The translations under genes and the position numbers were made by a program. Positions 1 to 64,000 of a stretch of 64,000 nucleotides of DNA are shown here, in pieces. The notes under the pieces are model-generated. The model searched no databases. It had not been told where the DNA came from and saw only the letters and a list, made by a program, of their open reading frames with translations. The DNA is from Geosiphon pyriformis uo1 (taxonomy: Eukaryota; Fungi; Glomeromycota): the NCBI GenBank assembly GCA_016748015.1, contig JAAOMT010000659.1:62001-126000 (forward strand), in the 5' to 3' direction. How positions within the stretch are numbered: position 1 is the first letter of the stretch; each line of letters begins with the position of its first letter.

Positions 1-369
1 GCTAATAATATCCAAAAGTCACAAAAAAAAAGACACGATAACCAACTACCAGATAAATCAGTTGAATTCAGGATTGGAGACAAAGTACTTTTACATTATA
101 CCAAAGCAAAAAAACAATGGAGTGGAAAATTTGACCCCAAATAGGATGGACTATTTTACATAGAAGAAATTCTAGGAAATAGAGCTTATAAATTAAGGTT
201 GAAGAATAAAATCTTAACCAAAGCAGCACATAGTGATTGACTGAAATCATATCACTATATAGTGTTATTATCTATCAGTAATATTCTACAATTAGGAGTA
301 CAGAGAATACTAGTCCAACCAGATAAGATTTCATGAAATCTGGAACTAATCATAATAATTGAACCAAAT

Positions 370-1073
370 ATGTTAAATTGAACAACCAAAAGAGTATATA
401 AAAACATGGTATACATAACAAAAACAACAAAGAAAAATGAAAATACCAGATTATATTCACACTTTAGCTCAAAAATTGTTTCAGGTTTTAAGTTAGCAGC
501 AAGTAAACATAGAAATTATCATCAACAACCAAACAATCTGTTATTAAAACACCAAACAAAAAGAGAAAAGTACACTATACTAGCAACCACAGAAACAATC
601 AATAAACTGGTTGGATAAAATAGTAGAGAAAGTAAAGAACACTTTTGGAAAGATAACCAGCATAGTTCCAACAAAAGAACTGGTAAAAAAAAATTAGAAT
701 AAATGGTTAGACCAACTTTTAATACCATACTGTTACTATTAATTGGGACAAAAAGTAAATATTCAGAAGTTATATCTCAACAAATCCAAGAGAATCTTCA
801 ATCAAGAGATAATCCAGAACATTGAAAACATTATTGAAAAGAAAACAAACTTGAAATTACATATTAGAATCATTTATTGACTATACACTATATTTCAAAA
901 CTACCCAGAAGTATTGTTATACTTTGACATAGAAATAATAACCATCAACCAATGAGAAAAAATAAACAACTCACAAATTGAAGAAATAAAAAGTAGAGTG
1001 GAACAGACACTACTTGAAAAAAAAAGTATTCAACATAATTCAAAATGAGAATTTTGACAGAGCTCAATATTAA
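370..1073 (+). pseudogene. Decayed accessory ORF3 downstream of integrase
   Basis: Translates MKIPDYIHTLAQKLFQVL..IEIIINNQTI..YCYY*LGQKVNIQ..NFDRAQY*, homologous to 52020-52715; contains stops and frameshifts. Confidence 0.7.
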
Positions 1074-1086
1074 AAGGAGAAGATAA

Positions 1087-1902
1087 TATTATTTATAAAA
1101 AGAAAAACATATATAGAAAATAGTAAACCAATAGGAGAGTAGTAGTTAGCATGTGAGCATATTGCTTAGCAATATGAAGCAATGTTAGAAAAGTAGGACA
1201 TATTGCTTAGCAATGTGAGCATTGCTCAAAAAATTATAGCATATTGCTTGAGAATGTGAGTGATCTCATAGAACATCAATTATATATATATAGCAATAGT
1301 ATTAGAAGCAAAAAAGACAAACTTCTCAGTTTAGATTTAATTTAAGCAATCTTCTATATCACAAATATTAATAAATCATTATTTGCATCTCAATCTACTC
1401 TCCATTATTAACACTTTATGTTAATAGTAATTGATACTTAACCATGCTAAAACAATAACTCTTAATTACAGCTATTGACAAGATACTAACATTTATTGCC
1501 TTGGCTTATTTCTTTAATTTTCTTTTAATTTTCTTTTATTTTATTTTTGCTTTGTTATTTCTTGTTGTTGACTAATTGATTAAAAAATAAAAACATTGAG
1601 TTATTAACATTACAGATAGCCTGGTAAAAAACCCAGAAATAAAAATAGAATTATATATATTAACAGATAGCTTACCAAAAGAACATGACTGTCAGAAATA
1701 ACCAGTTACCAAGCTGAAAACAGAAATTGGGAAACTCTACACAAAAGAATTGCACACCATTAAATCTCTGTTTATTATACAAAGAACTTAACCAAAACCT
1801 TCAGATCATGAAAACTTTTAGAAACCAATATTATTATATTAACTAAACACCAAGCTATGGATTTGTTATTTGCTTTGAAACTCCAAATAATCATTTCTAA
1901 CA
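1087..1902 (+). repeat. LTR type A1 (3' LTR)
   Basis: Ends T(A)TTA..TAACA; CCAAT box, CACATTGCTNAGCAATGTG dyads, TATATA; R/U5 shared with 12544, 37923, 53416 and 62846. Confidence 0.9.
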
Positions 1903-2185
1903 TTGGATACTTAATAGTAAGGAAAGAGAAATTAGCAAAAAAAAAAAGATTAAGATAAAGTTGTTATTTTATTTCTTTTATTTCTTTGATTCTTATATAC
2001 ATTTCTATAGCTAAAAGATTCATTGCTTATATAGCTATCAAAAATGATCAATAATCAGGTTATTAATTAGATTAATGATCAGATTAATGATCAGGTCAAT
2101 AATCAGATTATTGATTAGATTAATGATCACTTTCTAAAAATAGGATGGCTAATTATATGACATTAGTGGCTAATACATGTAATAA

Positions 2186-2841
2186 TTAATAAGAAGTATA
2201 AGTTTCAATCATAATATCATCTTCTCCAAAAAAATTGAGCTTCAGCAAAATCAAGCCATTTATGGTATAATCTATTTGAAAAGTTTTATCTAACTCAAAG
2301 CTAACTAGTTTGTTGAAGTTTTTTGTGGATAGGGTATATAATACTTGAAGTGAAATAAGTTTTGTATCCAAGAGACCAAATCTTTGTATTAAAGTTTTGG
2401 CTCTTTTAGCAATAGTTAAAACTCTTGGAACATCTAACCGTATAATGCCCAAAATTTGTGTCTGTATCTCTAAAGTTGTTTTCTTTATTAGTTTCATATT
2501 CTTTATGATTTCTCTAAGGCGACCATAGAGTTCTAATTGTCTTTTATATGACAAATTTTTGTTTATAGACAAGATTTCTTGGATTGTTTTTTCAATTGTG
2601 CTAAAAGGTGAAAGTATAGCTGCTATTATACTTTCTAACAAATATTTATTTATTTTGCTACCAATTTTTTTTCTTTTGGTAGTAGTTTTCTTTGGTCTAA
2701 TAACAATATGTATTCTACTGTTATTAGTTATGGTGGTTTGTTTTTCAATGATCAGAGTAGTATTTGGATAGTTTTTGATTCAATACTTATGAAAATATAG
2801 AAAGTGTTTTGAATGTTTTGATTCAGAAAATAATTGTTCAT
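2186..2841 (-). pseudogene. Family-B ORF3 (accessory ORF after integrase, running into the 3' LTR)
   Basis: ATG at 2841 (MNNYFLNQNIQN), 1-nt frameshift near 2790, then open 2641-2186; equivalent to 22519-23175. Confidence 0.7.
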
Positions 2842-2999
2842 GCTAATTAAAGATACTACTGTTTTGGGAATAATGCATTTATTTATACTTGATTTTTGCT
2901 GATCATTTGGATTAGTATTACTACAACAGACAACCAATTAGGTTATTTATAATATTTCTTGAATTGTGTATTATGAACAGAACAATCATTAAAAATTGT

Positions 3000-5900
3000 T
3001 CCAGATTGATCTTGAAAAATATAAGAATTATTGTTCAAAACTTTGTTGACTATAAAGGGTTCTTTCTATCAGCTAGAAACTTTATTATTATAAACATTGT
3101 CTTTGTCTGAATAGTATTCCAATACTAAGTCACCAATACTTAAAGAAAGTGTTTTATAGGTTTTCTTTTTTTTAAGCTTTTCTTGAAACTGTTTTATCTT
3201 TTCAAAAGCAATTATCTATGTTTTTACCAAGGAGTCAAGAATAATACTAAGATTTCTTTGTAAAATGTTTTTGTAATTTCTTATTGTAATTTCTTCAAAA
3301 GATATTGTCTCAATATTAGTTTCTATTGGTAGTGTTGCCATGCATCCATAGAGCAGATAAAAAAGTTCAAAACTTGTTATGTCATAATTTACAGTTCTTT
3401 AAGCAAACAAAACTAAAAACAGTACTTTGTCTTATAAGTTTGTTTCTTCACTAGTTTTGGCTAGAGTTTCACATAATGTTTTATTAAAACATTCTACTAA
3501 ATCATTTGTTTGAGAGTGGTAAGAAAAAGAAAATTTATAACATATTTTTATTTTTCTACAAAGTTTTTTAACTAGTGTATTGAAAAAAGCTCTCTTTCTA
3601 TCAGATAAAAGTTCTTTGAAACAGCCATAATAGCAGATAATATTTTCATAAATGAAATTTGCTATTAAGACTGCTGTTTGATCTGGAGTAGTTCTTGCTT
3701 CTACTCACTTTGTAAAATAGTCAGTAGCTGTAATAATGTATTTGTTGCTATCAAGAGTTATTGTTAAAGGTCCAACAACATCTATACCAATTCTGTCAAA
3801 TAGTTGACCAACAGAGATTGGATGGATATCTTTTTTGTAATTGGGTTTGTCTTTTTTTTGGCAAATGTTACAGATTTTGATGTATTTAGCAATATCTTTT
3901 CTCAAGGCAAGCCAATAATAGCAAACTAAAGTTTTCTGAATTGTCTTTGTTTTTCCAAAGTGTCCAGCTAATGGGTCAGTGTATATGTTATATATTACAA
4001 TTTTTCTTTCTTCAAATCTGATGACTTTCTGAAAGTGATCAGGATCTTTTCTGTTTCTTTTATATAATTGGTTCTGGTGGATCAAATAGAAATTTGATTG
4101 TTTACACAAATGTTTCCTTTACTGTTAAGTATATTCTGATGAGTATTGTTCTTTATCCAAAAATTTTATTAAGGCAGAGTAGTTGTCTAAATCTATTATC
4201 ATATTTATTTATGAGAGTATTACTAATAATTAAGTTTAGTTTAGTTGAAAGATTGTATTATCACTGGATAATAAGTCTAGAGAAAGTGTTAACATTTTGA
4301 TGATTTGCTCTTTTATGGTGTTGAATATCATAGTCGAATTCATCCAAGTGGAATATCCAGCAAGTTATTTTTTTGTGTTCTAGCTTCTTTTTATTGCACA
4401 GCCAAACCAAAGCTTGATAATCTGTTATTACTAGGAATTTCATACCAAGAAAATATTAATTCCAGTAATTAGTAGCCCAAACTACTACCAAATATTCTTG
4501 TTTAGTAACTGAATAGTTTTTTTTACTAGTGTAAGGGATTTACTGGCATATGCTATAGTATGTTCTCTGCTATTTTCATTTTTCTGTAAAAAGACAGCAC
4601 CAAATCCATAATTAAATGTATTAGTGTGGAGGATAAAAGATTGGTCCAAATCAGGTTGCTTAAAGATTGGTTTAGTAACAAGTTTTTTCTTTGGAATTTC
4701 AAAAGCTTTTTGTTGATGAGTGTCCCAGTGGTAATTGACATTTTTTCTGAGTAGTTAATTGAAAGAAAAGGCAATTTTGGAGAAATTCTTGATAAATTTA
4801 CAATAGTAAAAAGCCAAATTAAGAAAAGAATATAGTTCAGAAACATTCATTAATTGTCTAATGTTCTGGACTTTTTTAACCTTAGCTGAATCAGAGAAGA
4901 TTTTATCTTTTATNNNNNNNNNNNNNNNNNNNNCTACCAAATATTCTTGTTTAGTAACTGAATAGTTTTTTTTACTAGTGTAAGGGATTTACTGGCATAT
5001 GCTATAGTATGTTCTCTGCTATTTTCATTTTTCTGTAAAAAGACAGCACCAAATCCATAATTAAATGTATTAGTGTGGAGGATAAAAGATTGGTCCAAAT
5101 CAGGTTGCTTAAAGATTGGTTTAGTAACAAGTTTTTTCTTTGGAATTTCAAAAGCTTTTTGTTGATGAGTGTCCCAGTGGTAATTGACATTTTTTCTGAG
5201 TAGTTAATTGAAAGAAAAGGCAATTTTGGAGAAATTCTTGATAAATTTACAATAGTAAAAAGCCAAATTAAGAAAAGAATATAGTTCAGAAACATTCATT
5301 AATTGTCTAATGTTCTGGACTTTTTTAACCTTAGCTGAATCAGAGAAGATTTTATCTTTTATAATAAGATGACCAAAAAACTGGGTGGATTGACATCCAA
5401 AAAAAAATTTGATTGGGTTGATCTTGAGGCCAGTATTTTTAAGCAGGTCAAAAACCTTTTGTAAATGTTCAAGATATTCATCCCATGTTTTTGAGTAAAC
5501 TATTATGTCATTTAAGTAGACCAGAACAAAGTTTTCTTTTACTGATTCAAATACTTTGTTCATTAGGCATTAAAAAATGGGAGGAGCATTGGTAAGACCA
5601 AAAGGCATGACTGTGAATTCATAAGTGCCATACTTGGTGATGAAGACAGTTTTTTTTCTGCTTTCTGGATCTATCTCTACTTGCCAAAATCCAACAGTTA
5701 AGTCAATAGTTAAAAAGAAAACAGCACTATTGAATTTATCTAATATTGCATCAATTTTGAAGAATGAGTACATGTTTCTTATAGTGATGATATTTAATTG
5801 ACAGTAATCAACACAGAGGTATAGAGTTCTATCTTTCTTAAATACCACTACAACTGGAAAAGCCTATTCACTCTTGGTTTTTTGTATGAATTCAAGGTTT
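3000..5900 (-). pseudogene. pol: Decayed RT-RNaseH-integrase of B2
   Basis: ORF fragments LCVDY, DLTVGFWQV, MPFGLTNAP, YLNDII, YTDPLAGHFG..CNICQ, IGIDVVGP, TDYFTK. Confidence 0.93.
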
Positions 5901-6020
5901 TTCATTCAGGTTATTTTTTTCTTGATGAACTCATCATTGTGTTAATTAGATTAATAAGGCTTCAAATGGATGGAATAAGTTTTCTTTATGGTGATAATGT
6001 GTTGTATTATATAAGTTTGT

Positions 6021-7076
6021 TGTTATGGGTATACTTGGTGGGATAAGGAGATGATAACGTTTGGTGCTCTCAATTATTAATAAGATGTGTTTTGTGTAAT
6101 TTCACTGGCTTAGTTTTGATTATCAGTCTCTGAAGGTCTTCTTTTTACTGATTGTGAATTTACCCATTGAGTTTTTTGGTTATAAGGCACAGAGTTTTGG
6201 TTCTCGCTGATTACAACTTCTTATAAAAGTGCTTTTTTCTTCGAGCTAATGAGTGCAATCATTAGGGTTTGGCATTATTTTTTTGCCCTTCTGGTAAGCT
6301 ATCAAGATAATGTTAATATCCAAAAACCTAAAAAGAGCTTCTTTCTTTTATCAGGCTATCACGAAATTTATTCCCAGACAGTTGATTTTACTATGTTGCT
6401 ATTCCACAAAAGAATAAAGAAAAGAAATAAAAATAAAAATAAAAATAAAAAAATAAAATAAAAGAAAAAAAGAAAAAAAAAGAATTAGTATCATTAATTA
6501 CTGTAATCAAGAGCAATTGGTCCAAATCATTAATAGTTTGAGACAGTTATGCTAAGAGTATTTGTTCTGGAACAAAGATATGACACAATGTTTAATTCAC
6601 ATAAATTCCACAAAGTTCAAGAACATGAATTTGTGATTTTGATTTCTTAATAATTGATTTTATTTTAGAAAATAAAGATAGAATAGAATAAATGATGAAA
6701 AGAGTAAGAATATTTGATTCTTGTTTAGTGGTTTATATCTATCTGTCTCTCTGTTTCTACTTTCTACAACTACTTGCTTTTATATATTTTTTTGGTTTTA
6801 CAGAATTGCTTCTGATTGTTTTATTATTGTTAACTATTGCTTTGTTATTTTTGTTATTGCTTTGTTTTTCTATGTTATTACTAGTTATCCTATGTTATAA
6901 CATATTATCTGGTGTTATTACATGTTATTCTGTGTTATCTTATATTATAATATATTATCCTGTACTATCTTAAGTTATAATGTGTTATCCAATGTTTTTG
7001 TATATTATTCTGTATTATGGCATGTTCTGGTCACATTTTTTCATAACTTTGGATTGGTTTTTCTACTTAAGTAATA
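6021..7076 (-). repeat. Solo LTR type E
   Basis: TGTTAT..GTAATA ends; TSD TTGT/TTAT; removing it restores pol as at 25890-25920; shares structured blocks with A LTRs. Confidence 0.85.
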
Positions 7077-10000
7077 TTATCCAGGAGTATTACCTTTTTT
7101 TAAGATAACTGGACTGTTTTTAGCCAACAGATTTTCAATATCCACATTTTTTTCTTCAAAAGAAGATTTTTTTTGTTCTACAACTAGTAATTGGATTTCA
7201 GGTAGTTCATTTTCAAAAGATTTTTGTACTTTTTTTAGTTCTTCTCTGGGTATTAAACTAATTGGCTCCTAATCTTTGTAATAGATTAAACAGAACTTGT
7301 ATTTATCACTAGGAGAATACAAAGATTTATTGCACCAGCATCTAGCACAAAAACTATGCCATCAATAGCTGTATTTGGCTTTCTTGCCAGACTTTCTATC
7401 AAAGATTTTTTTGAGAATATTATAGTAAGGCCAGCAAATCAACTTGCTATTTACCATAATTCCTTTTTTGTTAACTTTAATATTATCTAGTGACTTGTCA
7501 TTACTGGTAAAGATAGTATAGACAAGTTTAGCAGTTTTTTCTTGTTTTTTTTTGATCTTCTTCATTATCTGATTGCTCATCTTCTTAATTCTGTTTGGAT
7601 ACTGAAAGAGTTGTCTAATGACAACATTTAACCACAATAGATTTTTCACCACATTTGATCGTTAGTTCACAAAGTTTGTAATTAAGCAAGGCTTTTGCCT
7701 TCTTAAACCATTCATTGCCAACAATAATAGTATATTCTTTTGCTTCAGATATTTCTATGTTAGTCTTAATACTAATGTTATTGATGCAGACAGGAATAGC
7801 TTTGGCTATATCAAGCTTTTTTTTTTTGTCACTATGTACATTGATTATTGGTCTAGTTAAGAGTTCATCAATTTTTCTTTCAATAGCTTTCAGAAAGTGT
7901 TTGGCAATTATACTGACAAATGATTTATTGTTTAGGATTAAGTTAATAAAGTAACCAGCCACTTGGGCTTTGCAAATCAGAAAAATGACATTGCTGTTGT
8001 TAATGAGTTCAGCTTGGTGAGGATGTTTATTGGTTTTTGGTGTCTTTTTCTTTGAAATCAATAACTTGCAAAGATTTTTTCTAAACTGTAAATGAGTCAT
8101 TAGTTGGCCAAATGTAATGTGTGCTGGGGTTTTCATAAGATTTTTAAGGACCAAATTTTTGTATTATCTCTGGAAGTTTTAACTTTGAAGAATTTTTAAA
8201 AACTAGTCTTTAGTGGCTCATTGTTATTAGTAATTAATATAGATGCTTTTTTTGGATCTAGAACAAAATCAACTTTGGCTTTTTTCTTCTTTCTTGTTAA
8301 TTCAGAAGTGTTGATTGCTAGTTTATCCATGTCATGGTTATTATTAGTTAGGTTAAAAGCATAAAAGAGGTTTTCTTCTGGTTGGCTTGTACTCTCATTC
8401 TTTGGAGATGCATTTACTAGTTTAAAGGCTAATAAACAATGGCTTCAACAAGGGGATTCTCTCCAAAGAAATTGATGTTGGCATGATTGGGTCTTTGATT
8501 GGGGGCATTGTTGTTAATAGTTTTGTTGATTTGATTGTTATTGTTTCTAGAAACTGGAAGAGGCAATAGAAGATTGTTGCAATCTTTAAAAAAGTGTTCA
8601 GTTAATTCACAGCAATAGCACACAAGTGGGCCATGATTTTGCTGTTTTTAATAAGAGGGTTGCTAAGATTGATTAAAATAGAATTCAAATCTGAGTCTTT
8701 AAGATTGTTGATTATTTTTGACTGCTTGCACTAAAGGTTTCAATAACTGGGCAAAATTAGCTGTAAATCTGTCTATCAACTATTCATTTGGGTTTTGAGT
8801 TTGAGCAGCAAAAGAAATAGCAGCCATTTAAAAAACAGAGGCCATAACAGGAGCAAGAGCAAAAACTAGAAGTGTAGATTCCAAGTACATCCTTTGGTTG
8901 TCTTTAATTTATTGGGCAAGTTCAATGGCCATATCCATTGTGGAATTGTCTTTCAGGACCAGAAGAGGCCAAAGAGCATATAAGAGATTAGTTCTCAATT
9001 CTTTTGTAAAGAAGTAAGTTTTCTGTTTTTCTGTCCAATTTCTTTTAAAGTTTACCTGCTTGATTAACTTTCTGATTGCTTTGACATATTTAGTTACAAC
9101 TTTACTAGAACCTTGGATTCTTCTTTCTAATTTTATGCACCATTTGAATATCAAGATAGGAGTTCTAAATTTCATTTCAAACTGGATAGTGTTATGGAAG
9201 TGTTTTCTTGGTATATTTTAATTGTTGATCTCCTGTTTTAATTGCAATCAGTCTCTTATAAGTTCCTCTATTTTATGTGTTGAATAATTTTGATCAGGGA
9301 TTATTTTTTCAAAGAATTCAGAGATGGAATGATAGTTTTATTCACTAGAGAGAGTATGTAAATTTTATTGTTAATATCATAATTGTGATGTTTATTTAAT
9401 TTATTATTTTTTTTTTATTAATTATTTTTGAATAAGATTTTATTTAGATGTTTGTTGCTCCTAGTTGAAGCTGTTTTTTTTCATCATTAAAAACTATTAT
9501 ATATATATATAATTATTGTTTTACAAAATAATGTCTTATAATACTCTATTTCTATTATTTCTAAATAGTGCTTGCTACTATTATAAAATAGTGCTTATTG
9601 CTTTTGCACGATAGTACTTGCTGCTATTGTAAAATAGTGTTTGCTGTTATTTGTAAATTATTTTTTTTTATAAATTGTTGCTGTGCTATTTTATGATTGG
9701 CTAATTTCTATTATTTATAATTCCTATTAAATTCTTGAACTATAATATTATCTTCTTCTTTCAAGATTGAGCTTCGTCAAAATCAAAGTTAATTTTTTCA
9801 TTGAATTCTAAGTTGTTATAGTAGTCTAATACTGTATTATTAACTTGTTGTTGGAATTCTTAAAATTGGGAGTTGGTAAGTTGTCCAATACTGTTGGTTG
9901 TTATTATGTTCATGGTTGGATCCAATAATACTTTGTGACAATTTTCAAATGCTTTGAAAATTCTGTAAACTGCTTTTTAAATAGAATATAATGTTGGTTT

Positions 10001-11879
10001 TTTCAATAAAACTTTCTAATTGTTGGATTGTTGCTTTGTCAAATACTCTAATTGATGAGTAGGTTCATGATTTTTACATGTGTCTTATTCTTGACAAACA
10101 GTCAGCATTGGCATTTTTGGTACCTTCTTTGTATTTGATGATATAATTATATGGTGCTAATATTTGTGACCATCTGGCATATTTTCTTTTCAGCACTTTC
10201 TTGTTATTTAACCAGACCAGATCTCTATGATCTGTGGTAATACCAAAGAGTTTGTATCATAAATATGTGTCAAAGTGAATGCAACTCCAGACTACTGCTA
10301 AGCATTTCAGTTTATATGCTGCATAGTTTTGCTCTGTCATACTGAGACTTCTACTGGCATAAGCAATTACACGTTCTCTTCTATTATCATCTTTTTGTGA
10401 AAGAATGACTCCAAGTCCAGTTCTAGAGACATTTGTGGCCAAAATGAATTTCTTGTTGAAATTTAAATAAATCATTATTGTGATTCAATAAGCTTTTGCC
10501 TAAGGTACTTAAAAGCTTTTTGCTGTGTTTTGGTCTATTCAAATTTCACATTTTTGGATAGTAGATAATTAAGAGGTTTGACAATGTTTAAAAAGTTTTC
10601 TACAAAGTGGTGGTAGTAAGATGCGAGTTCTAAAAAACTTCTAACTTCTAAAACGTTTCGAGATACTGGAAAATTTTTCACTTTGTCTATTTTTGATGGA
10701 TCTGGTTTTATTCTATTTTTTTCAACTACGTGTTCTAGAAATGCTAGCTCATTTTTCCCAAAAAAACATTTTTCTAAATTTAATTTAAGTCTAATATGTC
10801 TTAATTTCTCAAAAACTTGTTGTAAATGTTGAAGATGATCTGCAAATTTTGGCAAGAAAACATTTGTATTATCCAAGTAGACAACAACAGATTGTCACAG
10901 AATTCCAGAATAAATTACATTCATTAGTCTTTGGAATATTATGGGAGTGTTTGTCAATCCAAATGGCATTATATTGAATTCATAATTGCCATTTTGTGTT
11001 GTGAATACTGTTTTATGCCTGTTTTTTGAGTCTATTTTCACTTGCCAGTATCTATTGGTCAAGTCAAGTGTAGAAAACCATTTTGCTCCTCCAAAAATGT
11101 TGAAGATTTTATCAATTAATAGTATTAGGTATGAGTCTTTGGTTGTTTTGCTGTTTAGTTTGTGATAGTCAATGCAAAATCTAATTTTTTCATTCTTTTT
11201 TCTTACTAAAACAACTGGTGAGAACCATGGACTTATTGATATTTGAATTATTCTTTTTTCTAACATGCTTTGGACTTCTTCTCTGATAAAATTATGCTTC
11301 ATTGGTGGGACATAGTAAGCATGTTGTTTTTCAGGTCTGGCATCCCCAGTGGGGGTTTGGTGTTGAACCAAGTTGGTTCTTCCAAATTCACCATTTCATA
11401 AAAATATATCAGAATATTTTAAAATTAATGCTTTTAATTGTCACTATTGGTCCAGATCCATTGTTCCAATGTTTAATTTGGCCAATTTTTCTGGCATAAA
11501 TTGATAGCATTCCAACAGTTGTTGTCAATTTATTAAAGTGAGTTTACAGTAAAGGGCAATTTCTGGGAAATTTAGAATTTCTTGTGGTGTTGATGCATTT
11601 TCTAGCTCTATTCTAAGATATCCCATGATGGTGTTTTCTGGAATATATATGAGCTCTTCTGTGGTATTTGTGATAGAAATTTTTATTCATTGTGTTTTGT
11701 TAGCTGGAATAAAAAGGTTAATAAGTCTTATGGAAAACTGTTGGCAAGTTTCTGGGTGGGGCTCGAATATTAGATTTATATCTTTTATTGTCTTTTTTAT
11801 TTTAATTTCTGATTTTCCATAAGGTGTGAGTGTGATTGACCACTTATTTCTAATTAATTCATTTTTCTCCTCTGGCATT

Positions 11880-12300
11880 TCAATAAAATTTGCTTTAATT
11901 CCTTTTCCTGTTGATCTAAAACTATAAATTTCTCTCATTGTTTGTGTCAATTCCTCTCAATTTTCTACTGATACAAATTTTCCAACTTTTATTAATGGTA
12001 AGAAAATTGCTTGTGCAATTTTCTCCTTAGATTCAATGGTATAAGATTTTTTTGAATTGTTCTGTAGCAAAACCATCAAATTTCTAGTGTAATCAGAATT
12101 AATTACTCCTCCTTGAATGCTTATTCCTTTTTTCGCAAGGCTTAATCGCAACGCTATTTGGACCATTATTCCTGGCAGAATTTCAACCACTATTTTTAGG
12201 CCAATTTTTGTAATACTCTTGAGTGGCAATGTTATGGATTGGTCTTCTGGATACCGTAAATTGAATCTGGCATCAGTTGGATAGGCTCTTTTGAATACTA
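11880..12300 (-). pseudogene. dut: dUTPase domain in family-D pol
   Basis: RAYPTDARFNL, RLSLAKKGI, GGVINSDYTRNL, EKIAQAIF and downstream R..YSFRSTG correspond to decayed trimeric dUTPase motifs 1-5. Confidence 0.88.
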
Positions 12301-12543
12301 TTCCTAAGTGCCCATTGTTATAGTACCAGATACTAATCTTCTGATCTAGATTAGTATAGGCTAAAATATTTTCTGACTCAGAACCATCAGGTGAGTTTTG
12401 TTGATTTATTGATTGATTTTGGTACTGTTGATTCTTAATTTCCATTTTTTTTTCTAAGTCCTTTTTGTATTGACACTTTTTATAGTGCTGACTTTGGCAC
12501 AGAATAAGACAATCTTTGCAAAGGTAAGTGTTGATCTGAGCAA

Positions 12544-13373
12544 TGTTACAGATAATTATTTGGGATCTCAAGTCAAATAACAAATCTGTAACTTGGTGCT
12601 TGGTTGGTATTCTGGTGTTGATATCTAAAGGTTTTTTTGTGGAGTTCTTTGTATAATGGATAGAGATTTAATCATTGTTTTCAATAGTCTCCTGAAATTG
12701 CAATTTCATCAAATTTTTTTCTCAGCATGGTGGCCAGTAATCTTCTTGGTAAGCTATTATCAAATTTATGAGTGTTCTACCCTTGTTTCATGGATCTTTT
12801 ACCAGTCCTTATGACGTCTGTATCTCAGTGCTTAATCTTTAATCAATTTAGTATAAACCAAAGAAATAACAAAAAAGAAATAAAAGAAAATAAAAAAAGA
12901 TAAAGAAATAAACAAAAGTAATTCCAAGTTAGTATTTTGTCAATAGCTGTGATCAAGAGCTATTGTTCCAGTGTGGTTAAGTATTAATTACTATCAACAT
13001 GAAGTGTGGATAGTGGAGAGTGGATTGAGATAGTAAATAATTATTTATTGATATTTGTGAATAGAAGGTTGCTTAGATCAAATCTAAACTGCAAGGTCTG
13101 TTTTTTCTATTTTTAATGCTACCACTATATATACATAATTTGGGTTCTACAAGATCACACACATTTTCAAGCAATGTGCTATAATTTTTTGAGCAATGCT
13201 TTATATTGCTGAGCAATGTGCCATATTTTCTTGACATCACTCCACATTGCTGAGCAATGTGCCATGATTTCTGACATTGCTTCACATTGCTGAACAATGT
13301 GCTCACATGCTCACTACTACTTCCTATTGGTCTACTATTTTTCTATATTTGTTTTCTTTTTTTATAAGTAACA
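12544..13373 (-). repeat. Solo LTR type A1 inserted in family-D pol
   Basis: TGTTACAG..GTAACA ends; TSD GCAA/GTAA; removal restores KQYFAQINTYLC. Confidence 0.92.
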
Positions 13374-16300
13374 GTAAAATACTGTTTCTGTTCTTGGTGA
13401 GTAGAACACAGCTGTTGATAATTTTCCTGGAATTCATCCACTGGGTCGAACATGTTATAGCTGGTGACTTTGTCAGCTATTTCAGCTGATACTTTCCAAT
13501 GTTGTATTTCTTTGGCGGTTCCTTTTCTTACTTTGGCTTATGTGGTGTTATATAACTCATTCTTGTCATGTGAGTAGTGCTGCAGTTTTCTTAATGCTCT
13601 GTTGAATGCTGCTTTGAATGGCATTTTTTCTTTTATCCAGTCACAGATAAGGATCGTATATTGGCAAATTGTGTTACATGTTTTTTCTCTGCCTGGCATG
13701 TCAATCCAGTTGCACTCTTTTGGCAATGGTTTTTCACAAGCAAAACATGGTTTTTCGTCCTATTTTTCATGTCTTTCTGGATAACAGTATTTTTCTTTGT
13801 TACAATGATTACAATAGTAGTGGGTGGGATTTCTTGAGTCTTTGTCTGGTGTACTACATGCAGTCATAGACGAGAGTTTTTTATTGCAAACCGAACATTC
13901 TAGTTTTGGTCTGCATTGCTAACAGTTTTTTTATGGACTTGCCTGGTTTCATTCGGATCTTCCTTCATTTCTCCAAGTTAGTATGGCCAGTAGTTCTGTT
14001 CTTTGGTCATCAGTCCACAAGAGCTAATAAGTTTTGATGGTTGGTAAGGCTGGATTTTTTTTGAATTCAAAGGTGGGTCTTTAGTTGGTGCTAGGTTTTT
14101 GGAAGTGGCCACATGTGACTGGAATTCTGGCATGATGGCCATTATAGCTGATAAAAAGCTCTTGAGTAGTCCAGTCTAATGTGGCATTGGCTTTTGTTAG
14201 CCAGTCATTTTCTACTAATGCTTAATATTGTGTAGTATCCATTACTAATACTTTTGTAGGTATTATTATGCCATTAATTTCAAAAGAAAATGAGTCGATT
14301 TTGCCATAAGACAGCTTGGTACTTTTATTGGCTGTTATAATTTGGGACATCACGGCGCAATCAACTTTGAAACCCAGTTGGTTTACTAGTTGAAGCATTA
14401 CAATGCTTCCAGTGGATTTACTGTCTAAGATGAGTTTAATTGGCATGTTGTTTACTTTTGCTTCCATGTATATAGCAGTGATTGGGCATTTTTTGTCCAA
14501 TGCTGCTCCACTAAACATAGCCTCTTTTTTTTCTAATTCAAAAGGAAAAATAGCTGTGAGGCTGTTATCTTCTATGACAACAGCTGGTGGTATTGTTTAG
14601 ATCAAGTTCTGGCTATTAGTGATATTTTTGGTTTTAGATATATTACCATTAATATTTCCAAGATTTAAGTTTTCTGATATATTAAGGTAAGTTGGCTAGA
14701 AATTTGGGTAGTTTGGGTAGTTTGTGTTTGTTTGCTGATTAGGTCCTATGCAGTTTGGGTTTTTCTGAACCAATGCATTTTGATTCTATATGGGCTGATT
14801 TCAGGGCTCAAAATGCCAATTTTGGTTGGCTACCATGGGCTGTTGTTGGTAAGTTCCTTGATTTTGGTATATGGTGAAGTATTGATGTGATATTGGCATG
14901 TATTGATTTCTGGACATTTGGGGTAACACATAATAATTATTCTTACATGCCTTGTGTATTATTTACATTCAATATTGACTAATCAAATATTCTATACATT
15001 TGCAAAAATAGCAGGCATGTGTTTTTGTTTTGAAGTCCTAATATGATGAGCAATTATTTTGGCTGCTGCTAAATTTTTGGTTGTATTTTTGAGGTATTTG
15101 GTATGTGTTATTTTTTCCTGGGTCTGAGATAAGGTAATTTTCTATTTTCTTAGAGAGTTTCTCTTCTAATTGTGTTACTCTCTTTTCTAACGTTTCTGTC
15201 TTGTTTTCCTCTATTACTATGTTAACCATTTGACTATGATTAGCTTTTTTCTCAGCCGATTTAAGAGCTCTGGTGAGCATAACAACTTCTGGTAAAAAAT
15301 TAAGGTGGGCAGAATGTACTCTTTCTAAAATGTTGCTTTTTAATTTTCTAATAAATTGATTTAAAACCTGAGGATTGGTATAGTATCTTTGCTCAATCAC
15401 TTCAATCTGATGGCAAATTCGATTAAATTGAGCAAGATATTGGGTGACAGTTTCATTTGTACCTTGCTTGATAGTATTAAATTTGTTCTGTAGTTGAATT
15501 ACAGCATTTGGGTTGCTAAAATACTTCAAGAGTGTGTCTTTGAATTTGGCAAAGCTCATGGGTTTTGTTTCCAAGCTTTGATATTATGAGTTGGCAGTGC
15601 TTTTCAGAAAGAAAAGTAACATTTGAATTGCTTTTTGATTATTCTAGTTATTTGTCTGGATGGTTTTTTGTGCTTCTTTGAGCCATGTGTGCACATTTGT
15701 TTCTTTTTCCTCTCCTAAGAAATCTGTTAATTACACAATGTACGGTGTGGCCATTTTGTCATTGTTTCCTGCTGGTGGGTTTATTGGTCTAAGAGAAGGT
15801 GGGATGATATTTCCTTGAGCATCCCTAAAGATAGCTTCTCTTATATTCAGTTCTTTCTCTTGATTATGAATTTCTTGGTTTTTAGACTGGCTGCTTGTTT
15901 CAATGACTGGTCTTGTGCTTGTTTTTTTACTGGTTTTTTTGGATTCCAATTTAGACTCCTCTTCACAATTTTCAAACTCCACTCCAAAATTTGGCTGTGA
16001 TAATAGTGTTTTGAAAAGTGATAAATATTCTCTTGTTATTGGTATATTTCTTCAATTGCATTGTTTAAGCTTTTCAGTATAATTAGGAGTTCTTGGCATT
16101 TGTGGGGTTGATGTGAATAATGATACAGCTCCTAATGGAAGTTGGATTTTATTATCTTGGAAAAAATGATAAGATCTTTCTTCTGGCGAATAAAGGCATT
16201 ATTTTTTTACTGATTGCATAATGTTTTTCTTGGGTATTTGAACGAGTGTTCCTAATTTTTGCTGATTTTTTTTGTGATTAATTTCTGGATTGTGGACGTG

Positions 16301-18352
16301 TTCTCTGGTGTTCTTTGTGGATATTGGGTAATTTTTGTTGGCATATTGCTCAATTTCGTAATGAATTTGAACAATAGTCATGGCTAATGCTGTTGTTTCT
16401 TTTGTAGTAAATTGAGATAATTCCTTATATAATTGATGTTTTGCATCATTTGGTTCTTCTTTCTTTCCTGTGTGATAATTTATTCTGGCATTAATGTAAT
16501 AGGTGAGAACATTTTCAGTTGGACAACACTCTTCTGGTAATTCAAAATTACTTTGATGTTGTAAATAAAGGGCATGGCAAAATTCAACAACAGTAAGGTT
16601 AAGAGCTTTTGTCACCACTTTTGTTTCTTCCTTTTTAGCAATAAATTATTGCTAATTATTATTTTCTTTTTGATTTTCTTTCCTCATAAGGTTTACCAAA
16701 TGTTATGAGAGTGTTTTTTTGGTATATTTTAATTGTTGATCTCCCATTTTAATTGCAATCAGTCTCTCATAAGTTCTTCTATTTTATGTGTTGGATATTA
16801 ATGATGATGTACTAAAGGTTTTCTCTTGATGTTGTGATATAAGTCTTCTCTTTAATTCTAGTTGTCTTTGTATATTGTGTACTCCTTCCCAAAGGCTAAT
16901 CTGAAATCTACTTGCTGTCTGGGGTCTTCTCTGAGGCTATCTTTGCAATTGCCTGATGTGTTTTTCTAATCTAGAAACATGAAATGTTAATGGCCTTTTC
17001 ACAATTTTCCCAAGTATATAATAAAGCTTTTTCAATTTAATTAGTAACCATATGAATAATCTTGATCAAAGATTATTCTTCCAAAGAGTTCAGAGATGGA
17101 ATAATAGTTTCATTCACTAGAGAGGGTATGTGAATTTTATTGTTAATCTCATAATTGTAATGTTTATTCAATTTATTATTTTTTTTTTATTAATTATTTT
17201 TGAATAAGATTTTATTTAGATATTTGTTGCTTTTAGTTAAAGCTGTTTTTCTTTATCATTAAAAACTATTGTATATATATATAATTATTGTTTTACAAAA
17301 TAATGTCTTGTAATACTTTATTTTTATTATTTCTAAATAGTGCTTGCTGTTATTGTGAAATAGTGCTTGCTGCTTTTGCACGATAGTGCTTGCTGCTATT
17401 GTAAAATAGTGCTTGCTGTTATTTGTAAATCATTTCTTTTTATAAATTGTTGCTGTGCTATTTCATGATTAGCTAATTTATATTATTTATAATTCTTATT
17501 AAATTCTTAAATTGTAACAGTAGTAAAAAAGGTGTTATCTTTTCTAGTGTTTGTTGGTGCCCATTTAATAATTCTTTGCTAAGCATTGGCATTGGTTTCT
17601 TGTAAGAACCAAGTAGCAAAAGAGCCTTGAAGGTAGCCACCAACAATTTGGAACTTGTATTTATTATTATATTGGTTGGCTATAATAGCTCTTTTAAAGT
17701 TATCTAACCATTCAATTGGATCTTGTGCATCACTTCTAAATAAAAGTAGTAGAGAGTTATTTCTTTGCCCTAAAGCAGTTTGTATGCCTTGAAGGGCAAT
17801 CAGAATATTTTGTTGCATGGAGTTATTAGCCATTGGTTCAGGAGTAGCTGTTTGTGTAGAATGTTCTGATTTACTTGAAAAGAGGTCAAAAACAGGAGAA
17901 GTTTGATAGCTTTCTTTTTCTGTTTCAAAGGGTGTTTCAGCTAGCTAATAGACAGCAATCCAAATATGAATTTGATAATTCAGGTATTCAGAATTAGGGA
18001 GCTGTTGTTCAAAAGTTGTGGAGTATAAAAGCTGATTAATGCTGTTATTTTTTTTTTAAAATTGTCTTCAAAATAAGCTTGGTTAAAGTAATAAGTTGTA
18101 TAAGCTATGTAGGTTTTAGCTAAATGTTCATTTAAAAACCAGTTTTAAAAATTTTGAAATTGTCTACTGGATTGTTTTTCAATAGGGAAGCAAATCAAGC
18201 AGAAGAGCAAAAGATTGAATTCAATAAAGTCTAAATTATTTTTGTTGTGTGTTTCAAAGTGTTCTTTTGATTGTTGTGACAGATATAAATAATTACCCAC
18301 ACAATAGAAAACAAAGTAGATTTTGACAACCTCACAGAAAGCACCACTTTTA

Positions 18353-19002
18353 TGTTATGAGTTGAAATAACAAGCTAACAGATAGCAAAAGAGAACAAGA
18401 TTGTAGAACAATAAAAGAAATCAAAAAGAATTCAACTTTAAAGAGTGAATTGAATAAGTATAAATTCAATGTGTAAGATTAGTCTCATAAAATATCTCAG
18501 TTACTATGCTTTTTAAAAGATAATCAGAGAATCTAAAAATAGAAAGATAATCTGTATTGTCAACAAATAATCATGCCTGGTATAATTTTATGTCTTATAT
18601 TAACACTCTTAAAATTCAATATCAAGTATCAGATGTTCTTTTCAGTTATGTTTTATTCAATAATCTTCAAATGTTACAATTACACATTTTAGGAAAAAGA
18701 TAGAGAATAACCAATAAGTAATCTTTTATCTTAAAATGATCAGATACTTAAAGATAAGAAAAGAAAAATTAGTAAGAAGAGAAAAATTAAGATAAAGTTG
18801 TTATTTTATTTCTTTTATTTCTTTTATTTCTTTGATTCTTACATACATTTTTACAGCTAAGAGATTCATCACTTATATAGCTATCAAAAGTGATTAATGA
18901 TTAGATTAATAATCACTTTTTAAAAATAGAATGACTAATTATATGACATCAATAACTGATATATGTAATAATTAATAAGAAGTATAAGTTTCAACCATAA
19001 CA
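18353..19002 (-). repeat. LTR type B (5' LTR of B2)
   Basis: TGTTATG..CATAACA ends; homologous to 21872-22549 and 31873-32610; PBS adjacent. Confidence 0.93.
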
Positions 19003-22000
19003 ATATCTTTAGGATTAATTAAAGGAGAATGTATACCAATTTGTGAAATTAATGGTTCAGAATTGTTTCTAAAATGATAATATTTTAATCGATCTCTATG
19101 TGCAATTTTTGCTAGTATTTTGTCATCAAGTCTTAACTTGTATGATTTATTGTCTAGAATTTCGTAAATATAAAATGGTCCATCTTATTTATGTTCAAAT
19201 TTCCCACTTTATTGTTTTTCAGTCTTAGTTCTGTGTAAAAGAACTTTATTTTTAAGTTTAAATTCATTAATAATTGGTAATAATTTGTTATTGTGCTTTT
19301 TTTTTGTTGAGCTTGGAGGTGTTCAATATGAGTAATTGCTATTTGTCTTTTTCCTTCCAATATACTAAAAAGAGTGTAAACTCTTCTCTGAAGTGTTTCT
19401 TGAAAGTTTTCTTCATTAATTGGTTGCATTGGATATGTTTTTACTGTAAAATTAATTGGTAATCTTGTTGTTCTTTCATAAATAAGATTAAATGATATGT
19501 GTTTTATAGTATTTTATTTTAGTGTTCTGTAGGCTAGTAACACTGATGAAATAAATATATTTTATTCCTGCTCAAAATTTGTTGAGACTTTGGCTAAAGA
19601 TTCACACAATATTCTGTTAAAACATTTTACAAGTCTATTTGTTTGAGTTGGAAAGTAGAATATGTCTTACTATTTTGATGAAATTAGAAACAATTTGAGA
19701 GTTTTCATCTTAGAAGATATTGTTATGTATAATTTTAATTTTTAATTTATTTAATAAAAAAATAAAGTAATTGTTGGAATTGTAAAATATAACTCAAAAT
19801 TTCTTCATTTTTTTTGGTATATAGACATTTGGAATTGAGATTTCATGCTTTAAACAGATTTGTTTATTGGATTCAAAAATTTATTAGGTAGTAATGAATT
19901 TTAAGCAAATGTAAATTTTGTGATGTTTTCTAAAAGGTGAAATAATAATTGGTTGAAAAAGTTGAAAAATCTGGTGAGATTCATTTTGTGCTTTAAGAGC
20001 TATGTTTACTGGAACTGTGAATCATCCAATTGAACCAAAATCTTGAGTTCTTCTTTTACTTTTTTTTAATTGTTCTTTGTTGTTAACTAATTACAAACCC
20101 AAAATATTGATTAAGAATAAGTAAATTGCTTGAGCAATTTTTTCAGTATGTTTAATCTTAAATAGTTTGTCTGTTTTATTTTGTAACATAATAGTAATAT
20201 TTCCAGTGTATTCTGTATCTATAATTCTTTTTCTAACATTGATTTTTTTGCTTGCCAATAATAATCTGGAAGCAATTTGGACTATTGCTCATGGTAGAAT
20301 TTCAAGAGCAATTCTGAGATTGATTTTGGTTAAAGATTTTGGTTAAAAGACCAAAATATCTTTTTCTAGATATCATAGATCATATTCAGCATATATATTG
20401 TGAGTTTTTTCTGGCTTGATTTCTTGACCATTGTTGTTAAAGTATTTAAGTTGTAAGGCTAATTGATTTTCAGTAAGGTAGATTGAAATTGTTGCAATTT
20501 TTTCTTCTGGCTTAAATTCTCCAAACTCAATTTTCTTCTGGTTATCTTTGCTGGGTAAGAGAATGCTAAGGACATAGCATTCTGAATACTATTTATCATT
20601 ACAAGACATGATGCATTCTTCACATAATTGAATGTTTATTTGCTTTAATTGTTAAATTTGAGCTTTTTGGATTGGATAAGTATGGCTTGCAATTTGGTAA
20701 TATGTTTTTACTTCATTTTTATAGTTGAATTCAGTTAATTTTATTGTGTATTCAATGTATTTAGCTTTTTTTATTTGGTGGACATCTTTTTGTGTGGCTT
20801 CATTGATTAAAGCTATTGCTAAATCAAAAATCATTTTAGTATTGTAAGAGTAGTAGTAGAATTTGTTGAGAACACTATTGTATATTGTATTAAAAGATGT
20901 TCCTCTTCTGACTTTTTCTGAGATTAATAGAGCATATTGGCAAGTTTGATTACATACTTCTTTTCTTATTGCAATATCAATCTAATTGTATTCTTTTGGT
21001 AGTATGTTTCTACATATGAGACAAGAAATGTTGTTCTATTTTCCACTTTTTTTGGAGTATTCAAATTATTTTCTATGGCATGCTTTACAAAAGTAGCAAG
21101 TGTGTGTTTCATATTCTTTTTTTGAAGATATGTATTAATGAAAGTTTTTTGTTGTAATCTTTGTATTTAAGTGGGATGTAAGATAGTTGTTTCTGTGGTT
21201 CTGGTGTAAAGTATCAAATAATATTTTATTCTTTGGTTTTCTTGAAAATTTCTTGTTCTGTTTCTTCAGTCTAATTGGATGTTAATCTAAGGACTATGTA
21301 TGTTTTAGTAATTGGCATTTCTTTTTTTTCTTTAAATTCAAATACTGGGGCTTTTTCAGATTGTTTATTAAAAGTACCACAGATAGCAAGTACTCTGGTG
21401 TATTGTCTTTTGTATAAAATTTTTAGTTCTTGGGTTTTTCAATATAAATTTGCATTGGTCTTGAGAAGCCAATTGTTTTTAACCAGAGCTTAGTATTAGG
21501 GTGCATCTATAATTAAAACTTTGATTGAGATGGTATTTCATTAATGATAAATGGAAAGTTGTCAATTTCTCCTACTGAGATTTTTTTTATGTTATCAGCT
21601 GTAACAATTACAGTTTGAACTGGTCTGTTAACGTTTTTTCCAAGCTGTTGCATCAATTAATAAGTAATAATACTTTCAGCAAATCTACTGTTTAAAATCA
21701 AGCAGATTTGTTTTTTTTCTACTTCAGCTTCAATATACATAACAGTGATTGCTTTTTGCTCATTGACTGCTGTATTGCTAAGTAAGAATGGTGATTTATT
21801 GGCTTTAAATTCAAATAGAAATATATCTGAGAGATTGGTATTTTGAGCAATTTGGGCTGGTAAAATAGTATTGTTATGGATTGGAGTAACAAGCTAACAG
21901 ATAGCAAAAAAAAACAGAATTGTAGAGTAATGAAAGTAATCAAAAAGAATTCAACTTTAAAGAGCAAATTGAATAAGTATGGATTTAATATGTGAGATTA

Positions 22001-22518
22001 GTTTCATAAAATATCTCTGTCACTATACTTTTCAAAGATAACTGGGGAATCTAAAAATAAAGAAATAGTCCATATTGTTAATAAATGATCATGCCTAGTA
22101 TAATTTTATGTCTTATGTCAGCACTCTTAGAATTCAATATCAGGTATTAGATATACTCTTTAGTTATGTTTTATTTAATAATTTTTAAATGTTGCAATTA
22201 TACATTTCAGAAAAAGTGTAAAGAATAACCAACAAGTAATCTTTTATCCCAAGATGTTTGGATATTTGAAGATAGAAAAGGAGGAATTAGCAATAAGAAA
22301 ATGATTGAAATAAAAGTTGTTATTTTATTTATTTTCTTTCTTTGATTCTTACATACATTTCTACAGCTAAGAGATTCATTGCTTATATAGCTGTCAAAAG
22401 TAGTCAATGATTAGATCAATGACTAGGTCAATAATCAAGTCAATGATCAAGTCAATGATCACTTTCTAAAAATAGAGTGGCTAATTTATGTGACATCAAT
22501 GGCTAATACATGTGATAT

Positions 22519-23175
22519 TTAATAAGAAGTATAAGTTTCAACCATAATATTATCCTCTCTAAAGAGACTAAGCTCTAGCAAAATCAAGCTATTTATAGTG
22601 TAATCTATTTGAAGGGTTTTATCTAACTCAAAACTAACTAGTTTGTTAAAGTCTTTTGTGAATAGAGTATATAACACTTGAGGCAAAATAAGTTTTGTAT
22701 TCAAGAAACCAAATCTTTGTATTAGAGTTTTGGCTTTTTTAGCAATAGTTAAAACTCTTGGGACATCTAATCATATAATGCCCAAAATTTCTGCCTGTAT
22801 TTCTGAAGTTGTTTTCTTCATGAGTTTCATATTCTCTATGATTTCACCAAAACAACCATAGAGTTCTAATTGTCTTTCATATGACAAGTTTTTGTTTATG
22901 AATAAGATTTCTTAGAGTGTTTTTTTAATTGTGCTGGAAGGTAGAAGCATAGTTGCTGTTATACTTTTTAACAAATATTTATCCATTTTACTACCAATTT
23001 TTTCTCTTTTGGTAATAGTTTTTTTTGGTCTAATAACAGTATGTGTTTTACTGTTATCAGTTATAGTGGTTTGTTTTTTAATAGTCAAAGTAGTATTTGG
23101 ATAGTTTTTGATCTAATATTCATGGAGAGTATAGAAGACATTTTGAATGTTTTGATCCAAAAAATAATTGTTCAT
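22519..23175 (-). pseudogene. Family-B ORF3, about 218 codons
   Basis: ATG 23175 MNNYFLDQNIQNVFYTLHEY*IKNYPNTTLTI is in frame with ORF 22519..22704; the stops seen are single-transition derivatives. Confidence 0.72.
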
Positions 23176-26100
23176 GTCGATTGAAGATATCTCTGTTTTG
23201 GGAATGATGCATTTATTTATACTTGATTTTTGCTAATCATTTGAGTCAGTATTACCACAACAGGCAACCAATTAGGTCATTTATGATATTTTTTGAGTCA
23301 TGTACCATAAACAAGACAATCATTGAAGATTGTTCTGGATTGATCTTGAAGAATATAAGAATCATTGTTTAAAATTTTGTTGACTATAAAGAGTCTTTTC
23401 CACTAGTTAGAAAATTTATCACCATAAATATTGTCTTTGTTTAAATGGTATTCCAATACCAAGTTACCAACACTTAAAGAAAGTGTTTTATAGGTTTTTT
23501 TTTTCTTAAGCTTTTCTTAGAACTGTTTTATCTTTTCAAAAGCAATTATTTATGTTTCTATCAAAGAGTTAAGAATAGTACCAAGTCTTCTTTGCAAAAT
23601 GTCTTTGTAATTTCTTATTGTGATCACTTCAAAGGGTATTGTCTTAATGTCAGTTTCTATTGGTAGTATTGTTATGCATTCATAAAGCAAATAAAAAAGT
23701 TCATAACTTGTTATGTCATAATTCACAGTTCTATAAGCAAATAAAGCTGAAGGCAGTATTTTGTCCCATAAGTTTGTTTCTTTACTGGTTTTGGTTAGGG
23801 TTTTATATAGTGTTCTATTGAAATATTCTACTAGGTCATTTGTTTGAAGATAATAAAAAGAGAAAAGTTTATGATGTATTCCCATTTTTTACAAAGTTTT
23901 TCAACCAGTGTATTGAGAAAAGCTTTTCCTCTATTAGATAAAAGTTCTTTGGGGCAGCTATAATGGCAAATAATATCTTCATAAATAAAATTGGCTATTG
24001 AAATTGCTGTTTGGTTAGGAGTGGCTCTTGCTTCTACCCATTTTGTAAAATAGTCAATAGCTGTAATAATGTATCTGTTGCCATCAAGAGTTATTGTTAA
24101 AGATCCAACAACATCTATACCAATTCTGTCAAATAGTTGATCAACAGAGATTGGATGAATATCTTTTTTGTGATTGGATTTGTCTTTTTTTTGGCAAATG
24201 TTACAGATTTTGATGTATTTAGCAATATTTTTTCTCAAGGTAAGCCAATAATAGCGAACTAAAGTTTTCTGAATTGTCTTTGTTTTTCCAAAGTGTCTAG
24301 CTAATGGGTCAGTGTGCATGTTATATATTATAATTTTTCTTTCTTCAAATCTGATGACTTTCTGGAAGTGGTCAGGATCTTTTCTGTTTCTTTTATATAA
24401 TTGGTTCTGGTGGATTAAATAGAAATTTAATTGTTTACACAAATGTTTTTTTTACTGTTAAGTGTATTCTAATGGGTATTGTTCTTTATCCAAAAATTCT
24501 ATTAAGGCAGAATAGTTGTCCAAGTCTATTATCATGTTTGTTTGTGAAGGAGTTACTAATAATTAAGTTGGTTTGGTTTGAGAAGTTGTACTATTATTGG
24601 ATGATAAGTTTAGAGAAAGTGTCAGCATTTTGATGATTTGCTCCTTTGTGGTGTTGAATATTATAGTCAAATTCATCCAAGTGGAGTATCCAGTGAATTA
24701 TTCATTTGTGTTCCAGCTTTTTTTTATTGCACAGCCAAACCAAGGCTTAATGATTTGTTACTACTAAGAATTTTGCACCAAAAAAATATTGATTCCAGTA
24801 ACTAGTAATTCAAACTACTGCTAACTATTCCTGTTTGGTAATTGAATAATTCTTTTCTGCTGGTGTAAAGAATCTACTGGCATATGCTATGACATATTCT
24901 CTGCTATTTTTATCTTTCTGTAAAAGAACAGCACCAAATCCATAGTCAGATATATTAGTGTGGAGGATGAAAAGTTGGTCCAAATTAGGTTGCTTGAGAA
25001 TTGGTTTAATAACAAGTTTTTTTTTTAGAATTTCAAAAGCTTTTTGTTAATGAGTGCCCCAGTAATAATTGACATTTTTCCTGAGTAGCTGATTGAAAGG
25101 AAAGGTGATTTTAGAAAAATCCTTGATAAATTTGCGATAATAAAAGGCCAAACCAAAGAAAGAGCATAGTTTAGGAACATTTATTGGTTGTCTAATGTTC
25201 TGAACTTTTTTAACTTTAGCTGGATCAAAGAAAATTTCATTTTTTGTAATAAGATAACCAAGGAACTGAGTGGATTGGCATCCAAAAAAAGATTTGATTG
25301 GGTTGATCTTGAGGGCAGTATTTCTGAGCAGGTCAAAAATCTTCTGTAAATGTTTAAGGTGTTTATTTCATGTTTTTGAGTAGACCATTATATCATCTAA
25401 GTAGACTAGAACAAAGTTTTCTTTTACTGATTCAAATACTTTGTCTATTAGGCATTGAAAAGTGAAAAAAACATTGGTAAGACCAAAAAGCATGACTGTA
25501 AATTCATAAATACCATACTTGGTGATGAAGGCAGTTTTCTTTCTGCTTTCTGGATCCATCTCTACTTGTCAGAATTCAGCAGTTAAGTCAATGGTTAAAA
25601 AGAAAGCAGCACTATTGAATTTATCTAACATTGTATCAATTTTGGGGAGTAGATACATGTCTCTTATAGTGATGGCATTTAATTGGTAGTAGTTAACACA
25701 GAAGTGTAGGGTTTTACCTTTTTTGAATACCACTACAACTGGAAAAGCCCATTCACTCTTGGTTTTTTATATGAATCCAAGATCTTTCATTTGGTTTATC
25801 TCTTTCTTAATAAACTCATTATTGCATTAATTGGATTAATAAGGCTTCAAATGGATGGAGTGAGTTTCTTTGATGGTGATGATGTGTTGTATTACATGGG
25901 TTTGTTCAAAGGTGTTATCTTCTTTTGAAATAACTGGGTTATTTCTAGCCAACAGATTTTCAATGTTTATTTTTTTTTCTTCAAAGGAAGGTTCTCTTTG
26001 TTCTATAACTAGTGATTGGATTTCAGGTGGTTCATTTTCAAAAAACTTTTGTACTTTTTTAAGTTTTTTTTGAGGTATCAAGCTAATTAGTTCTCAATCT

Positions 26101-28826
26101 TTGTAATTGATTAGGCAGGACTTGTATTCATCACTAGGGGAATACAAAAGTTTATTGCACCAGCACTTAGCATAAGGGCTATACCATCAATAACTATATT
26201 TTGCTTTCTTGCCAGGTTTTCTATTAAAGGTTTTTCTGAGAATATTATAATAGGGCCAGCAAATCAGCTTGCCATTTACCATAATTTCTTCTTTGTTAGC
26301 TTTAATTGTCCAGTGGCTTGCCATTGCTAGTAAAGATAGTATAAGTGAGTTCAGCAGTTTTTTCTTGCTCTTCTTGATCTTTATTATCATTGCTCTCATT
26401 ATCATCTGATTTATCTAATTGTTCTTTTTCTCGGTTCTGTTTGGTTACTGGAAGAGTTGTTCAATGATGGCATTTAACCACAATGGATTTTTTATCACAT
26501 CTGATTGTTAGCTCACAAAGTTTATAGTCAAGTAGTTCTTTGGCTTTCTTAAGCCACTCATTACCAACAATAATAGTATATTTTTTTGCTTTAGATACTT
26601 CCATGTCTGTTTCAATACTGATACCATTGATATGAACAGGAATAGCTTTGGCTATACCCAGACCTTTTTTTTTGTTACCATGTACATTGGTCATTGGCTG
26701 GATAGAAGGTTCATCAATTTTTCTTCTAATGGCTTCCAGAAAGTATTTGGCAATTACACTAACAGATGATCTACTGTTTAAGATTAAATCAATGAAATAG
26801 CCAGCCACTTGGGCTTTACAAATTAGAAGAGTAACATTGCTGTTGTTAACAAGTCCAACTTGACAAGAACACTTGTTGGTTTTTGGTGTCTTCTTTTTTG
26901 GTATTAAGGATTTGTAAAGATCTTTTCTGAACTGTAGATGAGTCATTAGTTGGCCAAATGTAATGTGAGCTGGGGTTTCCATAAGATCTTTAACAACAGA
27001 ATAGGGTCCAGATTTTTGTACAATTTCTGAGGGTTCTAACTTTAGAAGATTTTTAAAAACTTTAGCCTTTAGCAGCTTATTGTTATCAGCAGTTGATGTG
27101 GAGGCTTTTTTTGGATCTAAAATGAAATCAATCTTGGCTTTCTTCTTTTTTCTTGTTGATTCAAAAGTGTTGATTGCTAATTTATCTATGTCATGTTCAT
27201 CATTAGTTAAGTTAAAAGCATAAAAAGAGTTTTTTTCTGGTTGGCTTGTACTCTCACTCTTTGGAAATGTCCTTATTAGTTTAAAGGCTGATAAACAGTG
27301 GCTTCAACTAGGAGATTCTTTTCAAAAAAATTGATGTTGGCATAATTGGGTCTTTGGGTGAAGACATTGTTGTTAATGGTTCTGTTGTTTTGATTGTCAT
27401 TGTTTCTAGGAACTAGAGAAGGCAGGGGAAGATTGTTGCAATTTCTGGAGAAATGTTCAGTTAATCCACAACAATAATACACAGATGGGCCATGATTTTG
27501 TTGTTTTTGATAAGAGAGTTGTTGGGGCTGATTGAAGTGGGATTCAAATCTGGGTCTTTGGGATTGTTGATTTTCTCTAATTGCTTGAGCCAAAGATTCT
27601 AATAGCCAGACAAGATTTGCTGTAAACCTATCTATTAATTGTTCATTTGGATTTTGAGTTTGAGCAGTAAAAGAGATAGCAGCTATTTGTGGAACAGAAG
27701 CCATAATAAGAGCAAAAGCAAAAACTGGAAAAGTGAATTCCAAATGCATTTTTTGGTTATCTTTTATTCTTTGGGCAAATTCAATGGTCATATCCATTAT
27801 GAGATTGTTTTTCAAGACCAGAAGAGGCCAAAAAGTATATGATAGATTAGTTCTCAGTCCTTTTATAAAGGAATGTATTTTCTGCTCTTCTGTTTAATTT
27901 CTTCCAGAGTCTACCCATTTAATAAGTTTTTTTATTGCTTTGGCATATTCTGTCACAACCTCACCAGAGTTTTGAGTTCTTCTTTCTAATTCCATATGTC
28001 ATTTAGATATTAAGATAGGAGTTCTAAATTTTATTTCAAACTGAGTAGTAAAAGAGGTGTTGTCTTTTCCAGCATTTGCTGATGCCCATTTAATGATTCT
28101 TTGCTAAACATTGACATTTGTTTTTTGTAAGAACCAAGTAGCAAAAGAGCCTTAAAGATAGCCACCAACAATTTGGAACTTGTATTCATTATCATATTGG
28201 TTGGTTGTGACTGTTTTTTTAAAGTCATCTAACCATTCAATTGGATCTTGTGCATTACCTCTAAACAAGAGTAATAGAGTGTTGTTTCTTCTTTCCAAAG
28301 CAGTTTGTATGCCTTGGAGAGCAATCAGAATGTTCTGTTGTATAGAATCATTAGCCATTAGTTCAGAAGTTACTGTTTGAGTAGAATGATCTGATTTACT
28401 TGAAAAAAAATCAAAAACAGGAGCAGTTTGATAGCTTTCTTTTTCTGTTTCAAAGGGGGTTTCAGATAGCTGATGGGCAGCAATTCAAATGTGAATTTGA
28501 TGATTCAGGTATTCAGAATCAGGAGACTGTTGTTCAAAAGTTGTGGAATATAAAAGCTGATTGATATTGTTGTTTCTTTCTTCAAAGTTGTCTTCAAAAT
28601 AAGCTTGGTTAAAGTAATAGGTTGTGTAAACTGTATAGATTTCAGCTGAATGCTTGTTCAGGAACTAATTCCAAAAGTCTTGGAATTGTCTGCTAGATTG
28701 TTTTTCAATAAGAAAGCAAATCAAGCAGGAATGCAAAGAATTAAGTTTAATAAAGTCTAGATTATTTTTGTTATGTGCTTCAAAGTGTTCTTCTGATTGT
28801 TGTGGCAGGTATGAATAATTACCCAT

Positions 28827-31816
28827 TGTTACAGGTGATTATTTCTGTTGTTAAATTAAATAACAAATCTGTAACTTGGTGCTCAAAAGCTACTTCCGTT
28901 GATGATGTTCTGAAAGTGTTGTATCTGAAGGTTTTGATAGAGTTCTTTGTATAATGAACAGAGATTCACTAGTGTCAATAATAGATGTATCTTTCCAAGA
29001 CTTTTCCCAATTTTTTTCTCAGTGTGGTGGCTGGATTTAGTTTGGCAGTTGTGCCTTTTTAGTAAGCTATCCAATAATATATAAAATTCTACCCTTATTT
29101 CTGGGTCTTTTACCAGGCTATCCTTGACATCAATAACTCAATGCTTAATTTTTTAATCAATTAGTATACAACAATAAAATCACAAAAAGAAAGAAAATAA
29201 AATAAAGAAAATAAAAAATAAAAAAAATAGAGAAAATAAGCCAAGACAATTTGGTATGTTAGTATCTCATCAATAGCCGTGATTAAAAGCTATTGTTCTA
29301 GCGTGGTTAAGTATCAATTACTATTAACATGAAGTGTTGATAGTAGAGAGTGGGTTAAGATAGGAAATAATTATTTATTTAATGATTGGGAACTGGAATG
29401 TTGCTTAGATTAAATCTAAACTGAGAGGTTTAAACTAAAAGAGTTTTTTTTTTTTTTTTGTATTTTAATAATTATGATTTGTGAGTCTAATTGATTCTAT
29501 GAATCTAATTGACTCTGCAAATTAATTAACTCTGAGTCTCATTGACTAATTTTCTAACTTCTGATACTACTACTATATATACGTATTTGAGATTCCTCAA
29601 TTCTTCATGTCAGGAATTCTGGAATTCCTAAAATCTTGCAATTCCTTTAAGAGAAATTCTGAAATTCTGAAATCCTACAATTTCTTATACAAGAATCCTG
29701 AAATTCCTGGAATTTTGTAATTCCTCTGAGAGAAATTCTGGAATTCCATATTTACTACATCTACCTCTGATTGGCTAATTTATATGTTAATATACTTCCT
29801 ATATTCTATGAGTAACATTATTCCCTCCTTTAATATTGAGCTCCTGCGAAATTTTCTAAATCTCTCTTTTGTATCAATGTTGTTGCTGTAATTTTTATTG
29901 CTATTTGTAAATCTAATTTTATATGTGACTGGAGTTTTTAACTATAGTGATCTGTCCAGAATATCCATGTTCAAATCTTGCATCTGTATTATGTGCATGT
30001 TCAGACATAATGTCCTCATTATTATCACTGAATTGAATTAATTCCTGCTCCATTGTAAGATCTAGAAGTGTGATATATTGTTTAGTGTTTGAAGTGGAGT
30101 TTGAATCATTGTTGTTATTGTCAGCAGAGTTTAAATTGTCGTCATCGTCATCAGCAGAGTTTGAATCGGGATTAAGTTCTGATTCCAATTCTCGCTAATT
30201 GGCTCATCTTCCTCAGAGTTCAAATATATGATGCATGGAAGTGGATTGTGACTTGGGACCATCAGGTGAGTTTTGATGATTTGTTGATTGATTTTGGTAC
30301 TGCTGATTCTCAAATTCTTTTTTCTTCTCTAAGTCTTTTTCATATTGACACTTTTCCCAATGCTGACTTTTGGCATAGAAGAAGGCAGTTTTTGCACAGG
30401 TAAGTATGAATCTGGGTAGTTTTTTTTCTGGAATTCTTCCAACGGGTCTTTAAATAATCAGAGTTTTGAATTTCTAGAGGTTTGATGGGTTTTATCTGAG
30501 GTAAGTTTCTTTCTACATGAGCAGGATTGGAATTTTATCAGGTTTTGAATGTTCAGGTTTTGAACTATTGGGTCTTAAAGAATTGGAGTTTTAACAAGTT
30601 TTATCGGAGGTAAGTTTCTTTATATGATAGCAGGATTGGGATTATCGGGTTTCAAATAATTTTTGGAGTTTTTAATTTAACAAGTTTATCGAAGGTAATA
30701 GTAAAATAAGAATTTCATGAATCTTAAGTGATTTTTCCTTGTTTTCTCTTGGTCTGCCACTTTTGAATAGTTGTTAGTGCTGGTTCTCTGTAGAATTATA
30801 CTTCACAGAAAGTACCAAATGTTACAGGTGATTATTTCTGTTGTTGAATTAAATAACAAATCTGTAACTTGGTGCTCAAAAGCTACTTCCATTGATGATG
30901 TTTTGAAAGTGTTGTATCTGAAGGTTTTGATAGAGTTCTTTGTATAATGGACAAAGATTCACTAGTGTTGATAATAGATGTATCTTTCCAAGAGTTTTCC
31001 CAATTTTTTTCTCAGCGTGATGGGCGGATTTAGTCTGACAGTCATGCCCTTCTAGTAAGCTATCTGATAATATATAAAATCCTACCCTTATTTCTGGGTC
31101 TTTTACCAGGCTATCCTTGACATCAATAACTTAGCACTTAATCTTTTAATCAATTAGTATACAACAATAAAATCACAGAAAGAAAGAAAATAAAATAAAG
31201 AAAATAAAAAATAAAGAAAATAGAGAAAATAAGCCAAGGCAATTTGGTACATTAGTATTTCATCAATAGCCATGATTAAGAGCTATTGTTTCAGTGTGGT
31301 TAAGTATCAATTACTATCAACATAAAGTGTTGATAGTGGAGAGTGGGTTGAGATAGGAAATAATTATTTATTTGATGATTGGGAACTGGAATGTTGCTTA
31401 GATTAAATCTAAACTGAGAGGTTTAAACTAAAAGAGTTTGTTTTTTTTTTGTATTTTAATAATTATGATTTGTGAATCTAATTGATTCTATGAGTCTAAT
31501 TGACTCTGCGAATCAATTAACTCTAAGTCTCATTGACTAATTTTCTAACTTCTGATACTACTACTATATATACGTATTTGAGATTCCTCAATTCCTCAAT
31601 TCTTTATGTCAGAAATTCTGGAATTCCTGGAATCCTGCAATTCCTTTGAGAAGAATTCTGGAATTCTGGAATCCTGCAATTCTTTATACAAGAATCCTGA
31701 AATTCCTAGAATCTTGTAATTCCTCTGAGAGGAATCCTGAAATTCCACATTTACTATGTCTACCTTTGATTGGCTAATTTATATGCTAATATACTTCCTA
31801 TATTCTATGAGTAACA
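28827..31816 (-). mobile_element. Non-autonomous LTR element (two ~990-bp A2-type LTRs, ~1 kb internal mosaic)
   Basis: LTRs 28827-29817 and 30820-31816; TSD CCAT/TCAT; PBS 30801-30817; PPT 29818-29832; internal region contains only scraps of pol. Confidence 0.93.
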
Positions 31817-32404
31817 TCATACAATAGAAAACAAGATGGATTTTGACAATCTCACAGAGAGCACTACTTTTATGTTATGGGTTGGAGTAACAAGCTAATA
31901 GATAGCAAGGGAGAACAGGATTGTAGAGTAATAAAAGTAATTAAAAGGAATTCAACTTTAAAGAGCAAATTGAATAAATATAGATTCAATATGCGAGATC
32001 AGTCTCATAAAATATCTCAATTGCTATACTTTTCAAAAATAACCAAAGAATCTGAAGGTAGAGGGATAGTTCATACTGTCAACAAATAATCATGCTTGGT
32101 ATAATTCTATGCCTTACGTTGGTGCTCTTAGAATTCAATATCAGGTATTAAATGTATTTTTTAGTCATGTTTTATTCAATAATCTTCAAATGCTACAATT
32201 ATACATTTTAGGAAAAGGGTAAGGAATAACCAACAAGTAATTTTTTATCTCAAGATGTTCAGATACTTAAAGATAGGGAAAGAGAAATTAGTGATAAGAG
32301 AATAATTGAGATAAAAGTTGTTATTTTATTTATTTTCTTTCTTTGATTCTTACATATATTTCTATAGCTAAAAAATTTATTGCTTATATAGCTGTCAAAA
32401 GTGG

Positions 32405-32522
32405 TCAATGATCAAGTCAATGACTAGGTCAATAATCAAGTTAATGATCAAGTCATTGATCAAATCAATAATTAAGTCAATGATCAAATCAACAGTCAGA
32501 TTATTAATCAAGTCAATAATCA
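32405..32522. repeat. 12-bp AATGATCARGTC tandem array in U3 of LTR B
   Basis: About 10 units here, ~5 at 22405-22460, ~7 at 2043-2130 and ~2-3 near 18890-18915. Confidence 0.85.
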
Positions 32523-34565
32523 CTTTCTAAAAATAAAGTGGCTAATTTATGTGACATCAATGGCTAATACATGTGATAATTAATAAGAAGTATAAGTTTC
32601 AACCATAACAGTATTGTTAGAAAGATTTGATTTTGGTGTTACAACTTTACTTTTAGAAAGTACAGTTTGTTGAAAATTTGATTCTTCAAGCATTGTGAAA
32701 TAGCTGGGTTGAGTGTGGTAGTAATTGGATCTTTACTGACCAGAATTTTAAAAAACCAACTGGTTGTTTGAGTTGATTCTGTTGTTATTATTCTGGAATT
32801 AATTTTGAGGTGTAAATTGGTTTTGTTGAACCAATTTTTAGGCTGGTATTTGATATTGTTGTGTAGATGGTTATTAATACTATTGAATTGGTAGAGATTG
32901 TTGATATTGCTATTATAGAACAGGCTAATAGTAATTGTTTTGCTGTTGGAATCTTAAAGAATAGTAGACTGGTAGTGAAGACTGATAATGAGATTGCTGT
33001 ATTAAAGAATAATATTAATTACTTTTGTTTTGTTGGTCTCTTTATAGTTTTTTGCAGTTTCATTTTCAATGTCTTGAAATTCCACAATAATAACAACTTT
33101 AGTTTTGGCTGTTTGATGATAATGAATAATTGTTTTAATTGTATTGTTGGGATGACTAATATCTTTGTGATTGTTGCTGTTATTGTTGGTTGGTAAAATA
33201 ATTTTCAACTTTTTTTGTGAGTTGGTCAATTTTTTTTTCAGCTATTGAACTGGTTTTTTCAATAGTAAGATTTACAAGTTTGGTATGATTTGTTTCTTTT
33301 ATTGTCATTTTATAGTTTTTTGCATGTGTGGTAATTGTTGTTAAGTTTGTTAGGACATGTGAACAAACTTTCTTGATTAGTTTATCTTTTAATTCTGCAA
33401 TAAATTGATTCAAAATCTGGGTATTGGAATAGTAGTCATTGGTTTTCAGTTGTTAAATTTGTCTAAAAAGTTTATTAAATCTTCCAAAATAGATCATGAC
33501 AGTTTTAGATGTTTCTTGTTTGATATTGCAAAAACAATTTCAAAAAGTGATAAAGGTGTTGTTGTCAGTAAATTGTTATAAGAAAGCATCTTTGAATGTT
33601 TGCTAGTTTTCAAATAATTCTTCTAAGTTTTCAAATCATTCTTTTGCAGTTCTTTGAAGAAAGTATAAGATTGCTTTAAGCATTTTTACAGCACTCTATC
33701 TGTTTGTATCTTCTGCTTTCTGGACTTTGTTAAGTTATTTTTAAGAGCTGGTATTATTATTTTTATCAGTAAATTCTGGAATCTTTGCAATATAAGCAGT
33801 TGCCATTTCTTTTTTGTTTTCTGTAGTTTCTTTTTGTTCTGATTCAGTTTCTTCACTTTCCAAGTTCTCTGAATGATTACTCTTGTTTTTTTGTAAGTAA
33901 TCAAAAAGATTTGTACTGGTTGATATTGGTTTTTGCTGTTGAATAAGACTTTTAGGTGATTAAAAATCTTTTGGTCTTGAAAAACGGATAAATGGTGAAT
34001 TTGGTGTTTGTGGTTAAGCAAATAAAATTGGAAATGGTGTAATAGAAAGTGGTAATTTAATACTGGTTCCTTGTTTAGGTGTTTGTAAATATTTGGCAAT
34101 TGTTTTTGGTGTTCTTGGAGTGTTTAAAATAGTTTTTGAGTGTTGTTTCAATTTTTGTTTGTTTTTGTTTGTTTCTGTTTCAGATTTAAAGTCAAGAGAG
34201 TATTTAGACTATACTAGATATATTTTTTCACAATACTAAATAATATTAAAATTAAGTTCTTGAAAGTAAGTGCCAAGTGTTTCACTATTAAAGTCTTCAG
34301 TTTTTAATTGTAAATAGTGCAATAAATTATTGTAGAAGTTGTTTTTAACTTCTGAAATGTTGTAATTTCCAAAAAAATAATTGTTAATATAGTTTTTAAT
34401 GTATTGATATAGTGATATCTTGAAAATTTTAATTCTGTCTTGGATGTTAAATTTTTGCTTGTAATAAGTGTAAATTAACTGATAATACTCTAGAATTGTT
34501 GTATATAGTGTGGTCACCATTTTGAATTTGTTGTTGCTGTATTATTTTCATAGGAGAGCACTTAA

Positions 34566-35526
34566 TATTACTGAAGATTTTTGGTTTCTTTTCTTGAATG
34601 TTATTAATGTTTGTCTGTTGCTAATTTTATGTTTTCTGGAAGCAGTTGAACTCCCAATAACTGAATTTATTTTCAAATTATCTTTTATAATTTTAATTGC
34701 TGAGCTTATATATAAAATGGCCAATTCTATACCAGTTACTTTGTGTAATTACATTGTAGTAAATGTCAACTTTTTCTTAAGAATTACTTGTCTGGAAGCT
34801 TACTAAAAATGTGTAGTTACTTTGCTGTAAAAGTTAACCCTTCTACAGAAATTTTGTCTGTAGGCTACCCTAATGATTATAATAAAAATAAAATAAAAAT
34901 AAAAAAATATAAAAGAAATAGAATCCTAACAAAGAAAATGTTTTTTATTCAGGCCTGGAATCATTAACAGGTTACTAAAATTGGTAGCTAATCAATTTCA
35001 AAATTTTAGTTGTGTTGAGGGAATTTCAAGTGTAATGATCAAAAAATTTGGTTTTTCAAATATTTAATTTTTATTTAAAATATGTAAAAAGTGATTTGTT
35101 CTAATTAAGATATCTAAAGTAAGATACTATGATAAGATACTATGGAAAGATATATTTTCTTGAAGAGAAAAGCTTTTTTTTTATACAACTTGTTGTAATA
35201 CTAGTCTTTGAACTTGCACTTTTTTCTTTGCTTTAATTTTGGTAAACTAAAGATAAATTTTGGTGAATTACAAGTTATTTCTACAAACTATTGATTATTT
35301 CGGCCAATTTTCATCAATTTCGGCGAATTTTGACTATATTAAATGGTTCAGGGTATTGTGTAATTTGATCATCTTAATTTCTATAGTACAAATCGGGAAT
35401 AATGATATTTGATAATTTGGTTAAATAATAAGTAATAATTGAAATAATAATAATAAATGCTAATTAATAATAGGAATTATGAGGATAATTTCATGCTAAT
35501 TAATAGCTAAAATTCTACAAGTAACA
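34566..35526 (-). repeat. LTR type C (5' LTR)
   Basis: T(A)TTACTG..GTAACA ends; homologous along its length to solo LTR 58822-59793. Confidence 0.85.
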
Positions 35527-35661
35527 ATGACTATAAATGGTTTGCACCATACAAGCCGAATAACCGCTCACATGATATTTTTTATTTCATAATATATTAA
35601 TGACGTAATAATATTTTTTGACCCTGGTCGTTATATCATATAAAATCACGTTAACTTTTGC

Positions 35662-36817
35662 ATGGCAAAAGTGATCGGCGTAATCATGACTTCTCACGAC
35701 GAACTCGACCAATTAAAAATCTTTTTACAAAACGAACCCTTAAATAAAATTACTGTTGCTAGAGCCTTTCATGAACTATGGAAGTGTAAAGATGTACAAA
35801 CGGAAGAAAGTGATTCTAACTGTCTTTTGGAGGTCTTTAAAGAGTTGACTGCAGAAACTCTAAATAGTGATAGAAAGGAATACTTCACTTCCTTACAAGA
35901 TATAGACAAGGTACATGTAATTCACTAATATATGTTGTTTTTATAGATATGAGGATAATATAAATTGAACCACTCGTTAGTCGGTTAATCATTTGCGGGA
36001 AGTTTCAGCTTTTGTATTACTGGATATGAAGAAGATCTGTAAGCGGTGGTGACTGGCCATAAGCCATTTGCGAGAAGTTTCAGCTTTATATTACAGTATA
36101 CAAAGGAAGATCTGTAAGCGGTGGTGACTGGCCATAAGCCATTTGCGAGAAGTTTCAGCTTTTGTATTACTGGATATGAAGAAGATCTGTAAGCGGTGGT
36201 GACTGGTCATAAGCCATTTGCGAGAAGTTTCAGCTTTATATTACAGTATACAAAGGAAGATCTGTAAGCGGTGGTGACTGGCCATAAGCCATTTGCGAGA
36301 AGTTTCAGCTTTTGTATTACTGGATATGAAGAAGATCTGTAAGCGGTGGTGACTGGCCATAAGCCATTTGCGAGAAGTTTCAGCNNNNNNNNNNNNNNNN
36401 NNNNATACTAAATTGTATAACATATTTGGAACTTGTTTATACAGGGTGAGAAATGTGGCATAAGGAAGTTAAGAAAAGGTGCTCTGATAGAGAGTGTGTG
36501 TGTAAATTACGTTACGAAAAGAAACGAAATTCAAACCCGGTGCAAATTCGTCATTGCACCTTCAGAAACGACAAGGCACGAGAACTGGGTTGAGGGCGAA
36601 GACGACAGAGCACAAATAGCAACAAATATAACAGACACTCTTCTGCAAGAAATTAAGAGGAATGTTCTTCATAAAATTTCCAAAGCTTCAGAGAATGCTC
36701 TCGTAGACGTTGTGGCACGTCTTATGGAGGCGTCTATATATCAAATGCCAATTGGCTTGGATATCGAAGTAACAAAAAATGATCGTCAAAGTGATGCCAG
36801 CAAAAAACGAAAAAATC
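35662..36817 (+). CDS. Hypothetical multi-exon gene inside the TIR element (partial, gapped)
   Basis: ATG 35662, open to donor AAG|GTACAT at 35911; candidate acceptors TAG 35946/35980; a second open segment ~36443-36817 ends DRQSDASKKRK at an N gap. Composition is coding-like. Confidence 0.55.
35990..36384 (+). repeat. 75-bp tandem array with alternating A/B variants (150-bp higher-order unit)
   Basis: CATTTGCG at 35990, 36065, 36140, 36215, 36290 and 36365; ~54 constant nt plus a 21-nt segment alternating between two versions; ends at an N gap. Confidence 0.95.
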
Positions 36818-37211
36818 NNNNNNNNNNNNNNNNNNNNNNNNNNNNNNNNNNNNNNNNNNNNNNNNNNNNNNNNNNNNNNNNNNNNNNNNNNCTCCGAAGA
36901 AGATTCTACTATCAGAACCCCATAAAAATAGAATTTTAATGCGAATCTTTTTTAGGATATTTTTTATTTGTACCAGTTGTTTCGGCAACATTTTTACTGT
37001 GTAAATAAAACAATGACACATATTTAATGATTTGAAGTATTAAAGGGACGTATGGTGCAAACCATTTATAATCATCAAAAATGTAGATCAGTTCGAAATT
37101 TTAAATGATGATTTTCACGTGTTTTTATTTATATAATTAAATTTTATTGGTTAATATACATGTGTTTTTAATATATTTATAATAAAAAATAATATAAAAC
37201 CAAATACAGTA

Positions 37212-40202
37212 TTACAAAGTTTGAATATTATTTAATTTGTCTAATTCTTCAAAAATATTATTCGGAATTCTTCTATGAGATTTATACTTTTTTATAGCAT
37301 ATTCTACTAATTTTCTATTAAGACCTTTTCTATAAAGATTCATATAACACCAATATTTTCTTGAAAATTGTCTAATAGTTATTAAAAATACTGATTCAAG
37401 ACTTTTAGACACTGTTTTTTGTAATTCTTTCCATGAATAATTGCATTTTTTACATATATATCTTTTAGCAGCTTCCCAATATCTTTCAATAAAATTTAAT
37501 TTGCAATAAAATTTTGGAAAAAAAATGCACTTATGTCCCATACTTTCGATTAATTCTTTAATTGTATTTTTTTGAACAAAAAAATCAGATTCCAAAGATA
37601 TTACTCAACATGCACAACAAAAAACTCTTGAAAAATCTTTGATTTTTTCTTTGCATTTTTGGCATTCTAATACTAATCCTTTTGATGGCCATTTTTCTCA
37701 TTTTATTAATACTTGTTTAATTTTTTTAGGCAATCCTCAAAGTTTTTTATCTGAATATGTTTCTGGAAAGATTATTGATTGTAATTAATTATCTAATCCT
37801 AAAAAAGTATCTTACATTAATAATTGCTTTCCACTTAGACTTAAATTCATTCTGCTTACAATTAAAGTATCTTTACTAAATGCTACATAATTAGAGCTAT
37901 TATTAAAAACAAATACAGCTGTTGTTACTCATAAAAAAAACAGATATAGAAAATAATAGACCAATAAGAAAGTAGTAGTTAGCACATAAGCATATTGCTC
38001 AGCAATGTGAAGTGATATTAGAAAATTAGGGCACATTGCTCAACAATGTGAATATTGCTCAAGAAATCATAGCACATTGCTTGGGAATGTAAGCAATCTT
38101 ATAGAACATCAATTATGTATATATAGCAGTAGCATTAGAAAAAAAAAAGACAAACCTCCCAGTTTAGATTTGATCTGAACAGTCTTTGATATCACAAATA
38201 CTAATAAATAATTATTCACTATCTTAATTTATTTCCACTATTAATACTTCATGTTAATAATAATTAATACTTAACCATACTGAAACAATAGCTTTTGATT
38301 ACAGCTATTAATGGAATATTAATCTTTATTGCCTTGGCTTATTCTTTTAATTTTCTTTATTTTCTGTTATTTTTTTTGTTATTTCTGTTGTTTTCGAATT
38401 ACTAAAAGATTTAAAGTGCTGAGTTATTAATATTAGAATATAGCACTGATAAAAGACCCAAGAATAAAAGTAGACACTCAGATTTGAAGATAGCTTATCA
38501 GGAGATTGCCAGCTATTATACCAAGAAAAAAATTGACGGAATTGCAATTCCAAAAGTAATAGACAACAACTACTTAATTTGTAGGTTGACATATAAAACA
38601 TCATTAAAGAAAAACCACCTTAAAACCTCTGTCCATTATACAAAAAACTCCATTAAAATTTTCAGATAATCAAAACTCTCAAATATTACTAATGAAAAGA
38701 AATATCAAGCACCAAGTTACAGTTTGTTATTTGACTTAAGACACCAAATAAACATCTGTAATACTGTACAATCTGAATATAATTTCTCAAAAATTGGAAT
38801 TGCTTTATATTTAATTTGTTTAAAAAGATAGTCTGTTATCCAATAACTATCTTGATTTATACCAGATTGCAAATAGCATCTTGCCTCTTCTGGTATATTA
38901 AAATAATTTTTTATATTATTTTGTTGTAAATATAAATGTCCATTAATTTCAGTTAAAAATTTACTGACCATAATTAATCTTCTATTTCCTTTTTTTCTTA
39001 GTGGCAAATTTTCATGCTCAGCCCATATGCTATACTTGCCATTATTTGAATAAAAAATGCATTTATTATAGATTACAAGAACTTTTTTTTTTCTATTAAG
39101 TAAGTTAGAACATATTTGATCCATAAATTCATCTTTATATTTTGACATATATTTTTTATGCTCATATATTTTTTCTAAAAATTTTTTTCAAAATTACAAG
39201 ACATTATTTTTTTCATGTTTATTATAATATAAGTCTTAATAATATTGTTAAAATAAATAACTAAGAATTTTGAGTCATCTTACTGCAGTTATAAAACTAA
39301 TTGTTTTTATTATTATTATTCTAATATTAAAAAACAATTTATGTTTGATGAATTTTTTAAATATGATTGAAGTGGCATTGAAGTTTTGGTTTCTAATTCA
39401 AATATAACATCTTTTTGCAATGTTTTAATCATCAATTATTCTATTTGTTTTTTGGTGTTTTCTATGTTTTAATGTTAGAAACTTATTATTAAGCAACCAA
39501 TACTTTGCAAAATATCAAATTTTTTGTGCTTTTTATATACTACTATTAATAAAAATCTTTTGGGCAATTTTCAAACTGGCATTAAATTTTTTATATTCAT
39601 TATTATCATTTAACAAAGTAAGATATTCAAAAATAACTCTTTTTTAATTATATTTGAAAACAATTAACTGAACATGTTGTTTTTCTAAATGTTTTTTTAA
39701 CTTTTGCTTTTTTTTTATTTGATTAGCATACAGATCAATTTTACTTTTTGAATTGCTTAAAGATTCATTAGATTTAGACTATTATAAGTCTGTAGTTTAA
39801 GCATCACTAATATTAAAGAAAGTGATAATTTTTTTAGTTCTGGCTGCTGCTTTAATAAATAAACTATTTGGTCTATATTTATTATAATAGGTTAACTTTG
39901 GTATTTTTTTATTATGTAAAAGCCTTACTTTTTTTTTTTAGATAATTGTTATTTTTCTATACTAAACTGAGTTTTTTTAATTTTGTATTTATTCTAATTG
40001 TGGTTTTTATATCTTCTATATCATTCCATCTACTGTTATTATTGTTGTTTTACTTTCTATTACAAACATTCAGTCTGTTAAATTTATTTACTTCAATATT
40101 ATGATCATTTATTGAAGTGGTATAATATGTTTTTTTATATAATTTTTTTGTATTTCTAACTTGATCTTTAGCTTTTTTTTTTTCTTTAAAATGAAGTGGC
40201 AT
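37212..40202 (-). pseudogene. Decayed IS630/Tc1/mariner-like DDE transposase, interrupted by a solo LTR
   Basis: Motifs VIYNKCIFYSNNG (HDE-type), LRKKGNRRLIMVS, AVFVFNNSSN, CQKC..CCAC, FFPKFYCKLNFIERYW, KKYKSHRRI. Probable ATG at 40202. Confidence 0.8.
37923..38763 (+). repeat. Solo LTR type A1 inserted in the transposase
   Basis: TGTTACTC..GTAATA ends; perfect TSD CTGT. Confidence 0.93.
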
Positions 40203-41549
40203 TTTTTTATGTAATGTGATATTAATCTAATATGTAATTAATGCTTAGACAAAATTAAAGAATTTGAACCATGTAATGTTGTACAACAAAATTGTATTAC
40301 AATAGAAATAGTGTTTTTAACTCAGATATATATCTATTCTTTAAATTTTTTTAGTTCCAATTTAAACTTTAATTTCTGTTTTGTAGTTTTGAATAAAAAA
40401 CAATCAAAAAAAGCTCTTTTAAAATTTATCAAAAAAAAATTTTTATTGAATTAAGAAGATTATTTGAGTCGAAAATTCAAGTAATATTAATAAAAATAGT
40501 TATCATAAAAACTTTTTTGACTTATAACAAGAAATTTGGACAAAAAAGTCTAACATTAACAATTAAACAATCAACTTAAAAGAAACTCAATTTTTAAATT
40601 GAAGCTGATTTTTCAAAGCTGATAAAAGATTTATTGCATATAATTATTAATCAAAAAAATAATAGGTAAGGATATTTGAAATAGATTTCAATTTTAATAT
40701 TACAGCTTAGTTGTAATCTTTCATTTTCATATTCAATAGTTAACAATATGCCGAATTATTTAAAAATTTTGTCCAAAATATTATATTATTATAATGTGAA
40801 TACTTATTTTGAATTTACAAATAACTTTTCAATGACTATAATGTTGCATTTCAAAGAATTGCTTGGATCTAAGAGATATACAAAATTCTCTATAATAAAA
40901 GTTTCTGGTTAAATTTAATATTTGAATGATAAATTATACCAAAGAGAAATATAATGACTAAAATATCTATTATATATTCGACTAAATCATGATCTAATTT
41001 TAAAATTGGTTTTTTAGGCTGTAAAAAAATTTTGATTGTTGAATATTTCAACAACTTATTAGAATGTAATATATAATAGCTTATCACAATAATCAAGAAA
41101 CTTATATTAGTTAGTGTTAATTTAGGAGAATTAGGTTGAAATTAAAAAATTTTTGGCTTTATTTTGATTGAAAGAACTGAAGTTGTCTTAAAGCCCATAA
41201 TTTTGAATAGCTTTTTTTATTAGTGTTGTATATTTTCTAATAAGTTTATTTTAATGCAAAAAATATATGAAATATATTAGTTTAAGTAAATAAAACCCAG
41301 ATTTTTTTGTAAAAACCTAATAAACTTCTCACTTATAAGAATTTGACATCTTTGAAAATGCATAAATTATCATTAAAATACATGGCATTTTCAAAATTAA
41401 TTGCAAGTTCTGATTGAATTTATAAATAAATGATATTTTTTTCGAATTTTCTACTAATATAATGTAAAAAACATATGCTAAGTATTAAATAACCAATGAA
41501 AAAGAAATGCATAGTACCAACTTCAATTATGTTTAAAAATCTTGGTTTT

Positions 41550-43342
41550 TTGATTACATCATAATATTCTGGATATTTTTTTTTGGACAGTAAATCTATA
41601 AATAATTCGGCATATTGTTAACTATTGAATATGAAAATGAAAGATTACAACTAAGCTGTAATACTAAAATTGAAATTTATCTCAAATATTCTTATCTATT
41701 ATTTTTTTGATTAATAATTATATGCAATAAATTTTTTATCAGCTTTGAGAAATCAGCTTTAATTTGAAAATTGGGTTTCTTTAAAGTTGGTTGTTTAATT
41801 GTCAATGTTAGATTTTTTTGCCCAAATTTCTTGTCATAAGTCAAAGAAGTTTTTGTGGTAACTATTTTTATTGATGTTACTTGAATTTTCAGCTCAAATA
41901 ATCTCCCCAATCTCAATAAAAATTTTTTTTTGATGAATTCCAAAGGAGCTTTTTTTGATTGTTTTTTATTCAAAACTACAAAACAGAAATTAAAGTTTAA
42001 ATTGGAACCAAAAAAATTTAAAGAATAAATATATACCTGAAATAAAAACACTATTTCTATTGTAATACAATTTTTTTGTACAACATTACATGGTTCAAAT
42101 TCTTTAATTTTGCCCAAACACTAATTACATATTAGATTAAAATTACATCAAATAAAAAAATGCCACTTTATTCTAAAGAAAAAAAAATAGCAAAAAATCA
42201 AGTTAGAAATACAAAAAGATTATATAAAAAAACACATTATACCACTTTAATAAATGATCATAATATTAAAGTAAATGAATTTAACAGACTGTATGTTAGT
42301 AATAAAGAGTGGGGCAACAATAATAACAGTAAATAAGATGATATAGAAAATATAAAAACTGTAATTAGAATAAATACAAAATTAAAAAAACTCAGTTTAG
42401 TATAAAAAAATGACAATTATCTAAAAAAAAGAAGTAAAGTCCTTACATAATAAAAAAATATCAAAGTCAACCTATTATAATAAATATGAACCAAATAGTT
42501 TATTCACCAAAACAACAGCTGGAACTAAAAAAATTACTACTTTCTTTAATATTAGTAATGCTTAAACTACAGATTTACAATGATTTAAATCTAATAAATC
42601 TTTAAGCAATTCAAAAAGTAAGATTAATCTGTATGCTAATCAAATAAAAAAAGAACAAGAATTAAAAAAACATTTAGAAAAACAACATGCTTAATTAACT
42701 CTCTTCAAATATAATCAAAAAAAAGTTATTTTTGAATATTTTACTTTATTAAATGATAATAATAAACATAAAAAAATTAATGTTAGTTTGAAAATTACAC
42801 AGAAGGTTTTTATTAATAATAGTATATGAAAAGCACAAAAAATTTAATATTTTGCAAAGTATTAGTTGGTTAATAATAAGCTTCTAACATCAAAACATAG
42901 AAAACACTAAAAAACAATTAGAATAATTAATGTCATATTTGAATTAAAAAGCAAAACTTCAATATCACTCCAATCACATTTAAAAAATTTATTGAGCATA
43001 AATTGTTTCCTAATATTGAAATAATAAAAGAAAAAACTATTAGTCTTATAACTGCAGTAAGATGGCTCAAAATTCTTAGTTATTTATTACAACAACATCA
43101 TTAAGACTTATATTATAATGAACATAAATAAAATGATGTCTTGTAATTTTGAAAAATATTTTTTGAAAAAATATATAAGCATAAAAAATATATGTTAAAG
43201 TATAAAAATGAATTTATAGATCAAATATGTACTAACTTACTTAATAGAAAGAAAGAAAGAGTTCTTGTAGTCCATAATAAATGTATTTTTTATTCAAATA
43301 ATAGCAAACATAGCATATGGGCTGAGCATAAAAATTTGTCAC
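41550..43342 (+). mobile_element. Second, inverted and truncated copy of the DDE transposon (5' part)
   Basis: Reverse complement of ~39001-40800, with a small internal deletion; ATG 42160; ORF 43192 LVVHNKCIFYSN; cut by an LTR at 43343. Confidence 0.88.
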
Positions 43343-44271
43343 TATTACTCATAAGAAAAACATATAAAAAAAATAGAAAGAAAACAGATAGACCAATATT
43401 ACTTATAGAAATATAGAGAATATATATATTAGCATAGTTATTAACCAATCAGAAGTAGACGTAGTAAAATGTGGAATTTCAGGATTTTTCTCAAGAATTG
43501 CAGGATTCCAGAAATTACAGGATTCTCACAAGGAATCACAGGATTCCAGAATTCCAGAATTCCTCTCAAAGAAATTGCAGAATTCCAGGAATTCCAGAAT
43601 TCCTGTAGTGAAAAATTAAGGAATTGAGGAATCTCAATTATGTATATATAGCAGTAGGATTAGAAGCTAAAAAGACAGACCTCTTAGTTTAGATTTCATT
43701 TAGACAACTTTCCAAACCACAAATAAATAACTGTTTGTTATCTCAAACCCACTGCCACTATCAACACTTTATGTTGATAGTAATTGATACTTAACTATAC
43801 TGGAACAATAGCTCTTGATCATGGTTATTGATGGAATACTAACTTGCAAATTGCCTTGGCTTATTTCTTTTTTTTCTTTATTTTCTTTTTTTTTCTTTAT
43901 TTCTTGTCTTGATTTTATTGTTGTTTACTAACTCTATTGAGAATTAATGTGTGAGGTACTAATGTCAGAATAAACATGACTGGTAAAAGACCCAGAAATA
44001 AGGGTAGAACACTCGATTGAGGATAGCTTACCAGAAAAAATACCGGCCATCAAGCTGAGAAAAAAATTGACAAAACTGCGGTTTCAAAAAGCTACAGATA
44101 AAACTATTACCATTGAATCTCTGTTTATTATACAAAGAACTCAACTAAACTCTTTAGATACAAATCTTTCAGACATAAATCTTCAGATTACTATCAACTG
44201 CAACTAGAGTTGAGCACCAAGTTATGGGTTTGTTATCTAATCCAACACCAAAACTAGTCACCTGTAACATT

Positions 44272-44288
44272 TGGTGCTCCTTGTGAAG
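44272..44288 (+). promoter_or_regulatory. Primer binding site, tRNA-Met(elongator)- or Ile(UAU)-like
   Basis: TGG-T-GCTCCTT-GTGAA-G, 2 nt after the LTR; consensus with 54115, 18330, 30801 and 31850 is TGGTGCTCYCTGTGAGG, i.e. the complement of CCA, discriminator, acceptor stem and T-stem. Confidence 0.85.
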
Positions 44289-44328
44289 TATAATCCTACA
44301 AAGAACCAGCACCAACACAAATCTAAAA

Positions 44329-47300
44329 GTCACAGAATCAGAAAACATAGGAGCAAACCATCTAGGATTCGCAAAATCCTTATTTCAACACTACTGTCAA
44401 CATTTGGGATTAAATTACAACCACATATTAGCAGAATTAGTTTCAATTTCTATTTCAATAAAAGAATTGCCTATTTGTTAGGAACACCAGTAAATATCAA
44501 ATCGGCAAGAGAAGCCTTTTACAGTAAATTAATTCAAAATACCAATCTGCCAACAAATCACAATTTCGCCTCCATCATTATGGAAATCAACAAAGAAATT
44601 GAACACCACACACAGCAAAAATACCCCATTACTTACGCAAGCAAAGGCAAAAGAAAACTGCAAATACCAACAGTAACATCCAAAAGAATACAACCACCTA
44701 CTTGGAAGAAAACAAGAGTTGAATCCCTAATTAATCTATCATATTACTATATACCCAGAAGCACCATTAATATTACATCTACTGGCGTGACCACATCAAA
44801 CATAACATCAGCATTTGGATGATTTCCATTCCAAAGTAAACAAAAGAAAGCAGAGTTATTAGGACCATATGGCACATATTTTAAAGGATTTAACTCATAA
44901 TCATCAATGCCATCAAGACTCCAATCACTACCGTTTTCCTCAGATTTCGGAATTTTTGATCTGTGGAAAGTAATGGAATCAGAAGAAGAGGAAGAAGAAG
45001 AAGCTAAAAATCAAGAATTTACTTACCAGAACCTGATCACTGAAAACCCGGAATTTGAAACCCCGAATCTTCAAATCCAGCAAAATCTAAACCCAGAAAA
45101 TCTGGAAATTGAAACTCTGAACATTCAGACACCACCAACTCAGGATAATCGAAACCCCAATTTAATAAATCAACAAAACTTACCTCCAGTAATCATTATC
45201 AATCAACCACCAATTAATTCAATAGCTGAACCCATATAACCGTCACTTTAAATACCACCCCAACAACCCATGCAACAACAACCACTTCAACTACCACCAC
45301 AACAGCCCAACTTAGATCTAATGGCCTATGCACCAATCACAAAACTTGACAATTTTACCAGTGAAGAAGACGACACCTAAATATGGCTCAATGATGTTGA
45401 AAAAGCCATAGTAGCCAATGAATAGAACAATGGTAGAGCTCTTCAAGTGATCCCCTATTTTTTCAAAGATACTGCCGACTCATGGTATCAGAGCCTAGCT
45501 GCCAAACCACAAATCTTTAATGAGTTCAAAACAGAATTCTTGAGATACTTTAGTAATAACAATAATATCAATCACTTGACCAACACATTCACTACCATTA
45601 AACAAGAGGACACAGAAGCAGTCACCACTTACTTGGAACACTTCTATAGAAATCTGCGCCAAATTCAGGCAATCCAAGCTGATTACTTTACAGCATCACA
45701 GATCTTGAACCAGTTCATCAGAGGATTGCACAGTAGCATCCTTCAGCAAATACGTTTAATGCATCCAGTTGACCTCCCAACCACCATCACCCATGCCAGA
45801 GATTTTGAAGCAGCCGAGCTAAAAGCCAACCATGCCCAAGCTGTAAATTTAGTGATGAACAGATTATCTGACTTGGATTCCAAACTGAAACAATTCAGTG
45901 ATACAATCAATCAGAAACTTGAGGGATACTTAGCTGACAATCATGCAATCTATCAACCACTACAATGACACAATAATTCAGAAAACATGAATTGTTTCCA
46001 AAATCAGTCGTATCTATCAACATTATCATCATTATCATTACCCAATCAGCCATGGCAGCCAGAAATGCATGTTTGCCACAATTGTGGTAAACAAGATCAC
46101 ATTAGAGCTGACTGTCAATTTTATAGCAACAATCTATGATTAGGAAATTAATATTGAAACCCTGATTGCAGATTTTAGACTCAGAATCACTACCCAAATC
46201 AAGACCAATATCAAACCACTTACCTGCCAATAATGCAGCAACCAATCTATCAACCACCAGTATATCAATTTCCAATTTATCAACTGTAGCCACCAGTAAT
46301 TTATCAGCCACAGCCCCAAATAATTTATTAGTCCCAACAACCAATTCAAACACCACTCCAAAACCCCACTCAAATGACATCAGAAAACCCAAGACCTAGA
46401 ATCACTCAAAACTGGAGATCAGTGATAGTTGTTTATCAACCAATTCCCAGCTTCTCTAACCAACTATTAGGCTCTCAACAGTGGAATTTGGGTACCAGTT
46501 TCACCCAAAACCCAAATTCTCAGAACTATTTAAGTCTTCTGGTTACCCCAGAAGATGCCACTACCAACAACTCGGAATTCAACCCACCCCAAACAACACT
46601 CACCAACAATATTTTACCAGCAATGATCACCGAAAATGAATCTCTCGCAGCTATCTTTCCTTTCAAATTGGAGGAAACCATCAACCCATCTTTGTTTAGT
46701 GAAGCAGCACTCAAAGAAAAACTCATCACTGCAATATACACTGATGCGAAAGTTGATGGTCACTCCATCAAACTAATCCTAGATAGTGGATCAGCTGGCA
46801 GCATCATCACAAGACAACTTATGGATCAATTAAGTCACCAAGTTGATTGTACTGCCAGCACCAGGATTATTACAGCCAATAGAGCAACCAAAACACCCAT
46901 TGGAAAGATTAATGATTTTCCCATAGAAGTCAATGACATTATAATACCAATCAAAATACTCGTCATGGAAGCCACTCAATACCAAGCACTTGTTGGGAAT
47001 TACTGGCTGTCCAAAACCAACATAATCCTAGATTGGAACACCCAAGAGCTCCAGCTTAGCCAGAATGGTCAACACACACAGGTACTAGTCATGTGTGGCC
47101 ACTTCAAGCCCATTACCATGCCATCAAGACCACTTATCGAATTTGAGAAAAAAAAAGTGAAACCCATCTGGAAAGTGTACCAAGTCTCATGGGCTGATGT
47201 CGATCACAATGAACTGCTGCCAATACTCATTTGAAACAACAACGACAACAAAAAGAAGAAACAAAGAGAAGAACCTACCTGGGAAGCCACCATTGATGCT

Positions 47301-50300
47301 TGGACTGACAACAACCAAAGTGAGATGCCACCAATTCTAGATTGGGAAGAAAAAAACAAAGAAAAAGGAAAAGGAAGGGAAGAAAACATACTTGAAGAAA
47401 CCACCACTACAGAAGAAATAACTAGTGGCTGGGAAAGGGAATATTCATGTGAACCAATAAAAGAGCCACCATATATACCTCTCAAATGCAAGGACTGTGA
47501 GAAAAAACTGTCTTCAATGGGAGCTTGGGTAGTGCCAAATAAAGACTACTGGATGCAAATCCATTACTATTACAAGCCTTGCCATAGAGAATGATATGAC
47601 TACCCAAAAAGACAAGGCAAGTGGGACAATGAACCATGTCTTGCTTGCGGTAAACAATTACTCAATGAAAAAATGTGGAATAACATTTCTGGTTGAGAAG
47701 AAATGTGTGACACTTCGTGCCAATACACAATCCTCATCAGTAATTGGATGAGTCATAGTATGCCTATTATAGCAGCATGGCACCAAGTTATATCTTGTCT
47801 AAATGGCTATTCACACGATGAGAACAAAATCTGGCAAATGGTCAATGTTAAAGTAGAAGGCACTTTGCCCAGTAAAATTCTGGAGATCAAAAATAACCCT
47901 CCAGAACCAACAGACATTGTTTTGGTTCTCAACCCGGACGCCTTTATTGACTTAGAAAACAGCCCAGAAGAATTTCATAAACACTATCAGAATTTAACAC
48001 CCATAAGAGAAGAGCAAAAGCAATGCTTGGAAGAAATCAACACCCAATTATGTGACTACTGTTTGATTCCATGTAACTTCCAATTCTGTGATGATTGTAA
48101 TCTTATCTACAATCCACCACCACACATGATCTACACGATTTCCGAAGAAAAAAAACCAATCAACAGCTGTGCATCAAAATCAAAATTGAGTTCCAACCCT
48201 GATTTAAACTCTGACAACAATGATAATGAAAATAATAGTTCCAGTTCTATTCAATATAACTATAATAATGACAATAATTCCAACTCAGATTCAAACTTCG
48301 ATTTAAACTATGAACAATATATTGCACTCCCTGATCTCACCAAGAAACAAGAACTAAAATGATTCAGTGATAATAATGAAGCTATTATGCTGGAACACAC
48401 ACATGATACTAATGCTGGATTTGATTTGAAGTATCCAGGAAAAGATGCCATTAAATTGAAACCATATTTGCACATCTGCATAGATCTTAAAATAGCTTTG
48501 GAAATTTTAGCAACAACAATAGTTCAACTAGCTTCAAGGAGTAGTTTAGTGAAAAGAGGGATAAACATCAAAGAAGGAATAATTGATGCAAGATATATAA
48601 GAAATATTATTGCTATACTACAAAATGACTCAGAAAAGGCCTATGTTATAGAGCCAAATGAAAGGATAGCACAGACAATATTCCTGCCTCTGGTTAAAAT
48701 AGCTCAGTTAGTGTTAGTAAAAAATAAGGAAGAATTAGGGATAACAGCAAGAGGGATACAGAGATTTAGATCAACGGATAGAATAAATGTACCAGTTAAT
48801 ATGGTGGAGAAAAAAATTATTGGCCAAAGAGAAATTATTTCAACCAGTCAAACAATTTCCATTCCACTAAATAGCCAATATATGTTAGCAATAAAAAGGA
48901 AAGAGAAAGAGCAAGAACAGATTTTTGAAGCAGAAACAATCCTTTGTGAATCAGAAGAAATTGAACTTATCAATTTACATATACTAGCCAAGAGCCATAA
49001 CCATATCAAAATTTCTATCTAGAACAACACCAGAAATGTTGTAGAAATACCGGAAGGAACCACTCTTAGATATTTAACCATGGAAATTAAAGATCAAGCA
49101 CCAAGCAGCATTCCAGATTTTCCACAGCTTTGTGGATATGTGGATATTACATTACAAACCATCTACAGACTAAATGAATGTTATCTGTTACAGCCAAAAC
49201 AATTGAAACAGATGAATATGAGAAATCTAGACTCACTTCAACAGATACAACTAAAAATGTTACTCAATAATTTCAATGACATCTTCACCAGTGAAAATGA
49301 ATTTGGCAGAACTGATATTATCCAGCATCAGATCAAAACTGGAGATGCAATGCCAATTAAACAGCAAACATACAGAGTACCACCAGCCAGCCATGAAATC
49401 ATCCATCAAGAGATCAACCAAATGCTTGACAATGGGTTAATTCAGTCATCAATGAGCCCATGGTCATTACCAGTAGTACTCATCCATAAGAAGAATAAAA
49501 AAATCCAATTTTGTGTAGACTACAGGAAACTCAATAGTGTAACTCATGGAGACAACTATCCAATTCCACAGATACAAGAACTATTTGACACTTTTGGTGG
49601 AAACAAATGATTCTCAATGTTAGACTTAGATAGTGGTTACTGGCAAGTAGTCATGGATCCAGCCAACAAAGAAAAAATGGTGTTCACCACAAGAGGGAAA
49701 ACTTTGAGTTTGAAGTTATGCCATTCAGCTTAACCAATATTCCAGCTATATTTCAACAGCTAATGAAAATTGTGTATACTGGCTTATTGTGGAAATCAGT
49801 AGTTGTATACTTGAATGATACCAATGTGTTCTCAAAAACATTGATGATTATCTACATCATTTTCAACAAGTGTTCAAAAAACTATGACAAGCAAGATTAA
49901 AATTGAATGCAACAAAGTGTTTTTTTGGCAAAACAAAACTAAAATTCTTGGAACACATAGTTAGCAAAGACAGCATAAAAACAGATCTGGAAAAAATAGA
50001 GATAGTAAAGAACTTTCCAATACCAACCAACGTAACTGAGCTGAAATCATTCTTGAGATTTGCGAGCTATTATAAACACTTTATAAAGAACTTTTCAAAG
50101 ATAGCACAATTACTCAATGATTTTTAAACCAAAAATGCAAAGTATGAATGGACTGAAACCCAGCAAGAAGCATTTGACATCTTAAGAAGAAAGCTTATTT
50201 AAGCTCCAGTATTGATTTATCCAGAACATAGTAAACTATTTATTATTACCACTGATGCATCAGGTCAAGCATTGGGAGCAGTATTATCTTAGAGAGAACC

Positions 50301-51985
50301 AGATGGAAGAGAACATCCAGTCGCATATGCCAGCCAAGGTTTAACACCAGCCGAAAAGAACTATAGAACACTAGAATTAGAACATTTAGCAATCTATTAG
50401 ACAGTTATGAAATGAAAAGAATACTTGAGCCAAAAGTTTGAGATGTACACAGATCACAAAGGATTGACATCACTCTAAAAACAAGAATTTGGAGACGGAA
50501 AACAGTTAAGATAGAAAATGGCACTTGTACTATATACTTATACCATACATTATAAAAAGGGAAAAGACAATGGAAATGCCAATGGTTTGTTGTGAATGAG
50601 ACAAATCTAAGAACATTTTAACCCAAAAATATAACAAAATCTGAACAATATTCACGAAAATATAACAAAAGATGAACACACAAAAATATTAACAACTTTA
50701 ACATTATATAAATACTCAACAGTTTAAAGAAAAATTATCTCAACCAGAACAAAAGAGGATTAAACAACAATCCAAATATTTTATCACTTACCAAAATATA
50801 CTTTATCGGAAAAATAGAAAAGATTCAGATCAATCAACCAGAGTAATTACAGAATCAAAAAAAGAGACAATACTGTTCAACATGCACTTAAATCTAACTG
50901 CAAGACATTTCCATAAAGAAACAACTATGGAAAAAACCAAAAAGGGATACTATTGGCCATCAATGTATTCAGACATCATCCAATATGTGCAAAATTGTGA
51001 TGCTTGTCAAAGAAGAGAAGGAACAAGACTCAGCAAACTATTAAGACCAATCAAAGTGGGACAACCATTTGACTGCATTGGAATCGATTTAGTTGAACCA
51101 TTGACAATTACCAGTAGAAACAACAGATATATTGCAATAGCTATGGACTATCTTACTAAATGGCCAGAAGCAAAAGCAATTTAAAGAGCGGATGCAGAAT
51201 CCATTGCTGAATTTGTTCATCAAGATCTGATTTGTTAACATGAATGTCCAAAAGAACTATTATCAGACCAAGGAACTCATTTTGTGAATAGAACATTAGC
51301 AGAACTAAGCCAAAGATTCGGAATTAAGAGACCACTATCATCACCATACCATCCACAAACCAATAGATTAGTTGAAAGATTTAATAGAACATTGTGTAAA
51401 GCAATAACAAAACTCAGCTAAGAAAACCAGAATGAATGGAATTTGTTTATACCATCAGTATTATTTGCTTATTAGACAATACACCATTTGAATTGATATA
51501 TGGTAAAACAACAACATTACCAGTTGAGATAGAGGTTAACACATATCCAACTGAACCAATAACAGAAGAGAATTTTCAAGAAACATTGTTAAGAAGAACA
51601 TATAACTTAATAGAAACATTGAAAACAAACAAAGAAGAGCAGCTAAGAACATACAAAAGTCACAAGAGAAACAAAAAGAAAAACATGATAACCAACTACC
51701 AGACAAACCAGTTGAATTCAAAATTGGAAACAAAGTACTCTTACATCATACCAAAGCAGAAAAACAATGGAGTGGAAAATTTGACTCCAAATGGGATGGA
51801 CCATTTCACATAAAAAAAATTCTAGGCAATAGAGCTTACAAATTAAGACTGGATAACAAAATCTTAACCAAAGCAGTACATAAAGATCGACTGAAATCAT
51901 ATTACAACATCACACCACCATCCACTAGTAATATTTTACAATTAGGAGTACAGAAGATACTAGTTCAACCAGAAGAGATTCCATG
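44329..51985 (+). pseudogene. gag-pol: Single-frame gag-pol polyprotein, decayed (~2500 codons)
   Basis: ORF fragments 44271, 44907, 45447, 46374, 47325, 47703, 48387 and 49080 share one frame. Capsid ~45321-45970; knuckle CHNCGKQDHIRADC 46074-46115; protease LDSGS 46779; RT YLND 49808; RNase H TDAS; integrase HHCC, GIDLV, SDQG, VERFN, WDGPF. Confidence 0.95.
48387..48780 (+). pseudogene. dut: dUTPase domain between protease and RT
   Basis: AGFDL, SRSSL, GIIDARY, ERIAQTIF, RGIQRFRST correspond to the five trimeric dUTPase motifs. Confidence 0.92.
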
Positions 51986-52019
51986 AGATCTGGAACCAAT
52001 CATCATTATTGACAACAAC

Positions 52020-52715
52020 ATGTTAAATTAATTCATCAAAAGAATATATAAAGACATAGTAGACATGACAAGAAATATCAGAAAAATGGAAATTACAGAC
52101 AACATCCACTCACTAGCACAACAACTCTTTCAATTGATTCAACACCAAGAGATGGAAATTACAATTAATCAACAAACCATCTGATATCAAGACACTAGAA
52201 AGACATTGCCACATAGAACACAGAAGAAAACAGAAAATACCATTGACAAAATCATTGCGAAAGTAAAATTAGCAATAAAAAAGTTGACAAAAGAGTCACT
52301 ATATCAAGAGTTGACTAAAGAAACTTGGAATTGGTGAATACAACAATTTCCAAGAAACTATTGTTATTTTTACTTGGGACAACACGTAAATATCCAAAAT
52401 CTATATATGGATAAAACAAAGTGATTATTCGACACAAGAATACTACAACAATTAGAACATTTTGTGAGAAAGAACAACTTATCCACACAGGCCCGAGCCA
52501 TATACCAAATACACACAGCATTTCAGGATCAACCAAAAATCTTACTCAACAAAGCAATAGATATGGTTACCAATAATCAATTAAGAAAGATCATTAATGC
52601 TCAATTTAAAGAATTATAGACTCAAATAACACAAGTAATTCTCGAAAATGAAATTCAAAAAATATTTCAAGAAGGGAAATTAACAGAGTTAGATTTTGAC
52701 AGAGCTCAATATTAA
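52020..52715 (+). pseudogene. Accessory ORF3, 231 codons, unknown function
   Basis: ATG 52020 to TAA 52715 with no frameshift; the five internal stops (TAA, TGA x3, TAG) are each one transition from a sense codon. Confidence 0.8.
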
Positions 52716-55700
52716 AAGGAGAGAATAATGTTACTCATAGAAATATAGAGAATATATATATTAGCATAGTTATTAACCAATCAGAAGTAGATGTAGTAAA
52801 ATGTAGAATTCCAGAATTCCTCTCAGAAATTACAGGATTCCAGAAATTACAGAATTCTCACAAGAAATTGCAGGATTTCAGAATTCCAGAATTCCTCTTA
52901 AAGGAATTGCAAGATTCCTGTGGTAAAGAATTGAAGAATTGAGGAATCTCAATTATGTATATATAGTAGTAGGATTAGAAGCTAAAAAGACAGACCTCTT
53001 AATTTAAATTTCATCTAGACAACTTTCCAAACCACAAATAAATAACTGTTTGTTATTTCAAACCTGCTGCTATTATCAACACTTCATGTTAATAGTAATT
53101 GATACTTAACCACACTGGAACAATAGCTTTTGATTATGGCTATTGATAGAATACTAACTTGCAAATTGCCTTGGCTTATTTCTTTTCTTTCTTTATTTTC
53201 TTTTCTTTTCTTTATTTCTTGCCTTGATTTTGGGAAGCTACAGATAAAACTATTACCATTGAATCTCTGTCCATTATACAAAGAATTCAACCAAACCCTT
53301 CAGATACAAACCTTTCATACACAAACCTTCAGATTACTATCAACTGCAACTAGAGTTGAGCACCAAGTTATGGGTTTGTTATCTAATCCAACACCAGAAC
53401 TAGTCACCTGTAACACCAATAAGAGAATAGTAGTTAACACATGAGCACATTGTTCAAGAAATTATAGCACATTACTCAAAAATGTGAGCAATCTTATAGA
53501 ACCTAAATTATGTATATATAACAAAAGTATTAGAAACAAAAAAAAATAATTTAAGAATTACCAATATCTCTTTATTATCACATTTCTATTATAATTATTA
53601 ATATTAATAAATAATTATTATCATCTAAATTACTCTTTCCACTATCAACACTTCATGTTGATAGTATTAAATACTTGATTAAATTAAAACAATAGCTTTT
53701 GATCATAGCTATTAACAGGATATTAACATTACTTGCCTTGGCTTATATTTTATTTTTTTTAAATTTTCTTTTGTATTTTATTTTTTTGTTGTTACTAATT
53801 GATTAAAGATTAAGCACTGAGTTATTGACATCAAGGATTGTTTGGTAAAAAACTCCTGTAAGAGGGTAGACACTTAAAATTAAGAATTACTTATCAAAAA
53901 ATTACTGGTCACCAAGCCAAGAAAAAAATTGATGGAATTGTGATTCCAAAAAGCTACTAAAAACAACTATTAAATCTCTGTTTATTATACAAAAGACTTA
54001 ATTAAAACCTTCAGACAACCAAAATCTTCAGATTATAATAATTGTATCAACTATTAGTACCAAGTTACAGGTTTGTTATTTGATTTGAGACCCTAAATAA
54101 TTATTTGTAATATTTGGTGCTCTCTGTGAGGTATAATCCAACAGAGAACTAACATCAACAACAACCATTCAAAACAGTGGCAGAATTCAAAAAAACAGGA
54201 ACAAACCATTTGAAATTTGCAAAATCTTTATTCCAATATTATTACACCCATCTTGGATTAGTAAATAATAATTGGCAGCTTTCAATTATTATGTTAACAA
54301 AAAAATTGCATACTACTTAAGAGATTAAAGAGATCCAGAATCTATTTTCAACAATTTTTTTAGTGAACTATTCCAAAGCACTACTCTTTCACAAAACTAT
54401 TTATTTGCATTCCTAATCATGGAAATAAATAAGGAAATTAAAAAATACACCAAACAAAAATTTTTTATCACTTTTGTGAACAAAGAAAAAAAAATTACAA
54501 ACACCAGCAAGAACCCCAAAGCAAATTCAACTACTTACTTGGAAGAAACAAAAATTTGATTCACTTGCTAATCTATCATATTACCATACACTCAGAAGCA
54601 CTATCAATATAATAGATATATCTATAGTAAGTGCAACAACATTACTAAACAGAATCCCATTCCAAAGTAAACAAAAAAAAGCAAAGTTATTAAGAACATA
54701 TAGCAATTATTTTGAGAGATTTAACTCATAATTCTCAATGTCATTAAGAATTTGATTATTGCCACCACCACCAGATTTCAGAGCCACTAGTCCTTAGAAA
54801 TTAACTGACTTTGAAGAAAAAAATAGCAATCAGAGAATTAATACTAAAAACCCAATCTCAGAAAATCTGGAAAATTAAACTTCGAGTGTCCTAACTTCAA
54901 AAAATCAGAACAATTCTAATCCCAACATTATTAATCAGTAACACTTACCTCCAGTAATTATAATCAATCAGTCACCAATTGAACCAATTACTGAACCAAT
55001 TTAATAATCACAAGTATTACCTTAACAACAATCACAACAATTACTTCAACAATTGTTATAACAACAACTAATAGCATATGTACCAATTGCCAAAATCAAA
55101 AAATTTATTGGCAAAGAAAATGATGCCCAAGTGTGACTGAATAATGTAAAAAAAGCCATTATAGCCAATAGATAAAATGATGCCAAAGCACTCCAAGCCA
55201 TCTCATATTTTCTCTAGGATACCATCAACTTGTAATATCAAAGCTTGGCCAACAAATCTCAAGATTTCAATGCATTTAAGTTTGAGTTCCTATGATATTT
55301 TAGTAACAATAATAGTATTAATTACTTAGCCAATGCCTTCACCACCATTAAGCAAGATAAAACTAAAGCAGTTACTACTTACCTAGAACACTTCTACAGA
55401 AACTTGCACCAAATTCAAGCCATTGATGCCAATTATTTCACCATAGCCCAAATCTTGAATTAATTTATCTGTGAATTATGTAGCAACATCCTGCAACATA
55501 TACATCCACTACATCCAGCCAATCTTTAAACAGCTATCACTCATGTCAGAGATTTTAAAGCTGCAAAACTCAAAGCCAACCATGCACTAGCTGTGAATCT
55601 AGTAATAAATGGATTATCTGACTTGGATTCCAAATTGAAACAATTCAGTAATTCAATTAATCAGAAATTAGAAGAGTACTTAGCTAACAATTAGACAATC

Positions 55701-58700
55701 TATTAACTATCACAATGATGTAATAATTCAGAAAACTCAAATTATTTCCAAAATTAAATACATCCATCATTATTAATCAATCAACTGTGGCAACCAAAGA
55801 TGCATATTTGTTAAAATTGTGATAAACAAGATCACATTAGAGCCAGTTGCAGAGTTTATAACAATAATTCACAATTGGAAAATTAATATCAAAACTCCAA
55901 TTGCAGATTTCAAACTCTGAGCTATTACCCAAATCAAGATTAATACTAATTCAATTACATCCCAATAACACAGCAACTAATGTACATACCTCCAATTTAT
56001 CAACTGGCAACACTCATAATATATTAACCACCACAGTTATCAATAATGTATTAACTACAAACCATTTAAATACCACCACCAATAACTGTGCCCAATAGAA
56101 ATCAAAGACCAAGAACCATTCAGCAAAACTGGAGATTGGCAATAATTGTTTATTAACTAATTTCTAGTATATCCCAACAACTCTCAAAATTGCATCCAAG
56201 AAATTTGGGAACTGGATATGCCCAAAACCCAAATTCTTAAAACTATTTAAGCCTCCTTGTAACCCCCAAAACCATCCAAACCAACAACCAGAAAACAAAC
56301 CAGAAACCACTTACCAGCAATATTTCATTAGCAACAGTTACCAACAACAAATTACTAACAGCCATTTTTTCTTTTAAAATTAAAAAATTAACTGCAACAT
56401 CTTTTTTTAATAGAGCTGCCCTTAATGCCAAACTCATCACTACAATATACACTAATATCAAAATTAATGGTCAGTCAATCAAATTGATCCTGAACAGCAG
56501 TTTAGCAGACAATATTATCACATAACAACTCATAAACCAATTAGGTTGCTGAGTTAATCATACAGCAAGCACCAGAATTATTACAGCCAATGGACCAATC
56601 AAGATCTCTATTGGTAAAATTAACAACTTTCTTTTTGAAATCAATAGCATTATTGTTCCTATCAAGATATTGGTAATAAAAACCACTCAGTACTAAGTTT
56701 TAGTTAATAATGACTGGTTGTTCAAGACAAATACTGTGCTTAACTAGAACATTCAAAAATTGCAACTCAGCCAAAATAACCAGCATATGTACATACCAGC
56801 AATTTGCAGTCACTTTAAATCTATGACTACACCAGTACCACTAATTAATGTTAAAAAAGAAGTAAACAAACCTACCTGGGAAGTCTATCAAGTCTTATAG
56901 GCCAATAACAACCATAATAAACTACCACCAATTTTTACCTAGAAAGAAAAGAGAAAAAAAAAAGACAAAAAGAAAAAAAAAACCAATCCAAACTACTACT
57001 TTTACATATATACTATACACTCACATACTACAAATTCAGCCAAACTATTACTGACCAAAGCTTATCTGCATTGATTGTGGCAAGAAATTGACATCAATAG
57101 ATACATGCTGTGGCAATAACAAAAAATAAACAATGGTAACAAAGTTTTATTGCCAATTATGTGTCATAGAGCATTTTAGATGACCTAAACGACAAGGAAA
57201 GTAGAATAATAAACCATGTTTTGCATATAGAGAAACTTTATTAGATAAAAAAATGTGAAATAACATTCCAGAACAAGAAAGAATGTGTAACAAATTGTGC
57301 CAATACATGATCCTAATAAGTAACTGAGTAAGAAAAAAGACATTAATAAAAGTAGTATGGAAAAGAGCAATAAGACATTTGAACAGATATCTATATAACA
57401 ATAATGAAATATGGCAAATAGCATTCACCAAAATTGAAAAAGCATTATCAAAAGAAATAAAAGTGATTAAAAACAACCTATCAGAACTCATAAAACTCAA
57501 TTGGAATTTAAATTCAGATATTGTCTTAGATTCTATGAACTTAAAACAATTTCATGAACACTACCAAAAATTAGCACTCATTAGGAAGAAGCAAGAACAA
57601 TGTTTAAAGCAACTAAACACTCAATTATGTGACTACTGTTTGATCCCATATGACTTCTAATATTGTAATAAGTGTGATCTTATTTACAATTCACTGATGC
57701 ACATAGTCTACATGATTTCTGAAGAGGAAAAACCAATTAATAGTTGTGTATTGGAATTGAAATTACAGTTCAATCTTGATTCAAACTCCGACAATGATGA
57801 TGACAAAAACAATGGTTCTAGCTTTGTTCAAAATAGCAATAAAAATAACAATGATTTGGACTTTTATTTAAACCCAAAACAATATATTGTGCTTTCTGAC
57901 CTTATAAAGAAGCAAGAACTTAAATGATTCAGTAATAATAATAAAAGTATCAGGCCAAAACACACACATGATACTGATGTAGAGTTTGATCTAAGATATT
58001 TAAGAAAAAAAGCCATCAAATTAGAACCACATTCACACATTTGCATTGATTTCAAAGTAGCACTAAAAATTCCAGAAACAATGATAATTCAATTATCATC
58101 TAGGAGTAGTTTAGCAAAAAGAACAATCAATATCAAAAGAAAAATAATTGAGACAGAATATGTGGGAAATATTATTGCAATGTTACAAAATAACTCAGAA
58201 AAGACTTATATCATAGAACCAAACAAAAAGATAGCACAGACAATATTCCTGCTTCTGATTAAAATAGCTCAATTAGTATTAATGAGAAACAGAAAAGAAT
58301 TAAGAATTACAGCTAAAGAGATTAGTGAATTTAGATCCATGGGTAAAATACCAGTTAATATGACAAAGAAAGAGGTTCTTAACAAGGGAAAAATTATTTC
58401 CACCTGTCAATCAATTTCCATTTTGCCATATAACCAATACATGTCAGCCATAGAAAAAAAAGTAAAAAATCAAGCTCAAATTTTTAAAGTAGAAATTACC
58501 ATTTGCAAATCAGAAAAGATTGAACTTACCAATCTTTACATACTAGCCAAAAGTCTGAAACATATTAAAATTCTCATCTACAATACAACAAGAAATATTA
58601 TTGAGATATTAAAAGAAATCACCATTAGATATTTAAGCACTGAGATTGAAAAACAACAACCAAACTCCATTTCAGACTTTCTAAAACTGTGTAAATATGT

Positions 58701-58821
58701 GGATATTACATTACAAACAATATACAGACAAGAAGAATATTATCTGCTCCAACCAAAACAATTAAAACAGATAAACTTGGAAAATTTAGACTCATTACAA
58801 TAAGCTAAAGATATTACTCAA

Positions 58822-59793
58822 TATTACTGGAGGTTTTTGGTCTCTTCTTAGCTCTTGTATGTTTGTTGTAATGCTGTTAATTCACGACTTATGGGAAGTG
58901 TTTAAATCTTTGATAACTGAATTTTATCTTCAAATTATTTTCTATAATTTGAACTGCTGGGCTTATCAGTGAAATGGCCAATTTCGTGTCAGTTGCTTTG
59001 TGTAGTTATGTTGTAGTAAATGTCAACTCTTTTCCAGGAATTGCTCATCTGGAAGCTCACTAAAAATGTGTAGTTACTTTTCTGTGAAAGTCAACTCTTC
59101 TATAGGAAGCTCATCTGTAGGCTACCCTAATGATTATAAGAATAAAAATAAAGAAAGAAAATAAAAGAAATGTAAAAAAAATAGAATTCTGTCAAGAAAA
59201 ACGTTTTCTATCCAGGTCTGGAGTCACTAACAGTTTATTGAAATTGGTAGTTAATCAATTTCAAAACTGTTTAGTAGGAATGGGTTAATTTCAAAAAGGA
59301 AATAATTAAAGATTTGATTTTTTGAATTATTTGACATTTATTTCGTTTTTGTGTAAAGAATGATTCTAATTGTTAAATCTGAAGTAAGATATATTTTCTC
59401 GAAGAGAGAAGCTCTTTTTTTATACAACTTGTTGTAACACTATTCTATGAACTTGAACTTTGCTATTTTTTTTAATTTCGCTAAACTAGAGATACATTTT
59501 GGCAAACTACAAGTTATTTCTGCAAACTATTAGATATTTCGGTGAACTATCAATTATTTCGGCAAATTTCTACAAATTTCAGCAAACTTTTTGAATATTA
59601 CATAGTTCAGGGTATTGCATGATTGATCATTACAATTAGGTTATATTTGTGTTATGTACAAATTGGGTTATTAATTAAATGATAATTTCGGATATTTTGC
59701 TAATGTAATAAGTGATAATTTGAAATGCTAATTAATGATGAATTATAAGAGTAATTTTATGCTAAGCAATATCTCTAATTTCATCTGGTAACA
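58822..59793 (-). repeat. Solo LTR type C
   Basis: T(A)TTACTGG..GGTAACA ends; perfect TSD TCAA; removal restores pol as at 49255-49290. Confidence 0.92.
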
Positions 59794-60985
59794 TCAACAA
59801 CTTCAATAACATTTTTGTCAGTAAAAATAAATTTGGCAAAACTGATATTATTTAACATTAGATCAAAACTGGAAATACAATATTAATTAAACAGAAAACA
59901 TACTGAATACTACTAGTAAGCCATAAAATTATTTGACAAGAAATCAATCAGATGTTAGACAATGGATTAATCCAACCATCAATGAGTCTATAATTATCAT
60001 CAATAGTACTAGTTCATAAAAAAAATAGAAAAATCTGCTTTTGTGTGGATTACCAAAAACTTAATAAAATAACAAAGAGAAATAACTATCTAATCCCAAA
60101 AATCTAAGAACTTTTTGATGTTTTTGGAGGAAAAAAATGGTTCTCAACTTTAGACTTAAACAGTAGTTACTGGCAAGTAGCCATGAAACCAGAAGATAAG
60201 AAAAAAATGGCTTTTACAACCCAAGAAAAAAATTTTGAATTTGAAGTTATGCTTTTTGGCTTAATGAATGCTCTAGCCATATTTTAATGGCTCATGAAAA
60301 TTGTCTACACTGGACTACTGAGGAAGTTAATAGTTGTTTATTTAGATAACACCAATGTGTTCTCTAAGACATTTAATAATCATTTATACTATCTTCAACA
60401 AGTATTTGAAAGACTAAAAAGAGCCAGATTAAAGTTAAATGCCACCAAATGCTTTTTTGGCAAAACGGAATTAAAATTTTTGGAAGATGTTGTGAGCAAA
60501 GATAGAATCAAGACAGATTCAGACAAAATTGAGATAGTTAAAAACTTCTTAGTACTAATTAATTTGACCAAACTACAAGCATTTTTAGGATTTGTGGGTT
60601 ACTATCACTAATTCATTAAAGACTTTTCCAAACTGGCTTAACTATTACACCAGCTTCAAACAAAGAACACCAAATATAAATGGATAGAAAACCAGCAAAA
60701 AGCTTTTAATACATTAAGAAGAAAGCTTATTCAAGTTTCAGTACTAATCTATTTAGATCATAGCAAGCTATTTATAATTACAACTAATACATCAAGTCAA
60801 GCATTGGAAGCAGTACTATCTCAAAAAAGACCAGATGGAAAAAAACATTCAATAATATATACTAGTTGTAGCTTGAATCCAACAGAAAAAAATTATAGAA
60901 CACTAGCACTAAAACACTTAGCAATTTATTGAACAGTTATGGAATAGAAGAAATACTTAAGCCAAAAATTTAACATATATACCAA

Positions 60986-63900
60986 CCAAATTTTTTTTTC
61001 TGGTTTGAATTCTTTAAATTCAATTTTGTACTTATTATTTTTATTAAATAGAAGAATATTAAGTGTATAACATTTTAAATATCATTAATTATTATAAAAC
61101 ATGATATATTTTTAATATAATTGAATGTTTATTTGCTTTAATTGTTAAATTAAGCTTTTTTAATTAAATAATTATGATTTGTAATTTGGTAATAAGTTTT
61201 TACTTTATTTTTATAATCAAATCCAGTTAATTTATTATGTATTTAATGTATTTTGCTTCTTTTATCTGGTAAACATTTTCCTAAGTAGCTTTATTAATTA
61301 AAATTATAATAAAATTATAAATTATTTTAATATTATATGAGTAATAATAGAGTTTGTTAAAGATGCTATTATATACTGCATTAAAAGATGTTTTTTTTTT
61401 AACTTTTTTGGAAATCAATAGAATATATTAACAAGTTTAGTTATAAATATTTTTTTATTGTAATTTTAATCCAATAATATTTTTTTAATAGTAATTTTCT
61501 ACATATAAAACAGAATGTTTTATCCTATTTTTCACTTTGTTTTGGGCTGTTAAATCGTTTTTAATAACAGATTCTACAATAATAGCAAGTGTAAGTTTTA
61601 TATTTTTTTTAATAATATACAAACTTCTACTAATAACAGTTTTTTGTTGCAATTTTTATACTTAAATAAGATATAAAATAGTTGTTTTCTTGGTTTTAGT
61701 TTGAAATAATGAACAATGTTTTAACTACTGATTTTCTTAAAAATTTTTTGTTCAGTTTTTTCAGTTTAATTAAATGTTAATTTAAAAGTTATTTAAGTTT
61801 TGATAATTGGTTTTTTTTCTCTTTTTTCAAATTTAAATACAGAAGTTTTTTTAGATTGTTTGTTAAAAATACCACAAATAACAAGTATTCAAATATATTG
61901 TTCTTAATATGAGATTTTTAATTTTTGTGTTTTTTAATCTAAATTAATTTTGGTCTTGAAAAATCAATTGTTTTTAACAAAAACTTAGTATTAAAATACA
62001 TTTATAATAAGAATTTTAATTAGAAAAATAATTCTATTGATTATAAATAAAAAGTTGTTAATTTCTTTAATTAAAGTTTTTTTTATATTATTGGCTATAA
62101 TAATAACTGTTTGGACAAATTTATTAATATTTTACTTAAATTGTTATATTAATTAGTAGATAATAATGCTTTTGGCAAATTTACTGTTTAAAATCAATCA
62201 AATAGTTTTTCTTTTAATTTCTGTTTTTGTATACATAACAATAATTGCTTTTTGTTTTATAATAACTGTATTATTAAGCAAAAATAATGATTTGTTGGCT
62301 TCAAATTCAAATAGAAAAATATCAAAAAGATTGGTATTTTTAGTAATTTTTGTAAATAGAATTGTGTGATTAGAAGAGTTTGGTTTTGTTGCTGCAATTT
62401 TATTTTTAAAAAGTACAGTTTATTGAAAATTTGATTCTTTTAACATTGTAAAATAACTTAGTTGAGTATAATAATATGTGGGTCTTTGTTAAACTGAATT
62501 TTAAAAAATTAATTAGTTGTTAAGATTAAATTTGTTGTTATTTATTATAAATTGGTTTTGTTAAATTAATTTTCAAACAAATATTTTATATTATTAAACA
62601 AATAATAATTGTTGATATTATTGTTAAATCAATTATAAAGCAGATTAATAGTAATTGTTCTAATATTAAAATCTTAAAAAGTGATAAACAGATAATAAAA
62701 ATTAATAATAGAATTACAATAGTAAAACATAATATTAATTATTTTTGTTTTGTTAATCTTGTTGTAATTTTTTACAGTCTTATTTTCAGTGTTCTGAAAT
62801 TTTACAATAATAATAGTTTTAAAATTGGTTGTTAGATAATGATAATATTACTTATAGAAAAAATACAAGAAAAAAAGTAAAAAAAACAAATAAAAAAATA
62901 GACCAATAAGAGAATAGTACTTAGTAAATAAGCACAATATTAAAAAATTATAACATATTACTTAGCAATAGACACATTATTAATGAATTATAACATACTA
63001 TTCAGCAATGAGCACATTGTCAAAAAATTATGACATATTGTTTAGCAAAGAACATATTATCAAAAAAATGCAAAATCTTGTATAACAAGAATTATTTATA
63101 TATAATAAGAATGTTAGAAGCAGAAAAGACAGAATTGATCCAAAAAAATTAGTTAAAACTTATTAATTATTCAATATCTCTTCTTTTAAAAAGTAGTTTT
63201 TTATAACTTAAAGTAGAATTAAACCACATATTAATAAAATATTGATTATTATCTGAATTCATATTATCATTACTTGATTAAAAAATATTAATTAATTCCA
63301 TTCTATTAATACTCTATATTGATACAATTCAATACTTAATCACACTAAACCAATAGCTCTTGATAATACCTATTAATAGGATATTAATTTTTTATTTTTT
63401 TTTATTTTTTTTTATTTTTTTTTATTTAGTTTCTTTGTTGTTTGCTAATTAACTAAAGAGATTAAGTATTAAATAATTTGATGTCAAAAATAGCCTGGTA
63501 AAAAACCTGAAAATAAGAGTAGAAATTTAAAAATAGCTTACCAAAAGGGGATGACTATCAGAATAAACTGGTTATCACACTAAATAAAAAAATTCATGAA
63601 GAAATCATCAATTAAATTTCTGTTCATTATACAAAAAACTCAACCAAAATCTTTAGACTTCAAAAATCTTTAGAAATTACCAATACCAATAGCTATTGAG
63701 CATTCAATTACAGATTTGTTATTTGTTTCAACACTTCAAATAATCATCTGTAACAATAGATAGTTATTTTGATTGTATTATTAAAATAACTGGTATCTTT
63801 ATTGTTGCTGTTATTGTTAATTGATAAAATAATTCTTAATTTTCTTGGTTAATTAGTCAATTTTTTTTTTCTGTTAAGCTGGTTTTTCTAATTGTAAGAT

Positions 63901-64000
63901 TAATAAGTTTGGTATAGTTGGTTTTTTTTATAACTATTTTATAGACTTTTGTATATTGAATAGCAGTGGCTAAATTTTTTGAAATATGTGAATAAACTTT
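60986..64000 (-). mobile_element. Highly decayed second family-C internal fragment (gag C-term, protease, Cys-rich region)
   Basis: Colinear with 20495-21871 plus 32611-33380, with most G/C converted to A/T. Confidence 0.85.
62846..63755 (+). repeat. Solo LTR type A1-like
   Basis: T(A)TTACTT..GTAACA ends; TSD ATAA/ATAG; shared R/U5 blocks. Confidence 0.88.

Follow-up and report, generated by a model that had tools for sequence, protein, structure and literature searches.

IS26 is a bacterial system in which movement is driven by an active IS26 transposase. In the part of the KolobokP report by Kojima and Bao (2022) available to us (PMC9587614), internal-internal junctions with a single target copy are described, and a circle and nuclease-induced recombination are proposed to explain them. 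A third system of relevance is the CR-REase domains of Crinkler-like proteins, which the accessible portions of PMC5289972, PMC6131194 and PMC11342252 tie to transposon origins; the CR-REase work of Zhang et al. 2016 is also cited by PMC12957317. Crinklers are defined there by an N-terminal ubiquitin-like header with an LxLFLAK/LxLWKV-type motif (PMC6131194), and a tyrosine-recombinase family reported from the same fungi is unrelated, as far as the text of PMC13465315 available to us goes. The locus studied here lies in the window, by which we mean the whole 64,000-nucleotide stretch of Geosiphon pyriformis DNA that was analysed, and carries a single nuclease gene in a module between what are most likely Tc1-like ends. 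It works most like KolobokP yet is not a member. The literature searched, outside Repbase and most subscription journals, describes neither the nuclease family nor the arrangement, and the supplements of Zhang et al. 2016 may already include the family.

The most conspicuous feature of the locus is an exact 21-bp inverted pair (35532-35552 and 37050-37070), which grows to 26 bp with one mismatch (35527-35552 and 37050-37075). At up to 3 mismatches the 21-mer has two matches only in the window, and shuffled sequences gave a mean of 0.01 with 0/100 reaching two. Between the repeats (35532-37070) the CpG observed/expected ratio (o/e) is 0.97 compared to 0.15 window-wide. The two 1-kb bins at 35001-37000 have values of 1.04 and 0.87, the maximum among the remaining 62 bins being 0.41, and the remaining window is decayed Gypsy and DDE sequence of about 28% GC. 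The perfect inverted ends and the sole CpG-rich, undecayed stretch, both of which had been claimed from the letters of the window, are thus confirmed. The neighbours of the module have CpG o/e values of 0.18 (37053-40850) and 0.29, and the retention leaks beyond the repeats on both sides, albeit in small counts (four CpG within the final 300 bp of the LTR, another four in the DDE element's first 550 bp). The high CpG o/e is no proof of youth, because an expressed, unmethylated gene would likewise retain CpG. In Rhizophagus irregularis most TE loci are highly methylated, and expressed TEs and coding genes less so, according to the available part of PMC8647823.

The layout of the locus is a DDE tip (35527-35549), TA, the module (35552-37050), TA and a DDE element from 37053, with the following features.

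34566-35526, plus strand: decayed Gypsy-type LTR, 72% to the copy at 58822-59793; both finish with the same 6 bases.
35527-35549, no strand: left arm, a putative 23-bp Tc1-like DDE tip facing the module; reverse complement of 37053-37075 with one mismatch.
35550-35551, no strand: TA at the left junction, likely a Tc1/mariner target; the same TA as in the organism-D junction.
35552-37050, plus strand: nuclease module, 1499 nt as assembled, CpG o/e 0.97, with the organism-D junction.
37051-37052, no strand: TA at the right junction; start of the high-copy family, with a depth step at about 37050.
37053-40800, minus strand: decayed Tc1-like DDE element; its 3' tip (37053-37075) is the right arm, and its right boundary is approximate.

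The right repeat is with high probability the tip of the adjacent high-copy Tc1-like DDE element, and the repeats are accordingly reassigned to the neighbours of the module. TA is the target dinucleotide of Tc1/mariner elements. In run X1 the depth rises about 20-fold, from 943 (36976-37049) to 22,221 (37050-37123), and remains at 18,500-31,000 up to 37400, into the Tc1-like ORF; contig depth is not copy number, and only the position of the step was used. For the mixed bin at 37018-37072 (8,684), a family start at about 37051 implies 19,360 compared to 18,333 in the next bin, and a start at 37067-37071 would imply 71,000-213,000. Position 37051 is the first or last one matched in contigs of three organisms, A, B and C (X1 record 7, X4 record 29 and X8 record 29), and in X1 record 7 this position is preceded by 71 other letters. 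The repeats are very probably not the module's own TIRs, because the high-copy family runs outward from the right repeat, not inward. The sequence-only reading had described a TIR element with its own TIRs, and on present evidence this is contradicted by the depth step and by the contigs breaking at the TA at 37051. Tc1-like transposase remnants were detected at 37212-37604 and 38717-39187, the flanking element matched DDE_3 with an E value of 3e-4, which is under the Pfam cut-off, and the flanking ORF is 64-73% to transposases of Rhizophagus and others, one of them labelled as a Tc1-like DDE domain.

The left repeat is most likely the same tip, of which the old Gypsy LTR, with its exact end, has left 23 bp; its assignment to the DDE family is one that we infer from the right arm. 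Behind 35526, 11 contigs part from the window (agreement 0.49). The left-end contig of X1 (record 1), with one mismatch and 5 unaligned letters, still matched the tip about 5 bases past the 21-mer, and it is likely a second left flank of the same tip kind in organism A. The flanks seen are thus two on the left and one on the right, all of which fit a transposon tip. The far end of the Tc1-like element and the remainder of the left element were searched for and not found, and viral contigs and GTDB genomes gave no independent confirmation of the terminus of the Tc1-like family. A far-end tip at about 40820-40850 was rejected, as the best local score in 37301-44000 equalled the shuffle mean (112/200 and 170/300 shuffles reached it). 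The left LTR as a solo LTR with a target duplication was rejected as well, and a joint from 35458 to 37124 in X1, from one contig with a 24-letter side, was set aside, as it did not recur in a second comparison, for which the stretch started at 35478.

Several other features were observed around these flanks. In organism B a contig (X5 record 20, at 37067-37102) carries a variant tip that has the arm's first bases in common and a longer middle, and both tip versions, this and that of the window, hold a small hairpin. Decayed copies of the Tc1-like element's 5' part lie at 38999-40786 and, inverted, at 41573-43344 (1.8 kb, 88% identical), in divergent orientation, and an LTR-like repeat at about 37930-38760 with many paralogues in the window splits the Tc1-like transposase gene. 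At 58822-59793 a solo LTR, of the same family as the LTR at 34566-35526, sits within the pol gene of a Gypsy element and is apparently flanked by a target duplication of 4 bp. Judged by motifs, we take the segments 11957-12667, 48363-49022 and 57928-58803 to be Gypsy remnants with a dUTPase-like segment upstream of the reverse transcriptase. A 449-bp unit at 4485-5362 occurs in two identical (100%) copies on either side of a 20-nt N gap, which is probably a scaffolding artefact.

The nuclease gene occupies the module in several exons, two gaps of N letters included.

35686-35910, plus strand: exon 1; its Met is the start in homologues P0002 and P0008, and spliced contigs have the donor after 35910.
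35990-36384, plus strand: tandem array in intron 1, with 5.3 or more units of 75 bp.
36385-36404, no strand: N gap 1, 20 nt in the assembly; its true content is about 0.6 kb, made up of introns and the exons of about 94 aa.
36445-36817, plus strand: large exon, the helical lead-in to the nuclease core, stopping just before the PD motif.
36818-36891, no strand: N gap 2, 74 nt in the assembly; it contains the catalytic core (about 160 aa) and is truly about 0.56 kb or longer.
36893-36925, plus strand: end of the last exon, stop at 36923-36925; its C-terminal decapeptide is the same as in P0001 and P0206.

There is an upstream in-frame ATG at 35662, and the homologues begin at the second Met instead. 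The first gap was sized from the genomic copy L002 (97.8% identical) and from organism-B contigs, which have 608 letters compared to 279 in the window; the second is entered by X1 contigs by 445 and 148 letters, and about 160 residues are required according to homologue P0206. With both gaps corrected, the true size of the module is estimated at 2.5 kb or more. The contig evidence comes from 7 of 24 listed runs, under four organism labels (A-D). Contigs with exon-exon joints or without introns were found in X2, X3, X8 and X13, which shows transcription and splicing of the gene for organisms A, C and D; as the library types of the runs were guessed or unrecorded, this call rests on the joints themselves, in which 35910 is followed either by the next exon or by 35981, and the hidden exon by 36445, a spliced joint at 36444 supporting the acceptor of the large exon. 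The earlier claim of an intron-containing ORF was therefore right. Over 170 nt, two variants in X2 and X3 differ at 8 positions, which means two or more copies or alleles in organism A. The copies split around the start codon (35679-35701) into four distinct upstream sequences, and P0206 is 63% identical in exon 1, its cluster-mate P0001 being 91% in the large exon, which suggests that the 5' ends of the nuclease genes may be recombinant. Two soil copies about 98% to the window, L002 (from about 1415) and L003 (from about 310), have the same break point in the nuclease domain; both are interrupted there by the same unrelated sequence, and both have small indels.

The protein is a predicted PD-(D/E)xK nuclease with a restriction-endonuclease fold. 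A search with the large exon gave 15 hits among 142 candidates (Cetraspora P0001 91%, Paraglomus P0002 85%, Ambispora 74%, Dentiscutata 73%), a search with P0008 as the query gave 52 homologues out of 3,848 candidates, and a profile search gave 350 clusters at E<=0.001 in 1.84 billion proteins. Every named homologue belongs to Glomeromycota, which makes an arbuscular mycorrhizal fungus the likely host; 7 distant clusters that were looked up are of the same phylum, and the ESM Atlas matches were to unnamed Mucoromycota clusters only. Contigs of the same organism prolong the exon at 36817 into R-Q-V-S-G-S-R-G-N-K, up to the K preceding the PD motif, and L003 (97.7% identical) and the homologues proceed with P-D-L-M...E-S-G-K. 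The catalytic residues of the window itself fall inside the gap, and the motif, which is E-S-G-K and not E-x-K, is taken from L002 and L003 at about 98% identity. In an alignment of 46 homologues (A2) the P is conserved in 39/42, the D in 38/42, the E in 40/43 and the K of a later helix in 39/40.

In the AlphaFold model of homologue P0008 (pLDDT 76.9) the N-terminal half is helical, residues 1-112 being all helix, and the C-terminal domain is alpha/beta. Foldseek with this model gave no matches at E<=0.001. The top two rows of a wide structural search are mitoribosomal proteins (Z 11.2), followed by the nucleases DrdV (Z 9.8, rmsd 2.9, 143 aligned) and BpuSI (Z 9.8, 3.9, 159), below them NucC (Z 7.5) and NgoMIV (Z 7.4), and then EcoRI, SgrAI and others; the nuclease-domain rows are mostly restriction-type nucleases. 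The fold alone shows no activity, because the two best rows are mitoribosomal proteins. No Pfam family was found above the cut-off for the two window exons, for 7 homologues or for 34 further homologues. The protein had no match in the PDB by sequence, the viral contigs had no match for protein, arm, transposase or intron core, and the GTDB genomes had none for protein or arm. The sequence-only reading had guessed at a PD-(D/E)XK domain, and the PD...E motif of the homologues and the predicted fold agree with it. The peptide it quoted lies in the exon at 36445-36817, where the homologues continue with P-D, and the diagnostic residues do fall inside the N gap, as seen through L002 and L003. Its view that the gene is not of DDE type also held, since the full-length homologues have the restriction-endonuclease fold and no Pfam family. 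The protein is no Crinkler, a possibility that this reading had raised: the N-terminus is all-helical, and CRN families were hit by none of the 7 and none of the 34 homologues scanned, two sets with no protein in common.

Beyond the window, the only junction of the module ends was seen in organism D. In a 49-nt contig (X13 record 15) the match to 37018-37053 is followed by 13 letters that repeat 35553-35565 exactly, so that the right end of the module is joined to its left end across one TA, without transposon ends. The evidence for this head-to-tail junction is one short contig in one of 7 runs, probably of cDNA, and the join could be mimicked by reverse-transcriptase skipping of a hairpin. 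Its depth is 106 compared to 51-69 in longer body contigs, and the X13 contigs do not cover 37054-37125, the arm and right flank. Such a junction is what is expected for a circle, for a tandem array or for a site before the insertion of a DDE element. The arm motif was found in 0/3 related loci (L001-L003), of which L002 and L003 end before the ends of the module, and in L001 another ORF lies about 190 nt past the stop. Among the homologues, 10/54 gene models extend into the adjacent DNA; 9 of these enter a single AM-fungal family, the tenth enters a family also found downstream in L001, and therefore the gene elsewhere is not bounded by TIRs. Nuclease genes of distant subfamilies repeatedly have members of the same two AM-fungal gene families, both unnamed, as neighbours, in these homologues:

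P0010, P0011, P0014, P0015, P0018, P0026, P0048, P0051, P0052, P0139 and P0032, and in L001 at 1742-2276.

This hints at a possible larger multi-gene island around the nuclease genes.

The array in intron 1 has units of a 45-nt GT...AG core and about 30 nt. With units of L001 the core shares 38/45 and 40/45 positions, whereas elsewhere the large exon is 68-71% and intron 2 56% to that locus and the 3' UTR is at shuffle level. The period of the array is 75 bp in the window and 64 nt in L001, and because of the conserved core and the unequal period the constraint is non-coding. Between subfamilies the 45-nt core and the last about 90 bases of intron 1 outconserve the large coding exon (L001:52-160; L002:1-300). 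An alternative acceptor at 35981, used in X3, opens into the array, where the frame hits a stop. The array is likely a cis element, acting perhaps as a non-productive splicing switch or as protein-binding sites. A search for RNA structure in the intron core gave covariation in 0/11 pairs (5 sequences) and a z of -1.88 for the array, and an Rfam scan of the region and two loci gave no match. A CRISPR-like reading of the array was dropped, as the 30-nt spacers are homologous to one another.

Across organism labels the DNA identity is 91-96%, introns and 3' spacer included, the intron DNA being 94-96% identical. In a quick tree of 37 rows (36/54 homologues and the window exon) the window groups with Cetraspora and Paraglomus (SH-aLRT 96), and its 9-row clade mixes several orders, to which the members presumably belong as we have assigned them. 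The synonymous and non-synonymous differences are equal in the small counts at hand (4/4 compared to L002, 2/2 compared to L003). A transfer of the module between AM-fungal orders can be suggested from these comparisons as a lead only, with paralogy and assembly contamination as alternatives. An intact module amid decayed neighbours and the high identity across labels speak for recent movement, while the CpG edge that is not sharp, the expression of the gene and the lower methylation of expressed TEs speak against it.

We see an even chance that the nuclease module is internal cargo between the inward-facing ends of two Tc1-like DDE elements, in a KolobokP/IS26-like manner. The module would natively be head-to-tail, as a tandem or a circle; after insertion of a Tc1-like copy into the TA of the spacer, the unit of module and transposon would recombine or transpose to give the DDE-TA-module-TA-DDE order. 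The nuclease might assist if it cut the transposon ends, or close to them, and so set off recombination, though no finding marks the predicted nuclease as a transposase. The direct orientation of the two DDE copies is assumed, and the whole unit is spanned by no contig. What speaks against a composite is that the flanking DDE copy is decayed and the module intact, a mismatch which simple co-movement leaves unexplained. This mismatch in decay (CpG o/e of 0.97 compared to 0.18 and 0.29) would suit a mobile module without TIRs, in which the nuclease cuts the end-TA-end palindrome of two abutted Tc1-like ends and a circle integrates, duplicating the TA. Without the module, the site would form a perfect palindrome of about 38 bp, which a restriction-type nuclease would presumably take as its substrate; the junction retains one TA, the catalytic D and E are conserved, and the Cetraspora/Paraglomus grouping and the intron identity across labels would fit as well, as would the tandem dimers of DNA transposons that are common in Drosophila (10.1101/158386, in its available part). 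Nevertheless, we consider this unlikely. No empty palindromic site was seen in the contigs or the window, where a hypothetical empty site with both outer flanks joined matched only the flanks, the LTR paralogue and short chance hits; these searches for copies and empty sites covered contigs and the window. Nor did they show an empty allele of the kind that a homing endonuclease cleaves before repair copies it in. Furthermore, the CpG boundary is not sharp, other subfamilies lie in multi-gene neighbourhoods, and the literature searched gave no eukaryotic precedent for integration by a lone PD-(D/E)xK protein. The fuller version, in which such an element circularises at the TA, spreads between AM-fungal orders and regulates itself through the intronic array, seems to us similarly improbable.

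An old and static array, that is, an expressed tandem nuclease gene with one Tc1-like insertion in a spacer, amplified long ago and with nothing mobile now, is likewise a doubtful explanation. CpG would then survive since the gene is unmethylated, in line with the lower methylation of expressed TEs and coding genes in R. irregularis (available part of PMC8647823) and with the spliced contigs in organisms A, C and D. The leak of CpG into both neighbours, the near-adjacent locus numbers of P0008 and P0012 on an equal-sized contig and the cutting of the left tip by an old LTR (72% to its paralogue) point in the same direction. On the other hand, the high intron and UTR identity across labels, the clade mixing fungal orders and the equal synonymous and non-synonymous differences, in small counts, agree better with recent copying than with long purifying selection, and the likely second left flank in organism A also speaks against such an array. 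By far the least probable is the young cut-and-paste element of the sequence-only reading, with its own 21-bp TIRs and the nuclease as transposase, even though perfect repeats do lie near both ends of a single non-DDE nuclease-fold gene and organism A has two or more variants (8 differences/170 nt). The high-copy family takes in the right repeat and extends outward, the outer bases are inverted copies of each other and not a direct target duplication, and the arm motif is absent from L001-L003, though L002 and L003 stop before the ends. Of what this reading expected, the protein was found to be non-DDE, but none of the contigs showed a copy whose outer flanks are unrelated.

It seems that the locus holds a lesson for TE annotation, as a gene may lie between perfect inverted repeats that are in fact the inward-facing ends of the elements beside it. 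The proposal linking eukaryotic restriction-like (CR-REase-type) nucleases to mobile DNA also gains a concrete locus, which offers defined junctions, a candidate palindromic target and an expressed, intact, Pfam-less family with relatives in several AM-fungal orders. Should junctions of transposon ends be what the nuclease cuts or targets, it would be a transposon parasite of a kind that has no match in the literature searched; in case the module is cargo only, it would be a fungal counterpart of the KolobokP/IS26-type composites and a route of gene movement among AM fungi.

Compared to AM-fungal Tc1/mariner DDE elements, one of these is the flanking neighbour that starts at the TA, and the nuclease module lies outside its transposase gene. 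With type II restriction endonucleases and NucC the protein shares the core fold, at about 10% identity and here with no methyltransferase partner. The CR-REases are similar in having a restriction-endonuclease fold and in being a multi-copy AM-fungal family, as far as the accessible parts of PMC5289972, PMC6131194 and PMC11342252 describe them. In contrast to them, our protein has no ubiquitin-like header, no NTPase or kinase partner and no Pfam family, and its N-terminal half is all-helical. The likeness to the translocatable units of IS26 is cargo between two DDE copies and a circular cargo-bearing form (PMC9587614, available part), whereas the locus here is eukaryotic, its adjacent DDE copy is decayed and the sole junction seen is without a DDE element. 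KolobokP, in the same available text (PMC9587614), has a nuclease-bearing internal unit between repeats with their own TIRs and the internal-internal junction with one target copy, for which the counterpart here is a single contig of organism D. However, the flanks of KolobokP are LTDRs of 450-660 bp and its internal unit carries a DDE transposase and a His-Me nuclease (PMC9587614, available part), whereas at this locus tips of a separate Tc1-like family, with TA, form the flanks and a single PD-(D/E)xK gene makes up the internal unit.

Follow-up and report, generated by a model that had tools for sequence, protein, structure and literature searches.

ORF3, an undescribed protein family encoded between integrase and 3′ LTR in Ty3/Gypsy elements of Geosiphon pyriformis

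To our knowledge, Gypsy elements are thought to need gag and pol only, and most of the extra open reading frames (ORFs) at their 3′ end are without a known job. A regulator encoded by the element itself is Tas/Bel1 of foamy viruses, which occupies a 3′ position, possesses an acidic tail and binds to its own LTR promoter. For Ty3/Gypsy elements, additional ORFs in sense orientation that lie behind pol and ahead of the 3′ LTR (aORF-3S or ORF3) are known from the accessible parts of PMC7264820 and PMC5408684, and some fungal Gypsy elements are drawn with an "add. ORF with unknown function" in the accessible part of PMC2864245. The genome of Geosiphon pyriformis contains 41.2% LTR sequence according to the accessible text of PMC11952901. 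We analyzed a stretch of 64,000 nt of this genome (the window; all coordinates refer to it unless a contig is named), for which a sequence-only reading had proposed a conserved, unannotated ORF behind the integrase of three divergent Gypsy families.

The window consists of decayed LTR retrotransposons nested in one another. Positions 43397-53415 constitute a complete Ty3/Gypsy element (F) with the order gag-PR-RT-RH-IN, paired LTRs, a polypurine tract (PPT) and a target duplication of 4 bp (CCAA, 43393-43396 and 53416-53419). It interrupts an A-type LTR at its CCAAT box. The 5′ LTR (43397..44269, +) pairs with a 3′ LTR (52729..53415, +) that has suffered an internal deletion of approximately 190 bp; comparison of the pair gave 638 matches, 54 transitions and 2 transversions, and the element is CpG-depleted (o/e 0.20). 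The stretch TTTGGTGCTCC... (44270..44290, +) resembles a primer binding site on the basis of position and TGG start only. It is followed by a gag capsid fragment (45426..45968, +; Retrotrans_gag E 1e-12, Ty3_capsid E 4.5e-9), an aspartic protease frame (46332..47234, +; gag-asp_proteas E 1.6e-8) and, in the interval between protease and RT, a dUTPase (48363..49022, +; Pfam dUTPase E 1.6e-15). RT and RNase H (49300..50595, +, start approximate) are broken and close with a stop at 50593-50595. The integrase, also broken, is a separate frame past this stop (50672..52031, +), for which a terminal stop at 52029-52031 is inferred. Its C-terminus is a Tf2-like SH3 tail (SH3_Tf2-1 in Pfam), and no chromodomain match to this tail was obtained with Pfam. 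The PPT (52714..52725, +) overlaps the stop codon of ORF3.

Some further features of the window were recorded. Protease and dUTPase of element F are set apart by a long coding segment that is Cys/His-rich and acidic/Asn-rich (47235-48362); it gave no Pfam match and is possibly a second accessory domain. Other dUTPase-like frames were spotted by look in the protease/RT interval at 57928-58803 and 11957-12667. A split pol, in which an RNase H stop precedes a separate integrase frame, is unusual among Gypsy elements. An RNase H stop followed by an integrase frame with its own ATG was seen in F (50593-50674), in both B elements (near 4270-4200 and 24600-24530) and in L001 (772-801), a little-damaged metagenome element. 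A short element at 28817-31820 (-) has two F-type LTRs and a heavily deleted interior, in which nothing but the last codons of an ORF3 is left ahead of the PPT. In addition, there is a tandem array of higher GC content and 75-bp period adjoining a 75-N gap (35990-36384), a 429-bp duplicate of 100% identity within an RT region (4485-4913 and 4934-5362), which is either a recent duplication or an assembly artefact, and a group of frames at 37212-39187 (-) that we take to resemble a DDE transposase.

ORF3 of element F is located between the integrase and the PPT/3′ LTR. It had been described as a frame of 231 codons at 52020-52715 (+), and its length, its position directly past the integrase and its end at the PPT/3′ LTR were confirmed, while the start at 52020 was not. 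This ATG reads ACG in 45% of the depth of sister-copy contigs. Position 52056 reads ATG in 69% of the sister-copy depth and ATA in the window copy; annotated gene models begin at 52056 or 52086, and the other lineages begin near 52086. The frame contains five in-frame stops (52029, 52182, 52335, 52422, 52617), which had been attributed to deamination. The last four are damage of the individual copy: at these sites alignment A3 shows a sense residue or a gap in each of its 19 other rows, and sister-copy contigs differ from the window copy at 52337 and 52617. The first, at 52029, is of another kind: the only variant listed in sister-copy contigs is A to G at 52030, and the codon, TAA or TGA, is still a stop (52354/92837 depth). 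Because the stop at 52029-31 is retained in sister copies, ORF3 is a separate gene of about 209-219 aa. The codons ahead of it continue the integrase tail, and their counterpart in metagenome contig L002 closes with its own stop. Thus, ORF3 (52056..52715, +) is separate from the integrase and starts at 52056 or at the conserved ATG 52086, which yields 209 aa; with four internal stops, the window copy is dead. Another stop at 51984 is probably damage as well, because the residue at this position is Arg in L002 and Gln in P0261.

The homologues in families A and D, which had likewise been proposed, were recovered by tblastn within the window (A: 431-1018, 41% identity, E 1e-33; D: 9767-10046, E 1e-8), and a family HMM run over the six frames of the window detected three ORF3 copies only (F, A and D). 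ORF3 of family A (437..1073, +) contains stops and a frame break near its 3′ end and is followed by a PPT; a one-base shift separates the integrase-tail region from the ATG at 437. The family D copy (9761..10070, -) consists of the 3′ half of ORF3 and is a deletion product, the end of RNase H being joined directly to it. Database searches with the frame of F yielded 88 close matches, each of them (88/88) a hypothetical protein of Geosiphon pyriformis, with up to 90% identity. Many copies are therefore annotated, and the label "unannotated" had to be dropped. The suggested resemblance to a motif of arbuscular-mycorrhizal hypothetical proteins was not recovered either, all named matches being from Geosiphon, including 17 representatives that were looked up. 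Annotated proteins and a single DNA run supplied the copy sets. In this run 21,590 contigs matched the 1.8-kb stretch, from which it can be inferred that family F is very abundant, depth not being a copy number.

When 1.84 billion representatives were searched with a profile, 89 matches were obtained, 14 of which were already among the 88 direct ones. By nearest family, the 75 new matches were assigned to F (53), E (10), A (6), D (4) and metagenomes (2); this classification rests on 19 looked-up representatives (17 from Geosiphon, the two others being the metagenome proteins P0262 from ENA and P0267 from JGI/ENA) and for the rest on similarity. Searching with P0262 and P0267 produced 33 matches, namely three metagenome proteins and 30 proteins of Geosiphon family G (18/30 near full length). 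The ORF3 family thus comprises seven lineages with 16-43% identity, five in Geosiphon and two on metagenome contigs. In a tree, each of the six lineages with at least two rows obtained starred support; long branches meet, and the deep order is unsure. Residues Y102, N145, F160, L167 and I195 are common to the seven lineages, and G108, K143, R155, N178 and G181 are near-invariant. Intact homologues exist at 25-37% identity. L001 has the order RT-RH, stop, integrase, a spacer of 316 nt and an intact ORF3 of 230 aa with its own ATG, which passes through the purine tract into TGTTA, probably the start of the LTR. In L002 the spacer between integrase stop and ORF3 measures approximately 700 nt; another open frame of 137 codons (L002:398-811) was noticed there. 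The viral contigs, phages and plasmids searched contained no ORF3 relative.

To judge whether ORF3 is a selected gene, as the sequence-only reading had stated, substitution patterns were compared, bearing in mind that the protein-guided codon alignment lowers pN/pS and that dS is near saturation. F and A gave a pN/pS of 0.44 (95% 0.35-0.56, 187 codons) with 89/43/101 differences at codon positions 1/2/3 and indels that keep the frame; the other five frames of this comparison gave 0.63-1.88. The value for F and D was 0.55 (0.40-0.77), for the integrase tail by the same measure 0.41, for L001 and L002 0.70, and for F and L001, with saturated synonymous sites, 0.78. From the low values and the conservation of second positions it follows that ORF3 is under purifying selection. 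That the proteins are alike while the DNA has diverged proved only partly true, as blastn still aligns A with F (69% over 1.6 kb). ORF3 changes faster than the integrase: its identity to L001 is 28% vs 54-56%, its F-A identity 43% vs 75% for the integrase tail, and F and A differ by 21 second-position transversions in ORF3 vs 0 in the integrase tail. Along the element, F-A transversions amount to 0.00-0.04 in the integrase tail and mostly to 0.14-0.29 in ORF3 and U3, with a dip at the PPT, and drop to 0.06-0.08 in the 3′ part of the LTR. This pattern fits an exchange of an ORF3-U3 block or a fast joint change, the four-fold sites (25, 12) being too few to tell these apart.

The claim that ORF3 has no transmembrane segment and is not an env gene is sustained by a 19-residue hydropathy maximum of 0.43 in F and of 0.27-1.33 over 10 proteins. 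Signal peptides were looked for by hydropathy scan only, and none was seen (N-terminal 9-residue maximum 1.11 in F). The structural picture derives from the metagenome protein P0267, whose AlphaFold model (20-row mixed alignment) reached pLDDT 77 and pTM 0.64, compared to pLDDT 39 for a model of F only. It predicts a helical core at residues 71-200, with pLDDT 82-95 in ten-residue blocks, preceded by an N-terminal part with a weak helix and a hairpin and then a disordered basic linker. Residues 30-60, which fall into this low-confidence region, include a basic segment (PYxRK-like) that is conserved. The charge of the tail is -2 to -7, that of F being just mildly acidic. Hence the description as an accessory, selected, non-env gene common to F, A and D, with a predicted helical product, can be upheld.

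Searches for known folds and domains gave little. Pfam returned no family for the window frame and none recurring among the matches listed for 22 members. A Glypican match on P0029 (E 3e-5, 1/20 proteins) was below the cut-off, the unnamed phrog_23683 of PHROGs was hit by 6/22 members with a best E of 0.0019, and the best match of the PDB sequence search was importin-5 (E 0.49). Foldseek gave 0 matches at E<=0.001 against PDB and BFVD, and a VIA structure search of 48,161 chains none at Z>=5, the best scores (Z 4.5-4.7) lying below the noise level of the tool. Neither a GDSL esterase nor a DEDDy exonuclease was among the Pfam matches listed for the 22 members and 20 proteins; E138 is the sole acidic residue common to six of the seven lineages, with no His. 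Nor did foamy virus Tas occur among the matches listed for Pfam, PDB and BFVD.

A weak lead points to a helix-turn-helix (HTH) of the ParB/DUF1016 type in the predicted core. In Pfam, DUF1016_N was found below the cut-off for one of 20 proteins (E 0.056), and three ParB-family DNA-binding domains were among the 50 VIA matches listed of 48,161 chains: 1vz0 (Z 3.8, rmsd 5.1, 93 aligned), 1r71 (Z 3.3, rmsd 5.2, 96 aligned) and 6s6h (Z 3.3, rmsd 3.1, 59 aligned). Alignments were built of 23 DUF1016_N, 14 DUF3102 and 29 ParB HTH domains (a subset of the matches listed). These families are mutually related (E 3e-6 to 2e-3; DUF1016_N and HTH_ParB E 3e-6). The whole ORF3 profile aligned to DUF1016_N, DUF3102 and ParB with E 0.037, 0.28 and 0.12, and block shuffles scored as high in 4/40, 8/40 and 1/40 cases, respectively. 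With the core, E was 0.021 for DUF1016_N (1 and 0/100 shuffles), 0.061 for HTH_ParB (3 and 2/100), 0.21 for DUF3102 (21/100) and 0.055 for the merged set; over E 0.021-0.061, shuffles scored as high in 0-4/100 cases. These families were picked after the matches had been seen, and none of the values is significant at database scale. All core alignments are in one register that places G-K-T-N on the HTH turn. The helix past the turn differs by family, and this putative recognition helix is Arg-poor in F, A, D and E. Taken together, the profiles and the model suggest a lead rather than a match. The N-terminal domain of YhcG itself is mainly helical and unassigned in the accessible part of PMC1189080.

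Family B carries an ORF of 218 aa in the same position as ORF3 (22519..23175, -), which extends across the PPT and enters the LTR; a second copy (2186..2841, -) has a frameshift near 2800. With 129 database matches, many of exactly 218 aa, and a pN/pS of 0.46 between the two window copies, it is a real ORF family, and many annotated copies are intact. Its position and size are those of ORF3, and so is its charge layout, with a basic patch at 40-60 followed by an acidic tail; it stops inside the LTR, as the ORF3s of family G and the metagenomes appear to. Nevertheless, the assignment of B as a distant ORF3 homologue was not borne out: profile-profile comparisons gave a probability of 0.1-0.2%, HMM scores were within those of shuffles (for each B protein, between 44 and 1588 out of 1991 scored at least as high), and hhalign scores lay at the null mean. 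By five tests, homology to ORF3 is not detectable, and the B ORF is an analogue or beyond detection. It has no Pfam family match, and the Atlas gave unnamed clusters for the B protein P0091 (0.92, 133-150 shared features) with no usable lead.

Where intact, the U3 regions of families F, A, D and B share one plan, TGTTA, a CCAAT-like box, a repeat array and TATA, but each family has its own repeats. In a survey of 15 stretches (one misplaced, two shortened), GGAATTCC-like words occurred 5-6 times in four F-type LTRs and 0 times in the other 11 stretches. In element F the 5′ array (43470..43605, +) fills the interval from CCAAT box to TATA box with 6 copies, and the 3′ array lies at approximately 52800-52915. 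The 19-bp palindrome CACATTGC-TCA-GCAATGTG was present two to three times per LTR, with 8 sites in four A-type LTRs, among them those at 1158 and 1199 behind ORF3 of family A. Family D has four direct repeats with 23-bp spacing in both LTRs and family B an array of a 12-mer. As the patterns were chosen from the LTRs themselves, shuffle counts show repetition only. Palindromes set at intervals would be suitable sites for an HTH protein acting as a dimer; host factors could use such sites equally. A reading of the F array as heat-shock elements was not supported (40 matches vs 30.5 expected, 5/100 shuffles, one near-match per F LTR).

Trans-activation, anti-silencing and targeting had been offered as functions of ORF3. 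The weak HTH similarity, the acidic tail and the family-specific U3 arrays suggest a regulator that binds to the LTR, to which we give a probability of roughly 40%; of the three, trans-activation by way of LTR binding has the most evidence, all of it indirect. The protein would be translated by reinitiation or from a downstream or subgenomic message, as would the integrase with its separate frame, might enter the nucleus by means of its basic patch (residues 30-60), would bind to the U3 array of its family through the ParB-like HTH and could raise transcription from its own LTR promoter through the acidic tail. On the other hand, U3 evolves fast and adjoins ORF3, so that co-divergence may be mere linkage, the arrays may bind host factors, and family B has an array without a detectable ORF3 homologue. 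The same basic segment, together with the split RT-RH, integrase and ORF3 frames, which imply several RNA species or reinitiation, could speak for an RNA-binding export or packaging factor like retroviral Rev or CERV of Cer1 (precedent in the accessible part of PMC10309623). We consider this unlikely, as the strongest leads, structural and profile-based, point to DNA-binding domains and no RNA-binding family match recurs among ORF3 members. A factor acting against methylation or small RNAs, possibly by binding to repeats, is a doubtful reading, too. VANC is the comparison for anti-silencing by repeat binding. CpG depletion, the excess of transitions in the LTR pair and the fast divergence of ORF3 from L001 relative to the integrase agree with it, as do the methylation of transposable elements and the production of small RNAs by AM fungi (accessible part of 10.1101/2021.03.30.436303); however, no nuclease, demethylase or suppressor family was matched, and ORF3-bearing copies are heavily deaminated all the same.

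The position directly past an integrase tail that gave no chromodomain match might also indicate an integration-targeting or intasome partner replacing this domain, and element F does sit in the CCAAT box of another LTR. Yet a single nested insertion is no evidence, and the F-A divergence of ORF3, compared to that of the integrase tail, is unlike that of a tight partner, which makes this explanation improbable. That ORF3 is a C-terminal extension of the integrase, fused or read through, is highly improbable: ORF3 of F does share the frame of the integrase tail, with one conserved stop between them, but this stop is kept as TAA or TGA, family A is out of frame, and L001 and L002 have their spacers. 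Neither a continuous frame nor a chromodomain or other known domain that would mark a known integrase extension was found. Finally, the four stops of the window copy could mean that there is no gene but a stop-poor, AT-rich frame carried along with the element. The pN/pS of F and A, second-position conservation, in-frame indels, intact homologues and the confidently predicted fold leave hardly any room for this, and ORF3 is very probably a gene. A more far-reaching version of the LTR-binding regulator, which we regard as speculative and rather unlikely, would be a self-encoded transcription factor with a ParB/KorB-type HTH, perhaps of bacterial or plasmid origin, whose recognition helix and U3 operators are matched by family, which would be exchangeable as an ORF3-U3 module and of which the B ORF would be a far-diverged member. 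If this is true, the retrotransposon, which helped to fill about 41% of the genome with LTR sequence, would possess a feedback circuit of the Tas type.

In the literature searched (subscription journals sparsely covered, supplements outside the scope), no description of the ORF3 family was found; the slot is a known one, the protein family undescribed. It has been retained over seven lineages in an LTR-rich host and accounts for hundreds of annotated "hypothetical proteins" as retrotransposon debris. ORF3 proteins and candidate U3 sites form natural matched pairs. ORF3 resembles the aORF-3S of the accessible descriptions in its position and orientation, in being carried by most copies of a family and in having a start codon of its own; it is sense, separate from pol, family-conserved and under selection. 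What separates it from the described examples, which in these parts of the literature are env-like transmembrane proteins, GDSL esterases and DEDDy exonucleases, is that it has no transmembrane segment, gave no match to such families and is fungal. The elements drawn in PMC2864245 are also fungal Gypsy elements with an extra ORF, and a dUTPase between PR and RT is reported there, too, a comparison made by the accessible description only. With ParB/KorB, DUF1016_N (the N-terminal domain of YhcG) and DUF3102, the predicted core would share a Y-x-x-I-G helix followed by helix-G-K-x-x-helix ending in R-L-x-x-x-F. However, E values are 0.02-0.2 and Z is under 4, the context is a eukaryotic retroelement, and ORF3 has an additional N-terminal helix and hairpin and no nuclease or CTPase domain. 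From foamy virus Tas it differs in that neither sequence nor fold similarity was found among the matches listed and no internal promoter was identified for the ORF3 element; by analogy, ORF3 is proposed to work in the way of Tas.

What the first reader, a model, noticed from the sequence alone, without database searches (positions are those of the whole stretch)
53325..53336. U5 boxes complementary to the anticodon arm of elongator tRNA-Met in four LTR types (bipartite primer binding)
Established: yeast and human elongator tRNA-Met contain UCAGUCUCAUAAUCUGAAGGUC. Seen, always as the complement on the element sense strand: ACCTTCAGATTA 53325-53336 (12/12) and ACCTTCAGATCATGA 1797-1811 (14/15) in A; TCAGTCTCATAA 31999-32010 (12/12, B); TCAGTC-TCTGAAGGTC 6123-6138 (E); TCAGTCTCTCATAA 16759-16772 (D). 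The PBS also fits elongator Met (..CCUCAC-N7-ACCA). Inference: these elements prime with elongator rather than initiator tRNA-Met and grip it with a second site on the anticodon arm. This is analogous to, but different from, the Ty1/Ty3 extended primer contacts.
Basis: partly seen in the sequence, partly recalled or inferred. Interest (0 to 1): 0.85.

Follow-up and report, generated by a model that had tools for sequence, protein, structure and literature searches.

The report
Gypsy LTRs with extra tRNA-Met boxes
Decayed jumping genes of a fungus carry, inside their terminal repeats, short conserved stretches that match the anticodon arm of elongator methionine tRNA, so they likely hold their primer tRNA at a second site much as HIV-1 is proposed to, though the host's own tRNA and the binding itself are untested.

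Summary
All five quoted strings are present. They lie in LTRs of nested, decayed Ty3/Gypsy elements, host likely Geosiphon (Glomeromycota).

The match is more than chance: combined p is about 3e-4 to 1e-3 after within-type correction, and this arm ranks 1 of 36 tRNA arms tested. All 9 A-type LTRs keep the core at fixed distances from the LTR end.

New here: the B lineage (about 40% RT/IN identity to A/D) has two colinear boxes covering 21 of 22 arm bases. A and E also carry a U5 mimic of the tRNA 3' end, predicted to fold over the PBS.

Limits: A and E are related, D is not significant alone, and the quoted 12-mer sits in a 3' LTR. The host tRNA-Met was not obtained. The only eukaryote-type tRNA-Met found with the exact PBS-complementary 3' end has a different anticodon stem.

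Best reading (0.6): elongator tRNA-Met priming with extra U5 contacts on the anticodon arm. The closest precedent is HIV-1 U5 (A-rich loop; nt 142-148), not Ty1/Ty3. Verdict: new variant of a known kind.

The parts
52729..53415 (+). A-type 3' LTR (A7) of the element 43397-53415, which is inserted in LTR A8 with a 4-bp target duplication
53325..53336 (+). Quoted box, complement of tRNA-Met(e) 36-47 (12/12); last unit of a 15-nt tandem repeat
53297..53305 (+). First unit of the same repeat, complement of tRNA 38-46
43397..44269 (+). A-type 5' LTR (A6) of the same element
44179..44190 (+). 5' LTR twin of the quoted box (11/12, one C>T)
44212..44229 (+). U5 arm predicted to pair with the LTR end and the first PBS bases (mimic of the tRNA 3' end)
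44272..44289 (+). PBS of A6, 14/18
45426..51986 (+). Broken gag, protease, dUTPase, pol, integrase and SH3 fragments of the A6-A7 element
53416..54112 (+). A-type 5' LTR (A8; its first 52 nt lie at 43345-43396)
54007..54036 (+). Two boxes in A8 (tRNA 39-47 exact; 35-45 exact)
54056..54072 (+). U5 arm of the predicted U5-PBS hairpin in A8 (z -2.47)
54115..54132 (+). PBS of A8, 17/18 to the 3' end of tRNA-Met gene L009 plus CCA
1797..1822 (+). Two boxes in A-type 3' LTR A1 (1087-1902)
30902..30925 (-). Two boxes in A-type 5' LTR A4 (30820-31816); twin in A3 at 28909-28932; PBS 30800-30817, 14/18
31873..32610 (-). B-type 5' LTR (B3), paired with 3' LTR B2 (21872-22549)
32049..32059 (-).
31999..32010 (-). 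B box 2, complement of tRNA 27-38 including the CAU anticodon (12/12)
31849..31866 (-). PBS of B3, 6 nt from the LTR end; 15/18, with the second base restored in most host contigs
18479..18540 (-). Both boxes in B1 (LTR 18353-19002), differing only by C>T/G>A; PBS 18329-18346, 16/18
21998..22058 (-). Both boxes in B2, differing only by C>T/G>A
6021..7076 (-). E-type solo LTR, distant relative of A
6123..6138 (-). E box: complement of tRNA 39-48 joined directly to 27-32, leaving the anticodon loop out
6054..6071 (-). E U5 arm complementary to the LTR end plus the first 10 PBS bases
16759..16772 (-). D box in 5' LTR D2 (16701-17519): exact 8-nt core (tRNA 27-34); same core in D1 at 9248-9255; not significant alone
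16681..16698 (-). PBS of D, only 11/18, with mismatches that C>T/G>A decay does not explain; primer uncertain

Best explanation
These decayed fungal Ty3/Gypsy elements have an elongator-tRNA-Met-type primer site and conserved LTR boxes complementary to that tRNA's anticodon arm, and they likely primed reverse transcription with the tRNA held at both places. Shown by sequence: the PBS, the boxes, their fixed positions and their excess over chance. Inferred steps: (1) in A and E a U5 mimic of the tRNA 3' end would fold over the first 6-10 PBS bases; (2) the tRNA 3' 18 nt would displace it, probably helped by the Gag nucleocapsid; (3) the weak anticodon stem would open and pair with U5, through the 3' strand and variable loop in A, both strands without the loop in E, and nearly the whole arm across a folded spacer in B; (4) this would select and stabilise the primer and pace the start of minus-strand synthesis, until the polymerase copies through the boxes and releases the arm.
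For: Core complement of tRNA 39-47 in 9 of 9 A LTRs at -106/-107 and/or -89 to -91 with at most two C>T/G>A changes, exact in 5 of 9; background 9 such sites in 103,072 non-LTR positions. 251 of 261 differences between LTR pairs are transitions, so such changes fit decay after insertion. B3 covers 21 of 22 arm bases in two colinear blocks (p=0.0003; p=0.0007 against the whole tRNA body), and 3 of 3 complete B LTRs keep both boxes apart from decay changes. The exact 27-34 core occurs in B3, D1, D2 and E and 0 times in non-LTR DNA. This arm ranks 1 of 36 (65 versus next 55, median 35.5). Conservative Fisher p 3e-4 over four types, 1e-3 with A and E merged. Duplex energy is significant for the anticodon arm in 5 of 13 LTRs, for the T arm in 1 of 13 and for the D arm in 0 of 13. 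In a host run, 4643 contig records lie on the B3 U5 and none of the 40 differences shown falls in either box (p about 0.04). PBS 17/18 to a eukaryote-type tRNA-Met(CAT) gene; the 18th base is T in 5 of 5 A/B copies. Precedent in HIV-1 (PMC3185550, PMC1797187).
Against: The host tRNA-Met was not seen. The one eukaryote-type tRNA-Met found with the exact PBS-complementary end (L009) has a different anticodon stem, which the boxes do not fit, and a bacterial tRNA-Arg has nearly the same 3' end (L008), so a 3' end alone does not name the tRNA. 11 of 15 LTR copies are not significant by the two-block test, including the quoted one. D is weak and has a deviant PBS. No compensatory change between box and tRNA could be tested; the PBS scan of metagenomes gave 20 of 20 unrelated hits. 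The read test shows 40 of 91 differences and is biased because B3 was chosen for intact boxes. The B spacer folds no better than shuffles (z +0.4 to +1.3). The U5-PBS hairpin has z -1.3 to -2.5 and only 1 of 16 pairs with a two-sided change. Even in HIV-1, deleting the region with the stem/variable-loop contact had no detectable effect on replication in one study (PMC3185550).
Confidence: 0.6

Rival explanations
1. Relic of the primer: a read-through copy of the tRNA was once recombined into the LTR, and the boxes are its remains, kept by descent or for a reason other than binding the primer.
For: The boxes have the same polarity as the PBS. In A the order along U5 is colinear with the tRNA complement: a 7-nt stretch like the PBS middle, a 6-nt complement of tRNA 51-56 (8 of 9 A LTRs with at most one decay change), then the 39-47 core (alignment).
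Against: The boxes persist in lineages with about 40% RT/IN identity whose LTRs barely align, in three different layouts (tandem copies, loop left out, split by a spacer). A neutral relic should decay like its flanks. The T-arm match is not significant by duplex energy in any A copy.
Confidence: 0.15
2. The motifs are conserved for another job (Gag/packaging, dimerisation, RNA structure or protein binding), and the match to the tRNA arm is incidental.
For: U5 holds other blocks that are as conserved or more so and match no tRNA part. In A the core is a short tandem repeat. The E motif is partly self-complementary because the tRNA stem is.
Against: It does not explain why two different motifs map side by side on one tRNA arm, in the right order in B and E, on the tRNA type that the PBS names; rank 1 of 36 arms.
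Confidence: 0.15
3. Chance matches picked after the fact from several LTRs and a 22-nt target.
Against: B3 stays at p=0.0007 when the whole tRNA body is the target; combined p 3e-4 to 1e-3; the best of 114 non-LTR tiles scores 14 against 21, 16 and 16.
Confidence: 0.07
4. The boxes bind tRNA halves or fragments (host silencing target or decoy) rather than the intact primer.
For: tRNA fragments are reported to act on retrotransposons, at the PBS (PMC8215267, passage).
Against: Elements would be expected to lose a silencing target, not keep it (inference). The B and E boxes span both sides of the anticodon loop, which fits an intact tRNA better. No small-RNA data were available.
Confidence: 0.03

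Closest known systems
HIV-1 U5 contacts with primer tRNA-Lys3 (A-rich loop with anticodon loop; nt 142-148 with 3' anticodon stem and variable loop; PAS with the T arm); PMC3185550, passages read
   Same: Canonical 3'-end PBS plus U5 sequences upstream of it that are complementary to the anticodon arm; the A core targets the same tRNA part (3' stem strand plus variable loop) as HIV-1 142-148.
   Different: Fungal Gypsy retrotransposon; elongator tRNA-Met; longer boxes (9-12 nt each, up to 21 of 22 arm bases) lying 66-190 nt from the LTR end; no experimental support here.
HIV-1 engineered to use tRNA-Met, stabilised by a U5 anticodon complement (PMC1797187 and PMC3185550, passages read; the original paper was not held)
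   Same: Same combination: Met-type PBS plus U5 complement of the anticodon.
   Different: A laboratory mutant; here the arrangement appears natural and in at least two old lineages.
Ty3 bipartite PBS and Ty1 extended primer contacts (PMC5371799, section 2.1 read)
   Same: LTR retrotransposons that hold a tRNA-Met by more than one site.
   Different: They use initiator tRNA-Met and contact the acceptor, T and D arms; the second Ty3 site is in 3' U3. Here the PBS is a complete 17-18-mer and the extra sites face the anticodon arm.
Half-tRNA priming of copia and Ty5 (PMC5371799)
   Same: Pairing with the anticodon arm of a tRNA-Met.
   Different: There the arm complement is the PBS itself, next to the LTR; here it is inside the LTR and a normal 3'-end PBS exists.
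Retroviral U5-PBS / U5 inverted-repeat hairpins (named in a reference title in PMC3185550; details recalled)
   Same: A U5 stem that includes the LTR end and part of the PBS.
   Different: Here the U5 arm copies the last 8-10 bases of the primer tRNA.

Membership tests
Ty3/Gypsy LTR retrotransposon | Gag of Ty3 type and pol order protease-RT-integrase | tested here: met
   Pfam Ty3_capsid/Retrotrans_gag, aspartyl protease, RVT_1, Integrase_H2C2 and SH3_Tf2-1 fragments in that order along the elements; all frames are broken
Ty3/Gypsy LTR retrotransposon | TG..CA LTRs, PBS, polypurine tract, short target duplication | tested here: met
   16 LTR copies delimited; purine tracts before 3' LTRs; 4-bp duplications seen at four insertions
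Elongator tRNA-Met priming | PBS complementary to the 3' 18 nt of the host's elongator tRNA-Met | tested here: inconclusive
   17/18 to a non-host eukaryote-type tRNA-Met gene; host tRNA not obtained
Initiator tRNA-Met priming (Ty1/Ty3 type) | PBS complementary to initiator tRNA-Met | tested here: not met
   6/17 against the human initiator printed in PMC8216282 (by eye); host initiator not seen
Ty3-type bipartite PBS | Short 5' PBS with the rest of the site in 3' U3, pairing T and D arms | tested here: not met
   Full-length PBS; best matches fall near the LTR 3' end and on the anticodon arm; D-arm duplex significant in 0 of 13, using a stand-in tRNA
HIV-1-type extended U5-primer contact | U5 sequence complementary to the primer's anticodon arm, beyond chance | tested here: met
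   position in U5 inferred from TATA and AATAAA sites
HIV-1-type extended U5-primer contact | Pairing shown by probing, and function shown by mutation and compensation | not testable with these tools
   needs in vitro work
Primer activation signal (T-arm contact) | About 8-nt U5 complement of tRNA 48-55 | tested here: inconclusive
   6-nt match at a fixed place in 8 of 9 A LTRs and a 9-nt two-wobble match in D2; duplex energy significant in 1 of 13
Half-tRNA priming (copia/Ty5) | Anticodon-arm complement directly after the 5' LTR in place of a TGG-type PBS | tested here: not met
   TGG-type PBS follows the 5' LTRs

The most novel reading that the evidence does not exclude
These elements unfold their primer almost completely: a U5 mimic of the tRNA 3' end swaps partners with elongator tRNA-Met at the PBS, and lineage-specific U5 clamps grip both strands of the anticodon stem (up to 21 of 22 bases). 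This would be a modular RNA switch, rebuilt in at least three layouts, that takes a translating tRNA out of use and licenses reverse transcription.
Probability: 0.25. Interest if true: 0.72.

Novelty: new variant of a known kind. Interest (0 to 1): 0.52.

Why it matters
Whether primer contacts outside the PBS matter is still argued over for HIV-1 (PMC3185550). A natural family in which long anticodon-arm complements were kept in lineages about 40% alike in RT would show that such contacts are selected outside lentiviruses. It would give a cleaner test case, because the boxes are long and fungal tRNA-Met arms vary, which allows a covariation test. It would also add elongator tRNA-Met as a natural primer; four searches listed no paper on this, but the library lacks most subscription journals and Repbase-type records, so this is not proof of novelty.

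Tried and rejected
Host genome: none held. No tRNA gene in the window.

Relatives: PBS pattern in viral contigs gave 1 unrelated hit; a looser LTR-end plus PBS pattern gave 0; RT-based locus search gave 0; the single metagenome scan gave 20 of 20 unrelated hits, 18 of them one GC-rich sequence family, none a tRNA. No cross-species or covariation test was possible.

A tRNA with both the yeast/human-type arm and the PBS-fitting end: 0 in genome contigs. The PBS-fitting end alone: 2 in genome contigs, 0 in viral contigs, 0 papers.

Sequencing runs: no RNA holder listed, so no transcription start could be mapped. Only the B family was examined with host contigs; A-family copies elsewhere in the genome were not.

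Self-priming of Tf1 type considered because of the U5 complement to the PBS: rejected, since it lies about 56 nt from the LTR end, far downstream of the inferred start, and the PBS is a full tRNA-type site.

A-type scores in the whole-body test draw on a second block in the D arm of the stand-in tRNA; they were set aside and the weaker longest-match value used for the combined p.

Searches for an HIV-1 U3 motif pairing with the same tRNA part found nothing (paper id not held); I recall such work but do not rely on it. tRNA-Ile(UAU) as alternative primer was not tested.

Full report
Setting. The window is 29% GC and consists largely of nested, broken Ty3/Gypsy elements. The 120 listed best hits (of 662) of a gag-protease fragment are all Geosiphon pyriformis proteins, so the host is likely this Glomeromycota fungus or a close relative. 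A striking LTR expansion is reported for Geosiphonaceae (PMC11952901, passages). No genome is held and the window has no tRNA gene.

Anatomy. I delimited 16 LTR copies: 9 of type A, 4 of B (one truncated), 2 of D, 1 of E. The quoted box is in the 3' LTR of element 43397-53415, itself inserted in another A-type LTR. A 3' U5 copy could not act in the RNA leader, but it reflects the parent; the 5' twin has 11/12. A and D elements encode a dUTPase between protease and RT and are 55-60% alike; B is 38-43% alike to them in RT/IN and 26-28% in protease. E aligns in part with A. So there are two deep lineages, perhaps three cases. In most LTRs a TATA-like site lies 200-290 nt from the start with an AATAAA downstream, which places the boxes in a long U5; this is inferred.

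The tRNA. I used L004 as a stand-in. By eye the PBS matches human elongator Met 14/17 and initiator 6/17. A search for tRNA genes with the PBS-complementary end found 2: a bacterial tRNA-Arg and a eukaryote-type tRNA-Met(CAT) with an intron and oligo-T tail (L009; I read its anticodon by eye, ARAGORN placed the intron differently and called Thr). PBS copies match L009 17, 16, 15, 14, 14 and 11 of 18 (A8, B1, B3, A6, A4, D2). L009 has a different anticodon stem, and the boxes do not fit it. The host tRNA is therefore the main open point.

Chance tests. Longest exact match to the tRNA body, whole LTR, 300 shuffles: p<=0.05 in 8 of 15 copies, each time on the anticodon arm and within 140 nt of the LTR end. 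Two-block coverage of the arm, 3000 shuffles: B3 21/22 (p=0.0003), A8 16 (0.0007; its second block may be chance), E 16 (0.0037), B1 14 (0.023); the other 11 of 15 are not significant; the best of 114 non-LTR tiles scores 14. With the whole tRNA body as target B3 stays at 0.0007 and E at 0.028. Conservative combination gives p 3e-4, or 1e-3 with A and E merged. Summed over types, this arm ranks first of 36, mostly bacterial and phage arms.

Conservation. LTR pairs differ almost only by transitions (251 of 261). Allowing such decay, 9 of 9 A LTRs carry the 39-47 core at fixed offsets, often twice; 3 of 3 complete B LTRs carry both boxes; the exact 27-34 core is in B3, D1, D2 and E and absent from 103,072 non-LTR positions. 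Host contigs laid on the B3 U5 (4643 records) show B is a high-copy family; none of the 40 differences shown (51 more hidden) is in a box, and 32 of the 34 differences counted for run X2, which lie on one 270-nt contig, are outside them, the other 2 unlocated (p about 0.04 and 0.05). This is biased by the choice of B3 and is modest support.

Layouts. A pairs with the 3' stem strand and variable loop; E with both stem strands, looping out 33-38; B with 37-47 and then 27-38 across a 38-nt spacer (cofold -32.3 kcal/mol against -8.1 for the segment alone and -2.1 for the arm); D with 27-34 only. The spacer alone is not unusually stable.

Second feature. 8 of 9 A LTRs and E carry, 47-56 nt before the LTR end, a copy of the tRNA 3' end. 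In 3 of 3 A-type 5' LTRs the minimum-energy fold pairs it with the LTR end and the first PBS bases (z -2.47, -1.33, -1.49); the E arm forms 15 pairs with one mismatch against its own end plus the A8 PBS. Covariation is weak (1 of 16 pairs). B lacks it.

Mechanism and comparison. The most likely reading is elongator tRNA-Met priming with extra U5 contacts that select and hold the primer (0.6). All steps beyond sequence complementarity are inferred. It works like the HIV-1 U5 contacts with the anticodon loop and with the 3' stem plus variable loop (PMC3185550, passages), and like HIV-1 mutants stabilised on tRNA-Met by a U5 anticodon complement (PMC1797187, passages). It fails the Ty3 bipartite and half-tRNA definitions (PMC5371799, section 2.1). 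Earlier scan notes found by words concern Copia elements and half-tRNA priming, not this arrangement; three other look-ups were empty. Papers and 56 other than those named were seen only as listings; no supplements were read.

Verdict. Real and probably functional; a new variant of a known kind; interest 0.52, limited by the missing host tRNA and the lack of a covariation test.

Noticed in passing
window 48363-49022 (+), 57928-58803 (+), 11957-12667 (-): dUTPase domain between protease and RT in the A and D Gypsy elements; not detected in the B fragments scanned.
   Followed up: partly
window 31867-31872 and 18347-18352 (-): The B PBS is 6 nt from the LTR end in both 5' LTRs, against 2 nt in A and D; implies an unusual cDNA end.
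   Followed up: no
window 16681-16698 (-) and 44272-44289 (+): D and A6 PBS copies share a change at position 9, and D has two transversions; possibly a second primer tRNA or isodecoder. D U5 has a short matching complement 25 nt before the LTR end.
   Followed up: partly
window 28827-31816 (-): Short A-type element with two LTRs and only about 1 kb between them; a deleted or non-autonomous derivative.
   Followed up: no
window 36941-43344 approx.: DDE_3 transposase fragments (37212-37604, weak Pfam hit) and a 1.8-kb inverted duplication 38999-40786 / 41573-43344; likely Tc1/mariner-type DNA transposons.
   Followed up: no
window 35990-36384: 75/150-nt tandem array, 90-98% identical, ending at an N gap, next to an unannotated ORF 36421-36939.
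   Followed up: no
window 4485-5362: Exact 429-nt duplication across a 20-N gap; likely an assembly artefact.
   Followed up: no
L009:2001-2110: Eukaryote-type intron-containing tRNA-Met gene on a contig of a bacterial MAG, suggesting eukaryotic contamination of that bin.
   Followed up: partly
L001-L006: Viral contigs carry tRNA-Met genes with the same 22-nt anticodon arm as human elongator tRNA-Met.
   Followed up: no
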